64,000 nucleotides of DNA from Mobula hypostoma. Taxonomy: Eukaryota. The notes under the pieces are model-generated. The model was not told the origin of the DNA, did no database searches, and saw nothing but the letters and a program-made list of their open reading frames with translations. The DNA lies in assembly GCF_963921235.1 (NCBI RefSeq), contig NC_086097.1:45138001-45202000 (forward strand). Direction: 5' to 3'. The translations under genes were made by a program, and so were the position numbers. This document shows, in pieces, positions 1 through 64,000 of this stretch (the first letter of the stretch is position 1; each line of letters begins with the position of its first letter).

Positions 1-619
1 TCTAGAGTTTGAGATGAATTCTTTTCAGGCTAAGATGAGTTCATTAACCAGGAAATTATTTAGGCACAGTGACGTTGGCTTGGGTACTACACAGTCAAGT
101 GATGGATAGATCCTGGAGACTGGTGACAAGTAGTCCTAATCATTCTGCAGAGTAATTATTTCCTACCATTAACTCGTCACTCATGGATGACTGTCACCTC
201 TGCTATATTAGACTTTTAGATTGAAGAAACATGCAAATGAGTTTCACTATTAAATTTGTAGTGATCCCCTGCTCACTCTGACATGTAAAAATTAAATCAT
301 TTGTTCTTGCAAGTCTACTTCCAGTCAAATTCTACCTTGATATTATGGGAAATTTTAAGAATTAACATTGGTACTGCTTCAGCATCTATCATTTAGTTTC
401 ATTGTATTGCTTATCCTTGAAAGAAATCTAAAAGCATTAGCCTGATGATATGAGGTCAGGAGAGACAGAAGCATACGATAGGCAGCCCATGTAACCACAG
501 GCATGTCTTTAACTATTTATAAAAGCTAATTACCAATGCTGGACATGAACATCCGTAAAGACACTGATCTTGTCATCAAAGAAATCCTCTCATGGAAATA
601 TCACATGAATATTATTATT

Positions 620-857
620 ATTCAAATATAGGCACTTCTGGCCTTTGAGCCATGCTGCTCAGAAAGCCCTTGATTTAATGGGACAATATATAATGACCAA
701 TTAACTTCCCAACCAGTCCCTCCTTGGATTGTGGGAGGAAACCAACATGGTCACAGGGAGAACGTACAAACTCCTTACAAGCAATGATGGGAATTGAACC
801 CGGGTCCCATGTACGGTAAAGCATTGTGCTAACCACTACTCTATCCGTGCCACCCCA
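620..857 (-). mobile_element. tRNA-derived SINE (elasmobranch HE1-like)
   Basis: Minus strand shows A-box-like tagtggttagc and B-box-like ggttcaattcc, followed by a gtttgtacgttctccc core that recurs elsewhere in the window. Confidence 0.7.
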
Positions 858-1309
858 ATATGTGACAGAAATTATTAATTAAGAGTCTAACAGACCATTC
901 AACAACAAAATATTTGTATCGTAACTTTAATATATTCAAACATTGAAAGTTGTTTGAAAGGAGTGTTATCAAACAAAATCTGGGTTACATAAAGAGATGT
1001 ATCTGGTAGGTTTAAAGGGATAGAGAATGAGAGGTAGACATACAGAGACTTAGAGAAAGGATTGCAGGGCTCAAGGCTCAAGTGGTTTAAAGCATCAGTG
1101 GTGGCACAACACAACATAATGCTGCCCTTGCAAAGGGCAAGACAATCAAAGTTTACAATGATAGAGAGGATTTGCAGTGAGGATCAGAATTTCAAAATTG
1201 GACAGGGAGTCAATACACATTATTTATTTTGAAAGACACAAATCGTTCTTTGAAACAAATTGCAAATCAAACTAACGTTTATTTAGAATCTAACAAATGT
1301 AATACTTAC

Positions 1310-1397
1310 AGTATAGGATCTCATAATCACCAGAATTAGAGATTAAATACTGAGAATCAGTCGACCAGTCAAGGTGTGTGATAAAACTGGAGTGACC
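1310..1397 (-). CDS. eml1: EML1 exon: GHSSFITHLDWSTDSQYLISNSGDYEILY(W)
   Basis: 88 nt, phase 0-1, |gtaagt donor. The next exon was not found in 1-1309. Confidence 0.96.
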
Positions 1398-1789
1398 CTA
1401 GGAGAGGGAAGAAATATCTATCTGGATTACATAGTGAAATAGTTATGGTTATACGTAACTGTCCTTTTGGAGCTGTTTCTGAAAATTGTATGCAAAGGAA
1501 AGTTACACACTGATCTAAAAACATTGTTGCATCTGGTTTTCAGATGAAAAGTTCAGGTCGGTCATCAATGCCCTTTCCTCTTTATTCACCGAATTAATTG
1601 GGCTGCTGAGAAATTTAGTCTAATTTTAACTTATAGCCGCTGCCTGTTAGTTTCTGATATTTGATAACACTTTATAACCAAGGCTAATTCAGCATCATTC
1701 TACTTATACCACTTTCATAGTTAAAAAGCCCAAAAGGTCAGCAAGGATAAATAAGCGTTAAACCTAATTTAGAATTAAATTCAACTTAC

Positions 1790-1887
1790 TGAGCATTTAC
1801 CAACTCGACTGTATTTTCTGCCATTTTCACTCAGTGTGTAGATGTAGATATAATTATCATGCGAGCCAATAGCTAAAAAATTTCCTT
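1790..1887 (-). CDS. eml1: EML1 exon: GNFLAIGSHDNYIYIYTLSENGRKYSRVGKCS
   Basis: 98 nt, phase 1-0, |gtaagt donor. Confidence 0.96.
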
Positions 1888-2689
1888 CTAAAAACAAAAC
1901 AAATCACAAGGTAAAATAAGTTACTGAATTTAATTGAAGTCAACCATGATTATTAAAAATATAACATTCTTCTCAAAATACACAAATAAATTATCATGCT
2001 ACAGGTAGGACATCATACAAACTAAAGATATACCAGTCAGAAGAATTAAATAACGTTACAACAAAAATCAACTTTTATTTGTAAGAGTTCATTGCTTACT
2101 GAAATTAGGCTCAAAAATGGTTAATGATACAATTTTGAAAGCAGTATGACCATAATTTTGTCCGACTCTGAGGTAAACTCAATGTAAGCTTAATTGCATT
2201 TCTGATTTGAAAATAAAATAATTTTGATAATTTGTAAAAGTATAGCTAAATATATATTCTTATTTAAATATATCTTGTATAATTCCCCTTATAGTTTTAG
2301 ACAGATGCTACCTGTCAGGATAGTTTCTGCTCTATTGCTGTTTCTGAGTTACACGTTGCAAAATAGAACATTCATTAACAATTCTAACCACACTTACCAC
2401 GACCTAAACCAAATATTGTGATACTCATGGATATAAAATGCCATGTATTTTGGAGGATAATACCTGGATCTAATTTGCTGTGATAACATTTTTAAAGTAC
2501 AAGTCATGAATAAAACTTTCATGTAATGCAGCTGTGTCAGTAGATAGATAATTGAAAGCTTAAGTGTTACAAAAACAAGTGGTAAGGAAAGCATCCTGGA
2601 AATCTGAATATTCTGATTTCTCAGCTCTGCCTGGTGTAGTTTATTCCATGAAGTATGTTCCTATCCTATTGAATATGTTACCCATAGCC

Positions 2690-3285
2690 ATCAAGTTCAA
2701 GTTCCTGGGCATCACGATCTCCGAGGATCTAAACTGGTCCCAACATATTGATGTAGCTATAAAGAAAGCAACAGTGACTATATTTCATTAGGAGTTTGAG
2801 GAGATTTGGTTTGTCACATAAGACACTCGAAAACTTCTATAGATGGAAAGTGGAGAGCTTTCTGACATGCTGCATCACTGTCTGGTCTGGGGGGTGGGGG
2901 GGGCGACTGCACAGGACAGAAAGAAGCTGCAGAAAGTTGTAAAATTAGTCAGCTCTATCATGGGTACTAGACTTCATAGTATCCAAGACATCTTCAAGGA
3001 GTGGTGCCTCAGGAAGGCAGCATCCAACATTAAGGATCCTGACCACCCAGGACATGCCCTTTTCTCACTGTTACCATCAGGAAGGAGGTACAGAAGCCTG
3101 AAAGCACACACACAGCAATTCAGGAACAGCTTCTTCCCCTCTTCCACCTGACTCCTAAATGGACATTGAACCCTTGAACATTACCTCACTACTTTTTTCC
3201 CCTGTATTATCATGTATTGCTTTGTTCTACTGCTGCTAAGTTAACGAATTTCACGACACACACCGGTGATGATAAACCTGATTCT
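2690..3285 (+). mobile_element. Rex1/Babar-type LINE, 3' fragment
   Basis: FKFLGITISEDLNWS...HPGHALFSLLPSGRRYRSL...FRNSFFP. Homologous to 61075-61509. Confidence 0.85.
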
Positions 3286-3851
3286 AATTAGTTGTACAAC
3301 TCCACAGCAACTATAGAGAGTCTGGCAGTGTGACATATTAAGGTTAAGGTATCATGATATGAAGAGTCAATAAAGAGATGGACAGGAAAATGTTTATAGG
3401 AAAGTGAAGAAGTCAAATGGAAAATATACATTAATAAAAGATGAGATGCACTTCCTTGCCAAGATTGCAGCAAGTAAAAAGAAAGACACAAATAGTTATA
3501 ACTTTGAATCAGAGATTCATACAACTATCCAATTGGCCCACTCTTTTCTCTGCCATTATTGTCCAGAAATGTTTCCTTTTAAAATGAAGGTTTTAGTTCT
3601 CCCTTCCTCCGCTCCTGATGCTGGCAACGAGAGACTTGATCTCTGCTGCTTTGAATGCTCATTTCCAGCTCAAAACCATCAGTTATACTTTGAGATTTAT
3701 AACTTCGCATTGGACAGTTACAGGCCTGAAGCTGTGAAAATTCATATCAGTCAGGGGAAACAATGGCCTAGAAATGCTTTCTTCCTTTGCAAGGCTCTGA
3801 AATAAAATTCGAGGCATAATTTATCAGCAGAACTTCAAAAGAGCTGGGTAC

Positions 3852-3940
3852 CTGGTGAATATCGCATGACTGAAAGCTGCTCATTCCCATCAGTGTGAAC
3901 TGTCACCAGATCTTTTGACTCTGTATCCAGGACTAACCAC
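3852..3940 (-). CDS. eml1: EML1 exon: WLVLDTESKDLVTVHTDGNEQLSVMRYSP(E)
   Basis: 89 nt, phase 2-1. Confidence 0.96.
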
Positions 3941-4654
3941 CTGTTAATGAAACAAAATTCACTGCTCAGTTCTAAATGTCTTCTGAACAAGCACCAGCAC
4001 AGGGGGGGCTGAGAGGGGACTCAAAGAGGGCCCTAGACAGAATAAGCTGGAAGAACCTCTTTCCTTTAGCAGGGGGATTAACAACTAACAGCCATAGATG
4101 TAAATAATCTGGTAGACTGATTCAGTGGGGGACGGGGTGGGGTGGGGGTGGGGTATGAGGAAAACTGTATTATTTTCGCAGAAAGTGGGAGGAATCTGGA
4201 GCTCACTACCTGAAAATAGCATGGCAATGGAAACCTCACCATACACAGGCAGGGCTTGGGCATTCACTCCTGTATCTGCAACCTCCAGGCTGCAGACAGG
4301 CACGGACAAGATGAACCGAATGACCTTCATCAGAATTGTTTAAGTTTTCCATGTTTTCAAAGTGCACCATTAACTGGAATGCCTTCCAGTTTCCACTGGA
4401 GCCACTGTTGGTTGCTAGAATATCATTGAAACTTGCTTGGGGATGTCCCGGTGATGATGGAACCATTCCATTTATTAAGGGATCACACATGCAAAATCCA
4501 GCTGTGTATTGGTTAGTTGCCACTAGAGGTTAATTGTATAATTGACCATAATAATGAAACAGTGGCTCTGTTACGTTACACTTCAGTTAGATTATTTCAA
4601 TATGCGTGGAACCAGTGCTAGATTATTTTATTGGTACTGTTCCCCTTTTGATTT

Positions 4655-7600
4655 AGAACATAAAACAATACAGCATAGTATGGCCCTTATGCCCACAACA
4701 CTGTGACAACATATATAAACCAACCCACTGATCAATCTACCCCATCCCTCCTACATAACTCATCACTCTCCATTCTTCTTACATCCATGTGCCTATCGGA
4801 GAGTCTTATACATATCTCTTACAAGCCTCTACCCCCACCCCTGGCAGTGCGCTCCAGGCACCAACCACTGTCTGTGAAAAAGCCCTTCCTCTGATATCAC
4901 TGCTAAACATCTTGTCACTCACCTTAAATAGATATTCTCTAGTACCGGCCATTGTCACCCTGTCTGCTCTATGTACAGTATCTATGCTCCTCATAATCTT
5001 ATACACCTTTATCAAATGGACTCATCCTCCTTCACTCCAAAGAGAAAAGCCCTAGTTCGCTCAACCTTTCCTCATAAGACGTGCTCTCTAATCCATGCGG
5101 CACCTTGGTAAATTTCCTCTGCATCATCTCCAAAGCTTCCAGATCCTTCCAATAATGGTGCAACTAGTACGGAACACAATATTACTATGTGTCGGCTATG
5201 TGCGGAACCAAAAGAAATGGGGGGATCTTAAATGGTTTTTTTGTGTCTGTATTTACTAAGGAAACTGGCATGACGTCTATGGAATTAAGGGAAACAAGTA
5301 GTGAGATCATGGAAACTGTACAGATTGAAAAGGAGGAGGTGCTTGCTATCTTGAGGCAAATTAAAGCGGATAAATCCCCAGGACCTAACAGGGTATTCCC
5401 TCGGACCTTGAAGGAAACTAGTGTTGAAATTGCAGGGGCCCTGGCAGATATATTTAGAATGTTGGTGTCTATGGGTGAGGTGCCGGAGGATTGGAGAATG
5501 GCTCATGTTGTTCCGTTGTTTAAAAAAGGATCAAAAAGTAATCTGGGAAATTATAGGCCGGTAAATTTGACGTCGGTAGTGGGCAAGTTATTGGAGGGAG
5601 TACTAAGAGACAGAATCTACAAGCATTTGGATAGACAGGGACTTATTAGGGAGAGTCAACATGGCTTTGTGCGTGGTAGGTCATGTTTGACCAATCTATT
5701 GGAGTTTTTCAAGGAGGTTACCAGGAAAGTGGATGAAGGGAAGGCAGTGGATATTGTCTACATGGACTTCAGTAAGGCCTTTGACAAGGTCCCGCATGGG
5801 AGGTTAGTTAGGAAAATTCCGTCGCTAGGTATACATGGAGAGGTGGTAAATTGGATTAGACATTGGCTCAATGGAAGAAGCCAAAGAGTGGTAGTAGAAA
5901 ATTGCTTCTCAGAGTGGAGGCCTGTGACTAGTGGTGTGCCACAGGGATCAGTGCTGGGTCCATTGTTATTTGTCATCTATATCAATGATCTGGATGATAA
6001 TGTGGTAAATTGGATCAGCAAATTTGCTGATGAGAAAAAAAATTGGAGGTGTAGTGGACAGTGCGGAAGGTTTTCAAAGCTTGCAGAGGGATTTGGACCA
6101 GCTGAAAAAATGGGCTGAAAAATGGCAGATGGAGATTAATACAGACAAGTGTGAGGTATTGCACTTTGGAAGGACAAACCAAGGTAGAACATACAGGGTA
6201 AATGGTAAGGCACTGAGGAGTGCAGTAGAACAGAGGGATCTGGGAATACAGATACAAAATTCCCTAAAAGTATCGTCACAGGTAGATAGGTTGTAAAGAG
6301 AGCTTTTGGTACATTGGCCTTTAATAATCAAAGTATTGAGTATAAGAGCTGGAATGTTATGATGAGGTTGTATAAGGAATTGGTGAGGCCGAATCTGGAG
6401 TATTGTGTTCAGTTTTGGTCACCAAATTACAGGAAGGATATTAATAAGGTTGAAAGAGTGCAGAGAAGGTTTACAAGGACGTTGCCGGGACTTGAGAAAC
6501 TCAGTTACAGAGAAAGGTTGAATAGGTTAGGACTTTATTCCCTGGAGCATAGAAGAATGAGGGGAGATTTGATAGAGGTATATAAAATTATGATGGGTAT
6601 AGATAGAGTGAATGCAAGCAGGCTTTTTCCACTGAGGCAAGGGGGGAGAAAAACCAGAGGACATGGGTTAAGGGTGAAGGGGGAAAAGTTTAAAGGAAAC
6701 ATGGTGGGGGGGGGGCTCTTCACACAGAGAGTGGTGGGAGTATGGAATGAGCTGCCAGACGAGGTGGTAAATTCGGGTGCTTTTTTAACATTTAAGAATA
6801 AATTGGACAGATACATGGATGGGAGGTGTATGGAGGGATATGGTCCGTGTGGAGGTCAGTGGGACTAGGCAGAAAATGGTTCGGCACAGCTAAGAAGGGC
6901 CTGTTTTCTGTGCTGTGGTTTCTATGGTTTCTATCTACAAATGTGCTCTAACCAGAGTTTTATAGTGTTGCAACATAAGCTTGTGGGTCTTGAACTCAGT
7001 TCCTCAACACACCATAGGACTTCCTAACCAACCTATCATCTTATGTAGCAGCTTTGAAGGATCTATGAACTTAGACCCCAAGATCCTTCAGTCCTCCAAA
7101 CTGCTGAGAATCCTGCCATTAACCTTGATCTCCACCTTCAAGTTCAATCTTTCACAGTGTATCACTTTACACTCTTCCAGATTTAACTCCATCTGCCATT
7201 TCTCCATTCTTGTCTACATACAGTATATCCATTTTAACTAATGACATCATCCATAACTCCATTAAACTTGGTGCCATCTGAAAACCTTCCTTCACCCTCC
7301 TCATCCAATTCATTTATAAAAATTAAAAGGAATAGGCGTCCCAGAACAGATCCCTGTGAACCACTGAACTCCAGGCAAAATACACTTCATCCACTACCAC
7401 CCACAGTCTTCTGTAGGCAAGCCAATTGTGAATCCACACAGCCAAATTTCCATGGATCCAATGCCTCATGACACCCTGGATGTGCCTACCATAGGGTATC
7501 TTGTCAAACGCCTCACTAGACTCCATATACACCACATCCACAGCTCTACCTTCATCAATTTGTTTTGTTACCTCCTTGAAAAACTCAATCATGTTTGTGA

Positions 7601-9200
7601 GGCATGACCTGCCCCTCACAAAGCCATGCTGACTGTCACAGACTCTGCTTCTCCAAATGCCAGTAAATTCTGTCCCTAAGAATCCTTATTGATTTTCCCA
7701 CTACTAACGTAGGACTTATGGGTCTATAATTCTCAGAATTTCCCCTATTACCTTTCTTGAACAATGGAACATTTCCCACCCTCGATCCTCTGTTACTATT
7801 TCTGTGGCCATGGAGGATGCAAAGATATCATCAATCTCTTTCCTCGCTTCCACAGTAACCTGAGGTATATCCCATACAGCCCTGTGCACTTACCTATCCG
7901 AATGTTTTTCAGCAGCTCTAACACTGCATCTTTCTTAACCTTGACATGCTCCAGCATAATAGCCTGTTCTATGATGACCTCACATTTGTGAAAGTCCCTC
8001 TCCCTGGTGAATACTGAAGCAAAACATTCATTAAAAACCTCTCCTACCTCCTCCAACTCCACCCATGTTACGTCCTTTATCTCTGATCGGTTCTACCCTC
8101 ATTCGAGTCATCTTCCTGTTCCTCACATATGTGTAGAATAGCATGGGGTTTTTGGGCAATCTTATTCACCAAGGCCTTCTTATGGCCCCTTCAGATCTCC
8201 TAAATCCCTTCTTAAGCTCCTTCTTGGCTATTTTATAATGCTCAAAAGCCCTGTCTGATTTTTGCTTCCTAATACTCCATTCTCCCTCTTTACTAGATGC
8301 TCCAATTTTCTCATTAACCATCATTCCTTAACCATACCATCCCTTCCCTTCCCTTACTCAAGGGGACCAAACTATCCAGAACCACATGCAAGTGCTCCCT
8401 AAGCAACCTCCACATTTCTGCCTTGCGTTTCTCCGAGAACATCTGTTCTTAAGTTATGATCCCAAGTATCTGCCAAATATTATCTTACTGCTTCTTTTCT
8501 AGTCGTCCTGTCCACATTCTATGTCAAGAATCCTTCCTGGACACACCTAATAATTTCTGCCCCATCTAAACCTTCTGCACTAAGGAGGTGCCAATCAATA
8601 TCAGGGAAGTTGGACTTACTCAGGACAACACCCTTTTATTTTTGTACCTTTCCAAAATCTGCCTACATATCTCTTCCTAGGTGTCCCTATGAATACTGGG
8701 GGGCCAATAGAATGATTTCTCCCTTCCTGTTTCTGATTTTTCACCCACACTGACTCAGCAGAGTATCCCTTCGTAACGTCCTCCCTTTCTTCAGCTGCGA
8801 TATTATCCCTGTTTAGCAATCCCACTTCCCCCACACCCTCCTCTTTTAACTCTCTCCCTATTCCTTTTGAAACATCTAAACCAGGAACATCTTGCACTTG
8901 TGACATGGCCACAACCATGAAGGTCCACGTTCCGAGCCATGCTCTAAATACATCGACCATGTTCTTAATAGTTCTCACATTAACCACATTTCAACTCATC
9001 CAGCTGACTGCATTCATGTCCCATTTGCTGCTTATCCTTCCTCACAGTCTTTCTAAACATTGCACCTACCTTTACGCCAACTGCTCCATCATCTGACCTA
9101 ACTCTCTGGTTCCCAACTGCTGCCAACCTAGTTTAAACCTTCTCCAAAAGCTCAAGCAAACCTGCTTGACATTGATCTCTCAAGTTCAGGTGCAGTCTGC
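4655..9200 (-). mobile_element. Decayed CR1-type LINE interrupted by a younger CR1 copy
   Basis: Minus-strand RT remnants (RGRSCLTNMIEFFKEVTK..DEGRAVDVVYM) and APE remnants. The sequence breaks at about 5185 and resumes at about 6936. Confidence 0.8.
5200..6935 (+). mobile_element. CR1-type LINE, 5'-truncated ORF2 (reverse transcriptase), frameshifted
   Basis: ORFs 5189..6118, 6024..6296 and 6314..6868 contain NYRPVNLTSVVGK, DFSKAFDKV and GVPQGSVLGPLLF. FADD has decayed to FADE plus a frameshift. Tail is (GTTTCTAT)-type. Confidence 0.95.
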
Positions 9201-9844
9201 CCAGTTTCACCTGTCTAGATCCAGTTAAAATGAGTCAGAGCTCACAGCTGAAGCTGAGCATTAAAAGTAGTCACATTCCCATTTGTGGAAACTACCACTC
9301 TGGGACTATACACTACACAAATGTGAAGAAAGGTGTTTGGTTCAAATATGGACCCAGATTGAACAGAAGCAGGGTGCTGGTGTATGCTTGGTCAAGCATT
9401 GATGTTCTGAATTGCCTCCGCAATAGAGGGGACAATATCAAAGCATTCCATCCCTGGTTTCCATTAAGTTCAGTAGCAGGGTTCAAGCTTGCCGAGATTC
9501 TCTTGCACCTGCAGTGTGGAACTGACTCCTGGATGCTGCACCGGGACAGGACAAGACTAACCAGAGGATCACAACCATATTGATTGCAAAGGGAGTTGTT
9601 GGTCCACAGAGGAAATTGTAGGGAAAATACCATTTTAGTTAATTGTTTCATTTTTAGTGTTATCATCCAATTTCATTTGTTTGAAATATATAAATTTAAT
9701 TTTCAAAACATTTACATCATTTTAAAGATTTTTCATTTATCTGAAACTCAAGAATACACTAGTATATTTAAAAACTTTGAGCTCTTTGACAGCTGGCAAA
9801 ACCCTGTCAGGGGCCAGGGTGTTTCAAGGGTGTAGCTTGAGACC

Positions 9845-10367
9845 CTAGAACATTGAACAGAGAAATCTACAGCACATTACAGGCCCTTTGGCCCACAATG
9901 TTGTGCCGACCATGTCACCTATTCTAGAAACTGCTTAGAATTTCCCTATCACATGGCCCTCTATTTTTCTAAGCTCCATACACCTAAAAGGCTCATACAA
10001 GACCCTATTGTATCCACCTCTACCACAGTCACTGGCAGTGCATTCTACACACCCATCAATCTCTGTGTGAAAAACTTACCTCTGACACCCTGCTTGTACC
10101 TACTTCCAAGCACGTTAAAACTATACCCCCTCCTGTTAGCAATTTCAGCCCCAGGAAAAAGCTCCTGGCTATCCACACGATCAATGCCTCTCATCATCTT
10201 ATACACCTCTATCAGGTCACCTCTCATCCTCCGTCGCTTCAAGGAGAAAAGGACAAGTTCACTCAACCTATTCTCATAAGGCATGCTCTCCAATCCAGGC
10301 AATATCCTCGTAAATCTCCTCTGCACTCTCTCTATAGTATCCACATCCTTCCTGTAATGAGGTGACC
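9845..10367 (-). mobile_element. CR1 LINE 3' fragment
   Basis: ERVQRRFTRILPGL...RRMRGDLIEVYK. Confidence 0.9.
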
Positions 10368-11515
10368 TGCTCTTGATTGGGCAATACCTTTGAATTTAGG
10401 ACCAGCAAGGAAAACCTTCCATATTCAAACCAGGTAATGGAAGACATGGAATAGTTGTGATTGGAGGCAGCAGGTTACTGCCAGTAAGATCTAGCCCATT
10501 TCACTTGTGTCAGCAATTCCGTAGCCCACCAGTAGGGTTCACTCTTGTTACACAGCTCTCAGGTTAACACCAATTCTTGTTTCATCAGCTATTTTCTGAC
10601 ACAAATGATAAATAATTGAACAAATGGTAGTATTTCAAAATCAGAGTTTGCAAACATGTTCTAGGACTTGTTTAAATGTAAAATTACATCTGGTAAAGCT
10701 CATTTTGACCAAGCCAAGCAGGTTGTTCTGTGGCACACGGTGTGCATCCTACCTTGTGGGTTATAATTAGGAATTTTGGGCCTTATGCAGGTAACTGTGC
10801 ATTAAAATGGGGTAGGCCTAATGTTATGCAAGAAATACAGCCTTGCCTCTGTACTTTCTCTGCGCTGCTTGGATGAAGAGGGACACTTTTTTAATTATAA
10901 GAGGTAGGGTTGTGACATCTAATACCTGTAGGTTAATGGGATATAGTGCCACTGGATATGGAAACTTGGGATGGGGGAGTTTGGTGCTGAGGCCACTCAC
11001 AGAAGAAAAGCCTACCTTAAAACTGGAAGACTTCCTGGAAGAATGAACTTGAATCTTCATTGCTGACAATGGCCCAGAAAGGAACAGGCACTTTAACTAA
11101 TACAGCAATAGTTTTTACCCTCTAGGCAAGGGCTCCTTCTACAGAAAGGCTCAGGTCAATTCCAAGCCATGTTTCCTCATGAAAAAAAGTGAATATCAAT
11201 TGTTTATTGCGTTCCAATTACTATCACTCAAACACTATCCAGCTAAACATGGTGTATGCCCTACAATTTCTCGTAGCTTGTAGTACCGTATGGAATTGTT
11301 GGTCATTTTTAGTTAGTTATTGGGGTTTAGATTAAAATCCCATTGCCAAGTTTATAAAACATTGCACTGCTAGATGAATTTTAGGGTTACAATCTGTTCC
11401 ACACTAATTTAACTTTATTTTTTATTTTGTAGTAAACTTACATTAATAATTTGCATTGAAACAAAACAACTGGCATTGTTCATTCTGATAGAGAAAAAGC
11501 CTCATTCATTCTTAC

Positions 11516-11583
11516 CTTCCAGTTTGGGTTCCTATAGCAACAACACATCCTGATGGATGAAAACCAGCAGATTGAGCTGGGTC
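11516..11583 (-). CDS. eml1: EML1 exon: DPAQSAGFHPSGCVVAIGTQTG(R)
   Basis: 68 nt, phase 0-2, |gtaaga donor. Confidence 0.95.
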
Positions 11584-12053
11584 CTAAAGTTTGGATGAAA
11601 CAAATTCAGAAGCACAGACTATTAGTAATAGACTAATTGAACCCCATGAGACTGTGGGCTTGAAAGTCTCAATTGTTTAAAACATACAGTATATAGTAAT
11701 TATGTAGGTGGAGTATTTTTTGTTAAGCAAACATTTCCTTTAAATTACAGTGTTCTGATAATTAAACTATGCTATAACCATATTTTAACCTTGCTGCACC
11801 AAGACCAGCGGCATTTTTGTTATTAAGAGTATCTCAAATAGATAAATAGAACTTGAAAATTGTTGTCTGTAATCTTTCTTGCCATTCTGTTGGGATTAAG
11901 ATTCCTTGCACTTTCTCCATTCATGAACATTTCTAACAATCTCCAATTGTCTTTAATTAAATATTGATCTTTCCAGCCTAAATAACATAATGAATGCAAT
12001 TGAATATTCTGATTAGGAAAATAATGTAGAGTGGGATGTTGACAGTTTGATAC

Positions 12054-12185
12054 CTCTATGATCTTGCTCCAGATAGGTTGATGGGTGACAGCGTCCCAGA
12101 GAGTGATATGTTTGTCATGCCCACATGTTAGGAATTGTTCCTTGCTTGGGTGGACGGCTAGACCCCACAGTTCATCTGTGTGACC
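12054..12185 (-). CDS. eml1: EML1 exon: [44 protein letters not shown]
   Basis: 132 nt, phase 0-0, lies within ORF 11823..12209. GH...WD repeat. Confidence 0.97.
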
Positions 12186-12189
12186 CTGC

Positions 12190-14270
12190 AGGTAGTGTAG
12201 AAGAAACAAAGCAGCTTAAAGCAACTTCTTCGTCTATTAGAACATAGCTAGTGGTTTGAGAATGGGTCCAGTGTTGGCAGCATGTTCTTTGTGTGAGATT
12301 TGGCAACTCTGGGAAGCCTCCAGTCTCCCTGATAACTAGATCTACATGATGTGCATCAAGTTCCAAGTCCTTATAGACCGTGTTAAGGAACTGGAGTTGC
12401 AGCATGATGGCCTTTGGCTCATACGGAACAAGAAGGAGGTGATAGATTGGGGTAACTACCTTCCAAGTAGCTCCTAAGTTGCAGGAGGCAGATACTAGAC
12501 GGACTGTCTGGAGAGGGATACGGAATAGGGAACCTGTGCAGAGTACCCCGTGGCTGTTCCCCTCAATAATAATAATAATGATCTTTTTTTAATTAAAAGT
12601 AACAGTGACTGATTGGCAGGAGGCAAAGAGTGGGAATAAAGGGAGCCTTTTCTGGTTGGCTACTGGTGAGTAGTAGTGTTCCAGAGGGGTCTGTGTTGGG
12701 ACCAATTCTTTTAAGTCAATAATTTGGATGATGGAATTGATGGCTTTGTTGCAAAGTTTGCAGACAATATGAAGTTAGGTGGAGGGGCAGGTAGTTTTGA
12801 GGAAGTCGAGAAGCTACAGAAGGACAGACAGATTATGAGAATGGCCAAAGACATGGCAGGTGGAAGATTTTGGTAGAAGAAATGAAAGGGTTGACTATTT
12901 TCTAAATAGAGAGTAAATACAAAAACAAAAACTGAGGTGCAAAGGACTTGGTAGTCATTGTGCAGGATTTCCCAAAGGTTAATTTGCAGCTTGAGTCAGT
13001 GATAAGGAAGGCAAATGCAATGTTAGCATTAATTTCAAGAGGACTAAAATATAAAAGCAAGGATGTAATGTTGAGACTTCATAAAGCACTGGTGAAGTCT
13101 CAGTTGAAGTATTGTGAGTAGTTTGGGGCTCCTTACTTTAGAAAGGATGATCTGAAACTGGAGAATGATCAAAGGAAGTTCACAAAGATGATTCCAGGAT
13201 TGAATGGCTTGTCGTATGAACAGCATCTGATGGCCCTAGGCTTGTATTCACTGGAATTCAGAAGAATAAGGGGTGACCTAATTGAAACCTATCAAATGGT
13301 GAAAGACCTTGACAGAGTGGATGTGGAGAGGATGCTTCCAATGGTGGAGGAATCTCAGAATAGAGGGTAGTCCTTTTAGAAGGGAGATGAGAAAGAATTC
13401 CCTTAGCCAGAGAGTAGTGAATCTGTGGAATTATTTGGCACGGGCACCTGTGGAGGCCAAGTCTTTATGTATATATAAGGCAGAGTTTGATAGCTCATAG
13501 TTGGGAGCTTACCATCCAAGGATACGCATTGTATTGAAAGGACGGGCAAGAAGGCAGAGGGTGTGAGGTGACTCTGTTGGGAAAAAAAATGAAATCAAAT
13601 CCTTAGAAACAGGGAAATATGTAGAATCCTTGTGTGTAGAGTTAAAAACTACAAGCATAAAAAGGCTTCAATGGGAGTTAGGTAAAGGCCTTTGAACAGT
13701 AGCCAGGATGTGGAGTAGAAATTACAGCAGGAGATAGAAAAGGCAAGTAAAAAGGGGCAATGTTATGATAGTTATGGGGGATTTCAATATACAGGTAGAT
13801 TGGGAAAATCAGATTGGTGCTGGATCCCAAGAGAGGGAATTTGTAGAATGCCTACAAGATGGATGTTTAGAGCAACTTGTGGTTAAGCCCACGAGGGAAA
13901 GGGCATTACTGGAATGGATCTTGTGTAATGAACCAGATTTAATTAGGAAGCTTTAAGGTAAAGGAACCCATAGGAGCTAGTGATCATAACATGATAGAAT
14001 TCACCTTCCATTTTGAGAAGGAGAAGCTAAAGTCAGATGTATCAATACAGTGGAGTAAAGGGAATTACAGAGGCATGAGAGAAGATCTGGCCAACTTTGA
14101 TTGGAAAGGGTCATTAGCTGGGATGATAGCAAAACAGCAATGGCTAGAGTTTCTGGAAGCAATTCAGAAGGCACAGGATAGACTCATCCTGAAGAAGAAG
14201 AAGTATTCTAAAGGGAGGATGACACAACCGCGGCTGACAAGGGAAGTTAAAGACAACATAAAAACAAAAG
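12190..14270 (+). mobile_element. Rearranged, decayed CR1 LINE fragments (5' region, RT, then APE)
   Basis: RRIRGDLIETY remnant and the IVMGDFNIQVDW endonuclease motif; many stops. Confidence 0.8.
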
Positions 14271-14344
14271 GGGTCATTAGCCAGGATGATGCCAGAAATA
14301 AACATGGATCAATATAAAGTACTTCATGTACTGTAATCAAACAG

Positions 14345-17300
14345 TAAGACATAGGAGCAGAATTAGGCCATTTGGCCCAGAGTCTGCTCCCCATTTAATC
14401 ATGGCTGATCCTTTTTTTATCCTCCTCAGCCCCACTCCCTGGCCTTCTCCCTGTAATCTTTGAGGCCATGGTTAATCAAGAAACTATCAATTTCCGCCTT
14501 AAATACACCCAATGACCTGGCCTCCAAAGCTGCCTGTGGTGACAAATTCCACAAATGGACGCCCCTCTATTCTGATACTCTGCTCTCTTGTCCGAGACTC
14601 CCCCACCATGAGAAACATCCTTTCCACATCTACTCTATCTAGGCCTTTCAACATTCGAAAGATTTCAATGAGATCCCCACTCATCCTTCTAAATTCCTGC
14701 GAGTACAGACCCAGAGCCATCAAACGTTCCTCATATGATAACCCTTTCATTCCCAGAATCATTCTTGTGAACCTCCTCTGAACCCTCTCCAATGCCAGCA
14801 CATATTTTCTTAGATAGGGAGTGTAAAACTGTTCAAAATACTCAAGGTGAGTATAAAGACTCACCAGTGCTTTATAAAACCTCAGCATCGCATCTCTGCT
14901 CTTGTATTCCAGACCTCTTGAAATGAATGCTAACATGGCATTTGCCTTCCTCAACACCAACTCAACCTGCAAGTTAACCTTTCAGGGTGTTCTGCACAAG
15001 GACTCCCAAGTCCCTTTGCATCTCAGATGTCTGAATTTTCTCCCTATTTAGAAAATAGTCTGCACATTTATTTCTTCTACAAAAATGCATGATGATGTAT
15101 TTTCCAACATTGTATTTCATTTGCCACTCTCTTGCCCATTCTCCTAATCTGTCTAAGTCCTTCTGCAGCCTTCCCGTTTCCTCAGTACTACCTGCCACTT
15201 CACCAATCTTTGTATCATCTGCAAACTTGACAAAAAAGCCATCTATTCCAACGTCTAAATCATTGATATAAAAACACTGAGCCTGCGGAACAAAACTAGT
15301 TACTGGCAGCCAACCAGAAAAGGATCCTTTTGTTCCCACTCGCTGCCTCCTACCAATCAGCCAATGCTCTAACCATGCTAGTACCTTTCCTGTAATACCA
15401 TGGGCTTTTAACTTGTTAAGCAGCCTCATGCATGGTACCTTGTCAAAGGACTGCTGAAAACCCAAATATACACCATGTTTCATATTTCATCTTTTCCCTC
15501 TTAAAGATTCTTTTAGTTGCTTTCTGTAGGCTTTTAAAAGCTTCCCAATCCTCTATCTTTCCGTTAGTCTTCGCTTTGTTATATGCCTTCTCTTTTGCTT
15601 TTACATTAGCTTTGACTTCCCTTCTCAGCCACGGTTGTACTATTTTGCCATTAAAGTATTTTTGGAATCTTTGTGTGCATGCGTCGGTCATGCATGCAAC
15701 CTGTTACAGCCGTTCCAGACCAGTATTCTTACTTTTTCCTTCTTACTTTTTAACTTACGTTATGTTTTGTTTTTTTTTGCACGGTAACACGTAGAAGCTG
15801 CACCCTCTCTAGCATGCTGGTAGAGAAAGTTTTATTTGGGTTTTTAGCATTGGAAATAGTTACATTCCGACATGTCTCATTAGCGGGACAGAAGCATAGT
15901 AGCATTGTGTATTCCAGGGACCAGCTGATTGAGCTTACGCCGGCCAGTTTAGCGAGCAGAGCGGCGGACACCCCTGCTGAAATCTGGAGGAAAACACACA
16001 GAGGATGCAGAGGGAGATCACAAAGGTGAGGAAAGAGGACCGGGTCGAGACAACAGAGACTTATGGAGAAGAGGAGTTCGGTGGGTAATAAAATGGACGA
16101 GTTTACGGCACTAGCCATGCGTCAGAGAACATTTCAGGAGTGCAGTGTTATGTGTTTCACTGGAACGGGGCTGCACAAGGACATACCCGATCAAAACTTT
16201 TCCATGGACGGCTTCCAGACCATTCCGGCTGAATGGAAGTGCACTGAGAGTGGTAAGCGTAAAGGAGTTGGGTGCTTACTGTTCTGGTTAACAACAGATG
16301 GTGCAATCCGGGTCATATTACAATTGAGGAACGTGGTTGTAGAGCGGATATTGAACTTTTTACTGTTGGACTTCGGCCATATTCCACCGAGATTCAACAC
16401 TGGGCAGCACGGGAGGTCGTTCCTGCCTGTGGCCATCGAACTTGCAGCTCCTCCTGTGGAGGGTCAGACACCCTGAGCCAAAAGGCTGGTCCTGGACTTA
16501 TTTTCCATCTGGCATAGTTAGCATTTCGTTGTTTGATTGTTTGTGGTTTTTGTATTGCTATATTTATGCTCTATTCTTGGTTGGTGTGGCTGTAACGAAA
16601 CCTAATTTCCCTCAGGATCAATAAAGTATATCTATCTATCTATCCTGCACCCTCCCCATTTTTCTCAGAAACTCTGCTGTCATTCCTGCCAGCTGTCCTT
16701 CCAACTTACTTTGGCCAGCTCCTCTCTCATTCCACTGTAATTTCCTTTACTCCACCAAAATACTGCTACATCAGACTTTAATTTTTCCCTATCAAATTTC
16801 AAATTGAACTCAATCATATTGTGATCACTGTCTCCTAAGAGTTCCTTTAACCTAAGCTCTGTAATTGCTTGCGGTTCATTGTGTAACACCCAATCCATTA
16901 TAGTTGATACCCTAGTAGGCTCAACAACAAGCTGCTCTAAAAAGCCATCTCATAGGCATTCAACAAACTCACTCTCTTGAGATCCATTACCGACCCAATT
17001 TTTCCAATCTACCTGCGTGTTAAAATCTCCCATGACTATCATAACATTGCCCTTTTGATATGCCTTTTCTATTTCCTGTTATATTCTGTAGTCCACATCC
17101 CAGCTACTGTTGGGGGGCCTGCCATCAGTCGTTTTACCTCTGCAGTTGCTTAACTCAACCCACAAGGATTCAACATCTTCCAATCGTACGGCACACCTTT
17201 CTAAAGATTTGATTCCGTTCTTTACCAGCAGAGTCACGCTACCCCCTCTGTCCACCTTCCTATCCCTCTGATACAATACGTAATCTTGGACATTCAGCTC

Positions 17301-17440
17301 CCAACTACAACCATCCTTCAGCCATGACTCAGTAACGGCCACAACATCATACCCGACAATCTGTAAAAGTGGAACAAGATCATCCACCTTATTTCTTATT
17401 GAGATATAACACTTTGAGTACTGTATTTGCAACCCTTTTT
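14345..17440 (-). mobile_element. Decayed CR1 LINE (APE to RT) with a nested insertion
   Basis: KFADDTKIG, AVTESWL and GDSDHNMIEF motifs on the minus strand; interrupted at about 15660-16645. Confidence 0.85.
15660..16645 (+). mobile_element. Internally deleted Rex1/Babar-like non-LTR element
   Basis: APE N-terminal remnant (GNKMDE..CSVMCFT..; VLVNNRWCN..GLRPY) joined at about 16385 to the C-terminal RSFLPVAI motif, then AATAAA and a (TATC)n tail. Confidence 0.7.
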
Positions 17441-18585
17441 GTGGAAGGATGAAGGGAGACCTTATTAAAAGTCAATGTCATAACAAGGCACATGACAGGG
17501 TTGATGCTGAGATGTTTCCACGAGTGGGAGAATCTTGAATGAGGGGTCACGGGTACAAGATCAGAGAAGAGCATTTAAAACATAGGCACATAACTATTCC
17601 TTCTGACAAAGAATGGTGACTATCTGGAAAGTTATGCCTCAAAGGTTGTGAAGTATTGATCACCAGAGGTATTTGAGGAATTAAGTACATTTTTGAAGAA
17701 ATGGAAATTGAGGCTTTGGTGAACTGGCACAAAAGGGGAGTTGAGGCCTGGGGCAAATCAGCCAGAATCATATTGAAGAGGCCAGGTGAATAACCCCTGC
17801 TCCTGTTTTCTGTGAATTTGTCTGTATTGAGCTATTGAACTAAGTGTTGCTTACCAGACTCTATATAGTTGTATTATTATTTCCCCATTTCTAAACTTCA
17901 ACTCCTTTGAAATGAAGACCAACGTGCCATTTTCCTTTGAGATGATGATTTTTCAAAACCTTATACTTTGTGATACTCAATTTTTATCTAGTTGAAAAGT
18001 TTATTTCAGGCTGGGTATCGGATATTAATAACAGAATTACTTATGGCTAAGAAGTTCAGATTTCCTTTTGTTATAAAGAGACTTTCTGAACAGGATCCCA
18101 GCACGTGGAGAACCCACACAAAGAAGCAATAATTCTTCACCCCTGTCTACCGTTGACTGCTGTCTAACGTGTTCGAATGTCATTGGTTATAAGAAGGCTC
18201 ATTGGCCACTATGTATAAAGAACAATAAACGAAAAAGCTGCCTCTCCAACAGCAGGGAAAAGTTCAACAACATCAATTGAAATTCAGATTTCTGCTCATT
18301 AACTATCCAGTTGTAAACCATAGTCAGGATGATTCACAGAAAAGGAAAGCCAACCTGCTCAGGATCTTTCTAAAGAAGACAGATAAATATCTCAAGTCTA
18401 AAAGGCCACTTTGACATTGGTGAGTTCCACATGAGCAATTTACAATGGGGATTAATCAGACCCTGTGATGGTAACGTTTGTGTTGTAGCTAGATTGTGAT
18501 AATGATTTATTGTAAGTCACTCTTTCATCAATTCAAGGATATGGCAGAGATAAACTGTGACTATTTGGAGGGCATCTGCTCCTAC

Positions 18586-18711
18586 CTGGGTGATGGGGTG
18601 AAAGTCTCCAGATAAAGTGCCTCGTAAGATGAAATTCCTTGTTGTGCCAATCAGTAACACTTCTCCCCTTCCTTCAGTTACTGTCCTGACTGGACCAAAC
18701 TGCTCAGGAAC
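18586..18711 (-). CDS. eml1: EML1 exon: VPEQFGPVRTVTEGRGEVLLIGTTRNFILRGTLSGDFHPITQ
   Basis: 126 nt, phase 0-0, lies within ORF 18517..18756. Confidence 0.96.
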
Positions 18712-20084
18712 CTGTATCAAAGAGTGAATAATAATACTGTAGGCGTAGTCTGACAAAATGATGTTCGTAGTACAAGGCCATAAGGTTATGAAATCACATG
18801 TAAAGATGCACTGTACAGTTGGCAGAGTACCAACATAAAGTTAATGGTTATGGTTAGGTTTTGGATTGTTGCTGGCACTAGGAGGAGATTCCATAACAGA
18901 ATTGTGCATTGTTTGTTGTCAGCAAGAGTTTGCCCACATTTACTTCACATTGGATGGGAAGAAAACTTTGCTTAATCCAGGCCCATTCAGTTCTTAACTT
19001 ATTTCCATTTCATAATATATACAAGAGGTATGTTAAAGAAATCTGAGGGAATAAAATGAGAAATTATATTCTGTTCTTCCTATAGCAGTTCAACTTGAGC
19101 TCGAATTTTCAGAATAAATAATCCAATGCAATTTACAAATGGATGTGGTTGTAACTGACTCCAGATGATAATTCATTCACATCGCTGCAAGGGAGATGAA
19201 CTGGAAGCAGGAAGCATTGTAGTCTAACCAAATAGGATTTAATTCTCAATTGTTTCCATGGTTTTACAAACCGCTACTTCTACCTGTTGTTTCCAGCAAC
19301 TGATCTGGATGATGGTGCCTAGTGTCACGTAGACAAACATTTTAAATTTTACTGTATTTATCTGGGAGCATGGGAATGTTTCCGCGTTGCCAAGTACAAG
19401 GAAAAGTACTTCGAAATCAAAGTTCGCTTGTAAAACACTGGCCTGGGTTCACAAGAGCAATGTAGTGATTTTAGAAGCTATTGAACAGGCAGTCTGACTA
19501 AATCAGTAGAATGATTGCTCACTTTATTTTTGCCATATTGTACTTGCCTTTATAATTAATAGATCAAATACTATTAACAGATCCGTCTTACTAGTGAATG
19601 AGCTTCAAATATAGAATATGCAAGTGAGAACATAAACATGAGTTGGAATTTGATTTATTTTTCTGTCAGAACTATGATGTTTTCAGAGTTAATATTAGTT
19701 ATTATAGTATGTATTTGCAATTACAGGCAATCATTGCAAAAGTTTCGAATGGCTTGATACACAGAGTGGCTTCACAATGATTACTGTGCACATCCAACCC
19801 TAACACTAACACTTCATACTTTCTTCAATATTTTGAACACTGTTATCAATTATCAATCCGGTAGTCCTGAAGAGAAGAACAGGAGGCGATGGGATGGGGA
19901 ATGAGACATATAGGAGAAAAATAGATTTTGAAAAATTAGCACTTTTTAGTCTATCTTTCAAATTGGGCCATTTCTCTCACTGTTCTAAAAGCCATGTGAA
20001 ATTTTATTTGCATAAATTTGGTAGCTGATTTGTGCATCCACTGCACAACTTTTCTGAAGTGTTGCACATCTTGGGTTTATTTAT

Positions 20085-20360
20085 TCAGAGAACAGCTCTT
20101 GCGGCCCAGTGAGGTGCAGCACCCAGCAACCCACCTATTTTACCCAGGCCTAATCACAGGACAACTTACAATGATCAATTCCTCTAATAACCGGTTCATC
20201 TTTAGAATCTGGGACTAAACCAGAGGATCCGAGAAAATCAACGTGCTCACGGGAAAGATATTGAAACTTTCTACAGACAGCACTGAAACTGAACTTCAAT
20301 CACACAACACCCCAAGCTGTAGAAGTGTTGAACTAACCACTATGCTACTGTGGCACCGTT
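20085..20360 (-). mobile_element. tRNA-derived SINE, decayed
   Basis: Similar to the copies at 620-857 and 36030-36290. Confidence 0.6.
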
Positions 20361-20735
20361 CGACATTCCCATAGTATTCTTTGCTTGAAACATCAGGATG
20401 CCTAATATCAAGATATAAGACTGGAGTTTCCCTTTCCTCTCCGTAATATTACCTAGCTGACATCAAACGAGATACCCACACTCTGTAGTGATGTCTTTAG
20501 TCGCAGGTTAACACATTTTTCTGATGATCTGTATCTTAAATTTTAATCGTCAAGGAACATTTAATATTAAGTTATCAGGACAACCCTAAAGATTACCAAT
20601 ACAAGTTCAGAACTGCTGTTGGGAGTATATTCAAGATTTACTGGCGAACTAAAGGAAATGCAAAAACAAAGTAAAAAATGTCATGGTGATCTGCACAAAC
20701 TGGAAATGATAGAATTTCTGGCCCAGAAATCTCAC

Positions 20736-20890
20736 CTCAGTTTCTTGTATCTTCTGGTAGTTACGGTCCCAAGAGATCAGCTTTCGGTCTTTACCCCCAC
20801 CAGATACGAGAGTGCCATCACGCAGCATGCAAAGTGCAAATATACCGCCTTCATGTGCCCCCTGAACAGCATAGCTAATGCGGTTGGTAC
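20736..20890 (-). CDS. eml1: EML1 exon: TNRISYAVQGAHEGGIFALCMLRDGTLVSGGGKDRKLISWDRNYQKIQETE
   Basis: 155 nt, phase 1-0, ccttag| acceptor, |gtgaga donor. Confidence 0.97.
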
Positions 20891-21619
20891 CTAAGGCAAA
20901 TTATCACAACATAAATTCACTTATCAAACAGATCCACTTTAACATAATGGAATGTTAATATTTTCTTCAGTCACTGCTTGGAGAGAGATCAGATAAATGG
21001 CATCAGTTTCAATAAAATTTGACAACTTTTAATCTCAATATATTTTATTTTAAGCAAAACAATAATTTCTTTGAACTTGTCAGTGTGGGACTTTATTTGG
21101 CTTCTGTGACTTTCCCATGATTTGGAGAAGATTGTAAATTCCAGGCTGAAAGTTGTGTTTTTCTATTTCTAGTACAGCAAGTTAAATAAAAACAATACTG
21201 GATTTTCAACTATAGTAGAAAATCGTGTTAAGGAAATGTGAGTTCATGTATTTCAGGACCTCTAATGGGGGCAGGACTTAAACCATGAGGCATAGCAAAC
21301 TACAGCAAAGTTTTCATAAATAGGATTACAGTAATATAGATGGGTACTTCTTCTGGCTGGCATGGACATGATGGGCTGAAAGGCCTGTTTCTGTGCTGTA
21401 AGACCATACACTTATAAAAATTCCCAACAAGCACTTTCACAACAAAGAATTCCATACACAGTGTATTGCAAGAACAAGATAGACATGAGATGACTGGTAG
21501 AATAGAAACAGTTTCACTTCTTAGTGCAACAACACGATCAACTTGTACTAACAAAACAATGAGCAGTATTATTTGCTAGAGATATAACTTATATGTACCA
21601 TGGAATTTCCAAAGTACAG

Positions 21620-23680
21620 AAACAACCCCCAGGGTTATGTGCTCGGCCAGATGCTGCTCATGCTGCTGACTCATGACTGCGTGGCCAGATCCATCTCAAA
21701 CACAATCATCAGGTTCGCTGATGATACAACAGTGGTTGGCCACATCAGCAACAGTGATGAGTCAGCATACAGAGAGGAGGTAGAGAGGCTTGTCAAATGG
21801 TGTGAGACAACAGCCTGAGTTTCCACATGGACAAAAGAGATGATTGTGGACTTCAGGAAGGTGCAGATCAAACACTCTCCATTGCACATCAATGGCTCTA
21901 GTGGAAGAGTCTTGGACCAGAGGACACAGCCTCAGAATAGAGGGGAGTCCTTTTAGAATGGAGATGAGGAGGAATATCTTTAGCCAGAGATTGGTGAATC
22001 TGTGGAATTCATTGCCACAGGCAGCTGTGGAGGCCAAGTCTTTATGTATATTTAAGGCAGAGGTTGATAGATTCTTGATTAGTCAGGGCATGAAGGATAA
22101 GGGGAGAAGGCAGGACACTGGCGTTTAGAGGAGAAATGGATTGGTGCGATGAAATGGTGGAGCAGACTAAATGGGCCTAATTCTGCTCCTATATCTTATG
22201 GTCTTATGGCTCTGCCATGGAGAGTGAATAAACCAAATTTCCCTGGTGTGCACATAACAGACGATCTAACCTGGATCCACAACACCTCCTCACTAGTCAA
22301 TAAGCCACATCAGTATCTACAATTTCTGAGGAGAGTGAAGTGTGCAAGGCTCCCCACCCCCTTTCTCGCAACTTTCTACAGGAGCACCATCGATAGTGTC
22401 CTGTCTGGCTGCGTCACTGTACGGTGCAGAAACCGCAAGGCATCAGACCACAAGACCCTACAGACTGCTGTGAGGATCACTGGGCTCTACCTGCCCCCTA
22501 TTTGTGACATTTACTAGAAGTGTTGCAGACAAAGGCCCAAAGCATTTTTTGAAGATACCGACTACCCATCCCATAATCTCTTGGTTCCACTACTGTCAGG
22601 AAGGAGGTATAGAAGCATCATGTCCAGGACTGGCAGACAGGGTAACAGCTTCTTCCCTCTGGCTTTGAGACTTATGAAGACCCTACCACTGCCAAGAACT
22701 TGTCATTAGGACAGTGAGCTGTTTACTGTACCATTCAAATGTGCTACACACTACATGCATTTTAAATTATATTTTATTAACATCTATGGTGATAAGCATG
22801 AAGTGGTTCATTTTGGTAGGTCAAATATGATGGCAGAATATAGTATTAATGGTAAGACTCTTGGCAGTGTGGAGGATCAGAGGGATCTTGGGGTCTGAGT
22901 CCATAGGACACTCAAAGCAGCTGTGCAGGTTGATGGTTAAGAAGGCATACGGTGTATTGGACTTCATTGATCGTGGAATTGAATTTAGGAGCCGAGAGGT
23001 AATGTTGCAGCTATACAGGACCCTGGTCAGACCCCACTTGGAGTACTGTGCTCAGTTCTGGTCACCTCGCTGCAGGAAGGATGTGGAAGCCATACAAGGG
23101 GTGCAGATGAGATTTACAAGGATGTTGCCTGGATTGGGGAGCATGCCTTATGAGAATAGGTTGAGTGAACTTGGCCTTTTCTCCTTGGAGAGACGGAGGA
23201 TGAGAGGTGACCTGATAGAGGTGTATAAGACGATGAGAGGCATTGATCGTGCGGATAGTCAGAGGCTTTTTCCCAGAGCTGAAATGGTTGCCACAAGAGG
23301 ACACAGGTTTAAGGTGCCGGGGGGTAGGTACAGAGGTGATGTCAGGGGTAAGTTTTTCACTCAGAGAGTGGTGAGTGTGTGGAATGGGCTGCCGGCAACG
23401 GTGGTGGAGTCGGACACGATAGGGTCTTTTAAGAGACTTTTGGATAGGTACATGGAGCTTAGAAAAATAGAGGGCTATGGGTAAGCCTAGTAATTTCTAA
23501 GGTAGGGACATGTTCGGCACAACTTTGTGGGCCAAAGGGCCTGTATTGTGCTGTAGGCTTTCTATGTTTCTATATTTTGTTTTATATGCTGTGTGTGATA
23601 TATGTATGTTTTCCAGAGAAACATCATTTCATTTGGTTGTTATATATATACCGTCAGATGACAATAAACTTGAACTTGAA
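21620..23680 (+). mobile_element. Rex1/Babar LINE fragment carrying two nested CR1 3' ends (about 21895-22210 and 22795-23575)
   Basis: THDCVARS.SNTIIRFADDTTVVG, then CR1 sequence TRGHSLRIEG, after which the host resumes. ORF 22849..23484 is a CR1 ORF2 C-terminus. Confidence 0.85.
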
Positions 23681-23971
23681 ATTAAGTTGGTGATAATGAG
23701 TTATCCCTGTTGGGCAACATCAATTGAAAGGAAGACTATGCAATAAATTTTGAAGTGCAATCACAAGGTTATTTGCTGGAGGTAGGCCACTGTCTAATGA
23801 CTCATTTCAATTTATATATTCAGAGATTGTATTTTTATTCATAGCATTGTTATTTCATGGTAATTTGCACATGAATTAGTTAATGGAATTGAATACATGT
23901 CACTAGCACCTAGGCAAACAGGAGAAATGGAACTAAAAGTGACTAAAAAACAAACTTCAATCCATTCTCAC

Positions 23972-24071
23972 CTTTTCCCCAGACTAGAATATTTCCACTT
24001 GAATCCCCGGTTATTGCATCACCATTTTCAGCAAAGGTCGCACACAGAACAAACTTTGGTTTCTCATGTTT
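23972..24071 (-). CDS. eml1: EML1 exon: KHEKPKFVLCATFAENGDAITGDSSGNILVWGK(G)
   Basis: 100 nt, phase 0-1, |gtgaga donor. Confidence 0.96.
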
Positions 24072-24396
24072 CTAAGAAGAAGCAGATACATTGGATAACC
24101 ACATTTAGAACAGTACATACCACAGTAAGAACGAACATCCAGAATATTGTGTCTAGCTGGGATGAAAAATGTAATCAGGGCACTTTTTGAGAACCTAACA
24201 CTCTCACGCTGCCATTTCACAGTGTGTTATTGAAATACTGGAGGTACAATAGGAATTGTCTAACCACATGGCCAGTTTGCATTTTTGGAAAAGCATCTTA
24301 ATTTTTGCTGACCTGTTCTTACTGATCAGTAAGAGTCAAGTTGTTTTACTTGACAGTCTTATGCTCTTCAATTTTTTTTAAGAAATGTAAACTTAC

Positions 24397-24531
24397 CTCG
24401 AACAGCCCTTGTTTCTTTGCAAAAGAGCCTCCTTCCAGTGTCCAAAAGTAAATGTGGGATTTCCCACAAGTTACGATGATGTTAGTCTCTGTGGGATGGA
24501 AATCTGCTGCAAAGATGGGCTCATTTGAACA
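24397..24531 (-). CDS. eml1: EML1 exon: CSNEPIFAADFHPTETNIIVTCGKSHIYFWTLEGGSFAKKQGLFE
   Basis: 135 nt, phase 0-0, |gtaagt donor. Confidence 0.97.
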
Positions 24532-24596
24532 CTGTCAGAGATACAAACAACATAACCAAAAATTGTTGATTGCTGACCATTAATTGTACAAAACAT

Positions 24597-25110
24597 GAAG
24601 TTCAAAGTAAAATTTATTATCAGAGTATATACGTGTCACCACATACAACCTTGAGATTCTTTTTCTGCGGGCATACTTAGCAAATCTATAGAACAGTAAC
24701 TGTAAACATCAGCAACTGTTAACTGTAAACAAACTGTGCAAATGCAGACGTAAATAAATAGCTATAAATAGCAAGAATGAAATAACAATGTAAAAGATCC
24801 CTTAAATGAGTGTAGCTATCCCCTTTTGTCCAAGAGCCTGATTGTTGAGCAGTAGTAACTGTCCTTGGACCTGGTGGTGTGAGTGAGGCACCTGTAGCTT
24901 CTACCTGATGACAGCAGTGAGAAAAGAGCATTGCCTGGGTGGTGAGGAGCTTTGATGATGGATGCTGCTGTTCTACGGCAATGTTTTATGTAGATGTGCT
25001 CAATGGTTGAGAGGGTTTTACCCGTGATGAATTGGGCCAAATCCACTACCTTTTGTAGGATTTTCTGCTCAAGGGCGTTGGTGTTCCCAAACCAGCCTGT
25101 AATGCGGCCG
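24597..25110 (-). mobile_element. Rex1/Babar LINE 3' fragment
   Basis: AASIIKAPHHPGNALFSLLSSGRSYR. Confidence 0.8.
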
Positions 25111-26483
25111 CGTGAAGTTCACGTCAGATAAATATTTCTTTGCCTTACACCTGCTTGAACTCACAGTTGGTTCACCTAGTTATTAAGTTGTGATTAAAGC
25201 CACCCAGACTATTTTCTATTCTCCTTTTAGGAGAGCTACTCTCAGGCATATGTCATGCCATACACAGAGGACACTGCATTAGGTGTCACAAGAAACTGGA
25301 TGCCGTAATCTGGAGCACATAACAAAATGCTCGAGGAACTCAGTGGGCTGGTCAGCATCTGTGGAGGCACAGGGAGAGTGAGCATTTTGGTCAAAACCTT
25401 GCATCATTCAGGGAAATTCAGGATGTGCACTCAATTACAGGGAAAATGACAACTTACTATTAAACTTTCCCACAGGAAGCATCCTTTAATTAGAGGAACA
25501 TAGCTTTAAACCAATAGCATAAAGGACAACAGCTCTGGGGCATAGGAATAGTAGAAATTGACTTAATGGTTTATTTTGTAGCTTCGGAGCTGGGAAAGTA
25601 ATCCATTTTTGCAATGCAGTTATTTAACAACCAATATTTCATATTAAGCCCATTCCTAATATCTTTGTAGCATTTTCTCAACAAAAATTGTAACAATATA
25701 CAGTAACATAGTCCAGAAATGAAAACAAGTTTGTGGATATCCATGCAAGTGAACAGACATATTCGGCAAACGTTTGCCCACAGTTGTTTCGAGGAACTAG
25801 GAGAAAGTCAGTCAACATGGCAAGCTGCTCAGGAACTGGGATGTGGAACACATTGGTAAATATTTGAATCAAATGATGTTAGTTTGGTTATAACAATATT
25901 GTTGGTAAAGCCGGCATTTGTTACCCACCCAGTATTGTCCCTGAACAGAGCTAAGCTATTTCACAGTTAACTTCATTGATATCAGTCTGGACTCACATTT
26001 TGGGCAAATTAGGCAAGTCTGGCAGATTTCTGCTTCCTAAAGACATCAATGAACTAAAAGGGTTTTGTGACATTCCAATAGGTCTGTAGTATTACACAAC
26101 ACAGATAGCTATTTTCATTTTTTTTAAATTCCAGATTATTAATTGAAGTTAAATACCAGTGCAACCGATGTGAAATTGAATTCAGGTCTTTGAGTTCCAC
26201 TAGCGCGCCCAACATTGTCTCTGTTATCTCCTATTTTCACATGCAGTTGTGTAGGTAAACTTATCTGTGTTACAGTCTGGCCTGAACTGTCCCTCACCTA
26301 CACACACTGGTACGGACACCCTGTCCTTCCCTTCCCTTACTCTCCTTGTAGACACAACACAAGATTAGGTGGAACAGTTTAGAATGAAGAAAGAAACTAT
26401 GATTGTTGGCAATTATCATGAATTTAAGTGGAATCACTGCAATGTGACTTTAATGTAGAACCAAAAATATAATTTAAAAATAC

Positions 26484-26579
26484 CTTAATATCACCTAGTC
26501 TTTCTACTTTTTGCCAATCCCACACTGAAAGGACGTGGTCATTGGAATCATCCACCACACACAAAGTAGACCCTCCATT
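26484..26579 (-). CDS. eml1: EML1 exon: NGGSTLCVVDDSNDHVLSVWDWQKVERLGDIK
   Basis: 96 nt, phase 0-0, follows a 95-nt intron. Confidence 0.96.
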
Positions 26580-26674
26580 CTGAAAGAGATATATTGTAAG
26601 CACAGAGGTACAACAGACATAAGTAGAGTGTTAACAGAAAGAACTTTCTTTGGCCAATAAATTCATGCACTTAC

Positions 26675-26785
26675 CGATTTTGAGAAGGCAATACAGCTTA
26701 CTGACCGATCAAAGAAGCCAGTTCCAATTATGTGTAGTGTATTCAAACTCACAGAATCCCAGATCCGAACATGAGGAGCAGCTTG
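26675..26785 (-). CDS. eml1: EML1 exon: QAAPHVRIWDSVSLNTLHIIGTGFFDRSVSCIAFSKS
   Basis: 111 nt, phase 0-0, acacag| acceptor, |gtaagt donor. Confidence 0.96.
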
Positions 26786-27070
26786 CTGTGTATATAAAGC
26801 AGAGGCAGATTCATTTCACTTCAGTCCAGCCCATATCAAAGCCTTGTCAAACGGCTCAGCAATCTTTACTTTTTTTTAAATTGCCGTAAGACCATTATTA
26901 TTTCAGTTAAAGTGATCTTAAAAATTTATTAAATGTGCAGACATACTTTTGACTGTTGAAAAATTCTATTATTAAAACACCTGCCAGAGTAAATAAGATG
27001 TATTGCATATATGCATTTTCTATGTCACTTAATATTAGGTGTTGCTTGGATGAATAAAAATACCACACAC

Positions 27071-27140
27071 ATTTCCATCCTTGGTTATCCCTGCGACCTG
27101 ACCAGTTGCTATGGTGATCCTGTCAGGGTGGACTGCAAGG
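27071..27140 (-). CDS. eml1: EML1 exon: LAVHPDRITIATGQVAGITKDGN
   Basis: 70 nt, tcacag| acceptor, |gtgtgt donor. WD40 repeat. Confidence 0.95.
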
Positions 27141-27700
27141 CTGTGAAAAGGTAAACATCTGTCAGCTGTAGCATGAAAACCAAAACATAGCTTCAAGTTA
27201 TCTATAACTAGATTTATTAACAACTGTTATTACATTAATCTCATTGAAGACCCTGACAGTATTTTGGCATCAGTAATATTTGATGGTTCTTTTGAAGAAC
27301 TAAATAAACACATAGGAACAAACAGATAGGTTGGCCTGCAAATGAATGGAAATAGTTCTTTGAAGAATGTATATGTGTTTTATTGGCAGGCAAATGTTGT
27401 TTTAATTTCCCAACATCAGCTACCCTGCAAATCATGCTCTCACGCATAGATAATCAGACTTGAAGCAAACCAAACAAAAAGCCAGTCTGACAGTAAAAAG
27501 GGTCTGAGAAAGGATTCCTGAGCCAAATATGAACTGGTTACTCTTTTCATGGAGGCCATTTCTCCGGCTGATTTCTTCCAGCATTCTTTGGTTCCATTTC
27601 TGATTTCAACCGGCACTATTTTATTTGTGAAAAAGGTTCAATTTTGGCAGCAATAATCAGTAGATGGGACATATTTTACTTCATTTTTCCCAAAACTTAC

Positions 27701-27850
27701 CACTTGACATCGTCATTATGGCCAGTGTAGTGTCTCTGAAGCTGTTCCTCCACATTGTACAATACAACGACAGATGCAATGAAATATACAATCTCTCCTG
27801 TTGGTAGAAGGTACAGGTTGCACCGGCAATCTCGGCCTCGATAGCCATAA
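27701..27850 (-). CDS. eml1: EML1 exon: YGYRGRDCRCNLYLLPTGEIVYFIASVVVLYNVEEQLQRHYTGHNDDVK(C)
   Basis: 150 nt, phase 2-2, |gtaagt donor. Carries the HELP signature YGYRGRDCR. Confidence 0.97.
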
Positions 27851-28590
27851 CTAACAAACTCATTAAAGATATTAACTTCAGTAAGAGGTGGAGCTTTACA
27901 CAGGCTAGAGCAAACCTTTTGAAGTTGAATTTTTCAAATTCAAATTTTTGTTCTGAGGCAATCGACTCCAAAGGCAAAGGACACAAAGCTGTTACAAGAT
28001 GTATAGGTTACAAAATCTTCAGTACCTAGGCAAGAATGTGCACTAAAAAAAACACTATTAAAAGCACACCAGTAGACGGAAAACTGGTGGAAATGAGCAA
28101 TCATAGATTTTATTTCTCTATATACCTTCCCTTAAAATAATGCAACTATTTGATCATTCGGTTATCAATGGGGTGAACCAGAATAACCTACAATACAGCA
28201 CTGACTACCTCCATGTAATGCACTCGGAAGGATTTTGGGTGACTTATTTATAATTTTATTTTATAAAGTATGCTGTCAGCCTAATAGAGAAAACAGCACC
28301 ATCATGTTATAAACTGCTACATTATTTTGCTGTAAGCATCATGATGTTGTGGATTTTAGCGTTCAGGAACACAAATACTATTTCTACTGCAAGGATCTTT
28401 GGGCTTAACTCGTAGTAGTTGGGTTGCATAAAACATAGCTGCCAAATAATCCCAAAAATGTGGGCCATCTGCTATGCAGCTCAGGAAAAGAAAAATATAT
28501 ATATAACTAACTTAACCTTGGAAACATACTCTGACAATTAACTTGAAAGGAATAAGAAAAATGACGAGAGACAGATGTTCTTATTTGTAA

Positions 28591-28697
28591 ACCCACATGA
28601 AGTGCTAGAGAAACTCAGTGGGTCAGGCAACACGGGATTCTGCCTGGTCGGCTGAGTTCTTCCAGTATTTTGCAGGCTGCTCCAGATTTCCAACACC
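28591..28697. mobile_element. 107-bp inverted Penelope pLTR remnant with a 15-bp TSD
   Basis: TGTTCTTATTTGTAA at 28576-28590 and 28698-28712. The interior is head-to-head copies of the gcctggcctgctgagttcctccagc motif. Confidence 0.7.
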
Positions 28698-29039
28698 TGT
28701 TCTTATTTGTAAGTTGCCAGATGTCCTCTGTGGACAAGATACTGAAAGCTACCATACAGCAATCACTAGCAATTAGGAAGGAAAACAGTATGAAGATCTG
28801 TATAGCAAGGGGATTCGAGTACAAGAAGGAAGATCTGATGAGACCACACCCAATTTTATTCTCCCTACACAAGGACATATTTGCTACAGAGAAAATGTAA
28901 CAATGGAAACAGAGATGGACATACTGTCCTATAAGAACACTTTGTATATGTTTTCTTGGGTTTCGAAGAGCTAAATGTCAGTTACTGAAACAGACAGAAC
29001 TTTAAGGAGGCTTGACTGTGTAAGATGTAGAGATGATCT

Positions 29040-29805
29040 GTCAGGGTCTTCACTACGTCGGTGAAAGCTGACATAGATTGGGTGTTACTTCATTGACCAC
29101 CTTCACTCTGTCTGCCGCAAAAGGCAGAATCTCCCTGGGGATATCCATTTCAGCTCAACTTCCCATTCTCGTGACATGGTTGTCTTTGGCCTCCTCTACT
29201 GCCACGATGTGGCTACACTCAGGTTGAAGAAGCAATACCTTATATTCCCCTCCGGTAGCCTCCAACCTGATGGCATGAATATGGATTTCTCCAACTTCCA
29301 GTAATTTCTCCCTCAATCCCCCTCCCCTCTTTTACCATTCCCATTCTTGTTCCCCTCTCACCCTTTCTCTTCTCCTTGTCTGCCAAATCACCTCCCTCTG
29401 GTGTCTCTCCTCCTTCCCCTTCTTCCATGGTCCACTGTCCTCTCCTATCAGGTTCCTTCTTCTTCTACCACCTTTTATCTCTTCCACCTATAATCACACA
29501 ACTTCTTCTGTCATCCGCGTGCCCTCCCCCACCTCCCCACCAACCCACCTTCTCACCTCCTCACTTGGTTTCACCTATCACCAGACAACTGATTCTCCTT
29601 CCTCTACCCTCCCTCTCCCCCTCCCCACCACCTTCTTATTCTGGCTTCGCCCCCCCCCCGCCCATTCCTAATCCTCACGAAGGTCTCAGGCCTAAATCTT
29701 GGGTGTTTATTCTCCTCCATAAATGCTGCCCGACTTGCTGAATTCCTCCTGCATTTGGTGTGTGGTCTTCAAGATTTCCAGCAACTGTGGAGGAGTCTCT
29801 TGTGT
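29040..29805 (+). mobile_element. Penelope-like element 3' fragment (end of GIY-YIG plus pLTR, degraded hammerhead)
   Basis: Homologous to 54930-55614 and 52968-53538 (ATLRL.....LIF..GSLQPDGMN). Confidence 0.85.
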
Positions 29806-30679
29806 TCTAAATAACTTACTATTTGGAAGCTGCATTAAATTGTTATATTCCGTTACATGGACACACAGTAAAAGGGCAGTGTCTAGAACCTCTGAAATGA
29901 AAGTGCCAAGTGCCCCCCCACAAGACATTATAACGTTGCCACCCTCTAGCTGGTAGAACACCAAACTCTGGTACAATGCACACAGACTGAAAGTTCAGTA
30001 TGATAATGTCCACTAAAATATGAAGAGCTGACTTTTCCAGGATGGCAATAAAGCATGTAAAATCAGTGAAATATCATTTCACAGATTATAGAGACAGGGA
30101 GCAGTACAATACAGAAGCAAGCCCTTCAACCCAATGAGCCTACACTGAGCACAGTATCCACTCAGTTAGTCCAAACTTCCTGCATTTGGTCCATGGGAAA
30201 AAGGCTGAACATGCACCTTATTTATGCCTCTCATCAATTTCAGCATTTATAAAAGGTCGCCCTTTTGATTCTAAAATTCCTTTAGAAGGGATTTATTCCT
30301 TCTAAATTCCAAGGAATAAGTACCTAGCCTGGCCAACCACTAGCCCTGGCAGCACTTTTCATAAATCTTTCGGCACTGTTTCTAGTTTAGCCACATCCCT
30401 CCTATAACAGGGTAATCAAAACTGTATGGTATCAGTTTGAATATTATACACCATTTGGACTTAGAATATAGAACAGGCCCTTTTCCCCACCATGTCTGTG
30501 CTGACCATAAAGCTAATCTAAATTAATCTCATCTACATACACATGGTCTGCATCCCTCTACTCCTTCCTGTTCACATGTCTGTCTAAATTCATTGCTATT
30601 GTATTTACTTCTATCTCTTCCCCGGCTGCATGTTCCAGACATCTAACACTTTATGTGTTAAAAAATCTTGCCTTGCAAA

Positions 30680-30748
30680 AGATCCTGCTGAAGAGTCTCG
30701 GCCTGAAACTTCGACTTTCCTCTTTTCCATAAATGCTGCCTGGCCTGA
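30680..30748 (+). mobile_element. 69-bp PLE hammerhead-only insertion with an 11-bp TSD, inside a CR1 remnant
   Basis: TGCCTTGCAAA at 30669-30679 and 30749-30759. Interior reads CTGCTGA-agagtctcggcct-GAAAC-TTC-GACT. Confidence 0.7.
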
Positions 30749-31603
30749 TGCCTTGCAAATCTCCTTTGAACTTGCCTTCCCCACCGTAAATCTATGTTCT
30801 CTAATAATTCACATTACCATCTTGGGGGAAAAAAAGAGTCGATCTATGCATCTCATAATTTTATACACTTGTTCATGTCCGTCCTCACCTCCCCTAAGTC
30901 TCAAAGCTCCAAAGAAAGCAAAGATAATTAAACTATTTGATTCAACTTTGAGTGTGAGATATCATTTTATAACTCTCATAGTCTCAGTGTACAACATATT
31001 TATTTGGTGTGCTCTCGGAACATTGTGAATCCTTGGTTTATTTTTGCTATTATAGGAACAATAACATCTAAAGCAGTGAGACAGGAAGATTTGTGTGGGG
31101 TGCAGTAGATGGTGGAAGCATGCACCTCTTATTTATTCAGAGATCACTACCTTACTGCGGGTCATGACTTACTGGAACCCAATAGATTTCTCAGGTTTAA
31201 GATCATTTGGATCAGACTGTAAATTCTCATTCATTTAGTCCAACAAAAATTCACAAGTTATGAATAGTTAAAGTGATTTTGCTTTCATGTTAAACTTGTA
31301 TGGCATCACTGCCAATACTGGTAGCCCATCTCTCACTTGTGAGCCCGGAATTAGATTGAGGGACAATGATGGAATGTTGATACATTTTCAAGCCAGGATG
31401 GTCCCTGACTTGAGGAGGAAAGCTGCAGTTTCACCATGCCCACACTGTCATTGACCTTTTACACATGGTTAGTATTGTCATGGGGTAAAAAGGTTGGTGA
31501 TTTGCCGCTGAGAACCTGGAGGATAGTACACACTGAAGCCACACAGCAGCGGAAAGAATGAATGAGTAAATGTTTAGGGTGGTGACTGCCAATCAAGCAA
31601 GGG

Positions 31604-33222
31604 GTTCCCTACCATCTCCTTATCACAGTGTTCCCTATCACCATATCAAAGTGTTCCCTGTATTCCCTACCACCACCTTATCACAGTGTTCCCTGTGTTC
31701 CCTAACACCATATCGTAGTGTTCCCTGTTCCCTACCATCTCCTTATCACAGTGTTCCCTAACACCATATCAAAGTGTTCCCTGTGTTCCCTACCACCACC
31801 TTATCACAGTGTTCCCTGTGTTCCCTAACACCATATCATAGTGTTCCCTGTTCCCTACCACCTCCTTATCACAGTGTTCCCTGTGTTCCCTAACACCATA
31901 GCACAGTGTTCCCTGTTCCCTACCACCACCTTATCACAGTGTTCCCTGTGTTCCCTATCACCATATCAGTGTTCCCTGTGTTCCCTACCACCACCTTATT
32001 ACAGTGTTCCATGTGTTCCCTAACACCATATCACAGTGTTCCCTGTTCCCTACCACCTCCTTATCACAGTGTTCCCTGTGTTCCCTAACACCATATCACA
32101 GTGTTCCCTGTTCCCTACCACCTCCTTATCACAGTGTTCCCTGTGTTCCCTAACACCATATCACAGTGTTCCCTGTTCCCTACCACCACCTTATCACAGT
32201 GTTCCCTGTGTTCCCTATCACCATATCAGTGTTCCCTGTGTTCCCTACCACCTCCTTATCACAGTGTTCCCTGTGTTCCCTAACACCATATCAAAGTGTT
32301 CCCTGTGTTCCCTACCACCTCCTTATCACAGTGTTCCCTGTGTTCCCTATCACCATATCAGTGTTCCCTGTTCCCTACCACCACCTTATCACAGTGTTCC
32401 CTGTGTTCCCTATCACCATATCAGTGTTCCCTGTGTTCCCTACCACCTCCTTATCACAGTGTTCCCTGTGTTCCCTAACACCATATCAAAGTGTTCCCTG
32501 TGTTCCCTACCACCACCTTATCACAGTGTTCCCTGTGTTCCCTATCACCATATCAGTGTTCCCTGTGTTCCCTATCACCATATCGTAGTGTTCCCTGTGT
32601 TCCCTATCACCACATCACAGTGTTCCCTGTCACCATATCACAGTGTTCCCTGTGTTCTCTATCACATCACAGTGTTCCCTGTGTTCCCTATCACCTTATC
32701 ACAGTGTTCCCTATGATCTCTATCACATCTCAGTGTTCCCTGTGATCTCTATCATCATATCAGTGTTCCCTGTGTTCTCTATCACTATATCACAGTGTTC
32801 CCTGTGATCTCTATCACATCTCACAGTGTTCCCCGTGATCTCTATCACCATATCAGTGTTCCCTGTGTTCTCTATCACTATATCACAGTGTTCCCTGTGA
32901 TCTCTATCACATCTCACAGTGTTCCCCGTGATCTCTATCACCATATCAGTGTTCCCTGTGTTCTCTATCACTATATCACAGTGTTCCCCGTGATCTCTAT
33001 CACCATATCAGTGTTCCCTGTGTTCTCTAGCACCTTATCACAGTGTTCCCCGTGATCTCTATCACCATATCAGTGTTCCCTGTGTTCTCTATCACTATAT
33101 CACAGTGTTCCCTGTGATCTCTATCACATCTCACAGTGTTCCCTGTGATCTCTATCACCATATCAGTGTTCCCTGTGTTCTCTATCACTATATCACAGTG
33201 TTCCCTGTGATCTCTATCACCA
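31604..33222. repeat. Minisatellite/satellite with a ~30-35-bp unit (CA)CAGTGTTCCCTGTGTTCCCTAYCACCWTAT and higher-order periods
   Basis: Tandem array visible directly. Periods are 65 and 195 bp on the left and 93 bp on the right. Confidence 0.97.
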
Positions 33223-33299
33223 TCTGATCGAAGTGTTACCTGTGTACTTCCATTCTTCTCCTTTCTTTGCAACTTAAAATAAGCTTGATTCTAACTTTG

Positions 33300-33490
33300 A
33301 AAACCAAAAAACTGCAAGATGCTGGAAATCTGAAGCATATCAAAAGGTGTTCTGAAACTCAGCAGGTCAGACAACATCTGTGGAAGGAGTTAATGTTTCA
33401 GTTGAAAGACTCCCTGTGAGACTTGAAGCATTAACTCTGTTTTTCTCTCTACAGATCCTGCCTTACATGCTGAGAGCTTCAGCAGTTTCT
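33300..33490. mobile_element. Old inverted PLE pLTR remnant
   Basis: gatgctggaaatc...ctcagcaggtcag on one strand followed by a degenerate reverse copy. Confidence 0.5.
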
Positions 33491-33634
33491 ATGAAAGTCC
33501 CTTCACTCATTTCTCTACCAGTTAAGCATTGCTTTTCAACTGCTGTTTCTACACCTTTGGTGCGGCTTCTAGCGACGTGAAAATGTTAGCACATAATGGT
33601 GGTGAAATAAATGGAGGCTACAGACGAAGGATAC

Positions 33635-33764
33635 ACCCAGTCCAACTTCAGCTTTTTGGTCGGAAGTTCAGCTTTATCTTCCAGGCTGTAGGTCTCCTTA
33701 ATCTCCTGGGGCATATACATGGTGACAGGGCGCCCACGTAGGAACATTTTTACGTAGCCTTCCT
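33635..33764 (-). CDS. eml1: EML1 exon (HELP motif start): EGYVKMFLRGRPVTMYMPQEIKETYSLEDKAELPTKKLKLDW(V)
   Basis: ttttag| acceptor, U12-type donor |gtatcctt, 130 nt. Confidence 0.97.
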
Positions 33765-36029
33765 CTAAAAGAAAAAGACAGAATATAGCAATTGTTCCTC
33801 TTTATTTAGAATCACTTAAATACTATAAAATGAAATAAATTAATAGGCATTTAGAGACAGAATGAAAGTGAAGTACAGTCAACACCAAAATTTGGTTTAG
33901 CGTAGTAACTTTATTATGTGAAAAGTTTCATACAGTTTCATTACATGCAGTGAGTAGTGTTCATGTTGAAACAATGAAGCAGAATTTTTCAAAGATGCAG
34001 CAACTTGTGACAACATTCCATCTGACCAAAATTACATCAGTGACTCAACATGCTATTTAATAGATATTAAACATACAAAACAAAGAACTCAATGCAGAAA
34101 GCAGGAGATGGCAAAAGACAGCATGATAGAGGAAAACACAACGTACAGAAAAAGACGGAACAAAATAAAAACAAACAGGCATGTTCCTTACAGCTCATCA
34201 AATACTTGATTGTAAAAGGTAAGAAATTAAAAACAAATCTGAAAGTATTGGCTCGGGGTTTTAAGTGGGCTGATCACACTTGGAGACCTCGACATGACAG
34301 TCGGGCTGTTGAGATTCTGACTTGGACTTTTAGAAAGTGGTAGGGTCAGAGAGGGTGACTTGCGAGTCCCAAGCTTCCCAGTAACTTTAACTGAGGTGGT
34401 TCCATATTCTTGAACAGTTGGTTCCTGGTTCAACAGAAGACCAAGGAGTTCAGCACTGCTTTCGGGAGAGGCGATCAGTTTTGGAGTCTGACCCAGAAAC
34501 ACCTGCACTGAAACTACATGGAGTTGTCATAGATGCCGAGTATATGGGAGAGCAGAAGCAATAAAATGATTATCGATGACTTTAATGTTTAACATTGTTA
34601 GTGAAGAATAAACTAGTATTTTAACAACAGATTGTTTCACAGTTTTCAACTCTTAAAATACTGGCTTCAGTCGTAAAATATACTGATTAAGGATTTACAG
34701 TCAGAAACCTGAAATTATCTACCTCTCCCTTTTAAAGAGAGACATTGTATCCCAGACAGTTTTCTTATCCAGATAGCCCATATTTAATAGTCACAAATGC
34801 TGCACAGCTTGGCATTAAACTTTGATCATTTTTGTCCTAATGATTTTCTCATAATTGAGAAAACATTGAAATGAAACTTGTGGTTGGAAGACAAGAATAC
34901 TGAATGGACAATGTAAGTGGCAAAACAGTCTTTGAAGCATCTCAGGGACTTCCGAGATGATTCTATGAAGTCACTTTGCATGATAAGATAAAACATGTGA
35001 AGGCAAATGGACAATGTACTTACATTCTTCCGCTGTCCTGAACTGCATCACTCTGCTTTATGCTATCGCTCAAAGTAACTTACCCTCTAATTTGATAGTT
35101 AAAAACAGAGACTAGTTTAGACACCACAACACCCAGGTAACACTTGCTAGGTTTGTCTATACCACAGACGCCATCTGATCTGCTAGGCGTTCCTTATTTT
35201 TAAGATTTCCAGCATCTGCAGTTTTTTTGATTTTTATAGATTCATCTTTTGCTCACTGCTTTGAAGAGGCTATGCTCATGAAAAAACAACTACATGTTTT
35301 AACTAGAAGCATTTACGTTTGGACTATATTTTATCTACAAACATTCATATTTGACTGAGAGATTTGTTTCTGATGAAGCTTGGATCCACTACAAAAATTT
35401 TGTTAGTAAAAATTAGTACATTTTGGCAAACTTTCATGCGGATATTACAAAATGATGAGACCTTATTCTTCAAACACCAGTGAATTATTGTAGCAAATTT
35501 GAAAAGCAGCAACACTACTTTACATGTGACCTAGCTCTCTGCACCTCAATCACATGACTCAAAAAGCCAGCAAAACATAAAGACTGCCAAAAAATCCATA
35601 AATGATTCAGGACACCTCGTCACCATTACTCTGTTATTCCCCCAAAACCTAAATATTCGAAGTCTGTGGTGGTTTGCTCCAAGGAAAGTCTCATTAATGC
35701 ATTTGAGAGGTTTGGATGCATTGAAAAGTGATTTTCAAATACACAAGCTTTGCATTTCAAAACAAAATGTCAGCATGCTTGGAGAGGCTGTGTGTGCATG
35801 TGAATGAGACCTGACAGCAAGGAGGCAGGTACGTTCAGAGAGCTAGAGCATTGCACAAATGAGACCTACCTTTGCAATGAGTCACACGGCGTTTCCCTTG
35901 TGATTACAGAGACAGAGACAGAAGTGCTAGATAAAGACGTGTATGAGCAAAGTCAGGCTCACCTAACACCTGTTCTAATGGCTTCTTAGCCACAGTCATT
36001 TACATATTCTAAATAATCTCTCACAATCT

Positions 36030-36290
36030 AGTTTATTTATTTAGAAATACAGAGCGAAATAGGCCCTTCCTGTTGCACTGCCCATCGATCCCCGACAATC
36101 CCGATTTAACACTAACCTAATCACGGGACAAGTGAGGACAACCAGTTAACCTACCTGGTACATCTTTAGGAGGAAGCTGAAGGAAACCCATGTGTTACAT
36201 GGGAAAGACCTATGGAGGCTTCTTACAAAAGATGCTGGGACTGAGCTGTGAACTCCAATGCTCCAAGCTGTAGTAACATCATGCTAGGTC
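36030..36290 (-). mobile_element. tRNA-derived SINE, decayed
   Basis: Same family as 20085-20360 and 37690-37910. Confidence 0.6.
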
Positions 36291-37339
36291 CCTTGCTTGC
36301 TACAGATGTATTCTATGTTCTCCCCCCGCCCGACAAATCTGTTATATGCTAATTTAATTTATGATATATTGTGAGCAAGTGTAATTTCAATCCCACTAAA
36401 CCTGAAGGGAATTTCATCATAATTAAAAATCAATTCATTTGGTATAACCTTTTCTTTCTTCTTTCTTTTTCAATCTTTTTATTAGTTTCATAAAATAAAA
36501 ACATAACATAGCAATAATGCAAATAGTAGGAGATACATTGTTGTACTTAAAATGAGTCATTGTAAGACCAAATAGTATAAATTGACAAAACTCCCAATCG
36601 TGTAGGATAACAATGAATAATAGAGGACAAAAAAAACTGGAGAAAAATCATGAAAAAGAAAATAAAATAGAAAAAAAAACAAACCCCATCCCAAAAAAAA
36701 CTAAACAGAATTAGTCAACTAAACTAAAAGACTTGGGCAAATTTTGAAAATTCTGTGTTAACAAATAAACTCTCCAAATGGGCACTTTCACATAATTCTG
36801 AATGTATCTCTGCCCTATGATAATAAACATATCAAATTTAATGAAAACAAAATTGCCTGTATTCATTCAGGTGATAGACTGACTGAAATTCAACAAATGC
36901 ACCGTTTAAAAGTTAAGGCAATCCTTTGGACTGAGAGGAGGAGATGGGGACATGTATCTTGGACTCCCAAGGTAATCCAGCTTTAGTTATGGTCCCCAAA
37001 CCCTTATCATCTCACTTTTCTCTCCTGGCCCCCTCACCCATTTTCTCCTCTTCCTTCCTTCTAAAAAATGCCGTCATTTGCCTCCCATCAAGGAGATTCT
37101 CCCCCCCCCACCCCAATCCAATTCCCTGTCCCAACCCTGTGCATCTCTATTGATCTGCCCTTTCTCCTCTCTTGACATCATCCAAGACTTGAATTTCATC
37201 GCTACTCCCTCCGGCTCTCTTGATATTCTCCAAAGGTCTACTGAGGTGTCTTTGCTGTTTCTATATAAACTGCAATTCTAATCCTCCTCTCTCACTAATC
37301 TTTCCAACAATGAATCTTTTTCTTTTCCAAATCTGAATC

Positions 37340-37565
37340 TGTATAAATCATTGCCACAGACTGCCGTGGAGGCCAAGTCATTGGGAATATCTAAAGCGGA
37401 GGTTGCCCGGTTTTTGATTTGTAAGGCTGTCAAAGGATATGGGGAGAAGGTGGGGAGAAGGTAGGGAGAATGGAGTAGAGAGGGATAATAAATCAATCAT
37501 GATTGAATGGTGGAGTAGACTTCATAGGCCAAGTGGCCTGATTTTCCTCCTGTATCTTATGCTCC
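37340..37565 (+). mobile_element. CR1 3' end
   Basis: Matches 21990-22205 (cattgccacag..tggaggccaagtc..). Confidence 0.8.
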
Positions 37566-37689
37566 ACATGACTCCACTTGCATGATTTTATGCTACCTCA
37601 CAAGTCATATATCGCATTTCTTCTTTCAATTACACTTTTTACTCTACATGCTGCCTCCTAGCAATATGTTGCATGCACGTCTTAATGAA

Positions 37690-37910
37690 TTAATCTATTT
37701 ATTGAGATACAGCACGAAATGGGCCCCTCCAGGCCCTTGAGCCATGCCACCCAGCAATCTCCTGATTTAATTCCAGCCCAATCACGTGACAAATTAATCT
37801 ACCTACTGGTACATCTTTGGATTGTTGTTAGCACCCGGATGAAACCCATGCATTCGTGGGTGGTAACAACAAACTCCTTATCAGCAGCAGTGGGAATTGA
37901 TTTCCACCTG
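37690..37910 (-). mobile_element. SINE fragment
   Basis: Similar to 620-857. Confidence 0.6.
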
Positions 37911-39608
37911 TACACTGAGGACTTTCAGGTCCAACTTTCTTCCACCACAATCAAGCAATCCACAGCCCAAGAGTTTTCAAACCGATTGTGGCACATTGCA
38001 ATCTTGGAAATTCTCTTTCTATTTGAAAATCTGCACTGACTTGCACATCTCTTTCTATAATTGCTTCCTGCACCCTCTAATTTTATTGTTTCTGATCTCT
38101 TGTGCATCCAAACATTCTTACTCTCCAGAAGTCAAATCATGTTTTCGGATGTTCAAGCTTTAAGCTGTGAGGTTTATTTCATAAACTCTCCGCCTTTCTC
38201 TCTCTCTCTCTTTCCTTAAGGCTTACCTTAAACTTACCTCTTTGTCCAAGGTTTGAGTCTATTCTCCTATTACCCCTTCTTTAGCATGACATGACATGTG
38301 TTTTGTTCTTTAAGAGGGGTATTTAAATCTAAATCTGTTGCTGCTAGGCATGGGATAGGGAAGAGGCATGGAATTAAGTCAGTTTGAAGGAAGGGAAACA
38401 ACTGTATTAAGAATGAAAATGCAGGGAGATGCAGGAGAAATAGTTTATGAGAATGGATTTTCTTATTACTTTAGGTTTATGGATAAGAATAAGTATTTCT
38501 TACTGAGCGGAAGAGGAATTAAACATTATACTGTGTCATTCATGATTTTGGGATCTCTCAAAATATTTGACAATTATTTAAGTAATTTTGGTGTGTCATT
38601 ATTGAAATGCTGTAGACCACTTGTAAACATAAAGGCTCCCACATAGTGATGGGATTGATGAATAAGCAATTAGTTTTAGTGATATTGGTTGAAGGATTGA
38701 CGTTGACAAGGGCACGAGGAAAAAACTCATTTGCACTTCTTCAATTAGTTTTATGAGATCTTTTGTGAGATAAACATTTCAAACAAGAGATTCAACAGGG
38801 AACCACAGGTTCAAAGTGATACAATTTACCCACATTATGTAATAAAATAACATTACTGAAGGTTAGTCATCTTTTAAGAGAGAATGTTAAATCTATCTGA
38901 ACTAATGACGAAATTGTTTTCAGGTCTTAACAACATCCTCTATCAACACTGATTTAAATGCAGGTCAGGAAGATGGTGCGCCATTTAACAGGGCGAGTGT
39001 TGCTGTAGAGCTGTATTTCCTAAGTGGGTTGCCATGGAAGACATTATGTCTGCAATGTTTATCCCATTCTTCAGAATAAGGGAAGGAAAAAGGGAAAGGG
39101 AAGGTAAAAAAAAGTAAGGTAACCATGATAATTCACAGCTAAGCCTCCCAAAGGAGTTTCTGATTGAAAGTGAAACATGGCAGATACACATCTCCTGAAA
39201 GGTAGTTGGGTCAAGGAGAGGGCAAAATCCTTGGGAACAAATACCCCATTTCTTGAAAGCATTATTAATTGATGTGTAAATGATACATTAACTGAGCTTC
39301 ATTACTCTACAAAAATCCAATGCCTAACAGTCAATGGATTCGATATAGATTCGAAGTGAGTTTCCTTCTCAATGGCTGAATAGCCTAGCAAACTTGTGTG
39401 GCATTGTGGTCAAATCCCTAATTTATAGCTTTGCAAATTTATCTGTTTGAAAATTTAGAGAAACAAAAACAAATTTATAAAGGTTTTTTTAATCCAAAAA
39501 ATTAGAAAATTGAAATAGGAAAGAGCAAAAAGCAAGAACATCACAACTTATTGACTGTCTTGATAAGATCTCTAGTGCTGAAAATGAATGATTTACAAAA
39601 CTACTCAC

Positions 39609-39637
39609 CTGCATTATAGAGAGGGTCCCTGGATTTT
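39609..39637 (-). CDS. eml1: EML1 micro-exon: KSRDPLYNA(E)
   Basis: tttcatag| acceptor, |gtgagt donor, 29 nt. Needed to convert phase 2 to phase 1; corresponds to KPKEPVFSAE. Confidence 0.9.
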
Positions 39638-40387
39638 CTATGAAAGAAAATGCATTGGAATGAATGTTTAGTGTTGGTACCTCTTAGATGGAGCTTTTGT
39701 ATTAAAAGAGCAATTAGTGCGTTATATTACTAGTCTAGAAAAATACAGTAATACATTTTGAAACCGCTGAGCAAACGTGGAACCATCTAAACAGCTGTGA
39801 GAGCAGTGTCAGATGAGAAGGTCAATCATCACCTGCATGCTGGCAAGCAGAGTGTTGATGCAGGGAACATTCAGTCTACTTAAGCCTCGTCATTCCCACA
39901 GGTGCTTAAGACACACAATGGTTAGTATTCAATTCTGCTATCACATCAAGTTATTTCAACGTCAATCTGTCCAAAACTATCTTCTAAAGAGGCATTTCAG
40001 ACGACATCGAAATCCAAACTGGACTCACTTACCATTTGTCGTACTGTAAGTTTGACTTCTGCTAATCAAATTCAATTCATACAAATTCAAACTATTGGAA
40101 TTAAGAATATAAATTGAATGCTGTTGTTTTGATTTTTTTGCCCTGATAAAATCCTACATTAACTTATTGCTAGGCATTGAAGAGAATAATCAATCCTCAG
40201 ACTGGAGCTTGGCGCTGAAGTTAAAGAAAGCATTTGAAGCCTGAGAGAGAGAATATTAATGGCATTTCATCTGTGTTATCAGCTAACCACAATCTTTTGT
40301 TACACAGAAATAGCAATAACATCCTACTAAACTCAATTCAGAAATGACGTTCAAGTCAGAAAATTGTACATATGCACTTTAACTCAC

Positions 40388-40522
40388 CCATCACTGATCT
40401 TTTTGCCGCTAGACCCACTGCTGGTTGATCCGGTGCGGGCCCTATTGCTCTTTGATTCTCCGAAACTCTCTCTTCGTGCTGCTGAAGACACACGTTCAGA
40501 AGAATTGCTTCTCTTCACAGCA
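40388..40522 (-). CDS. eml1: EML1 exon: AVKRSNSSERVSSAARRESFGESKSNRARTGSTSSGSSGKKISD(G)
   Basis: tgtag| acceptor, |gtgagt donor, 135 nt, phase 2-2. Ser/Arg-rich EML1 linker. Confidence 0.93.
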
Positions 40523-40719
40523 CTACATTAAAATATGGTTTATTTGTTCAAAAATATTCACAACTTCTCTGTCATTGTGCATTTATTGAGAAATAATTCT
40601 ACTTATTTCAAATGCAAACATCTTCCTTCAATTGACTTTTCATTCAAATTATTTTTATTCACAACTGTTTTATGTAAAGCAAACACTCATACTAGCTACA
40701 TGTAAAATAACTGTTGTTG

Positions 40720-40848
40720 AGCCCTGATGAAGAGTCTTGGACCGAAACATCGACTGTTTATTCATTTCTATAGATGCCTCCTGACCTGCTTCAGCATTTC
40801 GTGTATGTTGCTTTGGATATCTAGCATTTGCAGAATTCCTTGTGTTTG
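40720..40848 (+). mobile_element. Solo PLE pLTR fragment with a hammerhead motif (40720-40755)
   Basis: AGCC CTGATGA agagtcttggacc GAAAC ATC GACT, followed by the conserved gatgc..cctg..cagcat tail. Confidence 0.75.
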
Positions 40849-40873
40849 TAAAGTAAGTGATTGTTTTTTAGAA

Positions 40874-41162
40874 GGTGGGCATGTGGCCAAGTGGTTAAGG
40901 CGTTGGACTAGCAACCTGAAGGTCATGAGTTCAAACTCCAGCCAAGGAAACGTGTTGCGTCCTAGAGCAAAGCACTTAATCACTGGTGCCAAGCTGTATG
41001 GGTCCTAATGCTCTAATATTGGTGTCGTGGAGAGGGGAGACTTGCAGCATGGCAACTGCTGGTCTTCCATACGACCTTGACCAGGCCTGCGCCCTGGAGA
41101 GTGAAAACTTTCCAGGCGCAGATCCATGGTCTCGCAAGACTAACGGATGCCTTTATTATTTA
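40874..41162 (+). mobile_element. tRNA-derived SINE with Pol III A and B boxes
   Basis: TGGCCAAGTGG (A box) and GAGTTCAAACT (B box) in a tRNA-like head, then an unrelated body and a (TTA)n tail. Confidence 0.75.
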
Positions 41163-41654
41163 CATTAAAAAATCTTAGTAATGACAAGGATATTAAACTC
41201 TAATACTAAAAGGAATTTGTGTGGAAAATATCAGCAATATCCAGTCACATTATTTCATACTAGGTTTATCGTGTTAGGAATATTCTGTCAATACAACTGA
41301 CTGAATATAATAAACATTGGACATTTTTTACAGAGCATATTTCCCATAGATGTATGAGTTTATTTTAACTGTGGCCCTTATACATCAGAGTTGGAAATAT
41401 ATTGATGGTTCATATCTAGGTTCCATCACTGATCACAGCAGTATTGAGAATTTTTTTTCACTGTTTTCCATTACTGGTTTATGATTAGGATGGAAACTGA
41501 AAGAAACACTTGTATTTCTGCAGTGGAATTCAGGCATTGGTCCCACCAAGACCCACGTTGCCCTGACAGACTTTTACTACAAACTGAATATTTTTGAAGT
41601 GTAATCTCTCCCATGATGCTGAGATACAGTAGGATTATAATTCAACTATTCATT

Positions 41655-42330
41655 ATTGGACTCGTATTCAGAAGTCAGAATTATTGGTCTGGAGACATGT
41701 TTGAACCTCACCACAGCAACTCAGGAATTTTAATTTATATACTTATTAAAGCTGAAAATTGTAAGTCATAAAAATAGCTGGATTGCCAAAAAGCAATTTG
41801 ATTCACTAATGTTCTGTAAGGAAGGAAATCGACCAACCTTAACGAGTCTGACCTTTAGGTGGCGTTGGATTAAATAGCCAAATAAGCCATTCAGTTCAGT
41901 GATTAATTACGGATGGACAGTAGAAGCTGGCCTTGTTAGTGATGTTGACTTTGCATGAGTAAGTACATTTAAAGAGTCCAACAGCTAGTTATCACCCAGC
42001 AAGTCTGTGGAGCTGCAGTGTAATTACAGCCAAATCGTCCGGTTTTGTGCTGCTGTTTGATGTGTAAAAATCGACCAATACACCTGGGAAACTCAGACAT
42101 GATCTAAACCAGAATAATGCCAGAGATTTTTAAACCACCCATCCGGGGGGGGGGTGCGCGCGGGAGGCATCACCTCATCAGAGGGACAGAACTTTCAATA
42201 ATGCTGCAACCTCTCAATGCTAATAGTAAAGGGTGAAACTTGATTTTTGCCTATTGGTCCCTGGAGTGGGAATTGAATCCACAACCAACTCATTCAAGAT
42301 TGAATCTGTTTTCCAGGCACCTCTGCTAAT
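41655..42330. mobile_element. Ancient SINE remnants (an L2-tailed SINE on plus, a DeuSINE/SacSINE1-like copy on minus)
   Basis: Recalled resemblance of cctggagtgggaattgaatccacaacc and gctggccttgttagtgatg to these families; not verified by alignment. Confidence 0.4.
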
Positions 42331-44990
42331 ACAATTGCTAAAAACATTGTGACAGTATGTCAATCTTCCTTGCTAACTCTCTAGATGAGAAACAAATCAG
42401 AGAAGCACTGCAGCAGGAACATTTATTATAATTCTACTATATTATCAGATCTTTGCCACTGTATCTTTGGTCTCTGTGACCAACAACTCATTCTTTGTTA
42501 AATACAAGTAGATAAATGTAAGTAGTTTTTTGTCTTTTTTTAAAAAATTGGGTCAGTTGGGTTTCTTGCTTTATGGCCGCATGTAAGCAAACAAATTTCA
42601 AGGAGTATAATTTATACATTCTTTGATAACAAGGTGCTTTGAATCATTGAACTGAGAATGATTATCCGGTGTGACAATGCTATCCTATAATTTGATAGGT
42701 CTTTCTGCAGATACTCACAAACATTAACTTGCATTTTATGAATGTCTTTAATATAATTACAACATCCTAAATTCCTTCATCAAGCTATAATCGGATACAA
42801 ATTAATCTGGAGTCAAAGCAGAAGGCACTTAAAAAACTCTGAAGCAATTCTTCATCAAAACGAGTGGTGTTAGGTGGGATCTGAAAGGTTTTAGGAGGAG
42901 GCTGGAGAACAATGGTGTTTGAGAAGGATGAAGACTCTGCTGCCAACTCTAAGGATGTCGGTGGGGGGGTGTTTGGTGGAAGAAAATTTTGTGAAAGTGA
43001 CTGGAGTGGAGAAAAGTAGAATTTTCAGACATTTCTAAGGCAGGAGGAAATTACAGAAATAGGAAGGTGCAAGATCAGAGAGGACTTGAACGTCAGTGTG
43101 ATGGTTTTAAATTTATGGCATTAGCAGGATCAGTCAGTGACGAAAGTGGCAGGAAAGTAAAATGCAGTGTGTAACACTTCATTGTAATGTTATACCTGAA
43201 CAATAAAGCTCATTAAAAACTTTGAAGCTGGGTAGGAATTATGCATTAATTGGAGCAGCCTTCTATGTCTATGTTTCTGAGACAGAAAGATGGCTCCTTA
43301 ATTAGCATTTTAGTGTGGAGCTCCAAACTTCAAAACAAGTGAAAGCAAGTATTGTTTCTTAGCCTTGAGGAAGATATTGAAAAATTAAGGAAAGAAAATA
43401 ATTGTACAAGGTTTCTGTTATTCAAATGAAATACTAATATAGTTAGCATTGGGTTTTGAACAAAAATGTTATGAAATAGAAATTGGAGAGATTTGAAAAT
43501 CAGAATGCTTCTTCAGCTAACTGACATGCGACCCTCTCAGTAGGATCAGTTATAATATTCCAGTACAGCAATAATACATTCCATTCACTTCCCAAACCTC
43601 AACAAACCATTACATCACCACATCTGGCTAGCTTTGACATGCTTTGTTTTATTGTTTTTATCAATGAAAGCCCACCTGTTTTACATACCAGACATGTCTC
43701 TCAAATTCCCAAAGTACAAAGTAAAATTTATCTAAATGAAGTGTGCATCTGAAGGAAAAGGGTGAATGTATTTTATACGAGGTATACTATCTGCGTTCCT
43801 TATACAAGTAACAATTTAGCCTGCCTTGGAGTCCTACGGTTTATCAGGCACAGTATCACCAGAAACTGGTTGAACACAGTTTTCCAAACACATAAATGAA
43901 ATTTAAATATAATCAATCTTCTGGATTGATGGGCAAATTGGAACAACTACCGTAACTGAAAATATTCCAGCTATGTATCTGTTAAAGTTGTTTCTTTTTT
44001 TTTGGAGATCTCAACAATATAAAAAGATAATTAAGCTCATTCAATGTTTAATGTAGTAGCTTTAGTTTTGTTATATCAACAGTCATGTGTAACAAAATAA
44101 TTTAATATATCTCAGATACTGTAGCACACTGATACAAAATATCCATTCTTGTCAAAAATACATTCAACTGAAGCCCCAGAAATGCAGTAAAAATTTGTAA
44201 AAGTAATAATTTATTTAGCTTTAATCTGTTGATAGTTATTCTTTTGTAATATTAAGATCATACTAGGGATGAGATTGCCCAATGGATAGCAAAAGGATCA
44301 GACTAGAGCCAATAGCAGACGTATTCCTGAAATGAAAGAAACTCCTATTCTTCAATAAACCTAATTGCCTTCAGAATCCAAATTTCTCTGATCACTTACA
44401 TGTCAAACCTCTAGTTAAGGCACATTTAATTCTACTTGCAGATACTTTCTTCAAACAGAGCAGATTATTTTTCAAAAATAACCTTGAACAATTCCTATTT
44501 CACAAGTAGTAGAAATAAAGAAATGGTTTCTCTGTTATCTACAGCCTAAAAATAGCAAATAATACTCATAAGATGACATTGATCAAATAACTCCAGCCAA
44601 AAATACACAAACGTGAAGAAAGCAAGGAAGAATTCTTTGTATTTATCACCAAGACCTCTATTGGGACGCTGAGTGATGATCTGCACCATAAATCATGGGT
44701 TAAAGAAACACATGAACAATAAATGCTCTCCTCCAGTTAGATACACTGTATTGTGTTTGATGTCATTTTCTCTTCCAGAATTGCTTGGAGTATAACAAGA
44801 GAAAAGCAACTTTGCAAACACTCCTCTAGTTAATGCAATCAATTTGTTTTGCTCCTTCCTTTATTTCAAAATGCAATGGCTGCTATTGGCACTCCGTTAA
44901 CAGTGCAGAGAAATGTTGAAAAGGATTAATACATGCTAGCAGAGTCCACTGAAGAAACTTCTATTTAAACTGATTCCATGGAAACCTCAC

Positions 44991-45041
44991 CTTTTAGTAG
45001 TTTTATTCAGGTTAGACAAACTAGTCAGACACCCTTGCCTG
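44991..45041 (-). CDS. eml1: Candidate EML1 cassette exon, 51 nt, phase 2-2: (S)RQGCLTSLSNLNKTTK(S)
   Basis: Pyrimidine-rich tract, tandem TAGCAG acceptor, donor AAG|gtgagg. Open and frame-preserving between two phase-2 junctions. Confidence 0.6.
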
Positions 45042-47129
45042 CTACATCCAGAGATGAAGTGCAGAATGGAAAGAAAAATGCAGAAGGAAAATGAATATTA
45101 TGTAGAAAATAAAAAATAAATAAATAAAAAAACATACGATATTGAAAACAAATGGTCATAAATATACAATAATAATATCTTTAAGAAAGCTGACAATGAA
45201 AATATTCAAAGCATTAACCTTGGTGTAGTGAAACACAAAAATTCTCAGTGGTCTATCACAACAGCATGAAGATGGTAAGTAATTAAATGCAGCAATGACA
45301 TAGCACAGTCATTAAATGGCATGAGCCGTGAATATATGGTTTTGCAATGCAGTGTGACCCAAATATTTTGTGGTTTTCTAGCTTGGGTTCCTGGAATCCT
45401 GAGGAAAGATAAAGTGGAATATACTAGCAGTCTAAATCATGGACTGATGAATCACAGAACACAAGAAGGCTACATTGCCTATACCAGCCCTTCATTCCCA
45501 TGTCTTCCCAGTACCTCTCCCCTTGTCCCCATTGCCCTGAAAATCCTGCTGTTTTCAAGTATATATCCAATTCCATTTTGAAAGTTAACATTAAATCAGA
45601 ATTTGCCTCTTGCTTATGTTGTATATTCCAGACCATGGCAAATGTCTGTAGTAGAAATATTCAATTCATTCTCATCATTATTTTGTCGACCACTTAAAAC
45701 ATTTTTCTTTGCTTACTTACCCACCTCTCAATTGAAATAGTTTTTTGGTATCTTACTTTATCAAACACCTCGCATTTTCAACATTTCTACTGAATGTTCT
45801 CATTCCTTTCTTATCTATCCAGATGGGGACATTGCTAGTAAGGTCAGCATTCATTGTCCACACCTAATTGGGAAAGGTGGCAGCAAACTTCCTATCTGAT
45901 CTTCTGCAGCTCCTATAGTGACAGCTCGGGAAAGAGAACATTTTTAGCTTTCCAATTTCTCAATGCAGCTATTTTCCCTCATTCCTGGGTTTCTTGTACT
46001 TGGCACTATTCCAATAAATCCCTGGACCATCTCCAAGGCAATGACATCCTTCCTAAAGTAGAGTTCACAGATTTGGATACAGTAAGCCAGCCAGTGATTC
46101 CTGGAGGTTTAGCCGAAAACATTTGTTTGATTAACTGGCATTGAGCTATTTAATCTAAACTTAATGACAATTCAAAGCAAGTTTCTCTTTAAGCATGTGA
46201 ATTACAGGCAAGGTAATTGCTTTATTTTTGGATTATGGGGAATTATGGCTTAAGAAAGAGAAATCCAGCTGCTGGCAGTTGCTCAGAGCCGGTACGTGTG
46301 GCTTAGAATGTCTAACATGAGGGTTAGGGTTAGTGTGAGAAAGAGACATACAACACATGTTCTTGTATGCTTGACTGTGCTCCATCTGGAGAAATGAAGT
46401 GCTGCAATTAGACGCAACCTCCGACACCCACTCACTGCAGAAAATTGGGGCCAAAGGCAACATTTTGTCTCTGTAACAAAAGTGCGGACAGATTGAAAAT
46501 GCATCGTAGAACTTCCGGATTGATGAGGAATTTCATCACAGTTTCTTACAAACATCTTAATCAGTAACACCTGAAAATATAGAAGGGTTTTTAAAATTCT
46601 AAATGCAGAAGAATGGAAGGATCATTTGAAAGCCCTTTAATAATGCCACAAAATGCCGTTACTTAATAATTCATGATAATTATCTGAAATCAGCTTCCTT
46701 AATAATGACTCAATTTATATGACAGGAAATATTATCTTGAGGAACAAATTAAAAGCTATGTCCTTTTTCAATGAACCTATCCAATATTTATTTAACCATC
46801 TGTAACACCATTTACCTCTTAATCCTGTTCTGCCAGTTGTTAAGGAAAAAAAATTTAACAATCGAACAGTTTAGCCTGATTTTAAAAAGGACTAAGGCAT
46901 GATTAATGGCATTTAAAAATACTCTGCTGTAGTGTAAAGGTATGCCCACTCCAATCTAAAACCTTTCAGCCTGAGTGCTTGTTTTCAAAGTAAAGCTATT
47001 CTGCACATTTGAATATAAAGTTATTAAAATACTACACAGGGTCCAAATCAGCCAGGAATAAATTTATCCTTGTAAATTCAACGTAAACTCTTCTAGGATG
47101 AAAAAATTAAGCTTCTTTTTAAATTTTGC

Positions 47130-47385
47130 TTAGCAGCTAGCATAACACTATTTCAGTGCCAGCGGCTGGGTAAAATTCCACCGCTGCCTGTCAGGCGTTT
47201 GTACGTTCTCCCCGTGACCGTGCGGGTTTCCTCCAGTTGCTCTGGTTTCCTCCCACGGTCTAAAGGTGTACGAGTTAGTAGGTTAATTGGTCACGTGGGT
47301 ATAAGTGAGTGACAAGTGCTCATAGGGGAACAAGGGCCTGTTACCTTGCTCTATCCCTAAATAAATAAATAAACAAACAAATACA
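47130..47385 (+). mobile_element. tRNA-derived SINE (HE1-like)
   Basis: gtttgtacgttctccccgtgacc..ggtttcctcccac core and a (TAAA)n tail. Confidence 0.75.
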
Positions 47386-49134
47386 TAACATTTGCATCAT
47401 GTAACAGTTATTTAAAACATTTTAAGGACAGCTTCATGAACACAGCTAACAGAAATAGTCCTTGTCTTTGCAAAAATTCAGTCATAAATGAAATCTCAAA
47501 AATCTCTGGGTTTTCTGAGCACCTGTATTTACTAATTGTTAAAGCCGTTAAGCCCAGGAGTTCTCTGCTTGGTCCTGTTGCGTTGATTGTGGCCGACGCA
47601 TGTTTCCTGTGTTCTATGATTATTTAAAGGGGACTCTCGTTATGCTCTGCAAGTGTCGTCCTACTGTGTGTAGAATAACTTCATTAACCTTGCGGTACAA
47701 TAACCTTGCGGTGTCATTCGCTCGTGCCTCCAATGCTCTGTTGGTATTTCAATGTCTAACCTCTTGTTTCTGTCTTTTCTTGGGGAGTCTGCTGTCCCCC
47801 CGCTCCCGGCTTGAGTCGTTGTGAGCGTTAACTGTGACTGATGCTGCCATCTGCCGCAGCTGGGTTGAGTCAGTGCCAGTGACCACTCTGACAGTCTGCT
47901 GTTCCTCCACACCTGGGTCCAGCTCTGCAAGCGTGCACCATGACACACTCAGACACTGGGATTGCAATGTGCTTTACATACAAATATTAAATGTGAAACT
48001 GAGTTAACCTAAAACACAGTTACCTTCTCTTCACATTTACTAAGGCTGTGGATTTATGTCATGGAATGCAACGTTTTCTCAATCTTCCTCTCTGCACTTG
48101 ATAACCTTGACTTATTTCAGCTCTCCTACAAAACATTTGATGCATTGATGTGGAAAAAATGGTTTCTGCCCTTCTCTAATCGCCGATTGATTTTACTGCT
48201 TCAAGGCCAGTTAGGAAGAAAAAATATTACTTGGTTAGTCACCTAGAGGCCACCTAGAGAAAATGTGCAATATGAATCAGAGAGCAACTTATAAGAATAC
48301 CTTTTTAATTTAAAATAACTATACAGTAACATACGTTGAGAGGAAGCTATTGAATCATTCTAAGAATAAATATCTCAATAAGAACATAAGAAATTGAAGC
48401 AAGAGTAAACTGGCTCCACATGTCTACTCCAGTGTTTAATAGATCATCACAAATCTTCTATATCAGTACCACTTTCCTGAACTCCAGAATTCTCCCTTTA
48501 CTTGATGTCAAATATTGATCTCTGTCTTGAATAAAATCAGTGACTGATCCTCCCCAGTCTCCTAGAGTAGAGAATTCCAGAAATTCAAATCATTTTGGAT
48601 CAAGAAATTTCTACTTTTCTCAATCCTTCACTTTGAGATCGTGTTCCCGTTACAGACATCAAAGGTAGGGAAAGGTGGCATTTGCATTAATCCTGTCAAA
48701 CCTAGTTGGAATTTTCAATGCAATAACTTTATATTCTTCAGAATCAGAAGCAGACATTCGCTGTACTTTTGTCTTGCAAATCAATCTGGTGACATTTTGC
48801 TGTATAGGCAATGCAAGGGTACCGTATAAAATCCAATTCCTGATGCTTATCCAACAACTGGATACTTCTGATACTGGATATTGCAAATGAACCTATTGCA
48901 CCTTCAAGGATGGAGAAGATAAAACTTTTAAGGAAATATATCTGATTAACTACCCCATGGCTGCTTGGACATCTAACTTTCTTTTACTGAGAAATTCAGA
49001 AATTATTGCTAAAATAATTGCCTAATAATTCTACAAGATAAATAAAACTGATGGGAGCTAATGGTCTAAACATGCTCAGCCTTCCAGTTAACACTTTGCA
49101 ATGTCAGTTCCAACATGCCTTTGCGATCAGTTTT

Positions 49135-49873
49135 CAGACATCCCACCCTGCAAAAACTCATTTCAGGGAGGTAGCACCATCAATTTGCGGGAGACTTCTG
49201 GGAGAGGTGGGATGTCTGCAATAGAGTAGTTCCTTAGCAGCCAGCCAGCTAGTTTAAATAACGTTAGCTATGCTAATGAACGAATAACACCTGTTAAACT
49301 CACCTCAACATGTCTTGTACAGTCTTAACCCACCATGGGCAATAGAAAAGTCACCGTTGCAACAGTGCAGCGAGCAACACTGTCATTATTTTGACCCCTA
49401 TTAGTATAGTCTGGGGTGACGTACATTTTATATTTTCTTTTTTTGGAACTCTCTGCAACTCTGACTTTTTTTGGAACTCTCTCGCTCGTGGTCGCTCTCA
49501 CTCGCGCTTGCTTTCTCGCTCTTGCTTTCTCGCTCTCACTCTCTTGCGCGCTTGCTTTCTTGCTCTCACGCTCTCTCTCTAGTGGTCGCTCTCACTCGCG
49601 CTCGCTCTCTCGCACTTTCTTTCTCGCTTTTGCTTTCTCACTCTCACTCTCTTGCACGCTTGCTTTCTCGCTCGATCTCTCTCTCGTGGTCGCTCTCACT
49701 CGCGCTTGCTTTCTTGCTCTTGCGCTCGCTCTCTCGCTCTCTCTCGCACGTTCTCTCACGCCTGCTCTCAAAAAAATCAATTTCCGGGACATTGTATATA
49801 ATTTGCGGGCATCAGGGAGCCACTATTAATTTGCGGGAGACTCCTGGAACTTCCGGGAGAGGTGGGATGTCTG
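49135..49873. mobile_element. Non-autonomous DNA transposon, 13-bp TIR CAGACATCCCACC, 6-bp TSD AGTTTT
   Basis: TIRs at 49135-49147 and 49861-49873. AGTTTT at 49129-49134 and 49874-49879. Internal (CTCGCT)-like low-complexity tract at about 49475-49770. Confidence 0.85.
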
Positions 49874-50580
49874 AGTTTTCATCTTTAATCTGCTGCAGAT
49901 CAATCCATGCTCCCCCCACCCCCACAACACAAACCCATTTTTATTTGCACGTTTGAAAACAAATCTTAATATAGATAAAGAGCAATAGATCTCCCACGAA
50001 TCAGCTTAATCAGCATTTTTACCAAATGGAATCATTTACTCATTTGCTTTTTAAATCAGTCCAATTTCTCATCCATTCACAAATTTTGATACAAGATGCA
50101 AGACTGCTTAATGTCATTTCCTGTACACAAGGAGAAGGAGAACAACATAATTGTTACTCTGGATCCAAAGCAGCATGAGAAAAACACAAAAGATAAAGAA
50201 CACAATGATAATTAAAAAAAACATACAATATTAATACATCAGATAGCTTATCCACTATACTGAACTTTATCAAATACTGTTAGGACGTTTGCATGATGCC
50301 AGCATAGGACGTGACTCAGTTACGTCCTCAAAAGAGGTAGTTAGACATGGTCTTCGTTGACTGGATGCTGACAATGATAGGGAGCACCTCCAGAAGTAAC
50401 CTAAAAAACCTGAACCAAGCATAATAACAAGTTTGAAAAGGACTCAGTGGAAATTTGGCAACTGATAGAATGTTTAATACAAATAATGAGTTCATTTAGA
50501 TATAAAGTGATTTAAGACATATGAGGTATTACAGTGCACATGATGAAGATTATTAATTACATCTGCTACTTTGTTTTTAC

Positions 50581-50710
50581 CTTTTGGTTGCTGATGTTAT
50601 ATCCTTCCTGGTTCCAGAGGGAGATGGTAGAGAGCCGCTTATTTTCTTTGGTAGTACTGTTCCATTGTTAACTGTAGGTCTTAATGGCAGGGTTTGCACT
50701 AAGGGTCTCG
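50581..50710 (-). CDS. eml1: EML1 exon: (A)RPLVQTLPLRPTVNNGTVLPKKISGSLPSPSGTRKDITSATK(S)
   Basis: ttgcag| acceptor, |gtaaaa donor, 130 nt, phase 1-2. Matches the EML1 basic linker. Confidence 0.95.
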
Positions 50711-52471
50711 CTGCAAAGCAAGCAAACATATCACTACTGCCTGTGCAGTTTGGTTCTTATAGTAAGTAATATTAATAGTCTACAATGCAATGATTACAGC
50801 CTTCACAGCTGTTTTAATTTAGGAGATTAAATGCGTTCATATCCTCTGTAAGAAAAGCACACAGGTGGTGATGAGTTGCTTTAAGTTTCTAGCTTACCAT
50901 GTTAAAACAAGTAAATCTAAAGTGGTGGGTTAGCACTCATCAGAACCATTCTCTGAAAGATTTTCTTCATGAAGGTTCACCAAAAGCATATTGTATCATA
51001 AGGTGCATTTCACTAATCTTTATATTTTAGGATTTGTCTCCTGAGAGGCTTTGAACCCATTTTGTAAAGGGCTTTCTGCCCTGTAGCATTACAACCAGCA
51101 ATCAGAAGTCCATCTCTTTGATACTTGAGAGGACCAACTAAGGCAGGGAAGCAGCTCAGAATAAACAAGGCTGACAGTGAAAAATCTACCTAACCTTTGG
51201 CAAACAGTTGTTCATGTTAAGCTTTCCTTGCAGTAAACAGACCCCGAGGCATTGCCAGGGGGTAAATAATTACCTGGATAACATTACTTTCAGAAGTTCA
51301 CTCTGAGGCATTCCAATGCAAGTGCAGTTTTCAGTAATATTCCACTAGAGAAGGTTTGTGATCAACAGGAACTGTACCCTGATAGGATGGGTCACAGCAA
51401 TAATATCCACAACCAGCATGAAGATCTCCATTTACAAAATTTGGGTCGCATTTACTGTCACATAGAATAGGGTCAGTTCAACCAGTGAAAATTGTGGTCG
51501 GGGATAAGAATTTAAATTGGACCACTTTTGGATGATACACATAATCAATGCAAACACGCGCATACTTGTAACTTTCTGGAAAGATTGAACAGGCTTTCTC
51601 CCCCAGAAATGTTTAGACTGATGAGTGAACTCAGGATGATGAAAAAGCTTGAAAGAGTCGTCGGCTATGAGGGAACAGCTGCTGCTTTACAGCACCAGAG
51701 ACCTGGGCTCAATCCTGATTTTGGCTGTTTCTGTCGTTGTGAGGTTTCTTTCCTAGTTTGAAGATTGGCTTTGTACATCAAAACGTCAAAGCGTACAGTG
51801 AAATACTCTGCTCTTCCATCACAAAGATGCACGGGTTGTAAGTTGGCTGGCTGCTTCAAAGAGTTCCCAGTGTGTGAATAAATAGAAGAATCTGTGGGAA
51901 TTGGTGAAAGATTATTACAATTGTATGGTTGACAGCTAGGATGCACTTGATGGACCAAAGGGCCTGTTTCCATGCTGTGTCTGTCTATAACTTAAAGAGA
52001 GTATTCTTCCTTTTGCAGACAAGACCAAACCAATGAGTCACAACCGAAATCCAATATATCCAAAAGGAAATGGTGGAGGAACTGCTTTAGATTATAAAAT
52101 TGGCTACCACAAGGTGCGGATTTGCATGGATCCATTTGAGGGGTAGTTGGATAAACAAATGAGTGAGGGAGAACATGCTGGCGGAATTAGACGAAAACTC
52201 ATATTAAGCAGAAACCCCAGCACAGCCATAATGAGTTAATGACAGTTTCCAAACCATAGAAACAATATAATACTTCATGCTAGCATTCATAATTTCAAAT
52301 GTGCTCCTTAGAAGGTCTTTGAATTTATAAGTCTAATTTTTAGCCTTGGCACCAGCAGTCCAAATTAAATAAAAATGTCTCTTGACCTTTTCCAAAAGGT
52401 TTCAGGATACTTTGTTTAACTGACATTTCCCTTTTTTTTTACCATTACATCATTTCAATAGGAAGAGGCGC

Positions 52472-52507
52472 AGTCGACGTTTCAGGCCGAGACCCTTCGT
52501 CAGGACT
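52472..52507 (-). ncRNA. Minimal type I hammerhead ribozyme motif (PLE type), sense to the eml1 pre-mRNA
   Basis: AGUC-CUGACGA-AGG(GUCUCGG)CCU-GAAA-C-GUC-GACU: helix I AGUC/GACU, CUGANGA core, helix II AGG/CCU, GAAA and a GUC cleavage triplet. Confidence 0.8.
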
Positions 52508-53406
52508 AACTGAAGGAAGAGTGAGTAAGGGATTTGAAAGCTGGAGGGGGAGAAGGAGATCCAAAATGATAGGAGAAGACAGGAGGGGGAGGGATAGAGC
52601 TGAGAGCTGGACAGGTGATAGGCAAAAGGGGATACGAGAGGATCATGGGACAGGAGGTCCGGGAAGAAAGACGGGGGGGGGGTGACCTAGAGGATGGGCA
52701 AGAGGTATATTCAGAGGGACAGAGGGAGAAAAAGGAGAGTGAGAGAAAGAATGTGTGCATAAAAATGAGTAACAGCTGGGGTACGAGGGGGAGGTGGGGC
52801 CTAGCGGAAGTTAGAGAAGTCAATGTTCATGCCATCAGGTTGGAGGCTACCCAGACGGAATATAAGGTGTTGTTCCTCCAACCTGAGTGTGGCTTCATCT
52901 TTACAGTAGAGGAGGCCGTGGATAGACATGTCAGAATGGGAATGGGTTACACATTTTAATTCCACATCCCATTCCCATTCTGACATGTCTATCCACGGCC
53001 TCCTCTACTGTAAAGATGAAGCCACACTCAGGTTGGAGGAACAACACCTTATATTCCGTCTGGGTAGCCTCCAACCTGATGGCATGAACATTGACTTCTC
53101 TAACTTCCGCTAGGCCCCACCTCCCCCTCGTACCCCAGCTGTTACTCATTTTTATGCACACATTCTTTCTCTCACTCTCCTTTTTCTCCCTCTGTCCCTC
53201 TGAATATACCTCTTGCCCATCCTCTGGGTCACCCCCCCCCCGTCTTTCTTCCCGGACCTCCTGTCCCATGATCCTCTCGTATCCCCTTTTGCCTATCACC
53301 TGTCCAGCTCTCGGCTCTATCCCTCCCCCTCCTGTCTTCTCCTATCATTTTGCATCTCCCCCTCCCCCTCCAGCTTTCAAATCCCTTACTCACTCTTCCT
53401 TCAGTT

Positions 53407-53442
53407 AGTCCTGACGAAGGGTCTCGGCCTGAAACGTCGACT
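53407..53442 (+). ncRNA. Minimal type I hammerhead ribozyme motif (mirror copy)
   Basis: Identical motif on the plus strand. Confidence 0.8.
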
Positions 53443-53765
53443 GCGCCTCTTCCTATAGATGCTGCTTGGCCTGCTGCGTTCACCAGCAACTTTGATGTGT
53501 GTTGCTTGAATTTCCAGCATCTGCAGAATTCCTGTTGTTTACATCATTTCAATGTAATTTTCTACTTCAACCATTGAGATCCCTATACTCACTGAGTCTG
53601 ATTTCAGACAAATGCAAATTATATAACATTAGAAGGTTGGGTCTTTACATCTGTGCAGTTCACCCCCCAACAATCTACCAACAGCAGTTCTAACCTATCA
53701 GGTTAAAATATTGACTTCTGGAAAAATAATTCCTTTAAGGATTGAAACCATTACTTTCTACACAA

Positions 53766-55614
53766 CACACACAAAATGCTGGAGGTACTCAGCAGGCCAG
53801 GCAGCTTCTATGGACGAGAATATAGTCAACATTTCGGGCCGAGACCTTTCATCAGGACTGGAGAAAAGGAGATGAGGAGTTAAGAGTTAGAAGGTGGGAG
53901 GTGACGGGGGAGGAAGAAACACAAGGTGATAGGTGAAACTGGGAGGGGGTGAAGTAAAGAGCTGGGAAGTTAATTGATGAAGGGGATACAGGGCTGGAGA
54001 AGGGGGAATCTGACAGGAGAGGACAAAAGGCCATGGAAGAAATGGGGGAGGAGCACCAGAGGGAGGTGATGGGCAGGTAAGGAGATAAGGTGAGAGAGGG
54101 AAAAGGGAATGGGGTATGGTGGGGGGGTGGTGTTGGATTACCAGAAGTTTGAGAAATCATTGCTCATGCCATCAGGTTGGAGGCTTCTTAGACAGAACAT
54201 AAGGTATTGCTCCTCCAACCTGAGTGTGGCATCATCGTGACTGTAGAGGAGGCCATGGACTGATATGTGGGAATGGGAAGTGGAAATGAAATGGGTGAGC
54301 ACTAGGAAATGTCTATTATAAACACACTGACTCTCACAGCTACCTGGACTATGCTGTTTCCCACCCTGTTACTTGTAAAAATGCCACCCCCTTCTCTTAA
54401 TTCTTCCGTCTCTGCCACATCTGCTCTCAGGATGAGGCTTTTCAATCCAGAACAAAGGAGAAGTCCTCCTTCTTCACAGAAAGGGGCTTCCCATCCTCCA
54501 CCATCAACACTGCCCTCAACCGCATCTCTTCCATTTCGCACACATTAGCCCTCATCCCATCCTCCTACCACCCCACCAGGGATAGGGTTCCTCTTGTCCA
54601 CACCTACCAACCCAGTAGCCTCTGCATCCAGCACATAATTCTCCGTAACTTCCGCCATCTCCAGCGGGATCCCACCACCAAGCACATCTTTGCCTCCCCC
54701 TACCCCCACTTTCTGCTTTCTGTAGGGATCGCTCCCTATGCGACTCCCTTGTCCATTCATCCCTCCCCACCTCCCCACTCCCTCCTGGCACTTATCCTTG
54801 CAAGCGGAACAAGTGCTACACCTGCCCCTACAACTCCCCCCTCACTACCGTCCAGGGCCCCAACCAGTCCTTCCAGGTGAGGCGACTCTTTACTTGTGAG
54901 TCTGTGGGGAGTCACCTACTGTATCCGGTGCTCCCGGTGTGGCCTCCTGTATATCAGTGAGACCTGACATAGATTGGGAGGCTGCTTCGCCAAGCACCTA
55001 CACTCCGTCCGCCAGAAAAAAGTGGGATCTCCCATTTTAATTCCACTTCCCATTCTCATATGTTCATAAATGGCTTCCTCCACTGTCGCAATGAGGCCAC
55101 ACTCAGGTTGGAGGTGCATCACCTTATATTCCATCTGTGTAGCCTCCAACCTGATGACATGAACATCGATTTCCTTGAGCTTCCGGTAATGCCCCCCCCC
55201 CCCACTTCACCATTCCCCATCTCCTTTTCCCTCTCTCACTTTATCTCCTTATCTGTCCATCACCTCCCACTGGTGCTCCTTCCTTTTTCTTCCATGGCCT
55301 TCTGTCCTCATCCATCAGATTGCCCTTTCAACAGCCCTGTCTCTCTTTCATCAATCAACTTCCAACTCTATACTTCACCCCCACCCCACCGCCACTCTGG
55401 TCTCACCTAGTACCTTGTGTTTATTCCTCCCGGGCTCCCAGCTTCTAACTCGGACTCCTCAGCTCTTTTCCCCACCAGTCCTGACGAAGGACCTCGGCCC
55501 GAAACATCCAATGTACTCTTCTCCAAAGATGCTGCCTGGCCTGCTGCGCTCCTCCAGCATTTTGTGTGTGATGCTCGGATTTCCCAAGCATCTGCAGATT
55601 TTCTCTTGTTTGTG
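53766..55614 (+). mobile_element. Older Penelope-like element (Neptune-like), 5'-truncated, with an inverted 3' copy (about 53766-54305 on minus)
   Basis: Remnants of the RT thumb (VYYK.TDSHSYLDY..SHP..CK), a Cys linker (PCKRNKCYTCP) and GIY-YIG (V.YCIRCSRCGLLYI.ET). TSD ACTTTCTACACAA at 53753-53765 and 55615-55627. Degenerate hammerheads at 53824-53859 (-) and 55477-55512 (+). Confidence 0.9.
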
Positions 55615-55689
55615 ACTTTCTACACAATCATCCCTTCCAGACCATCAAGCCTTCCCTGCAATGGTTTAACCTATCATGTTATTTTTCTT

Positions 55690-55920
55690 CAGCATGGTAA
55701 CAGGTCCATCCTGACTAATGGGCCCATGCTATCCCATTACACCTGTGTGACCAATTACCCTACTAACCCACCTATACAGCTTTGGAATGTGGGAGGGAGC
55801 TGGAGCACTTCAAGGAAACCCACATAGGGGAGAGCATACAAACTCCTGACAGACAGCAGCAGGGACGGAGCTCAGCTCTCTGGCACAGTGATAGCGTTGT
55901 GCCAGCCGCCACACCACCGA
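55690..55920 (-). mobile_element. tRNA-derived SINE, decayed
   Basis: Same family as 620-857 and 47130-47385. Confidence 0.6.
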
Positions 55921-57085
55921 GCTGCCCCTTATTTTCTTTGTCACTTTGGTTGTTTGCAACGCTGCCAGGAACAAACACATTTGCAAACAGACCCTTGGCT
56001 CATTACCTTACCAAGCACATTAATTAAAACGGTAACCCCTACAGCTCGTCAGAAAGGCTTTTCCATTTACCCATGTTGTCACTTTTTCCTTCAGCGTTAA
56101 GGTCAATGAGTGTATTTTCAAAATCGACTTTTCTTTTGTATTCATTGCTAATTCAGAGCAAAGGAGGCAGTTGTGCCGATGAGCGATGGCTGCCTGCCAG
56201 GGCCTCTCTGTGATGAACACGTTGCTGCAGTGTTGATATGAATGGGACCGCCAGCAGCATTTACAACAAATCATTTGGCAAGTAGTCTTTAACTTTCTTC
56301 AGGCAAACTCAACCATTGGTACAGTACCATAAACATTATGATTCCCTCACAAATAATTATTGAACTAAAATATTAATTTTTTTAAAAAGCTATCTACAAA
56401 TTAGGAGCTAATGATGTATATTATTTGTGCCATTCCTTCTCAGCCACTGAATAGAGAGGGTACGTCTCAAAAACACTCCTTCATTGATTCATTAGTTAAT
56501 CCATTTAATGACCGGACTTGATCTTGTCATTATGGCAGAGGGAAAAAGCAAAGGGATATGGCTTGATCGCCTTAAACCTGCTCTTAGTCAGCCATTAGAT
56601 GAAAATAATAGAACATAAATTGACAAATTACATTTCAACAAAGTACAGGGTTGTTGAGTTAACTACAAAATGAAATTGGATAATGGCCCGTTCAGATTTA
56701 GGCCCAAGTCGTATTGAGTAAAGACTTGCTAATGTAAGAAATCTTACCTAGGGACTTTACAGAGAAGTTTTATTAATGGTTTCAGGAAATATTGGATCTA
56801 GAATCATCTAGCCTCTCAGCAACAACGTTAGATTAAGGAAATGAAATTAATGAAAAATAATGAAGAAAACTATTTGTGACAGAAAGGAATTGGAGGAGTA
56901 GACCAGAATGATGATGGAACTGCAGATTCTTTCCAATTTACAGAAATAATTCCCAAATGCCCAAAGGGAGGGTACTGCTGGTTTCAGAAACAGCAGGAAG
57001 TTTGCCACTGGTGAGAGAAGGCACGCCACAATGTCAGTAAATCAGGGTTAAGAACCAAGAACTCTCCCACTTGCTTAGTGGAGTT

Positions 57086-58530
57086 TTTTATTGCAGTGCG
57101 CGCGGCCTCTCCGGTGGATGATATCTGTAAGCTGTCTAGTAGGGGACCGTGCACAATTCTGATTTGATGGAGACAGACATGAGAACACGGAGGAACATCT
57201 GGAGAAACTTCTGAAATGCCCGCTTCGCTGCCACTGCTACTGTGTGGTAACCGGAATCTCCGGAGCAGAAGGCCCCGAATCCTCGGCTTTGCTTGTTTCA
57301 GCAGCTGGGGCGAGGTCGAAGGCGCTTGGCAGAGGATGGTGCTCAGGAGGCTGTATCGGAGAGGCTGGTCAGAGGCTCGAAGTTTTCGGATGGATGGACT
57401 CATCCACTGTTGCCGGCTGCTTCCAAGGCACCAGGAAGTTGACAGTGCCTGGAGGTTTATGGCAGGGAGTTTCTCCCTTTTGCCATCTGCTATCAGGGAC
57501 TCGGGAGTCGATCGACTTGGGGACTTTGAGACTTTTTTTTACCGTGCCCATGGTTTGTTCTCCATCAAATTATGGTATTGCTTTGCACTGCTGTAACTAT
57601 ACGTTATAATTATGTGGTTCTGTCAGTGTTAGTATTTGGTTTGTCCTTTTTTTTGCGATATCACTCTGGAGAAACATTGTATCATTTCTTAATGCATGTA
57701 TGCATTTCTAAATGACAATAAACGAGGACTGAGTGTTCTCATAGTCTAAAAAAATCTAGTAGCTTTTGCTGTTTGTTTTATTTATTGTTTGTTTCCCTTT
57801 CAGGGTTCATTTCCTATTCAGTGTTCTTTTGAAGACTGACCCGGAGTTACACGCTGACTACGGTTCTTTGTGGAAATGGGACCTGCTCTCGGGGTTTCAC
57901 GAATGGCCGCTGTTTGGCACGCCAAGGGCTCACCTAAGAGCTTCGCTTGCCTTCGGAGGACCGAGATTTCGTGGCTCTGGAGATGGGGGGATCGGAGGTC
58001 AGTGCCTCTGCAGGAGATCGGTGTATCGTTGGAGACGGAAGATCTCTGGCTATGTGCCCAGAGACCCGAGACCTTTGGGCACAGAGCTTGGAAAAAGCGA
58101 TGAAATAGACTTTTAACATCATAAATCAATGAGTTGTTTGTTATGTCTCCCCTCTTGCTGTGAAACAGAGACATCTCTTTCTCGCTTATTAGGGAGAGAG
58201 AGAGCCTGTGGTATGTTGAATACCGGGTGAACAAGTAATCTTTGGGATAACTGCAAGTCTGTGTCTTCGAGTGCTTGGTGGCGGGTGCCAATACTTTTTT
58301 TTTGCCAGTGGGAAGAGGGAGGATTGTTGCTTGCCGCCGTTTATGCGTGGGAGGGAGGGGAGTTTGGGGGGTGGACTTTGGGGTTCTACAAACGTAATAT
58401 TTAACAGTCATTCATTCTTTGGGGGCACTCCTCTGTTTTTGTAGATGTTTGTGAAGAAAAAGCATTTCAGGATGAATATTGTATACATTTCCCTGTCATT
58501 AAATGTAACTTTGAAACCTTGAAACCTTAT
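57086..58530 (+). mobile_element. Two adjacent GC/CpG-rich non-coding interspersed repeats with retroposon-like 3' tails
   Basis: Abrupt compositional change. Tails are gacaataaac..(A)n at about 57750 and cattaaa..(TTGAAACC)2 at about 58525. No recognisable protein. Confidence 0.55.
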
Positions 58531-59514
58531 TGTATCCATCTTATAACATCGCACATAGTTTCTTTCAACTAAAAAGACAGCCTAAAAGGCATACCAAAAC
58601 TTATTGCACATGTTCTGTAACATAATTAATAGGACATTGGGTTCATTCATACATCTGAAATTTTCCCCAATATTAATCAGGATGTGAGCTTGCATAATTC
58701 ATTTCTTCGCAATACATGTTTTTTCTCAGTCCCATATTACCACAATTTATAGTACCCCTCCCCATCAATACCTTGAGAACACTGCATCGTCTCTGTGCAT
58801 TCATCTGCTTATTCAGCCAACAATCTCGAACGAGCCACAATTTCCTCTAGCACAAATCAACTAATATACTAAAGCCTCACGGTCACACTACTGTGACTGC
58901 TTACTATTCCAGTTTTTGATTCAAAATCAGCCTTCTAACATTTTGTTCCACTCACTGGCTTCTACCTCAGCTCCGCCTCTCACCTGCAATTTCACCATTT
59001 TCAGACTCGACTCTTTCAAACTGCCTCTTCCTATCTGTCACTGCATTCACAACCTCCATCCCCCTTTAATTTCAACATAGCCAAACCCTGCTGGCTGTAT
59101 TCTGTTTTACAGGAGTCCGGCTCACCTTTCACCTCTGCTATTGCTGACCTACATTTATCCTTGGTTCCCAAATAACACTTCTGGCTCTCCACCTTCCTCT
59201 TGTCCTTAAAACCCAAATCTGATAAACCATTCACTCAATTCTCCAACCTCCGGACATGATTTTGTTTTCCATTATCTTTCCACGTTCAAGGTGGTGTATA
59301 AATGTAAGACACTATTAATTAGAATGCAATGTTGCATAACTTGCGTAAGTGAACTTTTATTTGCAGAGTGAAATTTTCAGCAAAGATTATTCAAATACAG
59401 ATCTATAAATGATGTAAATAGCAAGAAATTAGAATTAATATTGGACTCTTTAATGCTAATTCATTTATTGTAAATTTTGAGAAGTCTGAGAATGTGAAAA
59501 TGCAATATATGTGT

Positions 59515-60063
59515 AACATAGAAAACATAGAAAATAGGTGCAGGAGTAGGCCATTCGGCCCTTCGAGCCTGCACCGCCATTTATTATGATCATGGCTGAT
59601 CATCCAACTCAGAACCCTGCACCAGCCTTCCCTCCACACCCTCTGATCCCCCTAGCCACAAGGGCCATATCTAACTCCCTCTTAAATATAGCCAATGAAC
59701 TGGCCTCAACTGTTTCCTGTGGCAGAGAATTCCACAGATTCACCACTCTCTGTGTGAAGAAGTTTTTCCTAATCTCAGCCCTAAAAGGCTTCGCCTTTAT
59801 CCTCAAACTGTGACCCCTCGTTCTGGACTTCCCCGACATCGGGAACAATCTTCCTGCATCTAGCCTGTCCAATCCCTTTAGGATTTTATACGTTTCAATC
59901 AGATCCCCCCTCAATCTTCTAAATTCCAACGAGTACAAGCCTAGTTCATCCAGTCTTTCTTCATATGAAAGTCCTGCCATCCCAGGAATCAATCTGGTGA
60001 ACCTTCTTTGTACTCCCTCTATGGCAAGGATGTCTTTCCTCAGATTAGGGGACCAAAACTGCA
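59515..60063 (-). mobile_element. Young CR1 LINE 3' end
   Basis: ORF 59609..60064 (QFWSP..RRLRGDLIETYK..) is uninterrupted; (TTTCTATG) tail. Confidence 0.92.
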
Positions 60064-60127
60064 ATTTGTCAAGAAACTTAAATCAACAATTTATACATAT
60101 ATTGTGAAAACTATAACACAATATGTG

Positions 60128-60445
60128 TACGATTGATAAGTTCGTGGCCTAAGGTAGAAGGGGTCAATTTTAGAAAACCTAGCACATTTATTTTTCAACA
60201 TAGTCCCCTCCTACATTTACACACTTAGACTAGTGATCGTGGAGCATATAGATCTTGGACCTCCAGAAAGTGTCCATAGCAGGGGTGATTAATAAGTTCG
60301 TGGCCGAAGATAGAAGGAGATAAGTTATACGGCTCTCGTTACATGCACATGCAGTTCAACTCTTTGAGTGATTATGCAGAAAGTTTGAAGTTAATAACTC
60401 ATCTCCTTCTACCTTAGGCCACGAACTTAACCATCACCCCTCGTA
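60128..60445. mobile_element. Tc1/mariner-type MITE with TA termini
   Basis: The right TIR reads TACGAGGGGTGATGGTTAAGTTCGTGGCCTAAGGTAGAAGG. The left TIR is similar with a short deletion, and a third internal copy starts at about 60281. Confidence 0.8.
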
Positions 60446-60819
60446 ATTTGTTTCTATGTACATATATTAAACATAGTTTTCACAATATGTATAATTTGTT
60501 AATTTAAGCACTAGATCCTTTTTTCAATATGTTTGTAAATATATGTTTGTCATGCTTGTAATGTACTGTACTGCTGCTGTAAAAAAGTTGATTTTTGAGG
60601 CATTTATGTTCTCTGTAATGTATGCCGATGCGATAAACTTGAACCTGAAACGCCCTATTGTAAATCAACCCATTATCCAAATGCATTATGCAGGCAAAAT
60701 AATTGGATCAGATCATTTTCACAAATTTTCCATCATAAGTGCCTGATACTACCTGGCAGATCATGAGATGGCCACTGTGCTGTTTGCTGGAGCCCAAAGA
60801 TCATGAAGGAAAATTGGAA

Positions 60820-62075
60820 GAATCAGAATCAGGTTTATTATCATCAGCATGTGACATGAAATTTGTTAACTTAGCAGCAGCAGTTCAATGCAATACGTAA
60901 TCTAGCAGAGAAAAAAATAAAATATAAACAAGTAAATCAATTATGTATACTGAATAGATTTTTTTTTAAACATGCAAAAACAGAAATACTGTATATTAAA
61001 AAAGTAAGGTAGTGCCCAAAGATTCAATGTCCATTTAGGAATCGGATGGCAGAGGGGAAGAAGTTGTTCCTGAATCACTGAGTGTGTGCCTTCAGGCTTC
61101 TGTACCTCCTACCTGATGGTAACAGTGAGAAAAGGGCATGCCCTGGGTGCTGGAGGTCCTTAGTAAAGGATGCTGCCTTTCTGAGACACCGCTCCTTAAA
61201 GATGTCTTGGGTACTTTGTAGGCTAGTACCCAAGATGGAGCTGACTAGATTTACAACCTTCTGCAGCTTCTTTCGGTCCTGTGTAGTAGCTCCTCCATAC
61301 CAGACAGTGATGCAGCCTGTCAGAATGCTCTCCACATTACAACTATAGAAGTTTTTGAGTGTATTTGTTGACATGCCAATTCTCTTCAAACTCCTAATAA
61401 AGTATAGCCGCTGTCTTGCCTTCTTTATGACAACATTGATATGTTGGGACCAGGTTAGATCCTCAGAGATCTTGACACCTAGGAACTTGAAACCGCTCAC
61501 TCTCTCCACTTCTGATCCCTCTGAGGATTGGTATGTGCTCCTTCATCTTACCCTTCCTGAAGTCCACAATCAGCTCTTTCGTCTTACTGACATTGAGTGC
61601 CAGGTTGTTGCTGCGACAGCACTCCACTAGTTGGCATATCTCACTCCTGTACGCCCTCTCGTCACCACCTGAGATTCTACCAACAATGGTGGTATTGTCA
61701 GCAAATTTATAGATGGTATTTGAGCTATGCCTAGCCACACAGTCATATGTGAGAGTAGAGCAGTGGGCTAAGCACACACCCCTGAGGTGCGCCAATGTTG
61801 TTTGTCAGTGAGGAGGAGATGTCATCACCAATCCGCACATATTGTGGACTTCCAGTTAGGAAGTCGAGGATCCAGTTGCAGAGGGAGGTACAGAGGCCCA
61901 GGTTCTGCAACTTCTCAATCAGGATTGTGGGAATGATGGTATTAAATGCTGAGCTATCGTCGATGAACAGCATCCTGACGTAGGTGTTTGTGTTGTGTAG
62001 GTGGCCTAAAGCCGTGCAGAGAGCCATTGAGACTGCATCCGCTGCTGACCTATTGTGGTGATAGGCAAATTGCAA
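60820..62075 (-). mobile_element. Rex1/Babar LINE, 5'-truncated RT, frameshifted
   Basis: [47 protein letters not shown]; (CTGATT)n tail. Confidence 0.92.
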
Positions 62076-62420
62076 TAGACAAGGATATCCTATTCTTTAA
62101 GCACTTTCCATTACGTGGTTGCAAGGCAGGCTTAGCAGAGATGTTACAGGAGGCAGTTCACCTGCACAGCTTATCCCATTGGCTTATCCAGGGCAATGTG
62201 CAATATGCAAATCTCATCACGGTAAAATAGAAATGGTCATGAAACTCCTATCATCTTATTACAACACTTTAAATAAATGTCTAACGCCCAATCCATCATC
62301 TTTAATTAACAACGGACTTGATAGTTGCTAGAATTTTACGATGCTACTGTAACTCATCAACACCTTCCATGTATTTGCAAATATTATTTTTTTCTCTGGG
62401 GAGCTGGGTGAAATGCTTAC

Positions 62421-62477
62421 CTGATCTCCTATTTCTGCCCTGTTTATCTGCCTCTGTTCGCTTAGACGTTGCCTGAT
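62421..62477 (-). CDS. eml1: Candidate EML1 cassette exon, 57 nt, phase 1-1: (D)QATSKRTEADKQGRNRRS
   Basis: Long polypyrimidine tract, acceptor ctttag|, donor CAG|gtaagc. Open and frame-compatible with the phase-1 acceptor at 50710. Confidence 0.7.
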
Positions 62478-63450
62478 CTAAAGGTCCATAAAAAGGTACA
62501 TGTGGCAAAGACAGACAGACAGAGAAGAGGAAAATAAAAGGTAAGTGTGACAGAAGTATGAAAATTTCCAGAAAGAAACGTCTAAAGGTACAATAAATAA
62601 AAGATCAAAGTGTTAAGCAAATGAAAGCAGAGTGGCTCTGAAAGGGAGACAGTATTATCCCAATGCAGACTGCAATTTAAAAACCTCTGAGTAAAGAAAA
62701 GGAGCTCAAGATATATCAAAATAAATAGAGTTAGAGGGTCTCTAATTTAATTTCTAAAAAGCTTTCTAAAGATATAAATACTAATGCATTTTAACTGCCA
62801 TCTTACAGCATTTCTGTTCTGTTTACTTTTGCTGTGCTTGACGACGTGCATTTTGAATTATATTTTATGAACTTATAGTATAACATTTTGGTTTACGTGC
62901 TGTGTGTGATACTGTATGTTGTGTGGGTGCTCCACGGTCCAGAAGAACATTGTTTCATTTGTTGTATGGTATATATGTATAGTCAGATAACATTAAACTT
63001 GAACTTGGATTAAAGTACAACCAAACGTAGATACGATGTTAAAGCTGAGAATGATTCCGAGAATGTTTTAAACCATTGCAATTACTGCTGTATGTACTGA
63101 TTTATACGATAATATCACCTGACAATAGAAAACTCCTAACCTATTCTCAAGAGCACTGCTTCAGCTTACTTTCACCACTAGAATAACCCAGGCAGTGGAG
63201 AAAAGAGGAGTGAACTTTGATTATTACATTTTTAGGACATTTCAGAGTTTAAACAAAAATCTCAATTTCTCAGTTTTGAAAAGAATTATCACTAAACCAA
63301 ATGTGAAGTGTTGCACCTTGGTAGCCCAAATGCAAAGGGACAATACATTGACAAGGGCAAGATCCTTAGGAGTAGTGATGAGCAGAGGATTGGGGTCCAA
63401 GTTCATAGTGTCCTGAAAGTGGCTACTCAGGTTGATGGGTAGTTCAGAAA

Positions 63451-64000
63451 CAGGGTTGCCAACTGTCCCGTATTTGCCAGGACATCCTGTATATTGGGCT
63501 AAATTGGTTTGTCCCATACGGGACCGCCCTTGTCCCGTATTTCCCCCGCTAAGGTAGAGCATTCCTATGAAACCGTTTGTAAGCGGAAATGGCGCAAAGC
63601 GAAGAAGCAATTACCATTATTTTATATGGGAAAAAAAAATTGAGCGTTCCCAGACCCAAAAAATAACCTACCAAATCATACCAAATAACATATAAAACCT
63701 AAAATATCACTAACATATTGTAAAAGCAGGAATGATATGATAAATACACAACCTATATAAAGTAGAAATAATGTATGTACAGTATAGTTTCACTTAGAAT
63801 CGGGAAGATTAAACCAAAACCAATTTGTAGAAAAAAATCAGCATGTACACGCATGCACACGTCACATATGCACACATCACGCATGCACACGTCACATATG
63901 CACACGTCACGCATGCACACGTCACATATGCACACACAGGTGCCTAGGGTTGGCAACTTTCTCACTCCCAAATAAGGAACAAAAGTAGAAGTCAAATACG
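63451..64000. mobile_element. Probable hAT-like non-autonomous DNA transposon running off the window
   Basis: Starts CAGGGTTGCCAAC with repeated subterminal GTCCCG/GGGAC motifs. A second TAGGGTTGGCAAC end-like motif sits at about 63945. Confidence 0.55.
63840..63938. repeat. 15-bp-unit minisatellite (CACACGTCACRYATG)
   Basis: Directly visible tandem copies. Confidence 0.9.

Follow-up and report, generated by a model that had tools for sequence, protein, structure and literature searches.

Introduction

Penelope-like elements (PLEs) leave insertions of a characteristic form: an inverted, 5′-truncated copy, a one-sided tail of 30–40 bp and a target-site duplication make up the typical structure in the available parts of PMC8557442, PMC3846280 and PMC8969392. 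Inverted pLTRs with a tail and 8–10-bp duplications are described in the excerpts of PMC3846280, where head-to-head is the commonest arrangement, and inverted pLTRs and short 3′ extensions are among the curation features for PLEs in those of PMC8969392. The protein of the Poseidon element PAc of Anolis carolinensis, in purified form, cuts the two strands of its target and extends each of them; two internal RNA start sites define the tail, and uncleaved RNA is the main substrate, according to the available text of PMC11167929.

Metazoan PLEs also carry minimal type I hammerhead motifs (PMC4209133, PMC6765202). A single motif gave no detectable cleavage in the experiments excerpted from PMC4209133, dimeric motifs cleave weakly (excerpts of PMC4209133; Lünse et al. 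as cited in PMC6765202), and one of nine frog retrozyme dimers cleaved in the accessible part of a preprint (bioRxiv 10.64898/2026.07.22.740005). The Anolis hammerhead was cleaved only in the presence of the PLE protein, and no RNA-seq read ends were seen at its cut site in the available text of PMC11167929.

Here we describe a PLE insertion in the gene eml1 of Mobula hypostoma, located in a 64-kb window (the whole stretch of DNA analysed, 64,000 nt). The locus is a real, young and unusually clean copy of this already described insertion type. As far as PMC3846280, PMC8557442 (Fig. 2) and PMC8969392 present the pLTR pairs of endonuclease-bearing (EN+) PLEs, the likeness extends to an inverted, truncated copy joined at the 5′ ends, a one-sided tail and a short duplication, and the offset between inner ends is small in both (a 15-bp overlap in Adineta Pen2a, 19 nt in the eml1 insertion). 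In contrast to those pairs, the arms of the eml1 insertion are longer and younger (487 nt, 99%) and hold no full ORF, and its inverted arm begins at a microhomology that lies about 45–50 nt internal to the inner canonical site. PAc, as described in the available text of PMC11167929, is alike in its two 3′ ends about 36 nt apart downstream of the hammerhead, its AT-rich target and the uncleaved hammerhead copied into DNA, but its initiation is homology-independent whereas the left junction of the eml1 insertion shows microhomology. Among the papers listed by open-literature searches on Penelope hammerheads in sharks or rays, none deals with this PLE family. Taken as one locus it matters little; its value is that it preserves a clean fossil of PLE integration, which is called an undefined step in the available parts of the cited papers.

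Results

The host gene runs from high to low coordinates, as the original prediction had it. All 14 matches of the NCBI EML1 protein of the stingray Hemitrygon akajei (P0001) at ≥70% identity (tblastn, window) lie on the minus strand, ordered from 50711 to 1296, and the exon at 12054–12185 (−) is 100% identical to this protein. The nearest downstream exon, 50580–50710 (−), encodes about residues 85–127 of P0001 and is preceded by an AG acceptor, with the insertion 1.7 kb upstream of this acceptor (50710). Exons for residues 1–84 were not found within the 64-kb window. The acceptor and the P0001 annotation together place the insertion in a predicted eml1 intron, the 5′ exon of which lies beyond the 64-kb window.

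The insertion, at 52445–53553, is a DNA palindrome of about 1.1 kb in which mirrored PLE copies are bounded by a direct repeat. Its arms pair in exact register, 52460–52946 with 53454–52968 (487 nt; position i pairs with 105914−i); the arm length becomes 489 nt when the 2 nt common to the duplication are counted, and 492 nt when one further mismatch is allowed. Five substitutions (52553, 52554, 52561, 52601 and 52688) and no indels separate the arms, and their spread is uneven: all fall within 52553–52688, with none in the 258 nt adjacent to the loop. These recomputed figures (487–489 nt, 5 and 0) agree with the 489-bp arms, about five substitutions and lack of indels reported from the first inspection, as does the unpaired 21-nt spacer at 52947–52967. 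The flanking duplication, then put at up to 15 bp, is an exact 15-nt direct repeat on both sides (52445–52459 and 53539–53553); the chance rate for sharing 13 nt between random position pairs of the window is 5.5e-6.

The left target-site duplication (52445–52459, 15 nt), the last 5 nt of which match the element antisense at 4/5, is followed by the inverted, shorter copy (52460–52946, minus strand, 487 nt). This copy is a PLE 3′ end, with GIY-YIG C-terminal codons, stop, 3′ UTR and hammerhead, and its outer end (52460) coincides with neither usual 3′ end of the family. At the central junction, 2 nt (52947–52948) are unlike the family sequence in the consensus of loose ends and may be non-templated or mutated later. 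The longer, 5′-truncated copy (52949–53540, plus strand, 592 nt) is antisense to eml1. Its first nucleotides (52949–52967) form most of the hairpin loop and open the 54 codons plus stop of a GIY-YIG endonuclease C-terminus (52949–53113, plus strand), 94% identical to residues 315–368 of P0125, a PLE-derived ray protein. The last 2 nt of this copy overlap the right target-site duplication (53539–53553), and a contig of organism B ceases to match exactly at 53539.

Three properties were overlooked in the original prediction, one of them a hammerhead pair described below. The insertion is asymmetric, the right copy being longer by 84–86 nt (53455–53540); this one-sided extension, on the plus strand, takes in the family tail, the 36 nt that separate its two usual 3′ ends. 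The spacer is the element's own sequence at 19 of its 21 nt.

A MITE or hairpin element mobile as a palindromic unit was considered and rejected. The termini are asymmetric, with the tail on one side; family contigs run on as element upstream of 52949 with no fold-back among the loose ends listed; and a unit with a shared centre is at odds with the different centres of the four inverted pairs in the window. The miRNA-type Rfam matches at the loop all lie under the gathering score and are a mere reflection of the long hairpin.

Judged by its sequence, the insertion is a 5′-truncated, dead copy of a high-copy endonuclease-bearing PLE; the GIY-YIG C-terminal codons, hammerhead, tail and inverted truncated copy bear out the PLE identity first proposed. 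P0125 matches the Pfam GIY-YIG model at E=4.6e-4 (20.9 bits, under the 22.6 cutoff) and by eye shows a CxxC/H/H pattern, and its coding region continues into the same 3′ UTR at 89% identity. A second protein, P0121, has a weak RVT_1 match (E=0.0076), while Pfam gave no match on two neighbour fragments translated from the window, nor on two of five relatives. The RT and the cysteines are absent from the truncated insert and are seen in the relatives and the neighbouring copy alone. A CX4CxxC linker occurs in P0125 and in the neighbouring copy at 54787–54834. In the available part of PMC8557442 the CX2–5CxxC linker is a Neptune/Nematis mark absent from Penelope/Poseidon, which also sets the ray family apart from PAc. 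The family is probably Neptune-type, a motif-level call, as the linker marks Neptune and Nematis alike.

Upstream of 52949 the family contigs continue as element among the loose ends listed, so the plus-strand copy is 5′-truncated at this position. At the outer 3′ end of the family, 234 X1 records leave for unrelated flanks behind 53540 (agreement 0.43), and at the inner end, 263 X1 records are loose before 53763, which aligns to 53504 (agreement 0.39); the two ends, 53504-equivalent and 53540, are 36 nt apart. The family is very abundant, as signalled by a summed element depth of 3.4–8.5 million where the unique bin next to it has 23.6, a figure that is not a copy number.

Each arm carries a hammerhead of the minimal type I form. 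One (52472–52507, minus strand) is sense in the eml1 pre-mRNA, and the other (53407–53442, plus strand), identical in sequence and with its core read by hand, is antisense. Both hold the core positions, namely the C3–A9 box, G12–A14, A15.1–U16.1, H17 and helix I, together with an extra base after A9 and an ACGU palindrome that replaces helix III. The metazoan PLE hammerheads in the excerpts of PMC4209133 and PMC6765202 are alike in the core, the extra nucleotide between A9 and 10.1, the short helix II, the ACGU in place of helix III and the open helix I of 4–5 bp, but differ in carrying the conserved C at 11.1 and in being tandem rather than on opposite strands. The G10.1–C11.1 pair, described as highly conserved in PLE hammerheads in the excerpts of PMC4209133, is here a G·U pair in both arms, with U at 11.1 (53430 and its mirror). 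The motif once called intact in each arm thus keeps its core but has G·U rather than G–C at 10.1–11.1. No Rfam hammerhead model was among the 16 matches at E≤10. The predicted cut site, 53438/53439, is uncut in either arm.

Folding predictions favour a monomer misfold in which the core is base-paired to the strand holding the cleavage site (−11.7 vs −6.3 kcal/mol for the hammerhead; z-score −1.15), and the minimum structures computed for the monomer and the cofold differ from the hammerhead fold. Because the twin motifs occupy opposite strands, each transcript has one sense and one antisense copy, and the insert holds no cis dimer. The sense ribozyme of the insert is probably inactive even when unmasked. 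The sole other sense core in the window besides 52507–52472, at 53859–53824, is altered in both the palindrome and the cleavage triplet. Loose hammerhead-pattern matches at 24905, 51618 and 48741 were dropped, as they are absent from the tail-profile hits.

The insertion is one of several with this layout. A hammerhead-plus-tail profile gives 14 hits at E≤1 in the 64-kb window, 8 of which make up four head-to-head pairs and 6 of which are solo. Target-site duplications of 13–15 bp flank three of the four pairs, and inner ends are near-register in three of four, at three different element positions. The neighbouring, older insertion (53753–55627 including 13-bp duplications; element at 53766–55614) has the same layout with arms 77.8% identical: its inverted arm is about 545 nt, and its longer plus-strand copy carries the RT C-terminus, the CX4CxxC linker and GIY-YIG. 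Unlike those of the other three pairs, its inner ends are about 730 nt apart. A mini head-to-head insertion of 107 nt (28591–28697) has 15-bp duplications and no hammerhead, and both it and the neighbour have an inverted arm that ends at the inner canonical start site. The fourth pair, decayed, was recognised from tail-profile hits at 33309–33487, where no duplication of ≥7 nt was found.

Read evidence on age comes from contigs aligned to 52940–56000 (loop, right arm, right flank and neighbour) in 4 of 24 runs. A 920-nt contig of organism B aligns to 53539–53787 only, running off at the first base of the duplication; to judge from this breakpoint, the site appears empty in organism B. Other contigs of organism B extend over the ends of the neighbouring insertion (53753–55627), which is therefore older than the split between organisms A and B. 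Across five single-copy-depth contigs the two organisms diverge at 18 of 942 positions (1.9%), and since a related species at about 2% divergence apparently has an empty site, the insertion is young. The arms diverge by 5/487, or 1.0% (95% interval 0.3–2.4%). As a share of aligned depth, the window allele reaches 20% in A against 0.06% in B at 53138, 46% against 7% at 53231, 36% against 0.7% at 53373 and 34% against 2% at 53445; it is much commoner in A at these four of the six variable arm sites computed and similar in both at 53012 and 53156. An insertion after the A/B split, with no gene conversion, fits these values. At least one of the five arm differences can be polarised: at 53313/52601 the left arm is derived through a CpG-type change, taking the loose-end consensus as reference.

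At the right junction, an X1 contig aligns to 53520–53787 with 0 differences and a depth of 20.6, compared with 20.2–20.7 in nearby single-copy contigs. Of this contig, 19 nt fall within the element, fewer than the 31 nt required for bridging, and the assembly may itself derive from X1; the unbroken course of the contig suggests that the X1 sample has no empty allele. Record 12 of run X15 begins at 53543 and has no loose part.

The transcript of the minus strand of the insert is predicted to fold at about −1090 kcal/mol, and in the minimum-energy fold 36/36 nt of the sense hammerhead are paired with the antisense arm. At −76.3 kcal/mol the masking duplex is far more stable than the hammerhead conformation (−6.3 kcal/mol). 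Physical masking of the sense ribozyme by its mirror arm, as first proposed, is thus reproduced in the computed fold.

Discussion

An assembly fold-back would give a near-perfect symmetry of this kind, and among the records aligned to 52940–56000 none spans the loop and both junctions. The arms nevertheless differ at five sites, one of them a CpG-type transition, unique flank lies on either side with a 15-bp duplication, the tail is on one side only, and the same layout recurs in decayed form in the neighbours. The X1 contig, of single-copy depth, moreover shows 0 differences where it runs from the tail into the right flank, and we regard an artefact as extremely improbable. Scarcely more credible is a palindrome of greater age whose arms have been held close to identity by gene conversion between them. 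Clustering of the five differences in 52553–52688, with 0 in the loop-adjacent 258 nt, is what conversion could leave, but the apparently empty site in organism B, the enrichment of subfamily alleles in lineage A and an arm divergence interval (0.3–2.4%) compatible with post-split insertion all speak against it, as do the arms of the older neighbour, which fell to 77.8% identity.

The palindrome is very probably a by-product of PLE integration with no selected role, and the insert is most likely neutral. Solo copies in the window lean antisense (5/6), an observation that we counted against the by-product reading. Given such a by-product, we incline slightly to double priming on the same RNA. 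Here the endonuclease would cut both target strands in a staggered fashion, and one target 3′ end would serve as primer for reverse transcription, beginning at the outer of the two canonical start sites. The second 3′ end would anneal to the same RNA molecule by a 4/5-nt microhomology lying directly 3′ of the hammerhead and be extended from there. The PLE RT is not known to carry an RNase H domain, so the RNA template would stay intact. Synthesis of both cDNAs would then end close to one and the same RNA 5′ end, and the two would be joined head to head; the arms would be identical at birth, and the five changes would have accumulated since. Once transcribed as part of the eml1 pre-mRNA, the insert would form a hairpin of about 490 bp in which the sense ribozyme is buried.

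Priming of one RNA by both target strands should leave arms from an identical template, near-register inner ends and an outer end at a microhomology. A distance of 19 nt separates the inner ends of the arms, the right outer end lies at a canonical site and the left at a non-canonical one, both arms share alleles at all variable sites among those listed, and the hammerheads are uncleaved in both. A microhomology of the kind at the left outer end occurs at 2 of 587 positions under a criterion chosen post hoc. Twin priming, which gives rise to LINE-1 5′ inversions, offers a parallel, in that the second strand of the target finds an internal priming site on the RNA through microhomology, all within a single duplication. 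The LINE-1 inversion, however, holds a different, upstream part of the RNA, whereas the eml1 insertion duplicates the same part, giving a palindrome. The in vitro evidence for double-strand priming concerns a Poseidon element, not a Neptune-type one, in the available text of PMC11167929. Two observations sit awkwardly with double priming: the inverted arm begins at neither canonical site, unlike that of the neighbour, and the neighbour's gap of about 730 nt between inner ends is unexplained by run-off on the same RNA.

The mirror arm could instead have been made by cDNA fold-back. Reverse transcription would have stopped at 52949, 2 nt would have been added, and the end would have snapped back for 487 nt of DNA copying before the product was joined to the other target end by microhomology; taken as a whole this account is possible though on the unlikely side. 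Self-priming on an antisense template has been proposed for head-to-head PLE palindromes in the excerpts of PMC3846280, and the inner ends only 19 nt apart, the non-canonical outer end with its microhomology and the near-register inner ends of three of the four window pairs are all in keeping with it. Yet the cDNA 3′ end folds at only −1.6 kcal/mol with its end unpaired, and because it has no self-priming hairpin we favour double priming over fold-back; central microhomology is ≤2 nt, and the inverted arms of the neighbour and the mini insertion end at the inner canonical site, as RNA-primed synthesis predicts. One locus is insufficient to decide between the two, and fold-back is a serious rival, to which we give a considerable though lesser share of the by-product reading, leaving a small chance for some other route.

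The original prediction went further and held that the inversion could neutralise self-cleavage of the host pre-mRNA. The antisense arm is indeed transcribed first, as proposed, but since head-to-head geometry gives this order on either strand, it is not evidence of selection. Here, as in the neighbouring insertion, the copy that is longer and bears the tail lies antisense to eml1, so there would be no sense ribozyme without the inverted arm: the inversion itself supplies what it was thought to neutralise. That the inverted arm neutralises co-transcriptional cleavage of the eml1 pre-mRNA, with masked copies selectively tolerated, draws on a masking that is thermodynamically overwhelming (36/36 nt paired), on both sense hammerhead cores of the window sitting in inverted pairs, and on the solo tail copies, 5 on the plus strand (antisense to eml1) and 1 on the minus (sense). 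That orientation bias has a two-sided p=0.22, six copies being too few to show bias, and an antisense lean is common among intronic retroelements for other reasons. Besides the automatic geometry and the sense ribozyme added by inversion, the insert offers no cis dimer partner, its hammerhead has G·U at 10.1–11.1 and prefers a misfold of the core, and an inverted insertion with no hammerhead (28591–28697) is present in the same gene. Single motifs are reported as inactive and dimers as weak in the excerpts of PMC4209133 and PMC6765202, and the Anolis cut site is free of RNA-seq read ends in the available text of PMC11167929. We consider such neutralisation very unlikely, and equally so a scheme in which PLE protein lets intronic hammerheads cut pre-mRNA, unmasked sense copies are purged and inversion acts as a self-silencing filter. 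If true, self-silencing head-to-head integration would let the PLE family accumulate inside genes.

The abundance of the family in rays means that junction statistics could separate double priming from fold-back, and could also offer a cheap test of selection against intact sense hammerheads in introns. It is plausible that the intronic hairpin of about 490 bp is a putative target of editing by ADAR. In primates inverted Alus are a main class of ADAR substrate; should many ray introns hold hairpins of this kind, these may likewise be a main class in rays. MDA5 is a cytoplasmic sensor and would for that reason be an unlikely reader of intronic RNA. In X9, a run guessed to be RNA and swamped by paralogues, the spectrum of changes is the same as in the DNA run X1, with A>G and T>C counts of 15 and 23 against 17 and 24.

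The insertion was also put forward as a cruciform-prone DNA site. In yeast, breaks at Alu inverted repeats were down 80% with a 9-bp spacer, and fork pausing was undetected with a spacer >8 bp in the available part of PMC8053094. In the light of these yeast data, the 21-nt loop and five mismatches make the insertion less promising as a cruciform-forming site than a true palindrome would be, while hairpins in single-stranded DNA are possible.

Additional head-to-head Penelope-like element insertions

The palindromic Penelope-like element (PLE) insertion at 52445-53553 has an older neighbor at 53753-55627, which shares its head-to-head arrangement and carries a 13-bp duplication. The two 3′ ends of the family, 36 nt apart, are both represented in this insertion, with the inner start site forming the end of the inverted arm and the outer start site the end of the long copy. 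Contigs from organism B, a related species, cover the ends of the insertion. A 107-nt head-to-head insertion consisting of tail only, without the hammerhead, lies within 28576-28712 (flanks included) and has an exact 15-bp duplication. The tails of a further head-to-head pair (33309-33487) are decayed, and a search for a target duplication of at least 7 nt found none. Six 3′ fragments are solo (28987-29791, 30678-30756, 40717-40844, 25299-25406, 27502-27587, and 35157-35225), five on the plus strand and one on the minus strand.

At other loci, numerous contigs contain tail-to-tail joints (53503-53540 to ~53763), in which a long-tail end abuts a short-tail end in opposite orientation, suggesting either arrays of inverted units or insertion adjoining pre-existing tails. 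The C-terminal region of the family's reverse transcriptase (RT) is also included in P0129, an NCBI ray protein annotated as a 'divergent protein kinase domain 1C' isoform, reflecting either exonisation or an annotation error.

Other repeats

Within eml1, LINE-like RT fragments at 12603-17307 and 5168-7771 (~72% alike, 1.2-2.6 kb apart) lie in opposite orientation and are possible additional intronic sources of dsRNA. A MITE-like sequence of 161 nt (60281-60441) is ~70% self-complementary. Low-complexity tandem repeats occupy 32024-32716 and 49410-49956, where long ORFs are spurious.
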